Assembly: GCA_027923505.1 (NCBI GenBank) | Contig: BROI01000005.1 | Span: forward strand, 62,001-126,000 | Direction of reading: 5' to 3' | Length of the DNA stretch: 64,000 bases | DNA from: Mayamaea pseudoterrestris | Lineage: Eukaryota | Shown here: positions 1-64,000 of the stretch, piece by piece | Position numbering within the stretch: the first letter of the stretch is position 1 | How the letters are laid out: each line of letters starts with the position of its first letter | The notes under the pieces: model-generated | Seen by the model: only the letters and a program-made list of their open reading frames with translations | Database searches by the model: none | What the model was told of the DNA's origin: nothing | Made by a program: the position numbers and the translations under genes

Positions 1-1168
1 CCAAATCGTGCGCCTCCTCCAAGGTTGACTCCTTGTCGCGCTGCTGGCGGCGGCGGCGAAAGCCGGCACCTCCAACGAGCAGGCCGAGAACGAAAAGGGA
101 TCCAACCACGGCGGCAATGGCAATGGTGGATGGTGAGGCGAGACTGTTGTCACTGTTGCTATCGCTACTACTGTTGCTATTGCCTTCCGAGGATGCCGTA
201 ATGGATGACGTGCTGTTGCCATTGACGTCTCTGTCTCCGCCAATGTTTGCGCCGTCGTCGTCACGAGCATTCGCAGGTGGAGCAACTGGAATAAAAATAT
301 CATCGTCGTCGTCAGCCTGCTGACTCGGTGCCTTTGTAGCTGCGTCTGCAGTTGCGTCACTACTCGGCTTATTGGTCGGTCGCAATGGAGCTCGCGTTGG
401 TTTGCGGCTAGGTTTGCGAGTGGGATTGCGAGTAGGTTTGCGCGAAGGCTTGCTAGTCGGTTTCCTTGCTGGAGCCTTGGTAGGCTTAATCGTAGGAGCA
501 TTGGTCTCTGCCTTTGTCGGTTCATCTGTATCTAGTACAATCTGAAAAGTTGGTTCCTCCGTCTTTACATCAGTTGGTTTTGGCGTAGTTGGTGTTCGCG
601 GGGTTGGAGATGGCGTAACTGGAGCAATCGTACTTGGCGCCAGTGTTGGAAAGCGCGTCGCCGGAGCCGGAGTCACTGGCATGCCTGTCGGCGCCTCGGT
701 CGGATCCAGCGTCGCCGTTCCAAACGAAAGGCTAGCCGCATTGGGTAGTACCGCTTGCAGTTTACTCACGCATTCGGGCGTTTTAATGGTTTCATGCACG
801 CAGTTATTTGCAACGTAACTAGTTGGAACTTGGGACTGCGAAAATTCCATGGAGCCGCTGACAATGACAATGCCTTGATTGTTGTAGCAGCTTGCGTCGC
901 CCAAATGAATAGTGTTGGCATATAGATTGCACTTGTAGGGAACCGTGGCCACGAGGCACTGGAGAATGGCGGATCGAACGTTATTCGCAACATCTTCCGA
1001 GCACCAGCTGGAGGAACCATATTGATCCACAACGCCCAAGTACATTTGCGATAGTGATACTGAGCCGGCATTTTGCGCTCTTGTTCCTTGCAATCGAGTA
1101 AAAAGTAGGAGCGATAGAAGCGCTGGGAAGAAGAAGCACCTCGAGAGGAGCAGTGCGCCTTGTCTCAT
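1..1168 (-). CDS. Type I membrane/cell-surface protein (signal peptide, Cys-containing domain, Pro/Thr/Lys-rich stalk, single TM); runs off the window start
   Basis: Missed by the ORF track because there is no stop inside the window. Hand translation from ATG 1168 gives MRQGALLLSRCFFFPALLSLLLFTRLQGTRAQ..., then repeats like PTKAPARKPTSKPSRKPTRNPTRKPS, then TM IAIAAVVGSLFVLGLLVGGAGF followed by RRRR. Confidence 0.8.
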   Translation of the reverse strand, partial: MRQGALLLSRCFFFPALLSLLLFTRLQGTRAQNAGSVSLSQMYLGVVDQYGSSSWCSEDVANNVRSAILQCLVATVPYKCNLYANTIHLGDASCYNNQGIVIVSGSMEFSQSQVPTSYVANNCVHETIKTPECVSKLQAVLPNAASLSFGTATLDPTEAPTGMPVTPAPATRFPTLAPSTIAPVTPSPTPRTPTTPKPTDVKTEEPTFQIVLDTDEPTKAETNAPTIKPTKAPARKPTSKPSRKPTRNPTRKPSRKPTRAPLRPTNKPSSDATADAATKAPSQQADDDDDIFIPVAPPANARDDDGANIGGDRDVNGNSTSSITASSEGNSNSSSDSNSDNSLASPSTIAIAAVVGSLFVLGLLVGGAGFRRRRQQRDKESTLEEAHDL

Positions 1169-1561
1169 TATTGTTCGTGTAAAATGAAAAACGAATCTTT
1201 CACAAGTTCAATAGCTTTTTCCGACAGTCTATTGTATAGTTCCTCGATCTCTTCAATATATAATGGATTGGAATATACTGGCCTCTGCTGCTGGAGCTCC
1301 GAGTGCGATATGAAGGAACGAATGCAATCGAGTGGAGCGTGTGCTTGCCATTGTCTGTTGCGCGCCGGCGCGGCGACCGCGACAAGACTCACCGGCAATC
1401 GTGAGCGACAAAGTTAGTCAGTCAAAACGTAGAGTGTGGCGAGCCAAAAGTCGCACTCGAGGACTGACAGTGAGGCGCAGCGGTACTCACAACACGAAGG
1501 TCGACGACATCCGCAGCAATTACAATCAAAATGAGACGCTTGCAGCGCTCTTGCAATCGAA

Positions 1562-2995
1562 ATGGCCGACCTGACTGTTTACGCCGAAACCCTCATTTCA
1601 ACGGTTGCGAGGGCATTTTATACGGATGATGAAGTTGTACTGATTGACGTATTGATCCGTGACAAGTTCCTCCGCGACGATGACATGGCCCTGCGCTTGT
1701 CGTTGCCAGCCAAACGATTGCGAGCAACGCTACAGTTCCTACAAGATGAACATTTAGTGTATTCAGAAACAGTTGATGATCTTGCGCAAGGAGGGAGCCA
1801 GGCCACGAAATTCTATTACTTGGATTATTGTCGCGCCGTTCATTCCATTCGACTGCGCATTCATTTGCTGCGGAAGAAACTCGAGCAAGATGAACTGCGC
1901 GCTCGATCGAGCTCGTTTTACCTTTGTCCAGGTTATGACATTAAAAGATGTAACGGACGATACACGGAAGCAGAAGCGCTGCAAGTTTGTCTGGATCCAG
2001 CCACTGGTTTGTTCCTGTGTCGGGAATGCAGCATGCTCTTTCGTAACGACCCCAACGCACCACCCGTCGAGGCATACAAATTGCAGCAAGTCGACAATGC
2101 AAAGGATTTGAAGCAAGCAGTTGACAGTTTACGTCGTGTCAACGTGCAACTATCGGCCAAGTCTATTGGAAACGATCAGCTACGAGCGGGTATCTACGAT
2201 TTATTGAAAAAGGTTCGAGTCAAGGGCAAGACCATTTCCAGCAACTTGCCATCCGAAAATTTTGCATTGGGGATTGGTTCCAAGCGAATCGCTGGCACTG
2301 GGCGCACCGCCAACAACAAGGCCAAAAAGATGGAGCAGATTGGGGTAGCGGAGAGCGCCGACCAAGCGCTCAATTTTCTAGTGGGAGGCGGTGGTGGTGG
2401 TCGCAACGCGGATGACTCTGATCTCATGTTTCTGAAGAACGCCATGGGCCATGAGGTTCGATTCATGGTGGAACGGGGTGGTGGCGCGCGGGCGCAGATC
2501 CTTGCCACGCGCAAACACAAACGACGCAAGCTCATGGATGCAGCGGCTAGCCGCATTGGTATTAGTTTGCCACTACATTTAAGAATTCGCGAGGAGGAAG
2601 ATCGAAAGAGGAGAAATGAAGAAGAGAAGAGACTAGCTGACGAGAAGGAAGGACGAAAGACAGCAAACGGTGCTGCGCTAACGTTTCTCGAGGACAATAT
2701 TGGGCGCAGTATAACTGCTGATGGTGGCGCAGTAGACCACGCCTCTGTCGTCCTTGTTGACACTGGAGAATCGTTTGATGACCCTGAAGATGAACTTGAG
2801 TTTGTCTTGCTGGATGACAATGATGATCTTCGCTTGTTGACCGAGGAGAATCGTCGAAGCTCGTTTCAGACCCAATACAAGCTAGAGATGGATCGACAGG
2901 CGAGCATGCTAGACTTGAACGTCACAGGGAGCCCAAAGCGAAGCACCAGCGACGACGAAGACCTTGTTTCAGTGGTTTGGATTGACGGTGATTAG
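1562..2995 (+). CDS. GTF2E1: Transcription initiation factor TFIIE alpha subunit
   Basis: N-terminal winged helix (VARAFY..VVLIDVL..LRDDDMA..YYLDY) followed by a zinc ribbon (YLCP..C..RYT..LDPATGLFLCREC). Confidence 0.88.
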   Translation: MADLTVYAETLISTVARAFYTDDEVVLIDVLIRDKFLRDDDMALRLSLPAKRLRATLQFLQDEHLVYSETVDDLAQGGSQATKFYYLDYCRAVHSIRLRIHLLRKKLEQDELRARSSSFYLCPGYDIKRCNGRYTEAEALQVCLDPATGLFLCRECSMLFRNDPNAPPVEAYKLQQVDNAKDLKQAVDSLRRVNVQLSAKSIGNDQLRAGIYDLLKKVRVKGKTISSNLPSENFALGIGSKRIAGTGRTANNKAKKMEQIGVAESADQALNFLVGGGGGGRNADDSDLMFLKNAMGHEVRFMVERGGGARAQILATRKHKRRKLMDAAASRIGISLPLHLRIREEEDRKRRNEEEKRLADEKEGRKTANGAALTFLEDNIGRSITADGGAVDHASVVLVDTGESFDDPEDELEFVLLDDNDDLRLLTEENRRSSFQTQYKLEMDRQASMLDLNVTGSPKRSTSDDEDLVSVVWIDGD

Positions 2996-3269
2996 TAATA
3001 AATGCACGTGTACATAAATTGATTGATCTCGTTGAATAGGCAAACATCAAATTTTATTAGTGCATTTTTAAGCTCACCTCGCAACTTTTGTTTTGGGCGA
3101 TTGGTACCGGTATGCTACACAAAAAAATAATGACATCGTCGGCCTCCTTTGCTACGTAGACGTAGCAATCCATGTGAGTACGCTGGGCTCAACCGTCATT
3201 GTAGATATTGCCGCCGTCATAGAATGATGCGCGTCGCTTCTGCACGAAGAACTATATATGGGTGCCTTG

Positions 3270-4442
3270 TCAGGATCTGTCATCACACTTGACCGGACTG
3301 TCGATACTCCAGCCATGCGGCAAGTAGTCGGGTGTCATGGTTTCTACAAAGTGAAGTCGCCAATCCTTGATAAAAGCCGACAAAACTTCGTCAGTGTTTG
3401 GCTGCGCCAGCAATGATTCCATGATTCGCTGCGCCCCTGTCTTGCAGTCGCGGTTTAGTGCGTGGTCATTTAACTGACTAATCTCTTGCAACTGCGCGTC
3501 TGTCATTGTAGAGCTCCATGTAATCCTGTCGTCCAACTTTTTAGCATAGTCTAGCATTATTCGTTCCAGTTCCTGCACTCGCTCGTCTGGCAGCTTATCG
3601 CGTCGCTGCAGTAGCGTTTTGGCGGCAGTCTTGACGCGGCGCAGGTCAGAGTCCACTATGAACTTTTTCGGTGGCGACACGGTACCAAGTAGTTCCTGGT
3701 CCAGCATTCGTACGCGTTCATTTGCCCTTTGCGCCGCTGGAACATGACAAGTCTCGGCGCAAACGACGACAATGTCGTGCGGAAGATGAGTTTTGTATTG
3801 GGCGGGAAGGAGCGATCGCAAGCAGTAAGGAACAATGGAGTGACGCATATAGTAGGCGCTGGGGTCGTTTCTTCCGCAAATGACACATCGATTCTGTTTC
3901 AAGTGAATCTGGGTTTCGTCGTTTTTTGGTTTATTTACATTTAATGCCGCACCAGCAGCAGAGGAAGATGACCCACGCGGTGCAAACAGCAGACGCAAGG
4001 AGGCAGGCTCGACGGAAGATTCATCAGGAACATTCTCCCAAGTAGCAAGGTTCCTAGCAATGTACCAATTGGCCTTTTTCATAGAAACTGAGCATAATAC
4101 GGTTCCATTTGGTTCCTTCATGAGTATATTGTCGTACAAGGGTTTCTTCATCGCTAGTTTTGGCATCATTTTTTGCCATCGCCTTTCCTTGTATAGGTCT
4201 CGTTCCAAATGCGTTGGAAGAAGTGTCTTGTCAATGATCTTTTTTTGCGATTCAGAGACTCGATTTGTTTGTCGTGAATTCTCCTTGTTGCGCCTCTTCC
4301 TGTAGGCATCAAGAACAATGGCAGCAAAAAGAATGCCGGCGGAAATGGCAGCAAGACCGTAAATTCTCGATTGCGACGCTGCTAGAGCCATTTTTAGCCC
4401 AGTTTCCTTCCAAAATTCCAGTGTACAGACTCGATTAGACAC
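3270..4442 (-). CDS. EXD2-like protein (N-terminal TM plus C-terminal HNH-like domain; no 3'-5' exonuclease domain visible)
   Basis: Motifs LYDNILM..PNG..LC...KKANWY, LRLLFAP, NRCVICG, RHSIVP..R..LP..YKTH..HDIVVVC..CH and WR.HFVETM.P.YLP.GW match the C-terminal half of EXD2. Confidence 0.75.
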   Translation of the reverse strand: MSNRVCTLEFWKETGLKMALAASQSRIYGLAAISAGILFAAIVLDAYRKRRNKENSRQTNRVSESQKKIIDKTLLPTHLERDLYKERRWQKMMPKLAMKKPLYDNILMKEPNGTVLCSVSMKKANWYIARNLATWENVPDESSVEPASLRLLFAPRGSSSSAAGAALNVNKPKNDETQIHLKQNRCVICGRNDPSAYYMRHSIVPYCLRSLLPAQYKTHLPHDIVVVCAETCHVPAAQRANERVRMLDQELLGTVSPPKKFIVDSDLRRVKTAAKTLLQRRDKLPDERVQELERIMLDYAKKLDDRITWSSTMTDAQLQEISQLNDHALNRDCKTGAQRIMESLLAQPNTDEVLSAFIKDWRLHFVETMTPDYLPHGWSIDSPVKCDDRS

Positions 4443-4864
4443 ATATGAATGCGTATAACATGTCAGACTTTCGACCTATCGTAGCATAGCGTAAATCCTG
4501 CGAACCGGCGCCATCATCATGATGTCGTGCTGTAGCTTTGAACTGAAATGGAAGGTCCGCGTTGATGGTCGACAAATTTGTGAGCAGTCCGCCCGGCTTG
4601 ATCATGGACGGGACCCACGTCACGGAGCATGTCTTCACTCTGTGATAGTGTGTACAAATATGAAATTCAGACGCGTGCCGGGCATCGTGAACCGTTCAAC
4701 GAATGTGTCGGTTGAAATTTGAAACACCACATTCGGATTTTCTTCCATGGCCTTACTGCATGATCCCACGAGCGCTATTGCACCTCTTTCGTCCTTAAAG
4801 TCAAGTCTCATCAAGTTTAACGCTAATTATCATCCAGGTGTTGTGTGTGTGAATCCATTCTAGT

Positions 4865-6274
4865 TTGAGAATCAGGGGAAGAATGATCAAACGAAGGACA
4901 GTGCACATGCATCTGCTGATAATTGTTCTGTTGAAGCTGATAGCATCATGCCGCGCCGATTCCAGCTCGATAAGGAAGGGTGCGACGCTCCAAAGGCGCC
5001 TGGACGGTGATACTTACGAAGGTGGTGCTACTCGCATTTTGATACAACCATTTTCAGTCGTATTAGCTGGGGCGTCAAAAGCTTTTACATCATCCGATTT
5101 GAATGCGCTTTACAAGACCATGGACCAAGTGGTATATGACTACGTGCTCCAGACGAAAACAGTCGACAATGTCTCGTATCTGCTATTGGGAGACATTAGT
5201 TCATCCAAGCCTAAGGAGGGATCAATTGACTTGCATTTAAACACTGGAGTGCTCAAAATGGACGCGTCATCTAGTAACACGCCAGATGAAGCGACACTCA
5301 ATGCCTGGATTGCCGAAGCAATAAACAAAAACTTTGTTAAAGCACTCCAAGATACACCGTACCCGTACTTGACGGAAGCAAAATATGCGGTTGTTGATCC
5401 CCCGGTGAGCGACGAAGAAGGAGCATCGACTGACGATAAAGTTGGCACGGATGACCGGGAGGCAAGCGGCATTATCGACGAACCTGCTTCCACAGTCACT
5501 ACGAAGAGCCCGTCTGGTGTCATTGTTGGAGCCTGCGTTGGTGCAGCAACAGTTGTTGGCTTACTTGCCATGCTACTGGTAAAGCGCGACAAGCGGTCCA
5601 CTGGCTACATTGAGCAGCAAAACAGCAAGGACGAAACTGCCTTTCCTGATGCGGCACCGCGGGATATGCAGGATATTTTCGTGGCAACAGGTAGAAATGA
5701 CGATAAGCGGTCTCCGTCGGGTCTGACCCTAGCGCTGTCGCAGATACATCAGAGCCTTGTATCAAATTCATCAGGGCTTTCCTCATCGACTTCCTCCACA
5801 GATCATTCTGACCCCACTCCGGCCATACAGATCGTAAGTGGTAAGCCAGGTATTCTTGGCGCTGCTCCCATGATACTCGATGACGGCAGGAGCTTGGATG
5901 GGAACGAGAGTGACTTTACCGTCAACACGGAAGCGGGTGACTCGACCGCGGTCAAGAGCTTGCCGACGCAGAAGTTGCATCGTCCGACCGACATCGTCGC
6001 ATCTGTTGAAAGAGAGTCGTTTGAGCGAGATCGGCAAGTATGCATTCGAAAGGACATGATGACGTCTACATGGTCTGGCAATACGCAACATCCTCCACCA
6101 CCACAGAATGAAAGCGTGCTTGAGCCATCACATCTCACGGCATCGCAGGCGCGCCAGGAACAAAGGCCAAGGGATGAAATGCTAGTCATTGAGCATGGGG
6201 GTCATGACGGTAGTAGCAAGCCAAATCCTGCGTCTCAAGTGTCTCGAATGGCGAGGTTCGGCGACGCCGTGTAA
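4865..6274 (+). CDS. Single-pass membrane protein with signal peptide and RRL (RxL) propeptide motif
   Basis: Long ORF with a hydrophobic N-terminus (MHLLIIVLLKLIASCRA; true start probably a downstream ATG), QRRLDG, TM VIVGACVGAATVVGLLAMLLV-KR and a low-complexity cytosolic tail. Confidence 0.7.
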   Translation: MRIRGRMIKRRTVHMHLLIIVLLKLIASCRADSSSIRKGATLQRRLDGDTYEGGATRILIQPFSVVLAGASKAFTSSDLNALYKTMDQVVYDYVLQTKTVDNVSYLLLGDISSSKPKEGSIDLHLNTGVLKMDASSSNTPDEATLNAWIAEAINKNFVKALQDTPYPYLTEAKYAVVDPPVSDEEGASTDDKVGTDDREASGIIDEPASTVTTKSPSGVIVGACVGAATVVGLLAMLLVKRDKRSTGYIEQQNSKDETAFPDAAPRDMQDIFVATGRNDDKRSPSGLTLALSQIHQSLVSNSSGLSSSTSSTDHSDPTPAIQIVSGKPGILGAAPMILDDGRSLDGNESDFTVNTEAGDSTAVKSLPTQKLHRPTDIVASVERESFERDRQVCIRKDMMTSTWSGNTQHPPPPQNESVLEPSHLTASQARQEQRPRDEMLVIEHGGHDGSSKPNPASQVSRMARFGDAV

Positions 6275-6337
6275 TACTATATTCATAAATTTGTTGGAAA
6301 ATTATTTTGCATGGTGTGCAGCAAACTAGAAGGATTA

Positions 6338-8485
6338 TTAGCTTCGGTCAGTTTCCATTTGCAAAGTCCAGTCATCGTCACCGTCATCTGCATTTGGAAA
6401 TTCGGGAGGAATGCGCGTACCTGTTCGGTTGTTGTCGTTATCCACAAACGTGCTTGACAGGTTTTCGGTGCGAGGAGTCTCGTGAATGTCGCGGGTGTTG
6501 ATATTGTTACTACTGATATTGCTATTATCGTCATCCACATGCATGCTCACTTCCATAATGGCTTGCAAGGCGCTTGTCTCGACTGCATCATTGAGACTGT
6601 TGCTCGATTCTAACGAACCAAGGTCTTCGCCAAAACCAGCGGCGTCCGTGGGCCGGTTCAATTGCTGTTCACTAAAATTGAAATTATCTTCATTGTGTAT
6701 TGAGCTTACTGTGGATCGCAGCGATGTGGAAGATAGAGGTCGTCGGTGCATCACCACTTCACCGTTCATGAAGAAGAGATATGATTCGTCGCGATCGTCC
6801 TCGTCCGTGCTTCCGTGATGAAACACCACAGACGAGCCGGCTTGACGGCTTCCAGACGACGTCTGACTGCCTTGCCGCACAATCGTGTACTGGTGCTGCT
6901 GAACGACGCGAGGAGATAGGGAAATCTGCGGGCCTGGCAACCTCGTCAAACCTGCCGATTGTTGCGGCCCATGTTGATGCAGGTGATGTCCATTTCCATT
7001 CTCGTTGCTGTTATTCCCCATGCGAGGGTTGCTGAGTGAGACTTGTCCATGCGCGACAGCCGGCAATTCATAGCGACAAAAGAAGAATAGCATGGAATGA
7101 GCCATGAACAAGACGGTCGATGTCAAGGCCGTGTATGAAAATCCGAACGGAAAGGAAAAGAGGTAGTAATGAAAGAGCGAAAAGAGGAGGAAGAATATGC
7201 GAGGAAAGTAATGCATGCCTTGGGCAGAGCGTAGACTGAAGAGGTGAATGCGAGTATGAGGCAATGATGATTCACGAGCAAAACAAAACAACCCATTCTA
7301 TGCGTACCTAATGACAGAAAAAACTTCACAAAGCCACACCAAACTCAGCACCATAAAGGCCAAGAACTTGTCCCCGTGATAAAATTCGGTCAGGAAAAAG
7401 CAGAGGCCAATCATTTGCGGAACAAACACCAAGTTTTGCAGCAAATGCGTCGTCACCAATGTCCACACCGATTGTCGCAGTCGAACCTGCGCCTGCAGCG
7501 AGTGGGTAAAGTCAAGCATGCGCTCCTGCGTTTCGCGGAGCGTAAAGGAAATGAGCGTTGTAGTTGTAAAAAAGAGAAAGCTCGTTTTGATGACAACGGC
7601 AAGTTTGGATAAAAAGGGTTGGTGCCATAAGAATGGCGGTGATGCGAATGGATACGTCTGATGTGATCGGCGGCTCGAGTAAAGTGATCTTTTTGTATTG
7701 TAGAAGTTGTAGTCCGAGTAGTAGTGATAGTATTGACCCGTCGTGGCGAATTGAAACTGCTGCTCCAAATCAGTAATTGTGTCGGTGCGTGGATTGTAAA
7801 CAAAGAATGGTTGCTGATTTTGATCGCTATTCATTAGCCCAATGATCCAGTTCATTGCGACTGTCTCTGGACTTGTAAGCCTGTGAACAATTTTTTGCAG
7901 AAAGGGCTCTCCAAAGCACCGAACGTCGCGTTTTGCAACAACTACATGCTGGACTGTCAAATTTCGGTCACGACAAACGTCTGGAGTCAGCAACAGGTAG
8001 CCTTTGGTAAATGAATAAGAAAAGATGCTTCGCGTCATATTTTGTGCAAATTGCTTTGGAATATTGCAAGTTTCGTTCATTGCAGTAACATTATCCTCTT
8101 GCTTTTGTTGCTTGGAAACAAAGGATGCTTGCTGCGTTGCTGTGTCATCGTCGTCGTCCAGAACGCTGATATGCGTCACATCCACGCCATTTCTTGCAAA
8201 TTCAGGTATAGAAGTCAGACAAGTAGACGGTATTTTGTATTTCATATACGATTTGACAGAGTTTATATGACTTCGTGATCCATTTTCGCCTCGATGGACA
8301 AAGGATAGATGCGCCAGAAGCAGCATGCCAAAGCAGCAGACGGCCAAGACGAGCAAAACATGCTCCAAAATGCTTCGAGTCCGAGCACTTAATTTTCGGA
8401 GTGTCTGTGTACATAGCTGATGATGCAAGTTGAACAAGACTCGCTCCATGGCGGATGGGTGCGCTAAACTCGGCGACGACACCAT
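6338..8485 (-). CDS. TMEM259: Membralin (TMEM259) homolog, 2 exons (intron 7236..7307)
   Basis: Motifs ERVLF..LEHVLL..LLAHLSFV, ISFTLRETQ and MIGLCFFLTEFY..DKFLAFMVLSLVWLCE. A GT-AG intron joins FSVI-SLRS..FPRIFFL..YELPA in frame. Confidence 0.88.
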
Positions 8486-8621
8486 GGTGATTTTGTGTTG
8501 CGTTTTGCGTTTGCGCGAAATTTTTTAGCGTCGGACTGGTATTGAATGGGTACCGGTGCGATTTTAGTCTTACCGCGAATGGCTGAACACGACAACCTGC
8601 GCCTCACAAATTTCCGTCACC

Positions 8622-9467
8622 ATGGCGTCCTCCTTGATGTCTCGACGGCTGGTTGCGAAAGCACCATTCGCCCAACCGATTGCGAGAAAATGCCTGCAAT
8701 CTGAAGTTGTAAACTATCAATTAAATCATTCACCATTAGCTCGTTCATTTTCGAGTCGACCGCCTCCGCCTCGCCTCCGATTTCCTCCCGGCTTTGACTC
8801 GATCGCGCAGCGCGCCGTCCGGGGCGACCAGGATAACGTTCGACCACACGTTGTGACGCTATTTCCCGGCGACTTTTCGGATGATTCTGATTCCATCTTT
8901 GACACGGAGGAAGCCTATGGCGGTGAACGAAAGAATGCTGCTTCTGCAGCTGACGACGACGACAAGACTGCCAAAATTATGGAGGAACTAAAATTTTTGG
9001 AGCAGCAAGCCGCTGCCAAAAAGCAACGATGGCTCGACAACAATGAGCCTCCCGTTCGCGTTTCGGAGATTGACGAGCGAGGTCGCGCCTACGGACGCGG
9101 CGGTCGCAAGACGGCGTCGGCGCGTGTTTGGATCCAACCGGGATTCGGACAAGTCTTGGTGAACAAACGACCGTTCGTCGAGTACTTTGCAAGACAATCG
9201 GACCGTGACTTGATATTGGAACCCTTAGTGGTGACGGAGACCTGCGGCAAGTTTGATGTGACCATCATGGTGCAGAGTGGCGGCCTCACTGGACAGGCTG
9301 GTGCGGCCCGACACGGAGTGGCGAACGCCTTGAACCACTACAATCCCGATTTGTATCGGTATCCGCTCAAGCGCATGGGCTTTTTGACGCGCGATGCGCG
9401 CATGGTGGAGCGAAAAGTTGTGGGACGCGTCAAGGCGAGAAAGTCGCCGCAGTGGGTGCGTCGTTGA
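8622..9467 (+). CDS. MRPS9: Mitochondrial ribosomal protein uS9
   Basis: GRGGRKTASARVWI, GGLTGQAGAARHG and LTRDARMVERK..KARKSPQWVRR, with an Arg/Ser-rich N-terminal presequence. Confidence 0.93.
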   Translation: MASSLMSRRLVAKAPFAQPIARKCLQSEVVNYQLNHSPLARSFSSRPPPPRLRFPPGFDSIAQRAVRGDQDNVRPHVVTLFPGDFSDDSDSIFDTEEAYGGERKNAASAADDDDKTAKIMEELKFLEQQAAAKKQRWLDNNEPPVRVSEIDERGRAYGRGGRKTASARVWIQPGFGQVLVNKRPFVEYFARQSDRDLILEPLVVTETCGKFDVTIMVQSGGLTGQAGAARHGVANALNHYNPDLYRYPLKRMGFLTRDARMVERKVVGRVKARKSPQWVRR

Positions 9468-9525
9468 GTGCAACGAGGTTTGGCTACTGTTTACGTAAAC
9501 ATGGATCATTACGCATATAATATAT

Positions 9526-10420
9526 CTATGTTCTACGCTTTACATATGTCCCAATCCAGTTCACATCTGTATCGTTGGCATCCAGCTTCCAGTCCCAGTT
9601 ACCAAAGAGTGGCGGCTTGTTGAGAACCATTCCAGTGACATTGACCTGTTGGAGCGATGTATTTGCAGCAGCCATTAGGCTTTCCACTTCACTTGGCGCA
9701 CAATACTTGTTCCAGTCATGCGTTCCAACTGGAATATACTTCATAATGTATTCGGCGCCAAGGATTGTCAATAGATATGATTTCATGGTGCGATTAATGG
9801 TGGAAATAAAGAGTAATCCATTTGGCTTTAACAGTTTCGACGACGTTTGCAAGAGTGACGAAACGTCCGTCACATGCTCAATCACTTCGAGTAGACATAT
9901 GACGTCAAAGCCTTCCGCGTGCTGCGCCGCCAATTCCTCCGCAGTGGTGCACTGGTAGCTAATGGATTGCATTCGCGTCGAGCAGCAAGCTGTGGGCTTG
10001 GGCAGCCTCGACTAGCTTGGCGGAAGGATCAATGCCTGTCACGGTGGCACCAAGGCGGGCCAGTGACTCGCAGGCAAGGCCTCCGCCACATCCAATGTCC
10101 AGTGCGTGTAATCCAGACAGTGGTAGTGTTGTTTGGTTGGGATCGTTTGTCACCGTGTCTGGGCCGTGATGCTTGAGTATCATGTCTCGAATGTACTGAA
10201 TACGAATGGCGTTCATATGTATCAGCGGATTCTTCTTGGCATCCCACCAGCTATCATCGAGGGCACTGAATTTTTCAACTTCCTTGCTGGAAACGGAAGA
10301 GTTGTTTCGCATTATGATGTCGAGTCGACGACCAACAAAGGTCACTTTTGATGGCGCAGCCGTGACTTTAGCGATGCGTGATAGCGGCTGCAGCGCGTAT
10401 CTCGACATTAGTGAGCTCAT
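9526..10420 (-). CDS. COQ3: Ubiquinone biosynthesis O-methyltransferase COQ3/UbiG, reading frame broken at ~9973
   Basis: EVEKFSAL..WWD..LIHMNAIRIQYI and LDIGCGGGL..ESLARLGA lie in one frame; FDVICLLEVIEHV..STINRT..GAEYI..GTHDW lie in the next. No usable intron between them. Confidence 0.85.
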
Positions 10421-11277
10421 TCTTGTTGATGCAATAGTAAAAAGATGATTGTATTAACTGTAAGTGAGCATTTTAACTATTCATGGGACCTCCAATCGAC
10501 GGAAGAAAATAATGGCGAAAGCGTTTCGAAATCTCATAAGGCTGGTTAACGCTACGACAGAAATCCGAGGTTTATCCTCGCTAGTACTGAGGTATGGAGT
10601 TTTTTTGGGTCACATCCGGGTCTTTTCCGGGTTGTGATAAAAAAAATCCTTAAATAAATGCCGTCGGGGCTTAAGTAAAAAAAATATCCCTGCTCAAACT
10701 CTACAGCAAGGTTTAAATCGTCATACAGAAAAGTACTATCGTGCACGGAAAAGACATAAATCTATGTTAGTACTTATTAGGGTTAATTTTAATTAAGCTT
10801 ACACAATGTTACACACTGTTTTTATTTATGGCCTGTTTTATAGATACCTTTTTTACTTATGTATTATGACCCTTAACTCGCATTGGTTATAAAGCATGAC
10901 GCTCCTTTGGCAATTGCAAACAGTTCGTATGCAACTTGGATGGCCCAATAACAGCATTCAACACTTATTCCATCCTTTAATATACAAGCGGCAACGGTTC
11001 CTGATGTCTATAATGGTTATATGGTTGGCGCTGGCTTTTGAAACGAATTTGCTGAAGCATTACAGTGGGGAACTGCTATGACGTTACGTCATACGGTACT
11101 TAAAGTCACACCGGTACTTATCGCCGTCAGTCAAAAATCATCAAAGCCGGCGCTGTCGATGGAATCGATGGAAAAAGCGGTGGACCTGTCGTTTGTGTCA
11201 TTATAACTCTACCATCAAGTTGATTCGCCCCATATCATTCACTCATCCTGTACAAGATAATATCAACACCACCAGCT

Positions 11278-13223
11278 ATGAGTGATCAATATAACTTCAG
11301 TCACTTGAAGCCGGCTCACCGAGTCATCAATGTTGATTCTGAGTCTGATGATGACGATTTCGACCCTTTTGACAGCCATAGTGACCATGACACACCATCA
11401 ACTACCATTCGACCAGCTTCCTTGGCAAAAATTGACAGTGAAGACACAACTCTTGGCTTGATTCGTTTACCTGCAAATTTACCTGCAAATACACTTCAAC
11501 ATGAGGAAATTCTGGATCAATCAGATCAGGATTATCGCACGGGCACCATTGCTGAGTTAGTTGCGAGTAACAAGGATATTCCAGAACTATTGAAACTCAA
11601 AACAACAGACGAGTTGCAAGCACACCTTGGACAAATCTTTCATGGATTTTGTTCCATGAGGGATTTGTGTAACAAAAAGCGGTCATCATCTGCCTTTGAT
11701 GGTCTTGATACGAAATGGCAGGAAATACTGAAACAAAACAAGAGTTACTACACTGGCATTGTCGATCTCTTCATGACTTACATCTATGTTGCGCATGTGC
11801 TTGGAATCGAACTGTTTACTATACCCAAAGGATCCAAGGAGTTGCCAGTTTTGATTCGTAAAATTTTCGGTAAGAACTATTTTGCTGTTGTAATTGAGGC
11901 AGGCGTCGCTAGATTTCACACAAGCTTCAGTTCTTTTCGATGACAGCAATGACAGGTTCCAGCTTCAAGATCAAACATACAATGGCAAATGCAAAATCAT
12001 GCACCGTTGGGTGACGCAGCTAATTAAGAACGAGGAGATTCAATTGCCCTACATGTCTGCACTTGTTCCGGGGGCTTTTCAGATAAGCAACAATGCTCTA
12101 TGCAAAAAAACTTCACCAAATTCCTACGATAATGTAATGGGATTTCTTTTGACAATTGTTAACGCCATGTTGCTGTCCAAGGATGTAATTGGCTATAGAG
12201 GCAACCAGATATGCATGGCCTTGCCACGTTTAATTACATGTCAACGCTCCATGGGGCATGCAATACTTGGCTGTTTCTTTGATAAGGTAATTATTTGAGC
12301 TGAATACCTTTTGCCTTATCCTGTCTTCTAATCCCTTTATACAATTTTAGAGTCTTTTTGATGCACCATACTTTCAATCATTACTTGTTCGTGGTTCAGC
12401 TTTTGCTAAATTGATCTCGACAACCAATGGATGCATTCTACCTGCCTTGTGTTTGAACTTTGTTTTATACTGGCTTGCAGCTTCTTTTGATTCCACTCGG
12501 GACACTTTTGTTAAAAATCGTAACCTGGGGACAGGATTACTCCAGGTGCAGTCTCTGAATTCGGCTGGCAAAGAAAAATTTGGATTTGCATTCGAACGAA
12601 ACTACAAAACTGTTGTCTTGGAGGTATTCAACAAACTGTTTGGTGCTTCATTGTCTGAGGACCCATTGGAATATCGACGCAAGGAAATTCAAGTGAACTT
12701 TGGGACAGATCTTTTGGTCTTCTGTCTATTGCAGAAAAAGTTACCTTCCTTTGAAATCCATTTTGCAAAGTATACAAGGAATGGAAACGCCCGGACGCCT
12801 CCGTCTTCGAAACATAAGAAGCTCAAGAAGGAATTAACTCATACTCCACCAGCAAACATTTGTCTGCAAGGGAAAATGTCGCCAAACGAATACGAACACC
12901 CTCATAGGAAGACGTTGGAGGTTTTGGTACAGTCAACCTTACAATCGCTGGAAGCATTGGTCCATATATTGGAAGAGGATGCTGATTTGTACTGCTCCTT
13001 GAAGCAAAATTTGAATCAGGCCATTTTAGATTGTTTTTCGCAAGATAAAACTTCCGATGCAAAGATCGGGAATGTTCAAAAAGTGCTTGATGACATGGAG
13101 GACCAAATGGCCACCTTTCGTCCCATTCCTGGTGATACAACCTTTCGTGTATTCAAAGAAACAGTAATCAACTGTGTTACTTCATGCTGTGACCAAGCAA
13201 CTGCTACGTTCAAAGCACTCTAA
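11278..13223 (+). CDS. Island gene A: hypothetical protein, 3 exons (introns 11870..11930 and 12287..12350), ~606 aa
   Basis: Three ORF-track pieces join in frame through canonical GT-AG introns (KIF-VLFDDS; FFDK-SLFDAP). Confidence 0.7.
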
Positions 13224-13672
13224 CTTTTTATATAGAAGCCTAAATTTATACAGGAGCCTAAATTGAAACACCATCTTTTAACCGTGTGCTGTGCAATGCA
13301 CTGCCTTTTCACCTGTTATTTTCATTGAACTAAACAGTTCAAATAGAGATTCCAATGTTTTGGAAGGAAAAGAAAGGGCTTTTCAATCCATATGTGGACC
13401 GTGATTGAACAATCGCTGTAATGATAATTACTTTCATTGCGTGATTAAACGCATAAAGATACTGGTTGAAATAGACTTCCGGGTTATTATTGTAATATTC
13501 GAATGGTTTAATTCTTATGCGAGTGACAAAACATCCGGGTTAATAATATTTCTTGTGCGTTGGATGCAATCGCTTATGTTTATGTATCATTATATGTCAT
13601 CGCTGGAAACAAGTTTGCAATATAAAAACATCGCCAATTTGATCCAAGTGAACCGTTTGTCAGCATGTATTT

Positions 13673-14385
13673 TTGGAGGAACAGGATGTTCCTGTCCTTT
13701 TGAATTCCAAAAAAGAGTTAGCTTTTGCCACTCACGTGAAACTAATTGAGTCTGGTCTTACTCTCATGAAGAATGACATGAAGAAGCTACGTGACGCCGG
13801 ACATGAAGCCATTCGAAAGAAGGAATCGCTAATCTTCATGAATGATCAACAAGACTACTTTTCGGCTGTGGTGGATTTACTGAGGACCTACATCTTCCTA
13901 GGCAATCGCTTTGCTGACCAACTCTTCCAACTTACCAGGGGGAGTGAAGAAATGGTCACATTGTTTCGCAAGTTGTTTGGTAAGTGAAACATCTTGTATC
14001 CCAAGCATAACAATATATTCAGATTATCTAATAAGCGACAACAATCCTAGTTTTATTTGACAGCCCAGTCACTGGTTCCTTTACAATAGAGGCCACTAAT
14101 CAAATGAATTTCCTAGTGTATCAGCCTTTCAATGCATATAAGTGTCAAGGTTTTTCATTTTTTTACGACAGCATGATGCCGCTACTTCAATGGCTATGCA
14201 ATCAAGTCCGGAGGAGGCTGCCAGTTCCTTTGAGTGTGATGCAGGGTGATATTGTGGTGGACTGGCAGTCAAGCGATGAGCATGAGCGACCCAACATTCA
14301 CAATCATTCCATGATTTACACCGAAAATATGGCAGGAAATGGTAGGAAGGACTTGTTTGTTGATACTTTCCCATTGGCACAATAA
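13673..14385 (+). pseudogene. Island gene B: partial paralog of the gene A N-terminal region (intron 13980..14050); start not evident
   Basis: YFSAVVDLLRTYIFLG..LFQLTRGSEEMVTLFRKLF-VLFDS aligns with gene A YYTGIVDLFMTYIYVA..LFTIPKGSKELPVLIRKIF-VLFDD, with the intron at the same position and phase. Confidence 0.55.
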
Positions 14386-14815
14386 AAATATGATCTTTTA
14401 ACTACTATAATTAATTGACCTGTGTATTGAACTGGTCATCTGCCTTTAGAATGGTTTGGCAAAAAATGTCAATCGCCAATTCACACTCTGTTCTCGCTAA
14501 ACAACAACACTTTTCAGTTGACGCGTCTGAAGCCATAGTTACACCCCTGTTACTCGCTGGTCCACCTTGATTACATGAGTGAGAGGAGGCCGCCAGCTTC
14601 TTTGACTTTTGCAGTGTGATATTGTGGTGGACTGGCAGTGAAGGGGGTAGCATGAGCAACCTTCGTTAATATGTACTGAAAAGATGGCAGGAAATGGTAG
14701 GCAAGAGTTGTCTGTTGATACTGTATCCTTATCACTAGAAATATGGTTTCTCTATTATGTTTAGATAAGCTAACACTTGTCAAGTGCGTTCATAATGGTT
14801 TGGCGGCAAAATGTG
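14210..14815. repeat. Diverged ~370-bp-period tandem duplication
   Basis: GGAGG..GCCAG..GTGATATTGTGGTGGACTGGCAGT..ATGGCAGGAAATGGTAGG..AATGGTTTGGC occurs at ~14210-14470 and again at ~14582-14815. Confidence 0.75.
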
Positions 14816-15210
14816 AAGGATTTCTTCATATGCAATGCAGCCATGTGTTGTTCCATACCTGCAAATTCCATTTGATACAATCTCTTCAACAAGCGTGTAT
14901 CACCGTGAATCGGTTCCACCTCTATCTTGTGCGAGTCGGAGTAAGTTCTGTACGTGCTTGACAGATACACCAGTTGTGTTTTGAACTTGCTGTAAATAGG
15001 AACGTCTACAAGGCCGTTTCCGACTGTTTCCAGAGCCTGGAGACATGATCGAACAATCAATTCCATTGGCATTATTTTTGTTGCCCATTTTTGTGTATCG
15101 TGGTGCCTACGTTTTGTTGTTGTTCCTTTGCTTTTGCTTGCGCTCGACCTTTTCTTGGTGTTTGCTTTCTGCTTGGAATTGTGTTTCATATCTTCTGGAT
15201 TAAAGTTCAT
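14770..15210 (-). CDS. Island gene C: small basic protein paralogous to the gene A C-terminus
   Basis: MELIVRSCLQALE..IYSKFKTQL..MEQHMA..FTFCRQTIMNALDKC vs gene A LEVLVQSTLQSLE..LYCSLKQNL..MEDQMA..FRVFKETVINCVTSC. Lys/Arg-rich N-terminus resembles an NLS. Confidence 0.6.
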   Translation of the reverse strand: MNFNPEDMKHNSKQKANTKKRSSASKSKGTTTKRRHHDTQKWATKIMPMELIVRSCLQALETVGNGLVDVPIYSKFKTQLVYLSSTYRTYSDSHKIEVEPIHGDTRLLKRLYQMEFAGMEQHMAALHMKKSFTFCRQTIMNALDKC

Positions 15211-15480
15211 TCTAAAATTTCTTCCTATCTTCCTATCTTGCTTATATATTGTCTGATCTTACAGAGAATATATCTTTTTCCTCCTTGTAAGGTGCTCAAC
15301 CTTTCGCTTGGCTTCTGTCGTGACCTCTCGTTCCGAGTCGAAAAATGTCAATCGTCAGTGGGCATCTTTTCTCACATGCATCATGAAAGCACATGTCACA
15401 TTGGTGTTTTTTGTGAAAACACTAACTTTTGACGATGTAACTCAACGGCTTCTTCTTTAACTTTAAGTCTCGTATTCAAT

Positions 15481-15585
15481 TTGATGCGTTGTGAAACAGT
15501 GCGGTTTGATGCGTTGTGAAACACTGTAAGATGTGACATAACTTGTGCCCATTCAGTTTCACATAACTTGTGCTCATTCAGTTTC
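15481..15585. repeat. Two adjacent 25-bp-period direct repeats in a divergent intergenic region
   Basis: TTGATGCGTTGTGAAACA at 15481 and 15506; ACATAACTTGTGCYCATTCAGTTTC at 15536 and 15561. Confidence 0.85.
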
Positions 15586-15683
15586 AATATTATTGTCAAG
15601 TAAGCTGTTTCAAGTGTATATTTTCAACACAGGAACGAAAATACATCGTATTCTTACATTTTGAGCGGGAGATATTGTTTATT

Positions 15684-16370
15684 ATGTATGTCATTGTATG
15701 TTCTCGACCGTTCCCCACAGATTGCAAACCTTTCCCTACTTGGAAGTCGTTGTATCTGTATCACTGTGCATTCGCACGAGTACATCAATTAGATCTGATT
15801 CAGCATCTTAGGGCAAGTGGCTCCATTGAAATTAAACAGTTTTTACAAAAGTACGGACAAAGTTATACAGTACATGAATTGGATGATATTGTTTTTGGTG
15901 CAAAATCTCCTTGGGACGCCAAGCTTCGTTTTGCAATAATCAAACAATATCGATACATGTACGTACATGTGATGATGGGGTTTGAGACGAGACCAAGGAA
16001 ATACGGAAGATACAAGCTAGTTCGAAGATATATTGAGCCAACAATAAGCACCTACCAACCTCGTATTGTTTTGGATTGCACCAATTTAAAGAAAGCAACC
16101 ATGGCAAAAGATGCTACTGGTGCATGGGCATCAAATTGGAATTTAGGTTGGATGCAACTAAATGTGCCTGGGAGTGTACAAGAAACAGGACATAACTATT
16201 ACTACACTCCTGAGATTGGTTTCAGGTTGGTGTCTTTGGCGGAAGTCACTCAGTTTCGATTAAACTTGAGTCTTGTACAGGGCAATGGTTGGGAAGCGGA
16301 AGATCTTGCCATGTTCATGCTTCTCGAGCAACATCACAAGTTCGCTTCTGATCCTGTTAAAGACACATGA
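15684..16370 (+). CDS. Island MBD-like protein 1 (degenerate methyl-CpG-binding-like domain at the C-terminus)
   Basis: GWMQLNVPGSVQETGHNYYYTPEIGFRLVSLAEVTQF follows the MBD pattern GW..YY.(S/T)P.G....S..EV..F. First ATG at 15684. Confidence 0.6.
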   Translation: MYVIVCSRPFPTDCKPFPTWKSLYLYHCAFARVHQLDLIQHLRASGSIEIKQFLQKYGQSYTVHELDDIVFGAKSPWDAKLRFAIIKQYRYMYVHVMMGFETRPRKYGRYKLVRRYIEPTISTYQPRIVLDCTNLKKATMAKDATGAWASNWNLGWMQLNVPGSVQETGHNYYYTPEIGFRLVSLAEVTQFRLNLSLVQGNGWEAEDLAMFMLLEQHHKFASDPVKDT

Positions 16371-16385
16371 CTTGTCCAGTTTCGA

Positions 16386-17042
16386 CTATTTTTTTCCATA
16401 TGTATATAGTATTAGCTTCATGGCATATTCTTCTGAGTCAAGTTGAGAATAGCAACCTTCTTGGTCGTCTTGGTCAGGTTGTGACTTTTCCAAGAATTGA
16501 ATTGTGTACCACATGAATAGTGACACTTTTTTCAAGGAGTCCAACTCAAAAGCATACAGCGGGGTGTAGTAATACCACTTTTTTCTGGTAGAGGATTGTT
16601 CAACAATGCAAGACCACCCAATATTTTTTGGAAGCATCACTTTATTCCATTGTATCCTCCTTTCTGAATATGGGCTCATTGGTATACCTTGTCTATCACA
16701 CATGGTGCGGTGGTTTATGTGCATAGAAATGCTGTATGTGTGTTCGCATTCACACAAAATATTTTGCGTGGTTCCTCTTATGTTATTTGGGAGATGGATA
16801 TTGAAACCCATCATGTGCAGATCCATAAAGCGCATGGCTGATATCCTTTGTTCTGATGTTAAACTTTTCATGAGAGCAGTCATATTACTTTGAATTTCAA
16901 TTTTGGATAGTTTGTCTGATGGGTCTGGTTCCACAATTAAATCGACATAATCTGTTTGCGACAATAAAATATAGTTCCTTATAATGTCAATCTGTTTCAC
17001 GGCAAGCAGAAGTACATATTTTGTTGTCAGTACAACAGACAT
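16386..17042 (-). CDS. Island MBD-like protein 2 (degenerate MBD-like domain at the C-terminus)
   Basis: LPKNIGWSCIVEQSSTRKKWYYYTPLYAFELDSLKKVSLF, plus a terminal EEYAM helix shared with the two neighbours. Confidence 0.55.
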   Translation of the reverse strand: MSVVLTTKYVLLLAVKQIDIIRNYILLSQTDYVDLIVEPDPSDKLSKIEIQSNMTALMKSLTSEQRISAMRFMDLHMMGFNIHLPNNIRGTTQNILCECEHTYSISMHINHRTMCDRQGIPMSPYSERRIQWNKVMLPKNIGWSCIVEQSSTRKKWYYYTPLYAFELDSLKKVSLFMWYTIQFLEKSQPDQDDQEGCYSQLDSEEYAMKLILYTYGKK

Positions 17043-17359
17043 ACCAAGCTATTTCGTTTAGATTGTTTCTTTGTTGATATTTGACCAATATTGTGTTGTG
17101 CGTCTTGCAACTGACTGCTAAGGTGCAACACTCGCTCATTCATCGCCAAAAAAGTCAACTGTAATGAAACGTAGACATTAAAGGATATATATCCGGGTGA
17201 CTCGCAGATTTTCTAAGTAGTCATGATTGGTGCGCCATGGTGTGTCATTTGGAACAAAATGTTTGTTTGGTGGAATCGACGACCGTTGAAGCTTGACACC
17301 AAACAACAACATCAAGGTTCATAAATTTGCTACGAGACAATAATTCCAACAATTGCATT

Positions 17360-18016
17360 ATGAAGGTGGTTATTGAAACCAAATTCAATCCCAAAGGAGA
17401 ACGTTTTTCTGCTCATGTTTATAATTATATGTTCTGCTCCGCTTACTCAATTGTTTTTGGTGTAAATAGATACGAAACTATTGGAAAATTCGGAATACAT
17501 GATCTAGTTCTTAAAATAATGGGCATTCCACTTCCACTTGGATGTGAGCGTCTAACAAGAGTTGTGCTGGGGCCTGAACAGAAATATTACAAAGATTATC
17601 TTTTGCAGTTTAAGGAAGTAACATCATTCGTTCGTATGGGATTTTGGATGATATTGAATGGAAGCAATATCACTTTTGTTCGAACATACTCAGATTTGCA
17701 TATGGGACTGAACAAGAGACCAAAAAAAACATTACAACAACTTTCAACTTATCATATTGAACCCCCATTTTCATTGTCAAGAGATCTATGTCGGTTATGG
17801 GGACACAATTGGATTCAAATGTCAGTTCCTAGAATGAAAGATCCTGGCGGAAAACATGACAAGTACTATTTTTCACCTCGTTGCGGATTCAAATTTCGGT
17901 CTGTTCCGGAAGTAAACAGATTTCTTTCAGCATTGGAAAGGGTGAACGAACCAGACCCTAGTATTGCAGAAGAAATTGCCCTCAGTTATGTGAAGTTATT
18001 CAAACACGCCGCTTAG
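17360..18016 (+). CDS. Island MBD-like protein 3 (methyl-CpG-binding domain with canonical residues)
   Basis: NWIQMSVPRMKDPGGKHDKYYFSPRCGFKFRSVPEVNRFL aligns to MeCP2-type [40 protein letters not shown]. First ATG at 17360. Confidence 0.75.
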   Translation: MKVVIETKFNPKGERFSAHVYNYMFCSAYSIVFGVNRYETIGKFGIHDLVLKIMGIPLPLGCERLTRVVLGPEQKYYKDYLLQFKEVTSFVRMGFWMILNGSNITFVRTYSDLHMGLNKRPKKTLQQLSTYHIEPPFSLSRDLCRLWGHNWIQMSVPRMKDPGGKHDKYYFSPRCGFKFRSVPEVNRFLSALERVNEPDPSIAEEIALSYVKLFKHAA

Positions 18017-18194
18017 TTGCTTATCCATATAAGGTTAAGACACATCTTTACTAGGAAATGTGTTTTGTATCTCGACAAAGTAGCATTCTTGAAGCGTAAT
18101 TTAGTAATCGAAATAAAAGTAACACAAACTTTGCTTCATCCAAAGCTCCTAAAGTAGGTGCTCCGGGGAATACAATCCTTTTGTTTGTAGTCCT

Positions 18195-18775
18195 ATTTTA
18201 TCAACAGTTGAAACGCATGTTATAATTAAAAGGTCCGTTGGAAAATATGGTGATGCCTTCTAACTATTCCATGTTGGCGATAAATACCAGTTTAACAAGT
18301 GAAACCTATTTATTGGTATGAGGTTTATCAACTGACACCTAACAAGTCATTCTTTATCAACAGTTGAAACGCATGTAATACTTTTTCAATTAGGAATCCT
18401 GGATCTACAAACCGTTGAAATAACTATTCATTTATTTTGCTTAATAATTTGCGACTATATATTGATATGCACGTTGAAAAATGGTGACGCCTTCTAACTA
18501 TCTTGTTTTGGCGATAAATGCCGGTTTATCAACTGAATTCATTCTGTATCAACAGTTGAAACGCATGTTCCTTCTTTCTTGACAGTTGAAACGCAAAACA
18601 TAATTTAGAAAACCCGGATCTTGAAGCCGTTGAAATATCTATTTAGGCGCTTTGCGAAGTGAATTACAATTAAACATTGTTATATTGAACCGTTGAAACG
18701 TTTTGGTGATGTCTTTTTCTGTCAGTTTTGCAAAATCATTTATTCCAACGCTTCATTTGGCAGTTGAAATGTGTT
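18195..18775. repeat. Degenerate tandem repeat array with palindromic core TCAACAGTTGA
   Basis: TATCAACAGTTGAAACGCATGT is exact at 18199, 18355 and 18547, partial at 18581. A ~60-bp ATGGTGA.GCCTTCTAACTAT..TTGGCGATAAAT block occurs at ~18246 and ~18481, with many further GTTGAAA copies. Confidence 0.85.
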
Positions 18776-18844
18776 CCCCTTGACGGTAACATTTGTTGAT
18801 TAACAAAATGCTCATAAAATAGCAGGATCATTGATTTCAAAATC

Positions 18845-19656
18845 ATGGGGAAGGCTGCAACTTCGAAAGGAAAGGAGGATCCAAAGGGTCCCTCCAACAT
18901 TGTGGCAAAGCATGCCTTGTCACCACCTAGAAGCAGTAAGCAAGGGAGAGGAATTGAGACAAGACTTATCTCGCATCCAATTCATGCTGAACTTTCCCTG
19001 CAGCTTGTTACTTACGAGGACAACTTGGAGCGTCGAGATGCCTACAATTTCCCACTGAAAGATGGAATCAAGAATCCTCACACTTTGACCGAAAGAGCCA
19101 AAAATGCTGCCATTACTTACGTGAACAGGAGAATTCCAGGAACAGATGAAAACATGATGCAGTTGAATTCAACGTCTGGTGAAGCTTACCCCAGAGCTGT
19201 TTTTATTCGTAAGTTTCCAGCTCCTCCAACTCCTTTGGAACGTAAAGAAACCATGGATATCATGGAAGAAATCATGCGAGCTAGTGAGACGGGAAAGTTC
19301 CCTCCGCCCAATATTCGAAAAGTCGATTACACACCTAGAGATCGTGTCCGCCCTTTGGATGACTGTAAGTTTGTTGCAATGCTATTTACAAGTTTGATAC
19401 AATCTATTATGGTCCCCTGTATCACAGTTCGGGTCAAATGTTGCTGTTGTAACACAATTTACTAACCATATTTCATTTTTATTAAGTTCTCCATGATGCT
19501 ACCATTGAAACTTTGATTAAATCATTGTACGACTTTGAACATCTTAATGAAGAGTTTGCTGAAAGCTATGGCGATTTATTGGACAGCATTTTTGGTCATC
19601 CCACCAGCCATCGGTTTGCCAGAGACTTAGGAAGAGCCAGTAACGAGAGTGAATAG
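18845..19656 (+). CDS. Island gene D: hypothetical protein, 2 exons (intron 19365..19486), ~229 aa
   Basis: A GTAAGT..TAAG intron joins RPLDD-FLHDATIETLIKSLYDF..SE* in frame. Confidence 0.65.
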
Positions 19657-20090
19657 CTAGGAGAATAAAACCTGCCTCACTTAATGATCTAGTAGTACCT
19701 GTTATAAATCCAACTGCATCAGTTACAATTTCAAACCATTATACCATTTGTTGATATTGAACAAGGCTTTACAGAGGCTTGTACTTTAGAGCGTACGGTA
19801 CTGATATGCATATTTCATAGATACACTGTGCGAAAGAGTACAATATTTCCTACGTTTTCATCGTACAGTAAACCTATAAACCGAGCCCCCTGAACTGAAT
19901 AAGGTTTTCATAACCGCATCGAAAAGTTGCTTCCGTGGTGTGAGCCATCCGTTTGGCAAAGAAAAAACCATCGCGCCTCGTTCGATCTCACTCGAACCTA
20001 TCCTCCTTGCATATAGGATCCCTTCTTAACGCACTCTCATCAACTACTACCTCTTCATTATCATATTCATAAGTAACACTTTAACTAACA

Positions 20091-20873
20091 ATGCCGCAAC
20101 ACGAGCACATGGAGCGTCACGCCAAGCTGCACGGCCGTCGGTTCGACGCGGAGGAGCGCGAGCGCAAGCAGGAGGCCCGCCTCGTGCACAAGCGCTCCGC
20201 CTTTACGCAAAAGGTGCACGGCATTCGCGCCAAGCTCTTTCACGCGCGTCGCTATCAGGAGAAAGCGACGCTGCGCAAAACGATCAACATGCACAATCAG
20301 CGGGACAATAAGCATGCGAACGATGATGCCATTGCGGAAGGAGCAGTGCCAGCGTACTTGCTGGATCGACAGGGAGTGTCGCGGGCCAAGGTACTGAGTA
20401 ACACCATTAAGCAAAAGCGAAAGGAAAAGGCTGGCAAGTGGGAAGTTCCCATTCCAAAGGTCAAGCCAGTGGCGGACGATGAAATGTTCAAAGTGCTACG
20501 CACCGGAAAGAAGCAAGCCAAGTCGTGGAAGCGCATGGTGACCAAGTGCACCTTTGTCGGCGATACGTTTACGCGCAAGAATCCAAAGTACGAGCGATTC
20601 ATTCGGCCGACGGGTTTGCGCATGAAGAAGGCCAATGTGACGCATCCGGAACTTAAGACAACCTTTCAACTGGATATACTTTCGGTCAAGAAGAATCCAT
20701 CGTCGCAGCTATACTCGAGTTTGGGAGTCTTGACCAAGGGAACTGTGATTGAAGTCAATGTATCTGAGCTTGGGTTAGTGACAACGTCTGGAAAGGTGGT
20801 TTGGGGCAAAATGGCTCAAGTAACGAACAATCCGGAGCTTGACGGCTGCGTGAATGCGGTTCTATTAGTGTAA
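20091..20873 (+). CDS. NSA2: Ribosome biogenesis protein NSA2
   Basis: 260 aa with [47 protein letters not shown] and [10 protein letters not shown]. Confidence 0.96.
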
Positions 20874-20954
20874 CGAAATAAGTTCAACATGCATATTTAC
20901 CATCCTTTTCAACTATATCAGTAAGTAACATAGCTTCTACATTCGTAAGTTGTT

Positions 20955-21760
20955 TTACAGTTCACTTGCCGTTTGCAAATCGCTCCATCGCTGGCCTCCG
21001 TAATCTACCAGTAGCTCTCGCATTTGCATGTAGTTTTGCGTCGTCGGATTCGGTTTGTCGGGCAAATTGGATGGGAGAATCATGGCCATGATATCCATGA
21101 CTGTCACGGTATGGAGGCCTCCCATCATGCCTGTGTACAGTATATGGAAGAGGAGGAATGCGTGAGAATGTAATACTCTCAGTCAAGCAGCATTGTTGAC
21201 TGCATCAACACACTCATGATGCATTCATTCCTTCATTTATACTCTTGTCACTCACTATCAAAGTCCACATTCACGTCCGCACCCGCCTCCAGCAACAGCC
21301 GCGCCGCCTGCAAATGACCATTCTTGACGCACATGCTCAGTGGCGTCTCTCGCATGGTGCGATCGCCCACGGTGCGCTCGTCAATGGTGGTTAATGACGA
21401 TGTTGATGATGACGCATTCAGTTTCAATTGCGCGAGTAGCCACTCGATCACGTCCACTTGTCCGGAAATGCTGGCCAAGTGTAGACACGTTTCGCCCGTG
21501 GCAGTTCGTCGCGTATGAATCCAGTCGGAATGGTCCTGCAGAATGGATTGTAGTGTTTGCAGTGGTCCGTTTTGGCAGGCGCGAAAGAATTGCATGACTT
21601 GGTTGGCTTGTAATTCTTTATCGGTTATATCATCTTTATCATTATTGGCTACAGATACATATGATGTCGAGCCGTAGCATAGTAAAAGTAGTATAGCAGT
21701 TATGCTACGTAATTGGCTGCGTCGTCGATGATTCGCCATGGTGATGTTGTGATGGATCAA
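20955..21760 (-). CDS. Secretory-pathway ankyrin-repeat protein, 2 exons (intron 21131..21255), C-terminus ..ASEL
   Basis: Hydrophobic signal ITAILLLLCYG and ankyrin motifs GETCLHLASISGQVDVIEWLL and TPLSMCVKNGHLQAARLLLEAGADVN. Exon 2 reads SMMGGLHTVTVMDI..LLVDYGG..TASEL*. Confidence 0.75.
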
Positions 21761-21775
21761 GTGGCAATCAGAAGT

Positions 21776-24700
21776 CTATGACTGCTGATTGCCCTCGGTC
21801 GCTCGAATGCTACTTTTCCGCACAATGGCTACTTTAGCTAGATGGACAACAAGTCCTAGATGGTCTTGGTTTGTGGTTTGGATGTCGAGGAACGCCTGTG
21901 TCTTCCGAAGCTTCGTGGCCACCCGCTCGTCGCTGATGAAGTCACTTAGTTGACGCAATGAGGCACGAGTGATGGACGGACTTGGCGTATCGATATGTTC
22001 ACGACGACATCCGGAGCAACCAGCATGGTCTCGAATGATATAAGGCATACAGATGTGTCTGCCATCAACCTTTGGAATAACAATGCCTTGTCGACTCCAA
22101 TCGTTCATCAAATGGTTTATATTTAATTCTGCGCCGCGAACATCGTCCTGCCACACTAACAATGCACGCGCAGCAACTCGCCGATACGTACCCTGATTTG
22201 TTTCCTGTCGAGCCTGTCCTCCATTTTGTCGAGATGTTGATGCGATGCGATCGGCTGGGCGCGCTGGTGGGCGGTCATGTGTTTGACGGCGATCCGCCAC
22301 CGGAATCAGGCGTGTGTCGGATTGAAATTGGACACCACTGAAGCGGCCATCACGGCGTAGGGAACTGTTACTTGAGGTTTCGCGTGAATGGCGTTGCGCT
22401 GGGAGAATATCTGGTGGTACCAGCTTGTTAAATGGTCCTTTTGTTGGGAGTGAGACCGCTCGCAAAGAGTCGGTGGTGAAGACTTCGTCGATGGTAGTGC
22501 GCCATTCCTGCAATTTGGATTTGAGGTGTGCGCTGCCAAGGGCATGAACAATTGGACGGAGAATAAGAATGTCTGAACGTTCGGGCGAATCATGTAGATG
22601 TGCCTCAATGCAGTGTGCACTCCCGTTGTCAGTGTCGGCAAAATCGGACATTATTTCAATCAAATCACCGACGTGTATAATGACGGCACCGGTTGCTTGG
22701 AGGCGCTGAGGGCCACTGAGGGCATCCCAAGCGGTCGAAAATTCGTGAACGTTAAAGCGTTTGAAAAGATACAGCATGTTTCCTGCGAAAGGCGATGCTA
22801 CCACCCATGGTGAGGCGCCTCGATGGAGTAACTCGAGCATGTCATATCGATCCGGCATATGGAACATCTCGTGAAGGAACCAGAGAAAGTTTTTCCCATA
22901 TTTGAACATGTTTAAGCTTGTCAAACCTGCGGCCGGGAGTTGCATGCCGGACTCTTGGATGGTGGAAATGAAGTGCCAGGGTGTGAGCGCGCTGGTAAGT
23001 TGGTGTGTCTTGTAACGCAAACCCGACGCAAATGCCGCCGACTGGACGGCTTGAATATACTCCGGTCGCTCGAACATGTCAAAACAGTCAATGGCCGGGC
23101 AACAATAAAGACTGAATTTATTCTGATTGACCGCAGCTTTGTAGGCGCTCTGGAAAAAGGCAGAAACGTTTGCCGGCTTGGCCGTTGTGATGGTGGTCAA
23201 CTTTTCCTTGTCAGAGGATTTTATGCCATACACCTGGCAAGCAAATTTTAGACTCAGATATCCTGGCATGAGCCGATGACTGGCTGGATAGACTTCAGCG
23301 GATGAGGGGCCAATGTCCAAGCTTAGCGTGCTTGAATGGCAACCAAGGAAAGCCAAGCGAGTCTGGTGAATACCCAGTGTTCCATTAATGTAACCCTCGC
23401 GAGTAAACACGTGCGGATGCGACTGATATTTCTTTGGTGAGGGCAAGAGGAAATCAGGGTGCGAGTAGGAATTGGTGGTATACAAATCGACGAGCCGGCT
23501 CTCTGGTTGTTCGCAAGGCAGCATGTACTCCGAAGCTGACAGAACGGATGCGACTGTGACGCCAAAATCGGGTAGCTGGTAAACTTGTCGTGGTCTAGTA
23601 ACTCGGAGTACCTCAATGCTATGAATTGTATGTTCGTCCGAATGTGAGCGCTTGGTTGCACCGCTTCTACGCTCTAACACGCGAGCTGGCGGTTTCCTCT
23701 CGTCGTCTGACTCAGCAGAGTTTTGCGTGCGAATGTGTGCTGGGGATGAAACTGTTTTAAAATTGGCACCGAACATCGATGCGAGGAGATCACCGGCGTT
23801 GGGCGGTGCCGTGTTCTTGTCCGCCTTGTCGGGAGTCTGTGCCGCCGCGAAAGCATTTTTCGAAATAATGCAAAAGGGAGCAGGCACTGGTTCTTTCTGT
23901 CCTGGGAGCTGTAAGACTTTGAACTCCGCTAGGAACTTTGGCATATTCGTCTTGAGGAAAGGAATATGAAATTTTGCGCGCCATGTGGAAATCTTTGGGT
24001 CGCACAAGGCGAATACGAACGGTGCATCCAAAATGTTGGCGCGGTGGAACGCGGCAAGCTGAGGCGTGTTGTTGATAGCTTGGATCGACAGTTGTAGATA
24101 GTGCGAAAGCTTTTCTGTCCATCCCTTCTTTTCCAAAACCATACTTTTCCAAACGTTGTCAATGACCATTTTGGCACGAAGCGAAAGTTCCGGAAAGAGG
24201 AAGAGGTGCTCGTGCGCCTCGGAGGGATTGTCTGTGAACGAGTCCCATGAATCTTGCGCATCAAACATGAACAGCGAATCAATAGTCATCTTGTTTGGTT
24301 CCATTGTGCAAGCGCGAAGCCAAACTGGCAAAGTGGGAATGTCATCGAGCCACTTGTAACAGTCGTCCGAATATCCGGTGAAATCCATCAAGTGTATCTT
24401 GAGGTCAGCGACTGTGCCACACTTTCCAAGATCAAAGGGAACACCCAAAGGAAAACAATGGCCAGTCGGTAAAAGGAACGCGACGGACTGGACGCACATG
24501 GCGTGGCCGGCTGTGGCGGTTGATGCGAGCGCACAGATGGGTGGATCATGTTCTTGGTCTTCGAATCGCGGATACTCAGTGTGAGTGCCCTCGCCGACGA
24601 AAAAGTGAATGAAGGGGGAATCCAGAGGGGGAATATCCGTTCCATCGCAAATGAGAGAAACTGGGTGTGTCAACTTGTTGCCCCGCGGAATTACAATCAT

Positions 24701-25354
24701 CGAATTCTTGGAGGACGTCCACCACTCCTCGATGGGAGTCAACAAAGGTGCCAGACCGTCACGTCGAATGGAGAGCAGGATGGGCTTGATGCTTGCTGGC
24801 GCCTCAATGTTTCCAGGCTGCCAGAGGAAAGGGTTTTCATCGTCGACGCGATTTCCCGAAAGGAGCGAATGGTGGCTCGTCGAATGAGTCCTGTTGGCAC
24901 TACTTGAACGCTTGGGAATGTCGTCACCAAAAACGAAAGGGTCGTCGCATGATGGTCCAGATGGGAAAGCCGCCGCCATGAGGAAAGGTCCAACTTTGCC
25001 GACGCCTGGAACCTTAAAGGTGGAAAGATAGAATACTCCTCGAAGGGCCGCATGGCCCATGGCCTTGAAACTATGGTGGCCACTGCGGAAATCGAACGTC
25101 GAATTGTCCTTGGTATAATCCGCGTCGAACAGAGTAATCTTGGACATGGCTTGGTTCACCTCCATCGTCTTCTCCTTGCTGGTCAAGCCGCTGTCTCCAT
25201 CCGTTTGGAGCTCCATGCTGTCCGTTCGGTCCTGTTTTGACGGAACCTGAGTTCCCAACCACGTATCATCAAGAGGCGACTCCTCCGGAAGCAACAAGGC
25301 GACCGTAGGAGACCCCGAGAACGAGGCGAGAGCAGGAGGACTGACGACAGGCAT
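21776..25354 (-). CDS. Large orphan protein (1192 aa) with a C-terminal CCCH-like knuckle; possibly transposon-derived ORF1
   Basis: Uninterrupted ORF with C-x10-C-x2-C-x3-H (CMPYIIRDHAGCSGCRREH) after a disordered Arg-rich segment. No other recognisable domain. Confidence 0.6.
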   Translation of the reverse strand: MPVVSPPALASFSGSPTVALLLPEESPLDDTWLGTQVPSKQDRTDSMELQTDGDSGLTSKEKTMEVNQAMSKITLFDADYTKDNSTFDFRSGHHSFKAMGHAALRGVFYLSTFKVPGVGKVGPFLMAAAFPSGPSCDDPFVFGDDIPKRSSSANRTHSTSHHSLLSGNRVDDENPFLWQPGNIEAPASIKPILLSIRRDGLAPLLTPIEEWWTSSKNSMIVIPRGNKLTHPVSLICDGTDIPPLDSPFIHFFVGEGTHTEYPRFEDQEHDPPICALASTATAGHAMCVQSVAFLLPTGHCFPLGVPFDLGKCGTVADLKIHLMDFTGYSDDCYKWLDDIPTLPVWLRACTMEPNKMTIDSLFMFDAQDSWDSFTDNPSEAHEHLFLFPELSLRAKMVIDNVWKSMVLEKKGWTEKLSHYLQLSIQAINNTPQLAAFHRANILDAPFVFALCDPKISTWRAKFHIPFLKTNMPKFLAEFKVLQLPGQKEPVPAPFCIISKNAFAAAQTPDKADKNTAPPNAGDLLASMFGANFKTVSSPAHIRTQNSAESDDERKPPARVLERRSGATKRSHSDEHTIHSIEVLRVTRPRQVYQLPDFGVTVASVLSASEYMLPCEQPESRLVDLYTTNSYSHPDFLLPSPKKYQSHPHVFTREGYINGTLGIHQTRLAFLGCHSSTLSLDIGPSSAEVYPASHRLMPGYLSLKFACQVYGIKSSDKEKLTTITTAKPANVSAFFQSAYKAAVNQNKFSLYCCPAIDCFDMFERPEYIQAVQSAAFASGLRYKTHQLTSALTPWHFISTIQESGMQLPAAGLTSLNMFKYGKNFLWFLHEMFHMPDRYDMLELLHRGASPWVVASPFAGNMLYLFKRFNVHEFSTAWDALSGPQRLQATGAVIIHVGDLIEIMSDFADTDNGSAHCIEAHLHDSPERSDILILRPIVHALGSAHLKSKLQEWRTTIDEVFTTDSLRAVSLPTKGPFNKLVPPDILPAQRHSRETSSNSSLRRDGRFSGVQFQSDTRLIPVADRRQTHDRPPARPADRIASTSRQNGGQARQETNQGTYRRVAARALLVWQDDVRGAELNINHLMNDWSRQGIVIPKVDGRHICMPYIIRDHAGCSGCRREHIDTPSPSITRASLRQLSDFISDERVATKLRKTQAFLDIQTTNQDHLGLVVHLAKVAIVRKSSIRATEGNQQS

Positions 25355-25793
25355 GATGCGAGCAAGAGCAGAAAGAGTGAGAGTAGAGAGCGAAAGGAAA
25401 CGCGGTTCGAAGCAACGCTAGAACAACAAAAGTCTTTGGGCGTCTAGGTACTAGGCGAACAAAAGACAAAAGAGTGGTCGTCGGCTCATGGTCAATGCCG
25501 GCCGACGGACCTCTGATCCCCAACCCTAACTGACTGCCAACTACTCTGGCGGTGCCGCCGCCTGATGGGCTTTGGCATGTTCTCAGAACGGGCTCCTCTT
25601 GCGCATCCGTTCTAAGCCAGAAAATGCGCGCGCCGTCGCGGGTGTCACGTTCGTCCATTTGATTGGCTTCTCAGCACCGCGACGACGTGTTAAGAAACGC
25701 AGGATCCGTCTTCGACCATGACGAGCGAGCATCACAGCGTCACACATTGCGCACATCTCTATCCTACCTAGACTTGGAAATTTTTGATCAATC

Positions 25794-28700
25794 ATGTCAG
25801 AAGAGCCAATTGAGATGGAGATAGATTCGTCGCCACAGTCGGCTTTTGCTACACCCCCCAAATCACCTACCAAGCTCCATCGTCGCCACCGCCTCGCCTT
25901 GCACGACGCCATTGCCTTGGGCGAGTTTGAGTCGGGCATTTGGTTGGAGGATGAGCCTTCTGCTCCGGAACTGGATCGATTGCCAGTCATAATGAGAATC
26001 TTGGAAGCGTCGAGACCGTTGGCGAGTTTATCATCAAGAATGACGTTTTTGTGGGGAGAGCAAGAGAAAGGAGCTGCCGCTGACAATGAAGACAAGTCCA
26101 TGGATCTTAATGTGAATCAAGACGCAGCAGCAGATCCAGATATTCAACGTTTGGTCGAACGACTCGAGGAGCGAGCCGCCATTTACGCCGCATCGGAAGG
26201 CATTGACATTGTCACGAATCACTTGGTGCCAATGTGCTGCGTCAAGCGCACCAAGATTGCAAAAATGAAGCACTTGGAGCAGCTGCGGGAAATCGTCGAC
26301 TACAAGACGTTGGGGCAACAAGCAAGGAAGAGTAAAATGAAGAAGAAAAGCGGACATTTTGCTAAAAAGACTGCTGCAGCTAACGACGAATCGGACCAGG
26401 AAATGGACGAGGACGATCTCTCCGATGTAGTAGTCATGCAGGACGCCACACGCCAAACACGAGAAGCGACCACGCACGATGAAATTTCGACACTACCGCT
26501 GCAACTCCACAAGGAAGACTCCATGGAAGAGGCAGTGTTGAAAACTATTTGCGGGCTGGCGCAGCTCATGGTGGAGGCTGCCGATACGGCGGCCAGTGCA
26601 GCAGCGACAGCATTAACCAACAGCAAGGACGACACATCCGACAATGTGAGCTTGCAGCAAAAACTATCGGACAGCATTCTCGCTCAGCCACGATCCAAGG
26701 ATATCATGGGAAACGACTTGGGCTCCATGGTAGTGGCAATCATGCATCATGCGCCAGTGATCAAGCACAAGGATTTGGCGGTGAGTGCAACGCGTGATTC
26801 GAGTCGAAAAAGATAAATATCAAAAATGAAGTTTTTTCTCAATCACTTTTCTCCTCTATGCACAGACGGCACTCTGCAGAGCTGCCTTTCCGCAGTCGTC
26901 ACTTTTGATTGGACGCATGGGAGCCAACTGTCCAGCAGCCGTGTCGTGTTTGCTGCGAGGGTGCATTGACGCCTACCAAGTCTATGGTGCCAAAAATCAT
27001 GCGATTGCCGATACGGAAAGAAATGGAGTCGAAGCGCTTGCAACGCTGTCCGATAGGGAAGCAAGTCGAGTCCGAACCGTCTTGCATGTGAGCGACTGCA
27101 TGCTGGATCTGCAGCTTCAGTTGGCACTTGGTCAATCACCATTGGAGGCCGCCTTAATGATCATCAACGAACTCTCAAGGCCGGAAACAGCAACGAATGG
27201 ATCAGACAATACTGCTGCTACGACATTTGAACGTCAGGAAACGGCGGCAGAAGCGCCCGATGGTGACGAAGTGCATAACTCGAGGCATTCACTCCAACGA
27301 CTGCTCACGGAACGGACTGCGCTTCTAGTGGAATGTATCACTGTCTTGACCAAATTTCTTGCGCAGCGCCGCATGGACTCGGCCATGATCTACCATGGGG
27401 ACGTTGTCATCACTCTTCGAGCGCTGTGTTTGCTCTTTTATCGTATCACAACAGGGGCTCCTGTAACGCCTCGCGACACTGGCCCTTCAGCATCCGAGAA
27501 CTCAAGCATGGAACTGGCAGTTGAAAGCTGTTTATCGGAAGTACAAGCTTGGATAGCTTCAATCAAAATTCTAGTCAATGGTCGCGAAGGAGCTGTGGAG
27601 GAGACAAGTCATTTTGATTTGTCTTTCAGCTTGCTTGTGCTTTTGAGCCTTTGCCAATTATGCAATACCAAAAGCATGATCGGCACCGAATCCTTCTTGT
27701 TTGAAAAGAGCTTGACGAACTTGCGGGAAGCGTTAATCGGCAATGTCTCGCATTATTCAAATGGGTTCTTGGCGAGGCTGGCTTTTGCGATTCGGCAGCG
27801 TTCATGCGACATCTTCCAAGAAATCTTGCTCGATGGTGCGCCAAATAGCATGGACATGAGTCACCGAGAAAGTTTAGACGAAGCTTATCGATATGTGGCT
27901 ATAACATGTGAGTCTGAATTGAATTTCATCATTGAGCAAGGCACAGACGAGAGCTCGTTCATTGCAGATCCGCAGGTCGCTTTAGGACTCCTTGACGATA
28001 TTCAGTCCAATCCGGAAAGCTGCACTCTGTCCTTCGATAGGGCTATTTGTCTCCTGAGGGTCGTCGTTGACAATGCCGAGCATGCGTTGTCTTTTCTCAA
28101 GTCGTCATTTGTGCCGGCGTTTATTGAACGAGCGACTGCCATGTCATTGGCAACGAACCATCGCCTGCCCCTGGTTTCGCCGTTACAAATAGAGGCGTTG
28201 GCGAAACAGCTAGTGCATCCTGATGTCGTGCTGAATGACGATGTGGCGCACTTTTTGCTGTGTCTGCTGTACTGCATCGCGTTTACAGACGCAGTGGGTA
28301 ATAGGAACGCCCCGTTTGTGTTTGACCCTCGGAATCTGCCCTTACGACAGATACGCTTGTTTTGCGAGAAAATTGCAAAGGAAGACATCAGTGACCAAGC
28401 TCGAAATATGATCATTAACAAGATCGATATCATGTGTCCCGAAGTTGAAAAACAACAAGCAGGCCTAGCTGTCACCAGCAGATCGAAGTTTTGTCTACAG
28501 CCAGCTTCGAGTACGGATATTAGCAGTACCAAGAGAAATCTACTTTCCGTGTTGAGAGACTCACTGCAGGATTCTGAGAGCGATGCTTGTGGCAGAGCAT
28601 CTGAACGAGCGTTCATTGCCGCAAGGCCGCTCCTCAGCGAGGCTGATCTTTGCACTTGCGTGGTGAGTGCGTTTTTAGCGGAACCACATTTACCGCTGCG

Positions 28701-29565
28701 CTTTGTTACGTATGCCGCATGCTGCCGCGATCAGCTTGCGCTTTTGAAATGTACAATGAAGGTGTGGGAACGTGACGGATTGCGGAGAATCGCGCTTTGG
28801 ACCTTGACATCGCTCACTGAAGCGAACAACTACATTGTACGAGATATGGCGCCCACTGAAACCAGCGCGAAAGAATTTTTGAGCGCCAGGGATGTTATTC
28901 TGTTGAGGACTTTAATTGTGGTGTCTGCGAATTACAGCGGATATTGTTCCATGTCGCAAAGTCTGATTCGGAAAAATATCGCCAAGAACCGCGGACTCTT
29001 GACCATGCTCCTCCGACAAGGCTTATCAGAGTCAGCTATTGATTGGATCGTCGAGTGGGTACCTGAAGCTTTTGAAGATGCAGACTGTCTGGCTACTCTA
29101 TTGACTGATCGTTGCACGATTACTCCATCGGAACGTCTCGTCGTTGCTGATGCGATTCTACGCATTTGCGTTGCGCACGGTCACAGACGGCCACTCGAAA
29201 CCAAGTCCCTGGCATATGCGGCACTGTCGCATCTCATTGCTTCATTCTTTATCATCATGGGACCGGTGGGTGTTCCTGTGAATGTGATTCGCGGACCAGG
29301 AGGTAATGGCGCGAATGCCACTACCGTATCCCGCCGCGCAGCGTTTCGAATGCTGGAGGCAATGCAAAAGGTGTCGGCCTATCGCTCGTCGTTGAAGAAT
29401 GAGTGCATGCTGGCGCTGCAGAAACTGAGTGGTCTCTGCAAGGGAGAGTCAATGGTCAGCGGTCTACCCATATCTGTTGCCAACCGACAAAAAGTCTTTT
29501 TAAAACAATTGGCGCAGGAAATTAATAAAACGTCCATTGCTCTTGGAGGCGGGCCTTTCTATTAA
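25794..29565 (+). CDS. INTS2: Integrator complex subunit 2-like, 2 exons (intron 26781..26865)
   Basis: A GTGAGT..CACAG intron joins the two ORFs in frame. The C-terminal DQLALLKC..VWE..LRRIAL, FLSARDVILLRTL and LLRQGL..IVEWVP resemble INTS2 DPLIVLRCD.RV.., AAQDSAAVQILLE and VHFQGY..TVAGIP. Confidence 0.65.
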
Positions 29566-30112
29566 ACGACAGAAAGTGAACAGGTGCCGATTAAATCTAC
29601 CATGCTCACGTCAGTGTACCTGGAAGTACAGATATAACTGGATGCGGCGGCCGGCTTCATGGTTGACCAGTCCGTGTGAGCAATAAATCACGGTAATACA
29701 CGTGGGGATAGCCGGCCCGTGCCAAGCATGTGGCGCTCCTGCTGCTGCCGACTCACCAACCGATTCAAGATTCTTGAAACACATATCATCCGCATTTGAA
29801 ACACCATCCACGTCGACTGTGAGACTCTCGCGACATTGACAGCTGCTGACGAGGCGCAAAAGTCACTAGGAAAGATACCGTAGACTAGTGACTGCTCGAT
29901 TGGACAATATATCTAGCATAGCTAAGGTATGCATAGATACCGGTAGCCTTGGCTCATGTCTATTATGACTTCCAATGCAGTACGGTAATTAACAGCCGCA
30001 CCGAGCGTCGCAGAAACAAATGTCGCACAGGTACAGCATGACAAATCCGGGTCATCTCCATGAACGAGATGGATCGGCAATTTGCACATCCATCCCTCAT
30101 TCACCTTACAAA

Positions 30113-31958
30113 ATGTCGCGTCGCAGTCTACTGTTGATGCTTGTCGTGGCATGTCACCCATCTGGATCAAGAAGAGTGGAAGCGTTTGCCTACACATGGC
30201 GGGAAAATGCTAGAGGTTCACACTCGCGTCGACTGCAATGCAACGCTCGGCAGCAATCATCATCACCTCAACTCGAGCCGACGCGCCACATGCGACAATT
30301 TTCAACTATTACAAGGCTTGGATTTGACAGTCAATGCGTGATACGAAATATTGATAGAACGTTTCAGTCATTTGCCGGACCGCTGCAAGCCTCGTCCTTT
30401 GCGGCAGCCGACGACTCGTTCCAAGATTGGCAGCCGCCAATATCCGTCGCGAGAAGATGGAATCCACTTAAGACGCTTCTTCGACTAACCATCGTCTTGG
30501 CCTGCTACACGTTTCACTTGACGATACTTTCGCAGCGTCAGTTTGTCTTTCCGGTGCAACTGTTTCCGAACGATCGAGGACACTTCACAGGCATTGGCTA
30601 CGATTCCGTGGCTGGCATTGCGTCCCTGCTAATCTACATGATGACTAGTCAGTTCAAGAGAAACAGTAGCAATAGCAAGAAACAAGTCATATATAATCGT
30701 AGTGACGAGAGAAAACGCGACAAGACAGTCATGAAGCAATCTTCATTCCCATGGCACCTTCCGCGCCACAATCTTCGATTCCGCCTCACCACCACACTCA
30801 CCTTTTTGTTGCTCATTCAAGCCTACTTTTTGACGGGTCGCATGAGCATTTTCTGGGAAGATTTGCTGTACGAACTGTCGGCGCGCGATTTTGAAATTAC
30901 AGTGCCACTCTTTCGCGCCCTCACCGTGCTCTTGGGGCATGTGAGTTGGGTGGTGGTGGGTGTTTCGTTGCTCACATGGCTGCCGCGGCCGCCGCGATTC
31001 TTTCAAGCGGCGGCGGATGCGAATTTAATTACAAATGGCATTGGAAACATTCCGGCGTCACCAAATAACAACAAGGCTGGTGATGATGACTCCATTGTTG
31101 ATGACGTGCCAACACCACGCTTGCCGCCGCCGCCAACGAGTGGCACACGAGTCGTCAAGAAGCTGTTTCGCACCGACATTTCGACGCTCTACTCGCAGGC
31201 TGGGCTGCCGCCAACCAAGGCGACGACGCAACGCTTGGATGTAACAACCACAAACGAAAAGAAGAATGATGGCTCCCAGCAGCCACCGTCAGTATATGAA
31301 AAAGGCAATGGCTCGAATGAATCTGGTTCGCGGCGCGAGCAAATGGCGGCACCAGCATCATTAGACAGCAATAATCCGTACTATTGGTTCTCCAGTGGCT
31401 CCAATCACTGGATGTGGTGGACCATTGGCGGTTACGTAAGTAGTTGGTGTGCGGTATTCTAGTAGAAATTGTGTAGCAGCAGGATTTAATTTAGACTGAT
31501 TCGTGCGCTAACGTTACCAGTTTCCTCTACAGTTTGTGAGCAGCTGGCTGTTCAACCTTGCCGATCTCGCCAACCAATACATTCTTCCATCAACCATTCT
31601 GCAAGATGCGCAAGAGTCTACTGTGTCGCAACTCGTCAATCCGGAGAACAATGACTTTCTCGCAAGTGCTGTTGGATACATTGCTCCCTGCATTACGGCG
31701 CCATGGTGGGAGGAGGTGTTGTATCGCGGCTTTTGCCTTCCCGCATTGACGCAGTTGATTGGCTACCAGTGGGCCGTGCTGTGGCAGGGCATCGTCTTTT
31801 CGGCGCACCACATGTCCTTGACCGGCGCCCTGCCGCTCGCGGTCCTCGGTTGGACGTGGGCCGTTGTTTACACCAAGTCGCGCAACATTTTCACCGTCAT
31901 GATGATACATATGCTTTGGAACAGTCGCGTCTTTCTTGGAAGCTGGTTGGGATTATAA
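30113..31958 (+). CDS. CAAX protease/Abi (CPBP) family intramembrane metalloprotease, 2 exons (intron 31436..31532), likely plastid-targeted
   Basis: APWWEEVLYRGF, FSAHH and H.LWN motifs; the splice gives GGY-FVSSWLFN. N-terminus MSRRSLLLMLVVAC..VEAF resembles a diatom bipartite presequence. Confidence 0.85.
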
Positions 31959-32407
31959 TATAAATAGTAGCAAGCTTGAGTGAGACGCTTCACAAACGCA
32001 ATTTGATAACCGCACACTGCCCAACGAGCCTTGTGATCTGAACCCTTAATACTTGGACCTAGCCGGAATACTGGTGCATTGTAATGATGCGCAGAGCGTT
32101 CCGCTTACAGGTCTGGTGGCTGAAGCGCATGGCTTGCGCGAGAGCCCTTAAACAGCGCAACGATTTCTGTCCGTCGTTCGTAACGGTCAGTGACGTCATC
32201 AGTAATGACGTCATGTAGTTGCTGTGCGACATAAAGAGAGGTTCGCCTCGTTACCGCGTTACTACGACTCGAATTTGCCGCCGCCGATGCCGATCGTCTC
32301 ACAGTTGCTTAGCCACTGCACCAATTCACTACAAAAGACCTTTAGACAGCTTATTGCTGTTGATGATAAGGTTGCTTTGAGTCCTGAGTTCTTCGGGCTT
32401 GGAGTCG

Positions 32408-32462
32408 GGGACAGTCCATGGGGGAACAGTCCATTGGGGAACAGTCCATTGGGTACAGTCCA
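32408..32462. repeat. ~15-bp minisatellite (GGGGAACAGTCCATT-like) x4 inside the MULE
   Basis: gggacagtccatg ggggaacagtccatt ggggaacagtccatt gggtacagtcca. Confidence 0.8.
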
Positions 32463-32871
32463 GTCGCAACGTCGCAACTTTATGTGTCGATTGCTGGTGC
32501 ACACTTGTTCGAATGATTCTGGTGGTTGGGTCTGCTTGCTAGGATTAATCCTTTCCAGCTTTCTTAGATCATTAGTCTGAATGGAGTCTACTTTGGCCTC
32601 GGCTGGACGATTCACCTATTCGAGCAAGCACTTATAAATTTGGCGGCTCTGATCACGGATCGAGCGGAACTGGGTGTGGCAAGAGTGCATGTTGGCAGGT
32701 GTCTTACAGCTGGGAGGCGTCCGGACGGTTTTGCGTGCAGTTACATAATAGCTACGCAAGTGGCTCCCGGACCTGTCGCCTCCAACTCAAGGCTGCGAGA
32801 CTAGCGCTCATCATGGCACTCCTCGCTGAACCCACGTTTCCACCCTGGCGAAGATAGACCACCTTGACGCG

Positions 32872-33082
32872 GTGCCGGGGCTTTCTCACTAAGAGTCTAT
32901 CACAAAACAAACTTTGGACATGGAACTTTCGTTGATCACGGATGTGGTGCCGGGCTTTCTCACTAAGTGTCTATCACAAAACAAATGGAACTTTCGTTGA
33001 TCACGGCGGAGCGTCGCAAGTCGGTGGGAGCGTCGCAAGTCGGTGGGAGCGTCGCAAGTCGGTGGGAGTGTCGCAAGTCGGT
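32872..33082. repeat. Internal MULE repeats: ~60-70-bp direct duplication followed by a 19-bp unit x4
   Basis: GTGCCGGG..CTTTCTCACTAAG.GTCTATCACAAAACAAA..TGGAACTTTCGTTGATCACGG occurs twice, then GAGCGTCGCAAGTCGGTGG is tandem from ~33009 to 33082. Confidence 0.85.
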
Positions 33083-33251
33083 GTCACTTGAGTTAGTGGC
33101 GGCCGACATGGTATTCCATGGCAGAGCATCGCAAGGGGCTGCACTGGAGCTGCTGGTGTTGAACACGTTTGCCCACTTAGCAACGCCAGGTGGTCGCGGT
33201 GGAACTAGAGGCACACTAAGAAACTACTTGACTGAATTGTGACTATAACAG

Positions 33252-35387
33252 TTATCGTTTACGTTTGTAACTTTTTCGTGCTGGTGCCTTACTTTTCCTC
33301 TCAGTCCTTCGTCGGTTTAGCTCAACAACCGCTTTTGCCATCTTGTTAATTGCATCATGTGGACGAGGTCCCATTGGGTTGTTTTTAATTGCTGCTCCTT
33401 CCGATTCTGTGTTGCTAGTTGTTCGCAGATCAAACGACCGCACCAATCGCCGCTCATAAAAAGCAAATTTCTGCTGGTGCTCCAAAACTGCTTTTGTTAA
33501 AAAGGATAACAGATCGTCACACCCTTGAACTCCAAGTCGGTCATTATGGCGGGGTGAAAGAGGCACATCAGGTGTGCTTTTTAACCACCGCATGATGCAT
33601 TGCACCATTATGTTGTACTCAGTCCGAGTCTCTGGCACTGACGAGAGGGACATAAGCAGCTGCCGGAAAATCTCATGGTAGATTGACTGGAGACGGGTGA
33701 ACTTGCGCGGATTAATGTTAGGTTCATCCTTCGAGCGATAAGCGAGATGCCAAATGCAAAGGAAATGTTTACAATTTGGGAGAACCCCACCCTCAACCAT
33801 TTGCTCCACAAATGGACCGTATAGCTTCTGCTCACCGTCCGTTGCTATAGCCTGTAGCCTCTCACAGAAGCATCGTCCAAGAAGACTGGGTAGAGCTTTG
33901 GTAGCTACAAAGTTGTTTGACCAGCGTGCACCGGAGGGCATTAAGTACTGAAGTATGCAGTTGATATGGTTTTCAGATGTCTTGACAGTCATTATTAACA
34001 GATTGCGCTTTTCTTGGTTGGTGCCAAATTGTACGTCCATTCCAACTGCCTCAGGGAAGCAATTTGCCATCCGCCGCTGTTCGTCAGTCACCCAAACGAC
34101 ACCAATAAGGACACGAGGCGACCCATTCATTTCAAACGTCAACGCCCGCATTACAGACTTGGACCAGGATTCAGCTGAATCCACATCCTCTGTGGGATGC
34201 TCAAGCATCCCAGGCGGTATCTCTTCAGTGAATTGCTTGCGGGTCTGGGATTCCACTTTTGTTCGAGTGACTCGTAGTTTTCGGATGCTTACGTACCGCC
34301 CTGCATCCCTTTCATCAGCTGTCAAGTAGTCAAATGTGATATCTTTCTGGCTTTCCAAGTAATTGATAATGCGCTGAGCACTGGAAAGATTATTTGATGC
34401 ATCAACTGATGGAGGTATTGTGGCCTGCCGACACCAGTAGCGAATCTGTCCAGCATCCATGACCTCATTGTTGTTTTGCCTAATGACAGCATTGACAATA
34501 CTTGAGTCCAAGTGCACATTGTGTATTGCAACTGCCAAATTTTTGGCTTCATTGGAGACATGACTCAACAGACGCCTTGTTTCAAGCGTCTCCTTCTGCA
34601 TGTGTCCATTATGGCACAGCTGCCCAGCTCCATTCCTGGCAAAGAACCAAGTGCCTTGGCCAACATTCACATCATCGTCGCTCCCTTCCCAGTACAAAGG
34701 AAACAAACACTTGCAAGTCTCTTCTGGTGTCAAAGGCCGAAATGTCTTCTTCTGTCGCTTGTGAAATTCTTTTTGAAATTGATTGTTGATTGAGTGCATC
34801 TTGTCAGTGGATAGACCTGCAATTGCATCAACTTCATCATCGGTTAGACAATCAAGTGCAAAGCCAGCACAAAGCTTTCGAGATCCACTGACTTGGTTCC
34901 TGGCTATAGATTGCTGGCCTGAGAAACATACGCCATAGCTGCATGTGAAGTATATGCATTGCAATTTTTTGTTCCATCCTCGCATCCTTAGTGAAAATCC
35001 AGCTTGGTAACAGGCATTGGACACATAGGGAGCGACTAACTTGTGCCGGGCTTCCTGCGTATTTTCATTGTAAATGTCCCGAGGAAGATAGAAGCGATGA
35101 ATGTCATCGTTCTTTTGGGTCTGTCGGCCGATGCCAATGATGTCGACAAGATTGATCGACTGCTTGCAGTGTCTTGCTTCGCTTTCATCAAATGCCTCGA
35201 GGTCAATTTTGATGCTCTGAGGCTTCCAGCTATAAAGAGGGTTGAGAGAATCCCTGATAGCCTCTAAACTTGCATTGTTCATTGTAATTAGGAGGTAAAT
35301 AATGTTGTTTACGCTGATCGTCGGCATGTGGTACGGCACGCTTGGCACTTGGCGCGTCTGCGAGTTTCTTCTTGTGTCGCACAGCAA
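33252..35387 (-). CDS. MULE DDE transposase (true start probably a downstream ATG; C-terminus appears truncated)
   Basis: FPEAVGMDVQFGTNQEKR (D1), IATDGE (D2), LCIWH (CxxH) and TTSNTESE (E). No SWIM finger before the stop. Confidence 0.88.
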   Translation of the reverse strand: MLCDTRRNSQTRQVPSVPYHMPTISVNNIIYLLITMNNASLEAIRDSLNPLYSWKPQSIKIDLEAFDESEARHCKQSINLVDIIGIGRQTQKNDDIHRFYLPRDIYNENTQEARHKLVAPYVSNACYQAGFSLRMRGWNKKLQCIYFTCSYGVCFSGQQSIARNQVSGSRKLCAGFALDCLTDDEVDAIAGLSTDKMHSINNQFQKEFHKRQKKTFRPLTPEETCKCLFPLYWEGSDDDVNVGQGTWFFARNGAGQLCHNGHMQKETLETRRLLSHVSNEAKNLAVAIHNVHLDSSIVNAVIRQNNNEVMDAGQIRYWCRQATIPPSVDASNNLSSAQRIINYLESQKDITFDYLTADERDAGRYVSIRKLRVTRTKVESQTRKQFTEEIPPGMLEHPTEDVDSAESWSKSVMRALTFEMNGSPRVLIGVVWVTDEQRRMANCFPEAVGMDVQFGTNQEKRNLLIMTVKTSENHINCILQYLMPSGARWSNNFVATKALPSLLGRCFCERLQAIATDGEQKLYGPFVEQMVEGGVLPNCKHFLCIWHLAYRSKDEPNINPRKFTRLQSIYHEIFRQLLMSLSSVPETRTEYNIMVQCIMRWLKSTPDVPLSPRHNDRLGVQGCDDLLSFLTKAVLEHQQKFAFYERRLVRSFDLRTTSNTESEGAAIKNNPMGPRPHDAINKMAKAVVELNRRRTERKSKAPARKSYKRKR

Positions 35388-35721
35388 CTACATGACGTCA
35401 TTACTGATGACGTCACTGACCGTTACGAACGACGGACAGAAATCGTTGCGCTGTTTAAGGGCTCTCTACACTTATTGTGTACAACATGGTATCCAATCGA
35501 GCAAGTACTCTCATGTAGCTTAATTACTTGGTTTACAGTTAATTTGTAATAGGATTTATAGACAATTAACAAGAGCATGTACAGTTAGTGATACAATGGG
35601 TGGCGACGTTATTCTCACTGTTAAGGCAAACTACGCTACGCGCCAGCGAGCGATGTTTGCGCGCCATGGGGGGTGTTGTCGTTTTGCGTTATTCTATGCC
35701 ATCAGGTAATGAATAAGCTGT

Positions 35722-38700
35722 TTACTTCTTCTTCCGTGATCTGAAGCGTCGTCGATCGATATTGCCGTACATTATCGATCGATCCAAAAGAATTATGCGC
35801 ATTGCTAATGACGATGGGGTCGCCTCGCCTATAGCCTTCCATCGCGCCGGGAGAGTCGAACGCAGATGCCCAATATCCTCCTTTATCCACTCAGGAGAGA
35901 TCGTATCCTCGAGTAGAATAACGCAAGCCATGAGCTTTGCTGGGCCTTCAGAGACTTGCACCAGCTCGCGCCATTTGTTTGAATACTCCGGGCGCCATGC
36001 CCCCGTCTCGGTGACGTCAATGGATCCGACGGGCAATGCAGCTTCCACTGCAAGTACAGCCGCTTTAACTGCAGCAAATGTTGATGCATTCACAGTGTGC
36101 GCACTCTCGGCTTGGGCGACACGAGAAAAATCAGGCAAAGAACCAGAACCGCGTGCTCGATCCTTAGACCCGAGATAACTCTTTGCGACAAGTCCATTTA
36201 ATAGTGTTGGTAGTCCATAAGTCCACGATGCGCGTTCCTCGTATAATTCGTTTTGTCTTGAAATACTTGTTCCATTTTTAACGAATATGCTGCTTGGATC
36301 CACCCATTCGGTGTAATGGCTACCCCAGCCATCGAATTGTACACGATACGCATCAATCATACCCTTGCCCGCACCATTAGCAACCTGACGGATACTGACG
36401 TCAACCACTGTTGCATCCCATAAAATAGAGCCCGCCCGAGTTTCAACAACCACCTGTTCACCAACGGCGAAGGACTGTAGAGTGCAGCAAAAGGAGGATG
36501 AGGGGAGGGGCTCTGCCAAATAATTGCAGAAAAAATATGACACTTACCAACGCATCAAAATTTCCATCTGCTTGCGCAGTCTTTGCTTTTCTATCAGTAT
36601 CTTTCTCGTATAAGAAGTTGATTGCATCAGGATATCGACGATATAGTAAGTTGTCGACCCATTTCCCGGTCTTGAACAGCGAATATGCATTGGGATATAA
36701 TTTTCTAAGCTCGCTAAGCAGCTTGTCTTTTCGAAGGGCAGCCATAACACTTGCGACACTCTCAGGGTCACCAAACCGATGCCATGTGTACAAGCCCGCA
36801 TCATTCATGCCCGTGCACACAAACAGCGCGCTCGCGTCACCTTTGAACTGCCAGTACGTCCGCCCAGCCCCGTCCCTTCCGACTTCTAAAGTTCGACCAC
36901 ATTGTAACGCAGCTTGTTTCTCGACTAGCTCTGCTTGTTTTTCCTTGTAACGCTGAATCATCAGGTCCTTTCGTCCATGATGGGCGGCATTAGCGCAACA
37001 TTCATGCGCCGACAGAGATCCTTTGATAAAGGGAAGGCCACTCTCGTCGCGGAAAAACATTTCGTGATGAAAAGCAGTGTCTGCCCTGGGAACAAACTCC
37101 AACATGCCTCCATCTTCAATGAACGTTAAACTAGGATCCGGTACAGAAAAAAGGTCGCCATCGACACGAATTGTTACAGCGCAAATTGAGCTCCTCTGCA
37201 TATCGGATCTTGCATCTGTTGTCTCCGGAACCACAGCGATAAGTGCTACACGGCGACTTCGAGCCAAATGAGGAATCATCTCGTTCCATTCATGCTCGTC
37301 TGGAACGCGCACAAGCGGCATTCCGAGGGCAACATCTGTCAGACCGCAAAATGTACACTGAAGCCTCCGACACCTCACGCTTGCTAATTCCAACCCTGCA
37401 ATTGATGTAGACAAGGCAGCATCGACGACCTGTGATACATGGTCTTCTTGAAAAGAGGCGATGGCAGGCTTTAGCTGCGCCTTAATACTGTAAGCAGCCA
37501 GGCTGTCTTCCATAGCTTTACTCCGTTTCTTCTTCAAGGCCATCGCCTCAAAGAAACCATGCCTTTTTTCATTGTCTACCAAAGCAGCCTTTAATGGTTC
37601 ACTAGTGTCTCCTAACTCTGTGAATTGGTCGACGTCCATGTCGTCGATGACTTCTACCGCGCTAGCCATGGCCACCGCGGATGGCTTCCCGTTGTTCGTG
37701 CTTTCAGTAGCTACAAGACTCCTTTCTCCAAACAAATTGGAAACCGGTGCTTCGTCAGACCCGCCTAAGGGTACTATAGTATTGTCCACGTCGGGCTGAT
37801 CGTTCGATTCGAAAATTTCCGGCAGAATCTGCCGGATGTTATTGACCTTCCCAGATTGTTCTAAAGGCTTCGTCATTGATTCTGCGGCTTCCGACTCCAT
37901 CTTGGCAATCACACCTTGTACCAACTCGCTCGAAGAACATTTCATTGTCAATAGCACAAGAATGCGCATCCATTCGGTTGCGGTCATCTCATTAGGATCC
38001 ACAACGAGCAGTGTGCCCGAGGCCGCCAGTGTATCGGTAAAAACTGAACTCGACAATGCGACTTGAGCGGCTGAATCGGATAAATTTGGATTCAAAGGAA
38101 TGGGAACCAGATTTCGGTACAAACCATTGTCAACGCCATCGCCGTATCCGGCGCTTTCCGCCAAAGCCTGCAGGCATTCAACTGGTGGGACGTCGACACG
38201 AGCGCGCTTCAAAGCTGCGTCGATTTCTTCACGCGACCACGTCTCTGTCACGCCGCTTTCTAACTTGACCGCGTACACCAATGATGGAAGCGAGTGATTC
38301 TCGTGATAAACAAAACAACTACTCTCCACCATTCCACGCGAACCAGACGCGTCTAATTTAGTAACGGTTTTTCCTATTCGTGGGTCAAGCATTCCATAAC
38401 AGCGACCGCTGACGCATCTTGGACAATACCAGTCACCTTTCGGAACCTTTGCTAACGGCGGATCAAGCCGTGTAATATTATATTTTCCTTCGCAGCCATC
38501 GCAGACGAGAACGGTAGCTTCGTCATCGGAAGTGTGAGGCTGGACACACTTGTCATCATCGAGCTCTATCAGCGCCGGTCGCACATGTTGAGGTGCCAGG
38601 ACCCAGTCGAAAAACAACCTCTCGAAAAGCCGAATAAATTCTGAAGCCATGGCAACAACCGTCGGTCCGGCATTCGCGTACGCCAATGTATTTTGCTCCA

Positions 38701-41700
38701 AAAGCCGCATATTTCTGCCAAAGTCGCGCACTACAGTCTCGACGAACGATACTGCTGATGAGTGGTCTAAGCTTTGAGCTTTTGATGCGGCTTCCTGCAG
38801 CTGTGTTCCAATCGTGCGTAAACAAATGGGACGCAAGACAGCGTCATAGTAGCCTGGATTCGATTGGGGATCGACTGGGAATAGGAATGAAGAGGCTTGA
38901 CTGGTCACACACAACGTGCGAAGCACAGCGAGACACCGGCGGATTAGCTCAGGCGCCGAAACAATGTCGCCGCAGAAGTCATCATAGTCGGTGGGCTTCC
39001 CAATTTTGTTTTCTCCAAGTGTTACTTTATCCGTCGAGTCATTTGTTTGCACTTGTCCATTGCCTACCTCACTTATACCTGCTCCATGAGCTACTGAAAC
39101 ATCGGTCTGAGTCTGCAAAGATTTTACATCTTTTCGTGGTCCTTCCTCGTCTTCCTCGTCGTCATCATCATCTGCGTCATCACCTTCTCCGTTTGACTCA
39201 TGACGGATAAGCTCTTTCTTCAATGTCAACGCCTCCTCCATATATCCCTGGCGCTCCTGAACTAGTTTCTTGAATGTCGTCTTGGTCAAAGGCAAGGAGT
39301 TAAGCAGGCCTGCTAGTCGTCGGTATTTGCCATCAGATGAAACGGAGCAGCTGTATGTGTCACTCGCTGATGCCGACTCGAAGTCATATATATCGAATCC
39401 AGGTCTACCAATCATATCAAAAATCTTCAAAACTTCGCCTTTTGCACGCTTCACAACAAGTTTGGGGTTTTCCTTAGCGTCCGCCGCGTCAAGTATGCGA
39501 ATGATGGCCTCTAAGCCTTGCTCAACCCGAGCTGCAACCACACCATCCTTTCGAATCGCGCTCAGTGATTTTGTAATGTTTAGTTTACAAAAGGCTACCG
39601 AAGGTTCCTCTGATGCTTTTATGTTATGCAGAAACGAGTGGAAGCTGCCAGGTGGACATATAGGCGCACAAGGTATTTCGGTTCGGATGGGGACGCTGAC
39701 GCGGTGCACGCGGTCCAAACCTGTTTCTACTTCCTGCCGCGCGATTGCGATCCAAATGTCCTCAATTTTGCGCAACCTTCGAGCCTCCTTCGAATTCGGA
39801 TGTCCGGAACTTCTGTAACCGCGAAGAATATGAGCCGCTTCGTGCCTTTGTAGTCCCAATTCACCAAGAGCATCTGAGAGCAACGAAGCACGTGCAATTT
39901 CTTGCCATGTCATAACATTTACTGGAAAAAGGATATCCGTTTTGACAGATACATCATGGTGATTCCTTCGATCTGCTGACTTGGTCGGCGTGGCAGCTGA
40001 TACCTCGTTAAAGAAACCTGCACCGAAGTCTTTCTGAAGATTCGGATTTAATGCAATGAGACTTGCAAACATCGTTCTCGTCAAATTGGCAGCTAAAGGT
40101 TGGCATAACGCCATGGCAATATTCGTGAGTAGCGCGACAGCCGACGCGCGCTTCATTCCGGCACGAGAATTACGAAGCGCCTCGACAGCTGATTGGAGGG
40201 CATCCAAGGTGGGCAAGTGCTTTATGAAACCCCTTTCCAGAAAAAAATTGCCAAATGATGCCATAAAATCCCATACACGCAACGTATCTTCGTCATACGA
40301 AGTTGAAAGCAGCAGAGGGAGCGTGCAATCGACAACATCATACTTTGAATAGCTGGCGTTTGGGCCACCGTGGGTATTCTTGGCGTGATCAATAATTGAT
40401 TGTCCTGCGACTAATTCGGCCGCTCGGCGCCTGCGAGCAAATTCTCTGAGCATGTTCCTGAGCATCGTAGCCACTACTTTCTCGCGCTGAAATGTAGCTT
40501 CATTGAACAATCGCTCTTCCACCTGCACGCGTAAGCGAGATAGGCGCTCTTCCGCGCGAGCGCGTTTCTTTACATCCTCCTCTTCCAACTTTTGTCGCTT
40601 TCGTGAATCTCTCACATCATCTCGATGCTTGCGCTTTTTTAGTCTTTCGATTTCTTGCTGGACTTTCTCTTGTGCTTCCTGCGACTTTTTCAATCTCTGA
40701 ATTTCTTCTTTCTCTCGCTTGAGCTGCGCATCATGAACCCATGACTTGTTCATACTCCCGAAGCCGGCGGCTCGGAACGCTTGGAAGACGTACGAGTCGC
40801 AGTATTCGCTACCAGGCAAACCTTCAATCAAAGCTTCAATGTCGGAGTTGTAAAACGTGTCGTTGCGTTCCAAAAGATCCAAGGGCGACACCACCTTTTT
40901 CTTATTTCCTGATAAAAATATTATTAAATCTTAGTCAAGGAAACATACGTAATTGTAAAATTGATGCTGTCGACGTACCAGTGCTACCCATCCTCAACTT
41001 CTCCTTTTTGATTGCCGTAGCCATCCAAGACACCTGTTGAGCTTTCGAAATCTCGTCCAATCTGAACGGATTGCACAGAAAAGGACCAAGCAAACTGATG
41101 CGGGCATCCGCAAGTGCCAAAGCCGCCTCTTGACTCTCATCCATCACTTCATCCAAATCTTCCTTTAGATCATCGACTCGCTGCTTCAAGTGTATCTCTC
41201 GTTCCGAAAGAGGCTCGGCAACTTCTTCGTTCTCAGCAATATCTATATCTACTCGCGCCTCGCCATTTCTTCGATGCTCATCTGGGGAATCATCGCCGTT
41301 CAAACGCAGCGACGGTGCCGGCGATGATGCCCTACTACTAAAGGCTGTCACACTGCCGTCATTGTCGCAGCTCGACGCTCGGTCACGCCTAGACAATTTG
41401 GTGTGTGATCCGGGACCTTGCTGCATCCTATCTCGAGCCTTTTGGAGAGCCTCTTCTCGCAGCTTCTTAACGGCTTCCAATCCAGCATCGTTCATGAGCT
41501 CATCAATCAGCCCCAACTCAACTAGTGCCTTGCCCCAGGCTTCAAGCGGCGATGCGTCCACGACGCATGTAACAGGCTTGCCGCGAATTCCACTCAATAT
41601 CGGACTTCCGCTAGCATCGACCGCATCGTCACCTACATAATGACAAGCGAAAATAAAGAGTCAGAAAAGATACAACCCGCGCGTGTCAATATACGCAAAG

Positions 41701-42813
41701 AAAAACCACACACGTACTAGTAAGTAGCAGCTCAATATCCGGATCTGGGTACACTGCCTCCTCCGTAAAGCCCTCATCATAGCGAATCGTCATTTTGACT
41801 TCCGTCCGACGCTTCTTCTTTGCCTTGGCGTCCACAGTCGCTGCACCATCATCGGCAGCCACAATGGTCCCATTAATATAGACACTGCGCTCTAGTCGAA
41901 CCTTGACTCGCATGCCAACTTGAGGAAGCAGCTTGCGCGACGAGGAGGACTTTGTAGCATTACCGCCATTGTGGGCACTATAGTCGGCAAGCTCGAGCGG
42001 CGTGGCGCTGAGCGGCGGGGCGTGTACGTGCGGATCAAAGGCATGGTCATCGTCGTGCCCATTCTCATCGTCAATGCCAGGTCCCCATACAATGCGAAAG
42101 AGCGGTCCGTCAACTTTGGGTTCAAACTTGCGACCATCCAGTATCGAGCATCGCAGCTTGAGCGAACGACCATGCGCGGGGCTAAACTCGTATCGGTCAC
42201 AGGAAAAGCCAATGGGATAGAGTGCTGCCGTTGTGCAAAAGTTGTTGTCAGCACTCGAGTCAATCAGCAAGCGCCCAAAGCTTCGAACGGTAATGTCGGC
42301 AATCGGCATGGGAAGGGATGGAACCGTTTCCTGCAACATGGCGCGGGCATCGCTTGCCGCTTCCAAGTAGAGTGGAGAAATTTGATGATGCGACAAAGAT
42401 GCAGCAGCTACCCCAGTTAAAGGTTTCTTCTTCTTGGTCTTTGTTGTTGAAGAATTACCCTTGCTTGTAGCGATTGACGACGCCTTGCTTGCTCCGCTCT
42501 TTGGGGTCGCTGGCGTTGCCTTTTTCTTCTTCTTCTTTGGCGTCGGCGCGACAATGGCAACAACGGGAACGGCTTGTATTTCTTCGTCGTCAATGTCGTC
42601 CTCATCATTGTCTGCAACCACTTCTGCGGCCGCCATGACTTCCGCATCGTCGTCATAGTCATCGCCGTCCTCGGCGGCAACGGCAATCGCGGGCGCTTCC
42701 TCGTCGTCCATCTCATCGTCGTTCAATGTTTCATGATCGTCTTCCTCCTCGTCCTCCATCACGTGATCGTCGGCCAGAGCCGCGTCTGGAGCGTCCAACA
42801 CTTCCGAAGGCAT
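35722..42813 (-). CDS. Large chromatin protein (FYR-like, Tudor-like, DDT-like, bromodomain, PHD, WHIM-like; BAZ/MBD9-like), 4 exons (introns 41633..41717, 40909..40978, 36475..36547), ~2287 aa
   Basis: Four ORFs splice in frame through GT-AG. Motifs: LYPIGF (FYRN), LRVWDFM..F (DDT), FLFPVDP..PGYYDAV.RPI.L (bromo), VCDGCE..Y..L.PPL..VPKGDWYCPRC (PHD), VGRDGAGRTYW (WHIM). Confidence 0.85.
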
Positions 42814-43588
42814 GCTTGGTCGCTACTATTGTATCAAGTCTTCAAGAAACTATGGGACTCGCCGCCAATTCGATGTTTGTAGAGTCAATGGCCGATTATA
42901 AGGTAGAAGGACAATTTTCGGCCGCGGAAGCGTGACAAGATCGAGAGCAAGTTTTATGTGGAGAATCGCCGTAGAACTCCTACCGAATCGGTCGTAGGAT
43001 CTAAAACGGCAAGCTCTTCAACACCCGAGACCTTCTCGTCGCCAATTACCAGTATTTATATGATAGTAGGATCAAGTATAGCAACAGTAATGCGCTCAAT
43101 ATGGAGTCTCGAACAAATAGGTGAATACAGTGTCACACCAACAGATGGACACACACGACAGATACGATCGACAAGCTTCGCTCCGGCAAAATGCATGATG
43201 CGTGACAAGAGCAAGCAAAAGGAGAGGCCGAGAGGAAAGCACTCGGTCGAACGAAACCTCGGAAGCCAAGATGGATTCAACCACCACGCGATTCGCCCGA
43301 TCAAGGCAGTCAAGCGCGCCGTCCGCGCTTTTTAGTGTCGCAGTGATATTGAAACGTCACGGCGTGACGTTCATGTTCTTTGAAACGGCTGGCGTGCTAA
43401 CGACACAATGTTAGCTAACAGTAAGGAACGTTTGACAATGTTGTCAAAGTACAAGATCATGCTAATTCACCACTGCTATCCAATGGCAATACCCTGCCAT
43501 ACCTTACTAGTGAGATTTGTAAATATACAGCACTATTGATAATCCTTCATGCTCAACTATAAAGTCGTGTAAAAATGTAGACTTGCGA

Positions 43589-46500
43589 CTACAAGAAAAA
43601 GGGCCGTCCAGCGTACTTTTCGTCATTCACCATCTCTCCCGAATCCGAAAACATGCCCGCCAGCTCCGCAAGCTTGTGCGCCATTTGGACCGTTGCAGGG
43701 ACCTTGATGGGACCAGTCCAATTCGGGTAGTCGTAACACTGACCGTGCGAGAGCCGCTTCAAGTCCAAGCGAACAAGGTCCTCGTCCTTTTGAATGACAG
43801 TAAAGCGGGTTGGCTTGGGAGTGCTAAATGGAGGAGCCGTGCCATTGAGATAAAAGGTTGGGTAGTTCAGCTCCTCAATGCTGTCAACCAGTGTTCCTAC
43901 GGGTGCTCCATACGTATTGCCTCCTTGCTCCACCAGAAACTTGGTTGAAATGCGCTTTTGGCAAACAATATAAGATAATGGAATCGGCTTGCTCTTGGCC
44001 TTGCCGACCACGTCACCTGCAAGGCCTTGGCGAATGCCTTCAATTTCCTCTCCCGCGTGTTGATCAAAGGCAGATTCGCCAATGCCATCGCGCCAGACAA
44101 TGACAGACTTTGGCTCCACCTTTAGCAGCCTAATGGCCTTGGAGATGGTTTCCTTCAAAGCGTCCGCGAGCTGATATTCTTGTCCGGCAATTCGTTTAAA
44201 AGGCTTTGAGTAAATGTTAGCCTTTTTCTTGTCCTTTTCATCAATGATTTCGACAATAACAGCCGCGCAAGAGGCTTTCCGTTCGCGCCTCCTAGTGGTG
44301 GCATTGTAAGCCATCGGAGCGTGAAAGACATCAACACCCAAGAATAGACACGGAAGAGGCAATTCTTTTGGAATATTCGTCCACCAAAGTCGCACTCCGC
44401 ACTTTTGGAGAATCTGGCGAGCCACTCCCTGCAAAATCTGACCGCTCTTTTTGGCGTCTGCATTTGGGCTTCCATGGGCCATCTTTTTAAAGTTGACAAA
44501 TTGAGACAAATGTCCGCCTTTTGCCAACAGCCACTTGACAATTGGATATGCTGGGTCCAAAGTTGATCTTGCCGGCCGTACAAAGTCCAAAAAGAACGTG
44601 TTGGGAGGAAGTTTTTGAGATAATTCCTGCGTCATGGCTTGCTGATGACTACCTTCGTTAACGCCAGCATCCACTATCTTCTTCGGTCTATCGCCCATGC
44701 GATAAGTGGTGCTAAATCCATTAACAAGGTTGCGAATTTGCCCGTACACTGTAATGAAGTGAAGAAGAGTTTGAGTAGGGCAAAACATCGCAAGTCAAGA
44801 CTTGATGAATTTAAAACTCACCCGCCATCGACGTCCTTTCATCAAGGCTTCTGTTGCGAAAAATGATTACATTGAGCTCATTTTCCTTCTTCGGCTGTAC
44901 CTTGAACTGAGCCTTGATGACCGTATTTCCAAAGTTACTGCCCGATACTTCAATGCCAGCGACAATCAGTTGAGGAGCAGGAACGACAGTCGCGCTCACT
45001 ACAAGCCGTCTGTCCGCAAGATTAATCCCAATCGCCGGCAGTAAGCCACTTCGGTTCCTCGTGGATTGAGCGCCGGGGATCAAAAATCTGGAAATCGCGT
45101 CAATTTCTTCGCGTCGTCGCTCAGGCTTAAAACTGGCAATCTGAGGCAAGCGCTCCTTGACTGTCGCATCGAGTTCATTTCCTGTAATTAGTTCCGGAGG
45201 TAGAAAAATGTTCTCGTTGCGTCTCCCCGGGACAGTCACCATGGGGATTGCATTTGGGTGTACGAGCTGAACACCCTTTGAGCGAAAGTACGCCGCGTGC
45301 GTAGTTCTTGTGCCAGGAATAAGAAGCGTATTAGCACTGTTACCGAAGTCGAGATCAGCAACCGTGTAGCCTGTATGTGAGCAAGATTTTGTTAGTCAAT
45401 AGCTGATCAAGAAACTATCAAGCTGAAATCGCTTTTCGTCTGTCATCATGTACGTACATCGCTTTTCCCGTGTGTAGATCACCACCTGCCCAACCCACTT
45501 GCGCCTTTCAGCGTTTTGCTCTTGCATGGTAAACTGGGTATTCCGGCCATCCGGGTTGATCTCATCTAGTAAGGATAGATTGCGTATCACCTTGGCACGG
45601 AGGTCCAGCGTGAGAACCAATGCCACCTTGCCGCCGATCCGTTGCAAGCCAAAATAGGCATCGTACGCCGGATAAATTGTGCAACCTCGCTCATCCTTTC
45701 CCTTTTCTGGATCATAATGGCGGCCGCCCCAGCGATCCAAACGCTCATCCAATGCTCGGTTCAGGAAAATGTTCACGTACGCTGTGAAAAGCTCTGGCGT
45801 CGCTGGCTCTGCGCCCACAATGCTCTGTTGAGTAACCGGTTGATGATTTGAATTACGACAGTGCTGCAAAAGTGCTTGGTTGGTTTGATAAGTAGCAGTG
45901 CAGCTTCCGCATCGATGCGAATCCAAAGCGACATCCCCAGCAGGAGTCGGGGATACTACTTGTTGAAGTAAATCAGGTGCCTTCCAGTGCTTGACTTCAA
46001 TGCACCGAATAACATCACCATTCTCGTCAATTGCCAAATCCTTTGGAAGGTCAGTTTCCTCCAACCGTGGTATTTTTCGCGCCGAGAAAAAGTAGGCTCC
46101 CTGGAACGCAACGACGCGTTTCCAATCATCCTTCTCAGCGTCGGGCATGCCACTAAAGTGATTGTCCCACAAGCCAATGCGAAACAATTGAGCGCGGCGA
46201 AAGCGGCCATCAATCGGCTTGCCACTCTTGTCCGTGCATGAAACCATGTACTGATAAAAGGAGAAGAATGGAGTCACCGTGGCTTTAATGAGATTGGTCG
46301 AAACATTGCGGATGCCGCTCAAATCAGGTCCGCGGCCGCCACTGCCACGAAAACCGCCGCCGCGTCCACCTCCGCGATCCCCTCGATCGCCGCCACCTCG
46401 TCGCTCGTAGCCGGTGCTGCTTGCTCGATCGCCTCCGCGTCCCTGATAACCTCCGCCTCCACCGCGTCCCTGATAGCCTCCTCCACCGCCACGCCCCTGA

Positions 46501-46773
46501 TAGCCACCTCCTCGATCGCCACCGCCACTGCGATATCCTCCTTGCTGCCGGCCTCCTCCTCCATCACCTCTTGCTCCTCCACGACGTCCTCCGCCGCCGC
46601 TTCCTCGATCTGCAGTCGTAATAATGTAAATTGAGAACGTGTAAAAAGATGAGAATCTGCTGCTGCTAAACCGATCACTCAATCTTGCAATTTTGCCGCC
46701 TCCAGCAAAGCAACTCACCACCACCACCTCCTCCTCGTCCATAGTCACGTCTTCCTCCTCCTCGTCCCGACAT
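43589..46773 (-). CDS. AGO: Argonaute/PIWI family protein copy 1, 4 exons (introns 46610..46718, 45371..45457, 44749..44821), ~971 aa
   Basis: RGG-rich N-terminus, PAZ (HAAYFRSKGVQL..IFLPPEL) and PIWI (LGVDVFH, VWRDGIGE, CQKRISTKF, PTRFTV, WTGPIKVPATVQMAHKLA). Exon lengths sum to 2916 nt in frame. Confidence 0.95.
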
Positions 46774-47191
46774 GATATCAACTGTCTCGCTTCAATTTAC
46801 TGTAATTCGCCGAAAGGAATCCTTGGCTCGGAGATTTTAGGTCGTGAGGCATCGCAAGAAACGCGTTTACGTGAAAACCGAACGTGAACGTCGCCATGCG
46901 GGAGTGAAAACTCTTTTGGAAGGAACCATTTAGTACTGAAGCGACAGTCGACGAAACTTGCGTCGCGCGATGAACCATCACCATGAACGTTTCATTCGAC
47001 GGCGGCTGCAGTCTGCTCTAGCTGTAATTGCATATATTGAGCAGAAGGGATCTACTATTGCGAGTTGTTGAACAGGCCTCATAACTACCAAGAAGCAGCA
47101 ATTTCGAATCAAGTTCCTGCAGCAGCAATCAGCAATCATTAATCCATCAACTCACTACTCACTACATAACAATTAACAGCATACATACATC

Positions 47192-50056
47192 ATGGCAACT
47201 CGTCCCGTGCCATCCATATTTCGCGCCAGCAATCCCCCCAAGGGCTACGTGCCAGGCCTTGGTCGCGGCGCCACTGGCTTTTCGACGCGGGGTGACGTGG
47301 GAGCCGCCGTTCCCGAGTCGGCCGTCGAAGTGAGTGGCACGGCGAGTCGATCGGCCGAAGCCAGAGCCATATTGCGCGGCGTCAATGCGCGCAACAATAA
47401 TCACGACGCTTCCGACGGCGTTACTCAAACTGGCGCCTACGATCAATTCGAAGGCTACGTGGAGAAACCAGTCGACAACGGCCAGTTTGCGGACAACGAC
47501 GAGGACGACAACCAGGCGGACCAAATCTGGGCCGCCATTGACGAGCGCATGAAGCACAAGCGCAAGCGCAAAAACGAAACGGCCAATGAGAATGGTCAAG
47601 TATCGGCGCGAACGCGAATCAGCAGCAATTTTCGCGACGCCAAGGAGGCGCTCGGTGACATGACGCAGGACATGTGGGCAGCCATTCCAGATGTGCAAGG
47701 GGATGTTAGTTTGAAGCTAAAGCAGCGGCGGCGACAGGAAGCCTTTACGCCGATATCGGATTCACTGTTGGAGCAGCGGCATGAGCGAAACGCGGATGCC
47801 ACGGCGGGAAATGCGCGCATGGCTGGAACTGTTGTGGTGGACGGCACCCACACGAGCATGACCAACATGTCGGGCTTGAGCGCGGCGCGTGGAACGGTAC
47901 TGGGCATGAGTCTTGACAAGCAGCAGCAGGCGAGTGCGGCCTCGGGCTTGGCCACGACTGTTGTGGATGCGGCTGGATACTTGACAAGCTTGGCGGAAAC
48001 GTCGACTGTGGCACTGTCGGGTAACAGTGTTCAGGACATTCACAAGGCGCGACTACTGTTAAAAAGTGTTCGCGATACAAACCCAAAGCATGGACCGGGA
48101 TGGATTGCGTCGGCGCGTGTCGAGGAGGTGGCTGGAAAGTTGCTGCAAGCGCGCAAAATTATACAGGAAGCTTGTCAAGTGTGTCCGGATAATGAAGATG
48201 TTTGGCTCGAGGCGGCGCGCCTGCATCCACAAGGCAATGTGGCCAAGAGTATTTTGGCGACGGCTGTGCGGCGTATACCAGCGTCAGTCAAGTTGTTTCT
48301 GCGAGCGGTTGATATGGAACAGACTGATGCGGCGAAAAAGGCTGTGCTGCGCAAGGGGTTGGAGACGAATCCAACATCTGTCACCTTGTGGAAGGCTGCT
48401 ATTGAACTGGAAGACGCTGACAATGCACGTATCTTGCTGAGCATTGCGGTCGAAAAGGTACCACATGCCGTCGAGTTTTGGCTAGCGTTGGCTCGACTCG
48501 AGTCCTACGAGAATGCGCAAAAGATCTTGAACAAGGCGCGAAAAGCACTTGCCACGGAGCGAACCATTTGGATCGCTGCAGCTAAGCTTGAAGAATCTCA
48601 ATCTCATGATGATATTGTTGACAAGATTATAGAGCGTGCTGTGAAATCATTGCAAAAGAACGAAGCCGTGGTGACGAGAGTGCAATGGTTGCAGGAAGCA
48701 GAAAACGCCGAAGCCTCTGACGCGCCAATCACGAGTGCTGCCATTGTCAAGTACACGATTGGTATCGACGTTGATGACGAAGATCGTCAACGCACTTGGG
48801 CGGATGACGCAAAATCTTGTTTGGCGCGTGGATCTGTGGCAACTGCTAGAGCCATCCTTTCGCATGCACTGTCAGTCTTTCCTACGAAGCGCAGCTTTTG
48901 GATGCAGGCCGTAGAACTCGAGCGGAAACATGGGACGGCTACTACGTTGGACGAGGTACTCGCAGCAGCGAGCGAGCGTCAACCGAATGTGGAAATCTTT
49001 TGGCTACTGCGGGCGAAGGAACAGTGGCTAGCCGGAAATGTCGACAAGGCTCGGGAGGTGCTTACGGAAGCATTTAAAGCAAACCCAGAATCTGAAGCTG
49101 TTTGGCTTGCAGCTGCAAAATTGGAGTGGGAGACTGGCGAACTAGAGCGCGCACGCGTCTTGCTGCAGAGGGCAAGGGAGCGAGCGCCGACAGATCGAGT
49201 GTTTATGAAGTCAGCACTCTTTGAACGACAGCATCACAACTACGAGGCTGCCCTACACTTGATTGACGAAGGCATTACAAAGTACCCTCAATTCGCGAAG
49301 CTTTATTGTATGGGTGGCCAAATATGCTCTGATGATCTTGCTAAGAATAAGAAAAGTCTTGACCGAGCAAGAAGATTTTACCAGCGTGGGTTGGAAGAAT
49401 GTCCGACCTCGACGGTGCTTTGGATCTTGGCGAGTAGACTTGAAGAGCGTTCAGCAACATTCACACCCGACGATAATGCAAATCCAGGTGTGGGCCCAAC
49501 AAAAGCCAGAAGTCTACTGGAACTTGCCCGTTTGAAGATCCCGAAGAGTCCGGAGCTTTGGATCGAAGCGATTCGTTTGGAACGTCGGAATGGCAACGCA
49601 AAGCTCGCTGAGACACTCATGGCTCGTGCACTTCAAGATTGTCCACAGTCAGGGCTGCTGCTCGCTGAGAATATATACACTGCACCCCGCGTTGAACAGA
49701 AATCCAAGTCATCTGACGCAGTCAAGCGTTGCCCGGAGGACCCGCTCGTCATTGTTGCTGTTGCTTCGTTGTTTGCGTCAGAGCGCAAGACGGACAAGGC
49801 AAGAAAATGGTTCGATCGAGCCGTCATTTTGAATCCGGACCTGGGAGACTCCTGGGCTCGATTCTACGCGTTTGAACTCACTTCAGGAAGTTTGGAGGAG
49901 CAGCAAAAAGTGAAGGAACGATGCGTCGCCGCTGAACCAAAGCACGGCGAGATTTGGACTAGCCTCTCTAAAGCAATGGAGAATTTGTCAAAAAACACTG
50001 GAGAAATACTCGAGCTAGCATCCAAAGCGGTAACATCGTATAATAGGCTTCACTGA
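47192..50056 (+). CDS. PRP6: Pre-mRNA splicing factor PRP6 copy 1
   Basis: PPKGYVPGLGRGATGFSTRGDVG, DIHKARLLLKSVRDTNPKHGPGWIA, HAT repeats and AEPKHGEIW. Confidence 0.96.
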   Translation: MATRPVPSIFRASNPPKGYVPGLGRGATGFSTRGDVGAAVPESAVEVSGTASRSAEARAILRGVNARNNNHDASDGVTQTGAYDQFEGYVEKPVDNGQFADNDEDDNQADQIWAAIDERMKHKRKRKNETANENGQVSARTRISSNFRDAKEALGDMTQDMWAAIPDVQGDVSLKLKQRRRQEAFTPISDSLLEQRHERNADATAGNARMAGTVVVDGTHTSMTNMSGLSAARGTVLGMSLDKQQQASAASGLATTVVDAAGYLTSLAETSTVALSGNSVQDIHKARLLLKSVRDTNPKHGPGWIASARVEEVAGKLLQARKIIQEACQVCPDNEDVWLEAARLHPQGNVAKSILATAVRRIPASVKLFLRAVDMEQTDAAKKAVLRKGLETNPTSVTLWKAAIELEDADNARILLSIAVEKVPHAVEFWLALARLESYENAQKILNKARKALATERTIWIAAAKLEESQSHDDIVDKIIERAVKSLQKNEAVVTRVQWLQEAENAEASDAPITSAAIVKYTIGIDVDDEDRQRTWADDAKSCLARGSVATARAILSHALSVFPTKRSFWMQAVELERKHGTATTLDEVLAAASERQPNVEIFWLLRAKEQWLAGNVDKAREVLTEAFKANPESEAVWLAAAKLEWETGELERARVLLQRARERAPTDRVFMKSALFERQHHNYEAALHLIDEGITKYPQFAKLYCMGGQICSDDLAKNKKSLDRARRFYQRGLEECPTSTVLWILASRLEERSATFTPDDNANPGVGPTKARSLLELARLKIPKSPELWIEAIRLERRNGNAKLAETLMARALQDCPQSGLLLAENIYTAPRVEQKSKSSDAVKRCPEDPLVIVAVASLFASERKTDKARKWFDRAVILNPDLGDSWARFYAFELTSGSLEEQQKVKERCVAAEPKHGEIWTSLSKAMENLSKNTGEILELASKAVTSYNRLH

Positions 50057-50232
50057 CAGTAGTTAAGGGCTTGTTATTGTACATTCTGTAAGTCTATCTA
50101 TTGCAGATTGTATTCAGCCTCATCGACGTGATGAGGTCCGAGAAAGCAGCCAGTATCGAACAGTAGCGACAATCAGGCCTTTGTCGTACATGTTAAGACA
50201 GCAAAATTTTGACACGCTATCGCAAACCCTCA

Positions 50233-51823
50233 TCATGCAGTCGATTGCTTTCCTTGCGGCAAAATGTTCCTCATTTGCACTGACGGCTGTGGCAAAAAGC
50301 TGGACTTTTCATCTTCATTCGCACTATTATTGCTATATTGATTCGATGACTGCCGCATATTACCTTGCTTAAAATTCTCCCATTCGATTCGAAGCAGATT
50401 CCAAATCGCTCGTCGAAACACTTCTAGAAACTGCGTACACAATACAAAGGAATCGGCGCTTGGAAATATTCGATGGTAGAACCGCAGCATCCACGAGAAT
50501 CTCAACACCGAGTCCGCAATGAGAATAATGGCGCTCATTGCCACGCCGTATCGTAACCTTGGCCGGAGCCAAATGTGCCAACACTTTCGTTGTGGCGCCT
50601 TGGAGGGAGCGCACAGTGTACTTATTGGACTCTTTTGCATCATGCCCCAATCATGGACAATGTCCCTGGTGGTGGTAAAGCAGTTTTGTCGTCAGATGTC
50701 GCATGTCCTCGACTTGGTGAACCGTTTCAAACAACCACCGGCACACACGAGCATTATGAATTACTCACCAGTACAATGCATATAGTGTATTAATCACCAG
50801 CAGCAGTATCAGATACTTTTCCAATTTTTCGGCTCGCTTTGGATCAATCGTCTTTTGGTAGGCACTCAAACTGAGCGGAAAGACGGAAGTGGCATACTTG
50901 AGCGCGTTGGCCAAGTGCGTGAGTCGCTTGTGAAAGTCGTGCGAAACCTTTGGCTGAAGCTTGCAGTAGCTCCACATGACCAAACACTGGCGGGCGCGAA
51001 TCAAAAACGGAACCGCGGCGCATGCCGTTGGAATGAGAATGTTGTAGGGCGATGGAGGCACCGGGTGTGGATAGTGACTCAGTAAATGAAAGAGCATGCC
51101 CCAGTCAAAGAAAACCTTGGAGAGCGAGCACATGGCATCGGCAAAAAACACGTCAACGAATGGTACTGGTCGAAGGGCATCCGTAATGACGCAGGAGCAA
51201 CGAGGATTGACTAGTTCAAAGCATCGTTGCAGTACAATGACCGAAGCCTTTCGCAGCCACCGCGTTGACGGCAGTGGAAATACAACGGCAAAGGTGACAA
51301 CACCATAAAACGCCAAGACGGCCCCAAGCTGATTGCCTCCAAGTACATCAATCCAGACAAAATAGGTGGAATGCAAGAGAAACAGCAGCGACATGGAGAA
51401 CCAAACGAGTTTATCCCACGTAACGGCAGCATTGGCGACTTCCGGCGACTCTAACTCCTCATCCTCGTAGTAGTACTCCTCATCGTCGGATGCATACTCC
51501 AAGGCCTTTCCAATTTCGCCGTTCGAGTTGCTCCTCAGTATGGAATCATTCTGTATGATACTTGATTCCGTCCCTCGATGCCTCTTGCCGCTATTATGAT
51601 CCGACTGTGACTGTGACGATGAAAGCTCATTCTCCTTGGCTTCCAGCAGCAACACATCATGCTTGAGCACCTTGGCGTAATTAATGCCAAACATGCGATA
51701 GTAAAAAATGTTCATGCCCCATAGTGCCACGGAAGCAATGAGAACGGTCGGGCTCCGCATCATGGCGTGGGCAGGCCCCGAGCCATTGCCAAAAATTTCT
51801 CCCACCTCCTGCGTGGCGGACAT
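50233..51823 (-). CDS. EXS-domain (ERD1/XPR1-like) membrane protein copy 1, 2 exons (intron 50666..50768)
   Basis: DVFFADAMCSLSK, RARQCL, HLANALKY, YW-DIVHDWG (across the splice), LRFSW and LEVFRRAIWNLLRIEWE. Confidence 0.9.
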
Positions 51824-52373
51824 GGTTGTTACTGAGGTTGTGAAACTGAGACACTACTAAAGACTTGGCGATCTGGACTTTTCTCTTATTAGCTTCGTTC
51901 AATAACGGATTAAAAGTATCTCCCTGTGAATTTTTAATGGCTCTTGAAGTTGATTGATGGTTGATGGTTTGCGTTTACTGTGCTGATATTGATCGCTCGT
52001 TCAGCAGCAAGAAGCGGAGTGACGAACACGACTATGCTCCGTCACCAAGGTAAGCGAGGAGCTCAATTAAAAAACTTGTAGTAAGCTTAGTCGCGAGCCA
52101 ATTGTAGTTGGAGGGGGAAGGGCAGATTCCCATGGTCGTCGAGGCGCGCGAGGTGGAAAGCCGTTTTCGTCGCGAGAGCGTTTTCATCCCACGCCAGCAA
52201 TCGTGTACCGGTACGATAATCGGCGTCGTACCGTTACAAAATCGTCTTACGGTAGTCAAAATAGAATTCGAATCGTGATCGAGATCTTTGCTGCGACAGC
52301 TTGCTTCGAATAGAAGCAACTTGGATCATTATCTGCCCCAAAACAAAGTTTGCTCTCTCTCTGCAATTGAACA

Positions 52374-52637
52374 ATGGCTTCACGCGAGTACTACGATATC
52401 TTGAAACAGGCAAAAATCCACATGGATAAGCACGAGCACCGCCAGGCAGCCGACGTGTTTTGGAACTCCTTTTGCGCCTGCCCCTCACATTGGTCGCTTG
52501 GTCGGTACGATATCTTTACCTACTATACGGAGATTTTGATTGACGGCCGCGTCCAGCCTACTCACAATGATGTTGAGAACCTGCGCACCATCATCGGCAG
52601 CCACAATGGTCCCATTAATATAGACACTGCGCTCTAG
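52374..52637 (+). pseudogene. Truncated 5' part of the MYND gene fused at the duplication junction (87 aa)
   Basis: Identical to the gene at 63116 up to ..NDVENLR, then runs into antisense chromatin-gene sequence and stops. Confidence 0.85.
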
Positions 52638-53555
52638 TCGAACCTTGACTCGCATGCCAACTTGAGGAAGCAGCTTGCGCGACGAGGAGGACTTTGTAGC
52701 ATTACCGCCATTGTGGGCACTATAGTCGGCAAGCTCGAGCGGCGTGGCGCTGAGCGGCGGGGCGTGTACGTGCGGATCAAAGGCATGGTCATCGTCGTGC
52801 CCATTCTCATCGTCAATGCCAGGTCCCCATACAATGCGAAAGAGCGGTCCGTCAACTTTGGGTTCAAACTTGCGACCATCCAGTATCGAGCATCGCAGCT
52901 TGAGCGAACGACCATGCGCGGGGCTAAACTCGTATCGGTCACAGGAAAAGCCAATGGGATAGAGTGCTGCCGTTGTGCAAAAGTTGTTGTCAGCACTCGA
53001 GTCAATCAGCAAGCGCCCAAAGCTTCGAACGGTAATGTCGGCAATCGGCATGGGAAGGGATGGAACCGTTTCCTGCAACATGGCGCGGGCATCGCTTGCC
53101 GCTTCCAAGTAGAGTGGAGAAATTTGATGATGCGACAAAGATGCAGCAGCTACCCCAGTTAAAGGTTTCTTCTTCTTGGTCTTTGTTGTTGAAGAATTAC
53201 CCTTGCTTGTAGCGATTGACGACGCCTTGCTTGCTCCGCTCTTTGGGGTCGCTGGCGTTGCCTTTTTCTTCTTCTTCTTTGGCGTCGGCGCGACAATGGC
53301 AACAACGGGAACGGCTTGTATTTCTTCGTCGTCAATGTCGTCCTCATCATTGTCTGCAACCACTTCTGCGGCCGCCATGACTTCCGCATCGTCGTCATAG
53401 TCATCGCCGTCCTCGGCGGCAACGGCAATCGCGGGCGCTTCCTCGTCGTCCATCTCATCGTCGTTCAATGTTTCATGATCGTCTTCCTCCTCGTCCTCCA
53501 TCACGTGATCGTCGGCCAGAGCCGCGTCTGGAGCGTCCAACACTTCCGAAGGCAT
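52485..53555 (-). pseudogene. Truncated exon 1 of the chromatin gene fused to antisense MYND sequence (356 aa)
   Basis: Identical to the 42813 gene up to ..AADDGA, then a novel tail QVLNIIVSRL..KRPM*. Confidence 0.85.
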
Positions 53556-54330
53556 GCTTGGTCGCTACTATTGTATCAAGTCTTCAAGAAACTATGGGAC
53601 TCGCCGCCAATTCGATGTTTGTAGAGTCAATGGCCGATTATAAGGTAGAAGGACAATTTTCGGCCGCGGAAGCGTGACAAGATCGAGAGCAAGTTTTATG
53701 TGGAGAATCGCCGTAGAACTCCTACCGAATCGGTCGTAGGATCTAAAACGGCAAGCTCTTCAACACCCGAGACCTTCTCGTCGCCAATTACCAGTATTTA
53801 TATGATAGTAGGATCAAGTATAGCAACAGTAATGCGCTCAATATGGAGTCTCGAACAAATAGGTGAATACAGTGTCACACCAACAGATGGACACACACGA
53901 CAGATACGATCGACAAGCTTCGCTCCGGCAAAATGCATGATGCGTGACAAGAGCAAGCAAAAGGAGAGGCCGAGAGGAAAGCACTCGGTCGAACGAAACC
54001 TCGGAAGCCAAGATGGATTCAACCACCACGCGATTCGCCCGATCAAGGCAGTCAAGCGCGCCGTCCGCGCTTTTTAGTGTCGCAGTGATATTGAAACGTC
54101 ACGGCGTGACGTTCATGTTCTTTGAAACGGCTGGCGTGCTAACGACACAATGTTAGCTAACAGTAAGGAACGTTTGACAATGTTGTCAAAGTACAAGATC
54201 ATGCTAATTCACCACTGCTATCCAATGGCAATACCCTGCCATACCTTACTAGTGAGATTTGTAAATATACAGCACTATTGATAATCCTTCATGCTCAACT
54301 ATAAAGTCGTGTAAAAATGTAGACTTGCGA

Positions 54331-57300
54331 CTACAAGAAAAAGGGCCGTCCAGCGTACTTTTCGTCATTCACCATCTCTCCCGAATCCGAAAACATGCCC
54401 GCCAGCTCCGCAAGCTTGTGCGCCATTTGGACCGTTGCAGGGACCTTGATGGGACCAGTCCAATTCGGGTAGTCGTAACACTGACCGTGCGAGAGCCGCT
54501 TCAAGTCCAAGCGAACAAGGTCCTCGTCCTTTTGAATGACAGTAAAGCGGGTTGGCTTGGGAGTGCTAAATGGAGGAGCCGTGCCATTGAGATAAAAGGT
54601 TGGGTAGTTCAGCTCCTCAATGCTGTCAACCAGTGTTCCTACGGGTGCTCCATACGTATTGCCTCCTTGCTCCACCAGAAACTTGGTTGAAATGCGCTTT
54701 TGGCAAACAATGTAAGATAATGGAATCGGCTTGCTCTTGGCCTTGCCGACCACGTCACCTGCAAGGCCTTGGCGAATGCCTTCAATTTCCTCTCCCGCGT
54801 GTTGATCAAAGGCAGATTCGCCAATGCCATCGCGCCAGACAATGACAGACTTTGGCTCCACCTTTAGCAGCCTAATGGCCTTGGAGATGGTTTCCTTCAA
54901 AGCGTCCGCGAGCTGATATTCTTGTCCGGCAATTCGTTTAAAAGGCTTTGAGTAAATGTTAGCCTTTTTCTTGTCCTTTTCATCAATGATTTCGACAATA
55001 ACAGCCGCGCAAGAGGCTTTCCGTTCGCGCCTCCTAGTGGTGGCATTGTAAGCCATCGGAGCGTGAAAGACATCAACACCCAAGAATAGACACGGAAGAG
55101 GCAATTCTTTTGGAATATTCGTCCACCAAAGTCGCACTCCGCACTTTTGGAGAATCTGGCGAGCCACTCCCTGCAAAATCTGACCGCTCTTTTTGGCGTC
55201 TGCATTTGGGCTTCCATGGGCCATCTTTTTAAAGTTGACAAATTGAGACAAATGTCCGCCTTTTGCCAACAGCCACTTGACAATTGGATATGCTGGGTCC
55301 AAAGTTGATCTTGCCGGCCGTACAAAGTCCAAAAAGAACGTGTTGGGAGGAAGTTTTTGAGATAATTCCTGCGTCATGGCTTGCTGATGACTACCTTCGT
55401 TAACGCCAGCATCCACTATCTTCTTCGGTCTATCGCCCATGCGATAAGTGGTGCTAAATCCATTAACAAGGTTGCGAATTTGCCCGTACACTGTAATGAA
55501 GTGAAGAAGAGTTTGAGTAGGGCAAAACATCGCAAGTCAAGACTTGATGAATTTAAAACTCACCCGCCATCGACGTCCTTTCATCAAGGCTTCTGTTGCG
55601 AAAAATGATTACATTGAGCTCATTTTCCTTCTTCGGCTGTACCTTGAACTGAGCCTTGATGACCGTATTTCCAAAGTTACTGCCCGATACTTCAATGCCA
55701 GCGACAATCAGTTGAGGAGCAGGAACGACAGTCGCGCTCACTACAAGCCGTCTGTCCGCAAGATTAATCCCAATCGCCGGCAGTAAGCCACTTCGGTTCC
55801 TCGTGGATTGAGCGCCGGGGATCAAAAATCTGGAAATCGCGTCAATTTCTTCGCGTCGTCGCTCAGGCTTAAAACTGGCAATCTGAGGCAAGCGCTCCTT
55901 GACTGTCGCATCGAGTTCATTTCCTGTAATTAGTTCCGGAGGTAGAAAAATGTTCTCGTTGCGTCTCCCCGGGACAGTCACCATGGGGATTGCATTTGGG
56001 TGTACGAGCTGAACACCCTTTGAGCGAAAGTACGCCGCGTGCGTAGTTCTTGTGCCAGGAATAAGAAGCGTATTAGCACTGTTACCGAAGTCGAGATCAG
56101 CAACCGTGTAGCCTGTATGTGAGCAAGATTTTGTTAGTCAATAGCTGATCAAGAAACTATCAAGCTGAAATCGCTTTTCGTCTGTCATCATGTACGTACA
56201 TCGCTTTTCCCGTGTGTAGATCACCACCTGCCCAACCCACTTGCGCCTTTCAGCGTTTTGCTCTTGCATGGTAAACTGGGTATTCCGGCCATCCGGGTTG
56301 ATCTCATCTAGTAAGGATAGATTGCGTATCACCTTGGCACGGAGGTCCAGCGTGAGAACCAATGCCACCTTGCCGCCGATCCGTTGCAAGCCAAAATAGG
56401 CATCGTACGCCGGATAAATTGTGCAACCTCGCTCATCCTTTCCCTTTTCTGGATCATAATGGCGGCCGCCCCAGCGATCCAAACGCTCATCCAATGCTCG
56501 GTTCAGGAAAATGTTCACGTACGCTGTGAAAAGCTCTGGCGTCGCTGGCTCTGCGCCCACAATGCTCTGTTGAGTAACCGGTTGATGATTTGAATTACGA
56601 CAGTGCTGCAAAAGTGCTTGGTTGGTTTGATAAGTAGCAGTGCAGCTTCCGCATCGATGCGAATCCAAAGCGACATCCCCAGCAGGAGTCGGGGATACTA
56701 CTTGTTGAAGTAAATCAGGTGCCTTCCAGTGCTTGACTTCAATGCACCGAATAACATCACCATTCTCGTCAATTGCCAAATCCTTTGGAAGGTCAGTTTC
56801 CTCCAACCGTGGTATTTTTCGCGCCGAGAAAAAGTAGGCTCCCTGGAACGCAACGACGCGTTTCCAATCATCCTTCTCAGCGTCGGGCATGCCACTAAAG
56901 TGATTGTCCCACAAGCCAATGCGAAACAATTGAGCGCGGCGAAAGCGGCCATCAATCGGCTTGCCACTCTTGTCCGTGCATGAAACCATGTACTGATAAA
57001 AGGAGAAGAATGGAGTCACCGTGGCTTTAATGAGATTGGTCGAAACATTGCGGATGCCGCTCAAATCAGGTCCGCGGCCGCCACTGCCACGAAAACCGCC
57101 GCCGCGTCCACCTCCGCGATCCCCTCGATCGCCGCCACCTCGTCGCTCGTAGCCGGTGCTGCTTGCTCGATCGCCTCCGCGTCCCTGATAACCTCCGCCT
57201 CCACCGCGTCCCTGATAGCCTCCTCCACCGCCACGCCCCTGATAGCCACCTCCTCGATCGCCACCGCCACTGCGATATCCTCCTTGCTGCCGGCCTCCTC

Positions 57301-57515
57301 CTCCATCACCTCTTGCTCCTCCACGACGTCCTCCGCCGCCGCTTCCTCGATCTGCAGTCGTAATAATGTAAATTGAGAACGTGTAAAAAGATGAGAATCT
57401 GCTGCTGCTAAACCGATCACTCAATCTTGCAATTTTGCCGCCTCCAGCAAAGCAACTCACCACCACCACCTCCTCCTCGTCCATAGTCACGTCTTCCTCC
57501 TCCTCGTCCCGACAT
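54331..57515 (-). CDS. AGO: Argonaute/PIWI family protein copy 2
   Basis: Duplicate of 43589..46773; the only difference noticed is synonymous (TAT/TAC Tyr). Confidence 0.95.
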
Positions 57516-57933
57516 GATATCAACTGTCTCGCTTCAATTTACTGTAATTCGCCGAAAGGAATCCTTGGCTCGGAGATTTTAGGTCGTGAGGCATCGCAAG
57601 AAACGCGTTTACGTGAAAACCGAACGTGAACGTCGCCATGCGGGAGTGAAAACTCTTTTGGAAGGAACCATTTAGTACTGAAGCGACAGTCGACGAAACT
57701 TGCGTCGCGCGATGAACCATCACCATGAACGTTTCATTCGACGGCGGCTGCAGTCTGCTCTAGCTGTAATTGCATATATTGAGCAGAAGGGATCTACTAT
57801 TGCGAGTTGTTGAACAGGCCTCATAACTACCAAGAAGCAGCAATTTCGAATCAAGTTCCTGCAGCAGCAATCAGCAATCATTAATCCATCAACTCACTAC
57901 TCACTACATAACAATTAACAGCATACATACATC

Positions 57934-60798
57934 ATGGCAACTCGTCCCGTGCCATCCATATTTCGCGCCAGCAATCCCCCCAAGGGCTACGTGCCAGGCC
58001 TTGGTCGCGGCGCCACTGGCTTTTCGACGCGGGGTGACGTGGGAGCCGCCGTTCCCGAGTCGGCCGTCGAAGTGAGTGGCACGGCGAGTCGATCGGCCGA
58101 AGCCAGAGCCATATTGCGCGGCGTCAATGCGCGCAACAATAATCACGACGCTTCCGACGGCGTTACTCAAACTGGCGCCTACGATCAATTCGAAGGCTAC
58201 GTGGAGAAACCAGTCGACAACGGCCAGTTTGCGGACAACGACGAGGACGACAACCAGGCGGACCAAATCTGGGCCGCCATTGACGAGCGCATGAAGCACA
58301 AGCGCAAGCGCAAAAACGAAACGGCCAATGAGAATGGTCAAGTATCGGCGCGAACGCGAATCAGCAGCAATTTTCGCGACGCCAAGGAGGCGCTCGGTGA
58401 CATGACGCAGGACATGTGGGCAGCCATTCCAGATGTGCAAGGGGATGTTAGTTTGAAGCTAAAGCAGCGGCGGCGACAGGAAGCCTTTACGCCGATATCG
58501 GATTCACTGTTGGAGCAGCGGCATGAGCGAAACGCGGATGCCACGGCGGGAAATGCGCGCATGGCTGGAACTGTTGTGGTGGACGGCACCCACACGAGCA
58601 TGACCAACATGTCGGGCTTGAGCGCGGCGCGTGGAACGGTACTGGGCATGAGTCTTGACAAGCAGCAGCAGGCGAGTGCGGCCTCGGGCTTGGCCACGAC
58701 TGTTGTGGATGCGGCTGGATACTTGACAAGCTTGGCGGAAACGTCGACTGTGGCACTGTCGGGTAACAGTGTTCAGGACATTCACAAGGCGCGACTACTG
58801 TTAAAAAGTGTTCGCGATACAAACCCAAAGCATGGACCGGGATGGATTGCGTCGGCGCGTGTCGAGGAGGTGGCTGGAAAGTTGCTGCAAGCGCGCAAAA
58901 TTATACAGGAAGCTTGTCAAGTGTGTCCGGATAATGAAGATGTTTGGCTCGAGGCGGCGCGCCTGCATCCACAAGGCAATGTGGCCAAGAGTATTTTGGC
59001 GACGGCTGTGCGGCGTATACCAGCGTCAGTCAAGTTGTTTCTGCGAGCGGTTGATATGGAACAGACTGATGCGGCGAAAAAGGCTGTGCTGCGCAAGGGG
59101 TTGGAGACGAATCCAACATCTGTCACCTTGTGGAAGGCTGCTATTGAACTGGAAGACGCTGACAATGCACGTATCTTGCTGAGCATTGCGGTCGAAAAGG
59201 TACCACATGCCGTCGAGTTTTGGCTAGCGTTGGCTCGACTCGAGTCCTACGAGAATGCGCAAAAGATCTTGAACAAGGCGCGAAAAGCACTTGCCACGGA
59301 GCGAACCATTTGGATCGCTGCAGCTAAGCTTGAAGAATCTCAATCTCATGATGATATTGTTGACAAGATTATAGAGCGTGCTGTGAAATCATTGCAAAAG
59401 AACGAAGCCGTGGTGACGAGAGTGCAATGGTTGCAGGAAGCAGAAAACGCCGAAGCCTCTGACGCGCCAATCACGAGTGCTGCCATTGTCAAGTACACGA
59501 TTGGTATCGACGTTGATGACGAAGATCGTCAACGCACTTGGGCGGATGACGCAAAATCTTGTTTGGCGCGTGGATCTGTGGCAACTGCTAGAGCCATCCT
59601 TTCGCATGCACTGTCAGTCTTTCCTACGAAGCGCAGCTTTTGGATGCAGGCCGTAGAACTCGAGCGGAAACATGGGACGGCTACTACGTTGGACGAGGTA
59701 CTCGCAGCAGCGAGCGAGCGTCAACCGAATGTGGAAATCTTTTGGCTACTGCGGGCGAAGGAACAGTGGCTAGCCGGAAATGTCGACAAGGCTCGGGAGG
59801 TGCTTACGGAAGCATTTAAAGCAAACCCAGAATCTGAAGCTGTTTGGCTTGCAGCTGCAAAATTGGAGTGGGAGACTGGCGAACTAGAGCGCGCACGCGT
59901 CTTGCTGCAGAGGGCAAGGGAGCGAGCGCCGACAGATCGAGTGTTTATGAAGTCAGCACTCTTTGAACGACAGCATCACAACTACGAGGCTGCCCTACAC
60001 TTGATTGACGAAGGCATTACAAAGTACCCTCAATTCGCGAAGCTTTATTGTATGGGTGGCCAAATATGCTCTGATGATCTTGCTAAGAATAAGAAAAGTC
60101 TTGACCGAGCAAGAAGATTTTACCAGCGTGGGTTGGAAGAATGTCCGACCTCGACGGTGCTTTGGATCTTGGCGAGTAGACTTGAAGAGCGTTCAGCAAC
60201 ATTCACACCCGACGATAATGCAAATCCAGGTGTGGGCCCAACAAAAGCCAGAAGTCTACTGGAACTTGCCCGTTTGAAGATCCCGAAGAGTCCGGAGCTT
60301 TGGATCGAAGCGATTCGTTTGGAACGTCGGAATGGCAACGCAAAGCTCGCTGAGACACTCATGGCTCGTGCACTTCAAGATTGTCCACAGTCAGGGCTGC
60401 TGCTCGCTGAGAATATATACACTGCACCCCGCGTTGAACAGAAATCCAAGTCATCTGACGCAGTCAAGCGTTGCCCGGAGGACCCGCTCGTCATTGTTGC
60501 TGTTGCTTCGTTGTTTGCGTCAGAGCGCAAGACGGACAAGGCAAGAAAATGGTTCGATCGAGCCGTCATTTTGAATCCGGACCTGGGAGACTCCTGGGCT
60601 CGATTCTACGCGTTTGAACTCACTTCAGGAAGTTTGGAGGAGCAGCAAAAAGTGAAGGAACGATGCGTCGCCGCTGAACCAAAGCACGGCGAGATTTGGA
60701 CTAGCCTCTCTAAAGCAATGGAGAATTTGTCAAAAAACACTGGAGAAATACTCGAGCTAGCATCCAAAGCGGTAACATCGTATAATAGGCTTCACTGA
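57934..60798 (+). CDS. PRP6: Pre-mRNA splicing factor PRP6 copy 2
   Basis: Translation identical to copy 1. Confidence 0.96.
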   Translation: MATRPVPSIFRASNPPKGYVPGLGRGATGFSTRGDVGAAVPESAVEVSGTASRSAEARAILRGVNARNNNHDASDGVTQTGAYDQFEGYVEKPVDNGQFADNDEDDNQADQIWAAIDERMKHKRKRKNETANENGQVSARTRISSNFRDAKEALGDMTQDMWAAIPDVQGDVSLKLKQRRRQEAFTPISDSLLEQRHERNADATAGNARMAGTVVVDGTHTSMTNMSGLSAARGTVLGMSLDKQQQASAASGLATTVVDAAGYLTSLAETSTVALSGNSVQDIHKARLLLKSVRDTNPKHGPGWIASARVEEVAGKLLQARKIIQEACQVCPDNEDVWLEAARLHPQGNVAKSILATAVRRIPASVKLFLRAVDMEQTDAAKKAVLRKGLETNPTSVTLWKAAIELEDADNARILLSIAVEKVPHAVEFWLALARLESYENAQKILNKARKALATERTIWIAAAKLEESQSHDDIVDKIIERAVKSLQKNEAVVTRVQWLQEAENAEASDAPITSAAIVKYTIGIDVDDEDRQRTWADDAKSCLARGSVATARAILSHALSVFPTKRSFWMQAVELERKHGTATTLDEVLAAASERQPNVEIFWLLRAKEQWLAGNVDKAREVLTEAFKANPESEAVWLAAAKLEWETGELERARVLLQRARERAPTDRVFMKSALFERQHHNYEAALHLIDEGITKYPQFAKLYCMGGQICSDDLAKNKKSLDRARRFYQRGLEECPTSTVLWILASRLEERSATFTPDDNANPGVGPTKARSLLELARLKIPKSPELWIEAIRLERRNGNAKLAETLMARALQDCPQSGLLLAENIYTAPRVEQKSKSSDAVKRCPEDPLVIVAVASLFASERKTDKARKWFDRAVILNPDLGDSWARFYAFELTSGSLEEQQKVKERCVAAEPKHGEIWTSLSKAMENLSKNTGEILELASKAVTSYNRLH

Positions 60799-60974
60799 CA
60801 GTAGTTAAGGGCTTGTTATTGTACATTCTGTAAGTCTATCTATTGCAGATTGTATTCAGCCTCATCGACGTGATGAGGTCCGAGAAAGCAGCCAGTATCG
60901 AACAGTAGCGACAATCAGGCCTTTGTCGTACATGTTAAGACAGCAAAATTTTGACACGCTATCGCAAACCCTCA

Positions 60975-62565
60975 TCATGCAGTCGATTGCTTTCCTTGCG
61001 GCAAAATGTTCCTCATTTGCACTGACGGCTGTGGCAAAAAGCTGGACTTTTCATCTTCATTCGCACTATTATTGCTATATTGATTCGATGACTGCCGCAT
61101 ATTACCTTGCTTAAAATTCTCCCATTCGATTCGAAGCAGATTCCAAATCGCTCGTCGAAACACTTCTAGAAACTGCGTACACAATACAAAGGAATCGGCG
61201 CTTGGAAATATTCGATGGTAGAACCGCAGCATCCACGAGAATCTCAACACCGAGTCCGCAATGAGAATAATGGCGCTCATTGCCACGCCGTATCGTAACC
61301 TTGGCCGGAGCCAAATGTGCCAACACTTTCGTTGTGGCGCCTTGGAGGGAGCGCACAGTGTACTTATTGGACTCTTTTGCATCATGCCCCAATCATGGAC
61401 AATGTCCCTGGTGGTGGTAAAGCAGTTTTGTCGTCAGATGTCGCATGTCCTCGACTTGGTGAACCGTTTCAAACAACCACCGGCACACACGAGCATTATG
61501 AATTACTCACCAGTACAATGCATATAGTGTATTAATCACCAGCAGCAGTATCAGATACTTTTCCAATTTTTCGGCTCGCTTTGGATCAATCGTCTTTTGG
61601 TAGGCACTCAAACTGAGCGGAAAGACGGAAGTGGCATACTTGAGCGCGTTGGCCAAGTGCGTGAGTCGCTTGTGAAAGTCGTGCGAAACCTTTGGCTGAA
61701 GCTTGCAGTAGCTCCACATGACCAAACACTGGCGGGCGCGAATCAAAAACGGAACCGCGGCGCATGCCGTTGGAATGAGAATGTTGTAGGGCGATGGAGG
61801 CACCGGGTGTGGATAGTGACTCAGTAAATGAAAGAGCATGCCCCAGTCAAAGAAAACCTTGGAGAGCGAGCACATGGCATCGGCAAAAAACACGTCAACG
61901 AATGGTACTGGTCGAAGGGCATCCGTAATGACGCAGGAGCAACGAGGATTGACTAGTTCAAAGCATCGTTGCAGTACAATGACCGAAGCCTTTCGCAGCC
62001 ACCGCGTTGACGGCAGTGGAAATACAACGGCAAAGGTGACAACACCATAAAACGCCAAGACGGCCCCAAGCTGATTGCCTCCAAGTACATCAATCCAGAC
62101 AAAATAGGTGGAATGCAAGAGAAACAGCAGCGACATGGAGAACCAAACGAGTTTATCCCACGTAACGGCAGCATTGGCGACTTCCGGCGACTCTAACTCC
62201 TCATCCTCGTAGTAGTACTCCTCATCGTCGGATGCATACTCCAAGGCCTTTCCAATTTCGCCGTTCGAGTTGCTCCTCAGTATGGAATCATTCTGTATGA
62301 TACTTGATTCCGTCCCTCGATGCCTCTTGCCGCTATTATGATCCGACTGTGACTGTGACGATGAAAGCTCATTCTCCTTGGCTTCCAGCAGCAACACATC
62401 ATGCTTGAGCACCTTGGCGTAATTAATGCCAAACATGCGATAGTAAAAAATGTTCATGCCCCATAGTGCCACGGAAGCAATGAGAACGGTCGGGCTCCGC
62501 ATCATGGCGTGGGCAGGCCCCGAGCCATTGCCAAAAATTTCTCCCACCTCCTGCGTGGCGGACAT
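60975..62565 (-). CDS. EXS-domain membrane protein copy 2 (intron 61408..61510)
   Basis: Translation identical to copy 1. Confidence 0.9.
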
Positions 62566-63115
62566 GGTTGTTACTGAGGTTGTGAAACTGAGACACTACT
62601 AAAGACTTGGCGATCTGGACTTTTCTCTTATTAGCTTCGTTCAATAACGGATTAAAAGTATCTCCCTGTGAATTTTTAATGGCTCTTGAAGTTGATTGAT
62701 GGTTGATGGTTTGCGTTTACTGTGCTGATATTGATCGCTCGTTCAGCAGCAAGAAGCGGAGTGACGAACACGACTATGCTCCGTCACCAAGGTAAGCGAG
62801 GAGCTCAATTAAAAAACTTGTAGTAAGCTTAGTCGCGAGCCAATTGTAGTTGGAGGGGGAAGGGCAGATTCCCATGGTCGTCGAGGCGCGCGAGGTGGAA
62901 AGCCGTTTTCGTCGCGAGAGCGTTTTCATCCCACGCCAGCAATCGTGTACCGGTACGATAATCGGCGTCGTACCGTTACAAAATCGTCTTACGGTAGTCA
63001 AAATAGAATTCGAATCGTGATCGAGATCTTTGCTGCGACAGCTTGCTTCGAATAGAAGCAACTTGGATCATTATCTGCCCCAAAACAAAGTTTGCTCTCT
63101 CTCTGCAATTGAACA

Positions 63116-64000
63116 ATGGCTTCACGCGAGTACTACGATATCTTGAAACAGGCAAAAATCCACATGGATAAGCACGAGCACCGCCAGGCAGCCGACGTGT
63201 TTTGGAACTCCTTTTGCGCCTGCCCCTCACATTGGTCGCTTGGTCGGTACGATATCTTTACCTACTATACGGAGATTTTGATTGACGGCCGCGTCCAGCC
63301 TACTCACAATGATGTTGAGAACCTGCGAAGCGTACTGGACGACGAAACGGAAGTTGGCATCTTTCGAATCAACGCTGGAACGATTTTGGCGAGTGTTTCC
63401 GGCAACGCGTTCAACGAGTTTGAGGATGCGGCTGACTACTTTCGACAGGCAATCAGTCTAGCTGATGCCGTGTCCAAGAAGGAGCTGCGGAAATGCAAAG
63501 GAATTTTCATCAACCCTGCCCATGACGCTCAATCAATCGTGCAGGACATGCGAGACAACTGTGCGACGAATCTAAAGGGCATGGAGAATCCCATAACTGT
63601 GCCAGTTATGCGCGGCGATGCGACGGAACGACCTCCACCATTAAAGATGCAAACGTCTGACGGAATTTCGTTTGAAGTCCAGCCGGATTATGTGGTGTTT
63701 CCAAACGTGGCTGACATGGAAGGACGACTCGCTACGGGCGGCAAGGAGTGTGATTTTTGCAAAAAGACGCTTGCCCAACTTGGCATTCCTAGGCTCAGCA
63801 CGTGCACACGATGCAAAATGACATACTATTGCTCCAAAGAGTGTCAGAAAGCTGCATGGAAGGCAGGCCACAAGACTGCTTGCCGCGAGCCGAATCAACG
63901 TGTACGAGGCGACGTTATGCAATTAAAGGAGCATGGCAATGAACTTTCGCAAGTTGTCACCTTGGTGGAGGAGCAGCCGAATAAGCAGTGGAAAGTCACG
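63116..64000 (+). CDS. MYND zinc-finger protein with helical (TPR-like) N-terminus; runs off the window end
   Basis: Not in the ORF track (no stop in the window). Hand translation gives CDFCKK..STCTRCKMTYYCSKECQKAAWKAGHKTAC. Confidence 0.88.
   Translation, partial: MASREYYDILKQAKIHMDKHEHRQAADVFWNSFCACPSHWSLGRYDIFTYYTEILIDGRVQPTHNDVENLRSVLDDETEVGIFRINAGTILASVSGNAFNEFEDAADYFRQAISLADAVSKKELRKCKGIFINPAHDAQSIVQDMRDNCATNLKGMENPITVPVMRGDATERPPPLKMQTSDGISFEVQPDYVVFPNVADMEGRLATGGKECDFCKKTLAQLGIPRLSTCTRCKMTYYCSKECQKAAWKAGHKTACREPNQRVRGDVMQLKEHGNELSQVVTLVEEQPNKQWKVT

Follow-up and report, generated by a model that had tools for sequence, protein, structure and literature searches.

How did about 9.4 kb of AT-rich DNA come to lie between two divergent housekeeping genes of the diatom Mayamaea pseudoterrestris? 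The window analysed here is a stretch of 64,000 nucleotides (contig BROI01000005.1, forward strand, positions 62,001 to 126,000), and all coordinates count from its first letter. A preliminary description placed an AT-rich, CpG-poor island between COQ3 and NSA2. The matches to TIGR01983 and to NSA2 confirm the identity of the two neighbors, which are oriented head to head (Table 1). The start codon of the COQ3-type gene, at 10420, is 90 nt from the island boundary, and that of NSA2 is 189 nt from it.

The compositional claim also holds. GC content is 0.39 in the interval 10511-19901 compared with 0.50 in the flanks; all ten one-kb intervals within 10001-20000 fall between 0.365 and 0.433, whereas the 54 outside have a mean of 0.502 (sd 0.025, minimum 0.46). 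A two-breakpoint likelihood fit places the shift at 10406 and 20092, with a gain of 136 log-likelihood units. These breakpoints correspond to the start codons of the flanking genes, and the fitted segment therefore takes in their short native promoters. The CpG observed/expected ratio (o/e) is 0.73 in the island, compared with 1.15 in the left flank and 1.09 in the right. CpG shows the largest change among the dinucleotides, and CpA/TpG rise to 1.29/1.28 from 1.16/1.19. The third codon positions follow the same trend: GC3 is 0.31-0.48 in the island ORFs (0.56 in A2) and 0.52-0.66 in neighboring genes. In a loose contig end at 11000 (30 letters, aligned by eye), four substitutions separate another copy from the window; in each case the other copy has C/G where the window has T/A, and two of the four lie at CpG. 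The most plausible cause of the low GC, and of the CpG deficit with its CpA/TpG excess, is that the cytosines of a repeat family were methylated and deaminated over a long time, the methylation being deduced from this pattern. Foreign origin or a RIP-like process explains the composition less well; the RIP indices of the island are not RIP-like (TpA/ApT 0.70; (CpA+TpG)/(ApC+GpT) 1.33).

The empty COQ3-NSA2 site anticipated in the preliminary description is present in the other haplotype. Evidence for the two alleles comes from public assembled contigs of four runs, with X1 and X2 from different studies and all figures taken from the contigs listed. In at least three of the four runs (X1, X2 and X3), representing two studies, we observe an allele that joins 10510 to 19902, with depths at the joint of 111, 17.8 and 6.2, respectively. 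In X3 this contig is 617 nt long and covers 10139-10510 plus 19902-20111. Compared with the window, the empty contig shows 4 and 9 letter differences in its flanks, besides gaps, indicating that it represents another haplotype. The contig carrying the island from 14950 to 20007 has a similar depth (100.3 in X1 and 19.2 in X2), which places the island on one haplotype only. This 5058-nt contig, error-free and alike in X1 and X2, crosses the right junction. On the left, no spanning contig was found among the contigs listed, and an X2 contig begins matching at 10560, preceded by unrelated sequence. The empty site is not clean but holds 45 letters, and the left boundary could therefore lie at 10511 or at 10560. 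The spacing between the two genes in the empty allele is 90 + 45 + 189 = 324 nt, the size expected of a head-to-head housekeeping pair.

Table 1. Features of the island and its flanks (positions in the window)
Feature	Position	Strand	Evidence or remark
COQ3/UbiG-type O-methyltransferase gene, left flank, two exons	9526-10420	-	NCBIfam TIGR01983, E 2.2e-40 and 2e-25 (one per exon); Pfam methyltransferase domains
Haplotype-specific segment	10511-19901		9391 bases, replaced by 45 letters in the alternative allele
Imperfect palindrome, 54 nt	10596-10649		36-90 nt inside left end
182-nt unit	10895-11076		multi-copy; tandem in copies elsewhere in genome
Gene A1, orphan, ~608 aa	11278-13223	+	inferred exons 11278-11869, 11925-12286, 12351-13223
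A2, partial paralog of A1 exon 1	13652-13984	+	30% over 102 aa, E 2e-11; 37% over 49 aa, E 3e-12
Diverged direct repeat pair	14211-14392 / 14583-14745		blastn 72.5% over 182 nt, E 2.5e-24; repeat families D2, D4, D8
Orphan ORF, 146 aa	14770-15210	-	ORF list
MBD-type paralog a, 228 aa	15684-16370	+	aligned with other two paralogs
MBD-type paralog b, 218 aa, most diverged	16386-17042	-	paralog alignments, 21-25% identity
MBD-type paralog c, 218 aa	17360-18016	+	canonical-looking methyl-CpG-binding domain, residues 148-195
Loose array of diverged repeats upstream of G7	18189-18643		repeat families D1, D3; blastn 69% over 197 nt
Gene G7, orphan, ~250 aa	18845-19656	+	two inferred exons: 18845 to about 19418/19448, then 19487-19656
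Right-terminal 50 bases	19851-19900		recur at other loci, end at same position
NSA2 ribosome-biogenesis gene, right flank	20091-20873	+	phmmer E 1.1e-113, full length, to solved NSA2 chains; Pfam Ribosomal_S8e

The ends of the island are not single-copy, a point raised in the preliminary description for its mobile-element reading. Evidence for other copies consists of short matches (22-50 nt), loose ends and depth ratios, all on assembled contigs. At the right end, at least two X1 contigs match up to 19900 and then run into differing sequence, and in an X3 contig a run of at least 255 unrelated letters precedes the match, which begins only at 19851. Near the left end, the 182-nt unit has a summed depth of 272-320, compared with about 100 for single-copy island sequence; a joint from 11076 back to 10912, a step of 165, has a depth of 246 in X1 and 53 in X2, and several loose ends fall at 10912-11048, inside the region of the unit. 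In both X1 and X2, contigs over 11038-14979, a left half of 3.9 kb that includes A1, are 1.58-1.76 times as deep as 14950-20007, and they end at a common position. Part of the A2 region is found elsewhere, in a contig of 14,550 nt that matches 13679-14001 at 86%, with 44 differences in 323 letters; this contig also holds short pieces at about 10875, 13403-13433, 13558-13676 and 19851-19896.

Inside the left end, the DNA fold of 10560-10660, which contains the palindrome, has an energy of -17.9 kcal/mol (z -4.66), and none of 200 shuffles folds as well. The repeat arrays mentioned in the preliminary description are present but modest: TRF reports four short arrays, to which the diverged direct repeats can be added. 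Upstream of G7, a 39-nt core occurs four times within 18189-18605 at 156-192-nt spacing, and the same array also has a 61-nt pair. A repeat search and sequence inspection found no TIR, LTR or target-site duplication at either candidate boundary.

The island contains six stop-to-stop frames of 200 codons or longer, whereas 300 Markov simulations gave 0.01 on average and never more than 1, suggesting that its genes are real. The preliminary description counted about seven orphan genes, some with proper spliceosomal introns. There are about seven gene-like units, but three of them are MBD-type paralogs (MBD, methyl-CpG-binding domain), missed earlier; the introns are candidates, deduced from GT..AG pairs that join open frames. 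In A1, open frames of 239, 134 and 290 codons would be joined in frame via GTAAGA..AG and GTAATT..TTTTAG introns, and searches of Pfam, PDB and homologues gave no match. A2 ends at the same ..FGK/GTAAG splice position as A1 exon 1; its downstream frame is not restored, and A2 is therefore probably a pseudogene. The 146-aa ORF has no family match. In G7, frames of 215 and 56 codons are joined by GT..AG candidates (acceptor ..TTATTAAG), and family and PDB searches returned nothing beyond chance. When the 97 stop-free frames of 42 aa or more within 10450-20000 were compared with Pfam (E <= 0.01), no mobility domain was identified, only the MBD and two chance-level matches, in agreement with the earlier statement that the island lacks a transposase, RT, recombinase or capsid.

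The three MBD-type paralogs differ in how well the domain is preserved. Paralog c scores 29.7 bits with Pfam PF01429 (E 4.9e-7; cut-off 21), can be aligned to solved MBD2/MBD3 chains (E 0.004-0.005) with the R, D, Y and R positions kept, and is up to 56% identical to the MBDs of proteins P0003 and P0032. Paralogs a and b are below the Pfam MBD threshold. Paralog b has a core in common with the others, W..P..YY.P..F..S..V..F, and BLASTP relates it to the MBD proteins P0019, P0020 and P0028 (E 2e-5 to 3e-4). Paralog a, in which the MBD arginine positions are not kept, matches the C-terminus of P0004 (30% over 165 aa, E 8e-23); the arginines contacting methyl-CpG are missing in two of the three paralogs and in P0004. 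Paralogs a and b lie tail to tail, 15 nt apart, and b and c head to head. A search of 1.84 billion proteins with a profile of the three paralogs yielded 61 at E <= 1e-3. The Pfam MBD is carried by 44 of them, and only P0004 also covers the region before the MBD. P0004, which one source names as a Mayamaea pseudoterrestris protein, combines DUF6570 with Helitron_like_N; over its last 150 aa it shares 30-35% identity with paralogs a and c. This fusion, seen in one protein, could be a fused gene model, and a Helitron-type partner for the island is only a lead.

Based on these observations, we favor, with roughly even confidence, the reading that the island is an insertion that lacks a transposase and stems from a dispersed repeat family decayed by methylation. 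A block from 10511 (or 10560) to 19900/19901 would have inserted into the compact COQ3-NSA2 bidirectional promoter of about 324 nt on one haplotype of a diploid, the direction of the event being probably insertion rather than deletion. The block would be a composite member of a dispersed repeat compartment, with the multi-copy 182-nt unit on its left and the recurring 50-nt module on its right. Its cargo would be multi-copy lineage-specific genes, namely the A family and an MBD-type triplet derived from host methyl-DNA readers, and it would have been mobilized in trans. Long-term methylation of the repeat family, with deamination of its cytosines, would have made it AT-rich and CpG-poor. By analogy with arthropod CopiaMBD, the MBD-type proteins may recognize methylated DNA and thereby guide or shield the element. 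The preliminary description had proposed a non-autonomous large mobile element in a bidirectional promoter: the empty allele, the multi-copy ends and the lack of a transposase support this proposal in part, but no TIR, LTR or target-site duplication points to a superfamily or to movement of the block as a unit, and a deletion is a live alternative. Two further observations count against an element. The insertion site is a CpG-rich promoter, a poor fit with an MBD-guided preference for methylated DNA, and the long intact frames are unusual for a decaying non-autonomous element.

The alternative of deletion is possible, though we consider it the less probable course of events. An old, fast-evolving, lineage-specific gene cluster (the A family, the MBD triplet and G7) would be native here, and the other haplotype would have lost 9.4 kb, repaired with a 45-base filler and involving no transposition; the recurring parts would simply belong to ordinary multigene families or to small repeats dispersed in the genome. 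The 45 extra letters of the empty allele are accounted for equally well by deletion with filler DNA, and the lack of terminal features and of a mobility gene, the intact genes with spliceable introns, and the tandem and inverted local paralogs are all in keeping with it. The identity of these paralogs, 21-37%, suggests old local duplication. However, composition and third codon positions differ sharply from every neighboring gene, which would hardly be expected of DNA that had long been exposed to the same mutation and methylation regime. Other contigs have the last 50 bases stopping exactly at the indel boundary, and a 9.7-kb spacer is atypical for a head-to-head housekeeping pair in a gene-dense window.

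It is unlikely that the island is a foreign fragment, from an endogenized large DNA virus or another horizontal acquisition, that was AT-rich from its source and silenced by methylation after integration. Such an origin would suit an AT-rich block on one haplotype with many orphan genes that have no homologue among 5.8 billion proteins, and virus-derived genes are marked by methylation in several eukaryotes (PMC12344493, available text). Nevertheless, the 97 frames contain no viral hallmark or other viral domain, and IMG/VR has no relative for two of the approximately seven island proteins, by a method that reaches close relatives only. The island genes have candidate GT-AG introns, the nearest relatives of the MBD are eukaryotic MBD proteins and that of the wider module is a diatom protein, and Phaeodactylum is credited with only two candidate viral genes in the available text of PMC12344493. 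A hemizygous region tied to mating type, or to another allele-specific function of a heterothallic pennate diatom, and kept in one haplotype by selection, is very unlikely. The near-equal depth of the two alleles in two independent studies and the intact lineage-specific genes, including chromatin-reader-like ones, would be compatible with it, and the title of a preprint in the references of PMC12344493 connects the monoallelic expression of a mating-type gene in a diatom with methylation; yet no known mating-type gene is recognized in the island, and parts of it recur elsewhere in the genome. An assembly artefact or contaminant, wrongly joined between COQ3 and NSA2, might be suspected from the repetitive left 500 nt and the unspanned left junction among the contigs listed, but is extremely improbable given identical contigs from two studies that run across the right junction into the NSA2 promoter and island contigs at haploid-level depth matching the empty allele in both.

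Comparing the favored transposase-less insertion with known systems places its parts in familiar contexts. Paralog c is like canonical MBD2/MBD3-type methyl-CpG-binding proteins in passing the Pfam cut-off and in its identical R-D-Y-R positions; unlike them, it has about 145 aa N-terminal to the MBD that belong to no known family and are common only to P0004. The island resembles non-autonomous gene-carrying Helitrons in lacking TIR, target-site duplication and its own transposase, in its host-derived gene cargo, in the strong subterminal palindrome at one end, and in that the only extended homologue of its MBD-type module is fused to DUF6570 and Helitron_like_N in the same species. It differs in that no Rep/helicase remnant was found by Pfam in the 97 frames, and inspection by eye of both strands found no 5'-TC..CTRR-3' termini between A and T at its boundaries. 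The subterminal palindrome of a Helitron is expected about 10-20 nt from the end, whereas that of the island is 36-90 nt away. Known diatom TEs are mainly Copia-type LTR elements with recognizable RT and integrase, both of which the island lacks. The CopiaMBD retrotransposons of arthropods contain a host-derived MBD (de Mendoza, Pflueger & Lister 2019, PMC6673714). Insofar as the available text of that paper describes them, the island is similar in being a repeat-compartment element with a host-origin MBD, one copy of which keeps the DNA-contact residues, and in lying in DNA that itself looks methylated. In contrast to CopiaMBD as described there, its MBDs are in three free-standing genes of about 220 aa rather than fused into a Copia polyprotein, RT and integrase are missing, the host is a stramenopile, the arginines are lost in two of three copies, and the insertion is in a CpG-rich promoter instead of methylated DNA (PMC6673714). 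In Phaeodactylum, according to the available text of PMC12344493, which cites Hoguin et al. 2023, methylation is restricted to TEs. A CpG-depleted, repeat-linked island in a genome whose genes have a CpG o/e of at least 1 resembles such methylated diatom TE regions (PMC12344493), and methylation confined to the repeat compartment would be expected to leave such a signature.

The window is eukaryotic nuclear DNA with compact, mostly intron-poor genes and a GC content of about 50%. Between a COQ3-type gene and NSA2, arranged head to head, this composition changes abruptly. GC is 0.365–0.433 in all ten 1-kb windows between 10.0 and 20.0 kb, compared with a mean of 0.502 (sd 0.025, minimum 0.46) in the 54 windows outside this interval. 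A two-breakpoint likelihood fit places the boundaries at 10406 and 20092, with a gain of 136 log-likelihood units. The most-changed dinucleotide is CpG, for which the o/e ratio is 0.73 in the island versus 1.15 and 1.09 outside; CpA/TpG rise to 1.29/1.28 from 1.16/1.19. RIP-like mutation was considered and ruled out (TpA/ApT 0.70; (CpA+TpG)/(ApC+GpT) 1.33). GC3 is 0.31–0.48 in the island ORFs (0.56 in the orphan frame A2) versus 0.52–0.66 in the neighboring host genes. The sharp shift to AT-rich, CpG-poor sequence reported in the preliminary description is therefore borne out, and the divergent genes on either side are those named there.

Coordinates of the island genes, their flanks and other frames in the window
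Feature	Position	Strand	Remarks
UbiG/COQ3-type methyltransferase gene	9526-10420	-	left flank
A1	11278-13223	+	orphan; three inferred exons, ~608 aa
A2	13652-13984	+	partial paralog of A1 exon 1
ORF of 146 aa	14770-15210	-	in island
Paralog a	15684-16370	+	MBD-type; a, b and c are 218-228 aa
Paralog b	16386-17042	-	MBD-type
Paralog c	17360-18016	+	MBD-type
G7	18845-19656		orphan; two inferred exons
NSA2 gene	20091-20873	+	right flank
ORF of 1192 aa	21776-25354	-	orphan; 0.9 kb past NSA2 stop, 1.9 kb right of island end
Open frame of 711 aa	33255-35387	-	sub-threshold ZSWIM1-3 RNaseH-like (MULE-transposase-derived)

Of the six public sequencing runs listed for the island, four contain at least part of it, and four were compared with window positions 6500–25500. 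One contig in each of X1, X2 and X3 (runs from two studies) connects 10510 with 19902, skipping 9391 bases and carrying 45 other letters in between. The X3 contig (617 nt) consists of 10139–10510 and 19902–20111, in which 4 and 9 letters, plus gaps, differ from the window, indicating that it comes from a second, diverged haplotype rather than being a chimera of window sequence. The depth of the empty-site contig is 111 in X1 and 17.8 in X2, and that of the island contig covering 14950–20007 is 100.3 and 19.2, respectively; the X1 flanks, where the haplotypes collapse, have a depth of about 230–250. The joint and the similar depths of the two contigs indicate that one haplotype carries the island and the other lacks it. 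Filled and empty alleles thus occur at one site, one of the features of a transposable-element insertion polymorphism. On the empty allele, 324 nt (90 + 45 + 189) separate the two start codons. The 14950–20007 contig is error-free, identical in X1 and X2, and extends 106 nt beyond the right junction; no piece spanning the left junction is present among the contigs listed. A fourth run, X4, yielded eight short pieces, five of which are 151–160-nt island pieces identical to the window at a depth of 2–3.4. We interpret these as traces carried over from the same organism and not from a relative. Divergence of the second haplotype from the window is about 0.3–4.4% in the flank contigs listed (6500–10500 and 20000–21300), one example in X3 being 8406–10057, with 72 differing letters and 13 gaps over 1649 nt; the organism is thus highly heterozygous.

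Parts of the block appear to recur elsewhere in the genome. Two X1 contigs match the window up to 19900 and then continue into different sequence, and one X3 contig matches from 19851 only, with 255 or more unrelated letters in front. A 14,550-nt contig of haploid-like depth (82.4 in X1, 18.7 in X2) contains an 86% copy of 13679–14001 (44 of 323 letters differ), together with short matches at approximately 10853–10875, 13403–13433, 13558–13676 and 19851–19896, one of which is inverted. This recurrence indicates that the last 50 bases of the island form a module dispersed in the genome and ending at the indel boundary. Near the left end, 10840–11080 has a summed depth of 272–320 and several loose ends, and a joint that "goes back 165" indicates that the 182-nt unit 10895–11076 is in tandem in other copies. 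Contigs over 11038–14979, the segment with A1 and A2, have 1.58, 1.72 and 1.76 times the depth of 14950–20007 in X1 and X2 and break at the same point in both runs, suggesting a second identical copy of this 3.9-kb segment. The right end, at 19900, is common to at least two further contigs. On the left, one X2 contig matches from 10560 onwards, after 25 unrelated letters, so the true left end may be 10560; we conjecture that the 45 letters of the empty allele are a diverged counterpart of 10511–10559 (49 nt). Aligned by eye, a 30-letter loose end at 11000 shows four substitutions and one gap relative to the window. Each substitution pairs C/G in the other copy with T/A in the window, and two of the four are at CpG, which in this small sample (n=4) points to change in the direction of deamination.

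The 9.4 kb of the island contain six stop-free frames of 200 codons or more, compared with 0.01 expected and a maximum of 1 in 300 Markov simulations, so these are genes or very recent ex-genes. The exons of A1, inferred from sequence, are in frame across introns of the form GTAAGA..AG and GTAATT..TTTTAG. A2 is 30% identical to A1 exon 1 over 102 aa (E 2e-11) and ends at the same FGK/GTAAG splice point, beyond which the frame is not restored. No family was detected for A1 or the other island orphans. A word-based search found no homologue of A1 exon 1; A1 exon 3 has a Protein Atlas score of 0.79, below the level of a lead, and an AlphaFold model with pLDDT 41.3. Against the PDB, G7 gave chance-level matches only and a profile of A2 gave no match. 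A family linking 12876–13223 with 14770–15210 was dropped (E 0.033), the first of these ORFs being the C-terminus of A1. Repeats in the island are modest in extent. At 15480–15586, about 100–200 nt upstream of paralog a, two short tandem duplications adjoin (22 nt twice and 25 nt twice, 95–96% identity) and may be promoter elements. Scans of the whole window for tRNAs and Rfam families returned no match. The island genes had all been taken for orphans, which holds for the inferred units without a family but not for three of them, which a Pfam match in c and alignment identify as MBD-type paralogs.

These three paralogs are mutually 21–25% identical. Paralog c matches Pfam PF01429 (MBD; E 4.9e-7) with 29.7 bits, above the cut-off of 21; neither a nor b alone has a Pfam match, and both are tied to c by alignment and by a profile built from the three. 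When c is aligned to solved MBD2/MBD3 domains (MBD2 chain 2ky8_A), Arg, Asp, Tyr and Arg are identical. We take these two arginines, Asp and Tyr to be the residues that contact methyl-CpG, from work on MeCP2 and MBD2. Paralog c is a putative methyl-CpG-binding protein; in a and b, both arginines and the Asp are replaced in the alignment. The AlphaFold model of c has a mean pLDDT of 52.7, and only a strand-strand-helix at 152–194 reaches 60–75; the confidence of this model, like that of A1 exon 3, is too low for fold comparison. A word-based search found no homologue of c.

Searched against 1.84 billion representative proteins at E <= 1e-3, the profile matched 61 proteins, of which 44 contain a Pfam MBD (16 of 21 and 28 of 40); one is an HSF-MBD protein. 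Seven bacterial matches, six with LRR_5 (P0001, P0011, P0013, P0017, P0029 and P0034) and one with Flg_new_2 (P0040), were judged spurious because they have no BLASTP match to the island frames. The ten remaining matches comprise P0004, HSF, HMG and Tudor proteins, and six without a family. Only P0004, which its source record describes as a hypothetical protein from the pennate diatom Mayamaea pseudoterrestris, resembles the paralogs beyond the MBD itself: its last 150 residues align with a (30% over 165 residues, E 8e-23) and with c (35% over 132 residues, E 4e-12). Its N-terminal 580 residues contain DUF6570 and Helitron_like_N, although the fusion could instead be a merged gene model. Together with the HSF-MBD match, P0004 suggests that the window probably comes from a pennate diatom. 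Single-protein scans of metagenome contigs with P0004 and paralog a found nothing.

We asked whether the block belongs to a known class of mobile element. Among its 97 stop-free frames of at least 42 aa, Pfam at E <= 0.01 detected no transposase, reverse transcriptase, integrase, Rep, recombinase or capsid domain; MBD was the one real match. For a Helitron, neither the HUH Rep nor a PIF1-type helicase, or remnants of them, are found in these frames, and Helitron_like_N is carried only by the extended homologue P0004. By eye, no 5'-TC/3'-CTRR pair between A and T is in register at 10511, 10560 and 19900/19901 on either strand. Nor is there a target-site duplication at 10511 or 10560 versus 19900/19901, again by eye, which is consistent with a Helitron. 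Near the left end, there is a small hairpin (10566–10580) and a 54-nt imperfect palindrome (10596–10649; z -4.66, with 0 of 200 shuffles folding as well); folding at the right end is unremarkable (z -0.16 and +0.77). The Helitron connection is a lead only. For a TIR element, the inverted pairs listed (25 of 37) include none that joins the two ends, and the frames contain no DDE transposase domain. There are no terminal direct repeats and no RT, RNase H or integrase domain of an LTR element, and no Pfam match to the tyrosine recombinase, pPolB, integrase or capsid of Cryptons/Starships and Mavericks/Polintons. No viral domain was found in the frames, and a search of IMG/VR, in which close relatives only are reachable, gave no tblastn-confirmed relatives of paralog a or A1 exon 3. 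Compared with Helitrons, TIR and LTR elements, recombinase-borne cargo and endogenous viruses, the block in each case lacks at least one of the defining features examined. The preliminary description had proposed a non-autonomous mobile element without a mobility gene. That no such gene is present agrees with the Pfam search; the empty COQ3–NSA2 site on the other haplotype, joined from 10510 to 19902 in three runs, and the ends, which are not single-copy (the 19900 terminus recurs in other contexts and 10895–11076 is multi-copy), support the proposal in part; the block may have moved as a unit, and it matches none of the classes compared here.

Elsewhere in the window, the 1192-aa ORF has no Pfam or Atlas relative (Atlas score 0.75, below lead level) and chance-level matches only in the PDB; its GC of 0.52 is host-like. 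A contig covering 21853–25208 has haploid-level depth (59.5 in X1, 17.3 in X2), and a weak joint from 21881 to 25423, anchored on one side by only 24 nt, leaves out 3541 nt. This region may be a second haplotype-specific segment. The 711-aa frame matches ZSWIM1-3 RNaseH-like at E 1.2e-5, with 25.7 bits against a cut-off of 27.2, and 34001–35000 (o/e 0.58) is the sole CpG-poor 1-kb patch besides the island. Downstream of the island, 35725–42822 holds a run of chromatin-reader genes: an MSL3 chromo-like gene, a 1490-aa bromodomain and PHD protein, and an FYRN protein. A tandem duplication of 10,743 nt (41843–52585 / 52585–63327; 1 mismatch, 0 gaps) carries an FYRN-domain gene, an Argonaute (PAZ and Piwi), a PRP1/PRP6-type splicing factor and an EXS-family gene. 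Either an assembly artefact or a very recent duplication event, which would have doubled the Argonaute gene, accounts for it.

Based on these observations, we suggest, with about an even chance of being right, that the block was inserted on one haplotype as a composite, transposase-less piece of the repeat compartment, from a methylation-decayed family, with lineage-specific cargo that includes the MBD-type genes. Its low GC and CpG deficit would result from long-term methylation and deamination of the repeat family, and the cargo would consist of lineage-specific multigene families, the MBD-type genes deriving from host readers. The main rival, possible but doubtful, is that the other haplotype lost a resident gene cluster by deletion. 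The 45-letter filler in the empty allele and the intact island genes favor a deletion; the composition contrast with the surroundings and the right terminus common to other contigs argue against it. Three further explanations are less likely than a deletion. A viral or foreign origin is improbable: AT-richness and orphan genes are its sole positive support, and it is at odds with the introns of the island genes and the diatom-type MBDs. It is less probable still that the block is a mating-type-like hemizygous region. Misassembly is very improbable, as the same 14950–20007 contig crosses the right junction in two runs.

If the block is an insertion, the bidirectional promoter of two housekeeping genes was recently interrupted by a structural event on one chromosome copy, which provides a natural experiment for allele-specific expression and methylation spread in a diatom. 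Since both alleles occur in cultures already sequenced in two studies, the locus lends itself to direct tests. A more specific proposal, which we consider unlikely, is that the block belongs to an undescribed family of diatom cargo elements without a transposase, mobilized in trans, perhaps by a Rep/helicase of the Helitron type such as that of P0004, and encoding their own MBD-type readers. Such an element would read or tamper with the host 5mC silencing mark, and would target or protect its own copies or titrate host readers. Arthropod CopiaMBD would then be joined by a second, independent case of mobile DNA having captured an MBD, the first both in a protist and outside the retroelements.

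According to PMC12344493, only transposable elements are methylated in Phaeodactylum, a pattern with which a CpG-poor repeat block surrounded by CpG-rich genes is consistent; the repeat family of the island is probably methylated. Among the papers listed on Helitrons or diatoms together with methyl-CpG binding or methylation, no such element was found, and mobile or repeat DNA encoding readers of its own silencing mark appears only in arthropod Copia. There, as reported in PMC6673714, an MBD is fused into the retrotransposon protein and is thought to guide integration, making CopiaMBD the nearest precedent. The two systems differ in that the MBD of CopiaMBD lies inside a retrotransposon protein, whereas the island has free-standing MBD genes without RT or integrase, and in that the island site is a CpG-rich promoter. 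The locus would be of a known kind, a polymorphic non-autonomous repeat insertion, and its more unusual part is the triplet of MBD-type genes carried as cargo.

Follow-up and report, generated by a model that had tools for sequence, protein, structure and literature searches.

The genome of the diatom Mayamaea pseudoterrestris contains, in an AT-rich stretch, three small genes whose products end in an apparent methyl-CpG-binding domain (MBD), and the locus raises the question of whether these proteins can still read DNA methylation and whether they belong to the host or arrived with a mobile element. The window analysed here is the whole 64-kb stretch of DNA that contains them.

Three neighbouring genes of one predicted family

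ORF1 (15684..16370, plus strand, 228 aa), ORF2 (16386..17042, minus strand, 218 aa) and ORF3 (17360..18016, plus strand, 218 aa) are uninterrupted and alternate in orientation, in agreement with the preliminary description of three neighbouring frames of about 220 aa, and the stop codons of ORF1 and ORF2 are 15 nt apart. The island in which they lie holds five ORFs of at least 200 aa; mononucleotide shuffles gave none in each of 500 trials. An alignment of the three proteins reveals 20 invariant columns, including W..P..YY..P...F...S...V..F and E..A, which confirms the common C-terminal pattern proposed earlier. The N-termini, previously described as dissimilar, are not wholly so, because the first nine residues are alike (MKVVIETKF, MSVVLTTKY and MYVIVCSRP). 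No clear motif is common to the regions upstream of the three ORFs.

Pairwise identity within the trio is 23-27%. ORF1 and ORF3 are related at a BLASTP E value of 9e-9, and the similarity of ORF2 to ORF1 and ORF3 is weak (E 0.011 and 0.016). With a profile made from ORF1, ORF3 and the C-terminus of P0004, ORF2 nevertheless reaches 16.5 bits; P0004 is a second Mayamaea protein described below. None of 1000 shuffles of ORF2 attains this value (best 8.7 bits). The three proteins are divergent paralogues, each with an MBD and then an acidic helix at its C-terminal end.

MBD assignment and contact residues

The Pfam MBD family (PF01429) matches ORF3 with 29.7 bits (E 4.9e-7), above the curated gathering score of 21 bits, whereas ORF1 and ORF2 have no Pfam match at E<=10. 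The latter two do match a lineage-specific profile of stramenopile-type MBDs, for which 19 short canonical hits were the sole input and which gives 59.0 bits for ORF3, 32.8 for ORF1, 18.1 for ORF2 and 19.1 for P0004; the expected Pfam match holds for one member of the trio. ORF3 also aligns with the MBD2 and MBD3 chains of the PDB (E 0.004-0.005), with both Arg fingers, the Asp and the Tyr in register. The canonical domain of ORF3 spans residues 147-197 (nt 17798-17950) and precedes the acidic helix. In ORF1, a degenerate MBD occupies residues 152-207 (nt 16137-16304) behind a conserved "MGF" extension, and in the most degenerate copy, that of ORF2, the core of the domain is matched over residues 149-177 (nt 16512-16598).

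The residues that contact methyl-CpG, which we take to be R111, D121, Y123 and R133 in MeCP2 numbering, with E137 added in the preliminary description, were read from the columns of the hmmsearch alignment. ORF3 retains all five equivalents (RDYRE), as had been claimed for the protein starting at 17360. This is the commonest contact pattern, found in 36 of 89 aligned domains, and R-D-[YF]-R is kept in 69 of the 89. ORF1 reads G-H-Y-V-E and ORF2 gap-K-Y-D-K, so that both arginines are gone in each, and the earlier statement that these two have lost the Arg/Asp contacts holds as well; their frames are intact despite the loss of the Arg fingers. Taken together, Pfam, the PDB match, the lineage profile and the residue columns support the assignment of all three ORFs to the MBD type, one canonical and two without the Arg/Asp contacts. 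Since ORF3 keeps the canonical methyl-CpG-contacting residues, it is most likely a binder of symmetrically methylated CpG, whereas ORF1 and ORF2, with both Arg fingers lost, are most likely no longer able to read methylation. The loss resembles that in mammalian MBD3 and in those other MBDs that, according to PMC6673714, do not bind methylated DNA.

The degenerate state of two copies may also suggest that the genes are non-functional relics, i.e., decaying MBD gene copies in silenced DNA that are still open owing to recency and not to selection, with ORF1 and ORF2 being pseudogenes in all but frame. The CpG observed/expected ratio (o/e) within the ORFs is low (0.66, 0.40 and 0.75 for ORF1, ORF2 and ORF3), which indicates strong decay, and the contact residues are lost in two of the three. 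In addition, no protein in a library of 1.84 billion comes closer than 68 bits; the ORFs do not retrieve themselves, and the library thus contains no annotation of them. However, three open frames of 218-228 codons persist at 37-41% GC, although not a single ORF of at least 200 aa arises in any of 500 shuffles; the copies are old, as their low identity shows, yet the start, the length and the core W, P, YY, P, F, S, V and F are kept; and ORF3 retains every contact residue. Decay of this kind is therefore regarded as unlikely.

Structure models

The MBD fold consists of a beta-sheet wedge with a helix after it. The AF2 model of ORF1 residues 62-228 has a mean pLDDT of 70.5, with values of 75-91 in the MBD part. 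In a Foldseek search of the PDB, the three top-ranking entries are all chains of MBD3 (prob 0.89-0.92, TMt 0.50-0.55), and the best rows comprise MBD3, MBD2, MBD1 and AtMBD6; the best E value is 0.18, and no match reaches E<=0.001. In a search independent of Foldseek, helical hairpins lead (Z 5.7), and the first MBD is AtMBD6 (7fef) at rank 43, with Z 4.0 and an rmsd of 1.8 over 45 residues. For ORF3, single-sequence modelling gave a poor result (pLDDT 39). The ESM Atlas yielded no usable match with ORF1 and, with ORF3 residues 83-218, only leads below 0.9, some of which are MBD clusters.

Relatives of the trio

An exhaustive profile search of the 1.84-billion-protein library found 61 proteins, 46 of which carry the Pfam MBD. 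Seven of the 61, bacterial proteins with LRR_5 or Flg_new repeats, match the part of the profile preceding the MBD and were rejected as false positives. Only one of the 61, P0004, contains the whole 150-aa module of extension, degenerate MBD and helix. P0004 is the M. pseudoterrestris hypothetical protein MPSEU_000479100 (753 aa), which carries DUF6570 and Helitron_like_N, i.e., Helitron-like Rep domains. Its residues 601-753 align with ORF1 over 165 columns (30% identity, E 8e-23), and this C-terminal module is 35% identical to ORF3 (E 4e-12); like ORF1, P0004 is without both arginines. Whereas the module forms the C-terminus of a Rep-domain protein in P0004, the trio ORFs stand alone, with no such domain within the 64-kb window. 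Word-based searching with ORF3 retrieved no relatives, nor did a search of metagenome and viral contigs with a two-sequence alignment or of metagenome contigs with ORF3 alone.

The stramenopile-type MBD proteins (e.g., P0002, P0005, P0008 and P0015) have the core consensus GW.K...PR..G....D.YWYSP....KFRS..EV.RFL..L...GDE.KA in common with the trio, in which the E(E/D).A(M/L) helix corresponds to GDE.KA. As a rule they have at least two MBDs or additional Tudor, HMG or chromo-like domains, which the trio does not, and, unlike the trio family, they have no MGF extension. These features suggest that the trio may be tandem paralogues of a small, lineage-restricted MBD family, which would derive from a stramenopile-type reader (an MBD, then an acidic "GDE..A" helix) and would have gained a conserved helix and beta-hairpin extension (R-[YF]-M..H..MGF) ahead of the MBD.

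A haplotype-specific block

The trio lies in an AT-rich, CpG-depleted block of 9391 nt (10511..19901) that is delimited by contig joins and composition. Contigs from three public runs of two studies (X1, X2 and X3) join 10510 directly to 19902, with the 9391 bases absent and 45 other letters between. The filled form is represented in X1 and X2 by a contig of 5058 nt that spans 14950-20007 with 0 differences. The depths of the empty-site and trio contigs are similar, at 111 and 100.3 in X1, 17.8 and 19.2 in X2, and 6.2 and ~6.7 in X3. Because both forms are assembled, the block is hemizygous, one haplotype carrying it and the other not. In the empty form, the two conserved housekeeping genes on either side are separated by 90+45+189 = 324 nt, and it is this divergent promoter region that the block fills. 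The 45 letters are unrelated to the block, and the empty site is thus not clean.

The description of the island as foreign-looking is borne out by all three measures of composition: its GC content is 0.39 compared with 0.50 in the flanks, its CpG o/e is 0.74 compared with 1.09-1.15, and the GC3 of its genes is 0.31-0.48 compared with 0.51-0.66 for the flanking host genes. From the CpG depletion, which is observed directly, we infer long residence under methylation, and the composition of the island would then be that of long-methylated DNA.

Apart from the trio, the block contains, from left to right, a non-coding multi-copy repeat (10560..11050), defined by contig depth and by loose ends at 10560, 10968, 11000, 11009 and 11048; an orphan gene A (11278..13223, plus strand); and A' (13652..13987, plus strand), a partial paralogue of gene A exon 1 (30% identity, E 2e-14) that ends at a GGTAAG donor in the position equivalent to that of exon 1. 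The exons of gene A, inferred by eye with GT..AG introns, lie at approximately 11278-11869, 11913-12287 and 12351-13223. Gene A has no Pfam match, and its exon 3 has no homologue in a word-based search among longer proteins. A 146-aa ORF at 14770-15210 resembles exon 3 by eye; the similarity is not significant (E 0.12), and the ORF was not retained as a relative. To the right of ORF3 are short direct repeats (18189..18605; a 39-nt unit four times and a 61-nt unit twice), an orphan ORF of 206 aa (18845..19465, plus strand) from the ORF list with no Pfam family above cut-off, and a right-terminal segment (19851..19900). Neither Rfam nor tRNA scanning gave a match in the island or the window.

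Foreign composition and orphan genes would also be expected if the block had been acquired recently from a virus or some other organism, with no endogenous element involved. This explanation appears very improbable: the MBDs are of the stramenopile type and are followed by a GDE-like helix, gene A has spliceosomal-type introns, no match is found in viral contigs, and the CpG depletion argues for long residence under methylation.

Copy number of the trio and of the block ends

Travel of the trio in multi-copy elements, which the preliminary description raised as a point to check, is not supported. In the read contigs of X1 and X2, a single contig covers 15001-19500 at >=85% identity, the depth over this interval equals that of the one 5058-nt contig, and the trio is single-copy at that threshold. 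The summed contig depth over 10501-11000 is 407 in X1, 106 in X2 and 22 in X3, compared with 100, 19 and ~5 for the trio contig, although contig depths are not copy numbers. The segment 19851..19900 recurs on other contigs with different flanks, as seen from contig joints and from loose ends behind 19900 in X1 (two contigs) and before 19851 in X3. A piece of 13679-14001 is present at 86% identity on another contig, of 14550 nt, and a joint 13679/19851 lies on that contig. These contig ends and depths suggest that the block ends recur elsewhere in the genome, and the true element probably spans 10560-19900.

In a further data set, X4 (organism C), only eight short contigs (151-297 nt, depth 2-3.4) were found, five on the island with 0 differences and three on or beyond the flanks with 4, 5 and 9 differences; these may be carry-over within one study and not a second host.

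Origin of the block

No transposase, RT, integrase, Rep or helicase gene was found in the island or the rest of the 64-kb window, either by Pfam on the island ORFs or by tblastn of the window with all 61 profile-search proteins, which touches only the three trio ORFs; residues 1-600 of P0004 have no match in the window. The block ends show no LTR, TIR or target-site duplication (TSD). The earlier proposal of an element-encoded reader module is thus supported in part, by the insertion-like block, its composition and the Rep-linked relative P0004 but not by mobility genes, LTRs or TIRs.

These observations are partly those expected of ordinary host genes, that is, of a lineage-specific tandem MBD cluster in a variable, methylated, non-recombining region that the other haplotype has deleted, with no mobile element involved. 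Low GC could arise there because methylation drives CpG decay and because a hemizygous stretch does not undergo GC-biased gene conversion. In addition to the absence of mobility genes and terminal repeats, the trio is single-copy, introns and an internal paralogue give gene A the look of a resident gene, the 45 extra letters of the empty form would be compatible with a deletion or a complex rearrangement, and the 46 MBD-bearing relatives among the 61 are ordinary MBD proteins without TE domains. However, the block occupies a space between two conserved genes that would otherwise be a short promoter, it differs widely in GC3 from the host genes, its ends recur at other loci, and the only full-length relative of the trio is joined to Helitron-like domains. 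A host-gene origin is accordingly a credible but somewhat doubtful alternative.

The best explanation, which we consider to have an even chance of being correct, is that the trio is a diverged MBD family carried as cargo of an insertion. The 9.3-9.4-kb block would owe its movement to a mobile-element mechanism for which it does not itself encode the enzymes, and Helitron-type capture would be the lead among element classes because the sole other family member, P0004, is joined to Helitron-like Rep domains; this link comes from one of the 61 proteins, a hypothetical protein. A non-autonomous Helitron would itself lack Rep/helicase. Helitrons have a 5' TC and a 3' CTRR with a subterminal hairpin, insert between A and T, and have no TIR or TSD. 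The absence of TIR and TSD fits a Helitron; inspection by eye at 10511/10560 and at 19900/19901 revealed no canonical termini, and the 45 letters of the empty form make the exact positions of the ends uncertain. If the block is such a cargo insertion, ORF3 may dock on the methylated CpG of silenced repeats, probably including its own island. Having no recognisable effector domain, it could shield these sites or compete with host MBD readers; alternatively, it may tether a partner via its N-terminal half.

Relation to known systems and significance

Although ORF3 resembles the canonical MBDs (MBD2, MBD3 and MeCP2) in its match above the PF01429 cut-off and its aligned contacts, the trio proteins differ from these in being tiny, in having no effector domain and in carrying their own helix and beta-hairpin extension before the MBD. 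The preliminary description likened the trio to VANC, the anti-silencing protein of plant VANDAL elements. VANC is not known to be an MBD protein, and the likeness would lie solely in the proposed logic of a transposon-borne DNA-binding protein that counters methylation silencing. To our knowledge, the proteins that read DNA methylation in diatoms have hardly been characterised. A literature search found no paper linking diatom MBD proteins to transposons, and PMC3145265 makes no mention of MBD proteins.

The statement that no such module had been described requires qualification: it agrees with this search as far as diatoms are concerned, but transposon-captured MBDs have been published. As described in PMC6673714 (de Mendoza, Pflueger & Lister 2019), Copia retrotransposons of arthropods captured host-derived MBDs that are functional methyl-CpG readers (CopiaMBD), and it was proposed that the element benefits from reading the methylome of its host in this way. 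In both cases, a host-derived MBD resides on DNA that is mobile (CopiaMBD) or possibly mobile (the trio). However, the CopiaMBD domain lies inside an LTR-retrotransposon protein of multi-copy elements, whereas the trio consists of stand-alone genes, in three diverged copies, in a single-copy block of a stramenopile without retrotransposon genes. So far as the literature search shows, the arthropod retrotransposons are the only published case of a transposon-borne MBD.

A wider proposal, which we consider improbable but worth stating, is that diatoms host a family of rolling-circle (Helitron-type) or similar cargo elements with a captured and diversified methyl-CpG reader, that the proteins steer insertion into methylated DNA or blunt MBD-based silencing, and that the block is a recent insertion in a housekeeping promoter. 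As part of that proposal, and with the same low probability, ORF3 would be the one true reader, and ORF1, ORF2 and the Mayamaea Rep fusion would be Arg-less copies. For binding and methylome work, the trio offers a small natural series in which one reader is canonical and two paralogues are naturally "mutated", and the presence/absence allele within one strain provides a built-in control. The sequence link to Helitron-like proteins would extend the capture of epigenome readers to DNA elements and to the stramenopiles. Should the block be no more than a variable region of the host, the significance is more modest, namely a new, fast-evolving MBD subfamily.

Three MBD-derived paralogues

The trio consists of three ORFs that are uninterrupted in the standard code, ORF1 (15684-16370, + strand, 228 aa), ORF2 (16386-17042, - strand, 218 aa) and ORF3 (17360-18016, + strand, 218 aa), exactly where the preliminary description placed them. 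ORF1 and ORF2 are convergent, with stop codons 15 nt apart (16371-16385), and ORF2 and ORF3 are divergent, with a 317-nt spacer. The 3' UTRs of ORF1 and ORF2, if any, would necessarily overlap in antisense (16371-16385), a possible source of double-stranded RNA. Five ORFs of at least 200 aa are present in the AT-rich island that contains the trio, versus none in 500 of 500 shuffles of the island, which indicates that these frames are not due to chance. Identity among the three proteins is 23-25%, and 20 columns, mostly in the C-terminal third, are invariant; their first nine residues are also similar, which argues that the start codons are homologous. The relationship is clear between ORF1 and ORF3 (E 9e-9), whereas ORF2 stands apart (pairwise E 0.011-0.016). 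Against a profile built from ORF1, ORF3 and the C-terminus of P0004 (MPSEU_000479100, 753 aa), ORF2 reaches 16.5 bits, and none of 1000 shuffled versions of it scores above 8.7 bits.

The Pfam MBD match (PF01429) that had been proposed as a check is obtained for ORF3, with 29.7 bits against a curated cut-off of 21 bits, and for neither ORF1 nor ORF2 at E ≤ 10. Among PDB sequences, ORF3 yields 12 rows, exclusively MBD2, MBD3 and plant MBD5/6 chains (best E 0.0038), and its VPR, HDKYY and FRS residues align onto the Arg, Asp-x-Tyr and Arg of MBD2/MBD3. An exhaustive profile search with the three-ORF alignment (1.84 billion representatives, E ≤ 0.001) returns 61 proteins; the top score is 68 bits with no self-match to the trio, and the proteins of the window are therefore absent from the searched library. 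All 61 were scanned, and Pfam MBD is present in 46. A further seven carry other domains or none, and one is the Helitron-like P0004. The remaining seven, bacterial LRR_5 or Flg_new repeat proteins, match a part of the profile outside the MBD and were rejected as false positives. Against a profile of 19 short relatives, which were preselected by similarity to the ORFs and of which at most 15 have a Pfam MBD match (E ≤ 0.001), the scores are 59.0 bits for ORF3, 32.8 for ORF1, 19.1 for P0004 and 18.1 for ORF2. The E(E/D).A(M/L) helix noted earlier at the end of all three proteins has a counterpart in the alignment of the relatives, the GDE.KA helix located directly after their MBD. The relatives bearing it are probably of stramenopile type, P0004, from a diatom, being the only one with a named source.

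The five methyl-CpG contact positions named in the preliminary description (MeCP2 numbering) were mapped across 89 aligned domains. ORF3 carries R-D-Y-R-E, the commonest pattern (36 of 89), and R-D-[YF]-R is kept in 69 of the 89. The corresponding residues are G-H-Y-V-E in ORF1, gap-K-Y-D-K in ORF2 and G-D-gap-I-Q in P0004. The earlier reading of one intact reader and two degenerate ones is thus right at the sequence level: the trio comprises MBD-derived paralogues by sequence, one canonical and two without the arginine fingers. ORF3 would be expected to bind methylated CpG, and ORF1 and ORF2 would not.

Predicted structures

Modelled without an alignment, ORF3 gives a poor model (pLDDT 39) with a beta-beta-beta-alpha C-terminus. 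The model of ORF1 residues 62-228, from a 23-row alignment, has a mean pLDDT of 70.5 (75-91 in the MBD part) and contains two main strands, a helix and a second long helix, preceded by a helix and beta-hairpin of moderate confidence. A Foldseek search of the PDB with this model gives nothing at E ≤ 0.001; ranks 1-3 are MBD3 chains (E 0.18-0.24, probability 0.89-0.92, TM to target 0.50-0.55), and MBD2, MBD1, MeCP2, AtMBD5/6 and the BAZ2A TAM domain appear in lower rows. A Foldseek-independent search mostly retrieves two-helix hairpins (best Z 5.7), with AtMBD6 in 43rd place (Z 4.0; rmsd 1.8 Å for 45 residues). The predicted fold agrees with an MBD but is weak evidence alone, and the MBD case rests mainly on the sequence comparisons.

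A compositionally distinct block on one allele

The island (10511-19901, 9391 nt) is bordered on the left by a COQ3-like methyltransferase gene (start 10420, - strand) and on the right by an NSA2/S8e-type gene (start 20091, + strand). The COQ3-like gene falls into a pair of ORFs (9959-10420 and 9526-9972, - strand), which fits a short intron or a frameshift. As the preliminary description held, the island looks foreign: GC is 0.39 versus 0.50 in the flanks, CpG o/e is 0.74 (0.40 in ORF2) versus 1.09-1.15, and GC3 is 0.31-0.48 in its ORFs versus 0.51-0.66 in host genes. Besides the trio, it contains the orphan gene A (11278-13223, two apparent GT..AG introns), a partial paralogue of the first exon of gene A (A', 13652-13987, E 2e-14) and an orphan ORF of 206 aa (18845-19465), for none of which a Pfam family or homologue was detected. 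Short internal duplications are also present; downstream of A', a direct duplication (14211-14367 and 14583-14722) has a spacing of ~370 nt and 83-88% identity. Just to the right of the island, a 1192-aa ORF (21776-25354, - strand) matches no Pfam family (E ≤ 0.01) and is rich in Cys and His at its C-terminal end.

Logan contigs from four public sequencing runs were compared with the window over 8001-23000: X1, possibly the source sample; X2 and X3, from another study; and X4, labelled as another organism in the study of X1. The contig with the trio (14950-20007, 5058 nt) shows 0 differences in X1 and X2. In X1, X2 and X3, another contig runs from 10510 straight into 19902, the 9391 nt being replaced by 45 different letters, and its flanks show the divergence of a few percent expected of an allele. 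The block is therefore present on one allele and absent from the other. The depths of the trio and empty contigs (100.3 vs 111, 19.2 vs 17.8 and ~6.7 vs 6.2) fit a filled allele and an empty one, contig depth not being copy number. The block could instead have been deleted from the other allele; however, the two housekeeping genes at its borders would stand head to head and 324 nt apart without it, which makes insertion the simpler reading.

Allelic divergence is also seen in the flanks at 8001-10510 and 19902-21300, where the haplotypes are several percent apart (for example, X3 record 17 has 72 substitutions and 13 gaps in 1649 nt). Elsewhere in the window, 41843-52585 and 52585-63327 are perfect head-to-tail tandem copies of a 10,743-bp segment (99.99% identity) with at least four long ORFs (399, 448, 954 and 352 aa), which could reflect a very recent duplication or an assembly artefact, such as two alleles placed in tandem. 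In X4, contigs of 151-160 nt at depth 2-3.4 are identical to island pieces (10856-11006, 13198-13488, 15248-15407 and 16553-16703) and may reflect library-to-library carry-over, not a second host.

Origin of the block

Contig depth and breakpoints give signs that the block ends recur elsewhere. The summed depth over 10501-11000 is 4-5x that of the trio contig in X1, X2 and X3; in one contig unrelated letters give way to a match at 10560, in two others the match ends at 19900 and unrelated letters follow, and on a separate 14550-nt contig stretches ~86% identical to parts of 13403-14001 are joined to one that begins at 19851. The inserted unit would be 10560-19900 if the empty form's 45 letters represent a diverged 10511-10559. 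The left ~4 kb (11038-14979) has a loose end at 14979 and 1.6-1.8x the depth of the trio contig, and it may have a second near-identical copy. Over 15001-19500, neither X1 nor X2 has a second contig at ≥85% identity. At that level the trio is therefore single-copy, which does not support travel of the trio in multi-copy elements.

P0004, which its source lists as hypothetical and which comes from the diatom Mayamaea pseudoterrestris, is the sole carrier of a transposon domain among the 61 profile matches. Its last ~150 residues are 30% identical to ORF1 (E 8e-23) and 35% identical to ORF3 (E 4e-12), and the alignment extends well upstream of the MBD across a common R-[YF]-M..H..MGF segment; the remainder comprises DUF6570 and a partial Helitron_like_N. 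This link to Helitrons is a candidate pointer rather than proof. The block ends show no terminal direct or inverted repeats and, by eye, no canonical Helitron termini, and tblastn of the 61 proteins against the window matches the trio ORFs and nothing else, with no Rep-like sequence. The block probably arrived by a mobile-element mechanism, carrying the MBD genes along as cargo. The leading candidate is a Helitron-type capture, which would account for both the missing TIR/TSD and the P0004 fusion in Mayamaea. The proposed element-encoded reader module is partly supported: the insertion-like block on one allele speaks in favour, and the lack of mobility genes and the single-copy trio speak against.

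Methylation and possible roles

Loss of CpG with gain of TpG/CpA is the classical footprint of cytosine methylation. TpG/CpA o/e is 1.28 in the island versus 1.17-1.19 in the flanks, which, with the CpG loss, suggests that the island has long been methylated. Among diatoms, methylation in Phaeodactylum is reported as largely TE-restricted (PMC12344493). In the openly accessible full texts searched, no paper was found that links diatom MBD proteins with Helitrons or other elements. The novelty claimed in the preliminary description has to be narrowed, as capture of a functional MBD by transposons is described for arthropod Copia elements (PMC6673714); a chromatin-evolution preprint (10.1101/2021.11.30.470311) cites such capture as a general phenomenon. 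What is new here is an MBD subfamily carried by an insertion-polymorphic block, transposon-borne MBDs as such being already known. Candidate roles of ORF3 are to aid silencing, to block silencing as a decoy, by the proposed analogy with VANC of plant VANDAL elements, or to guide insertion.
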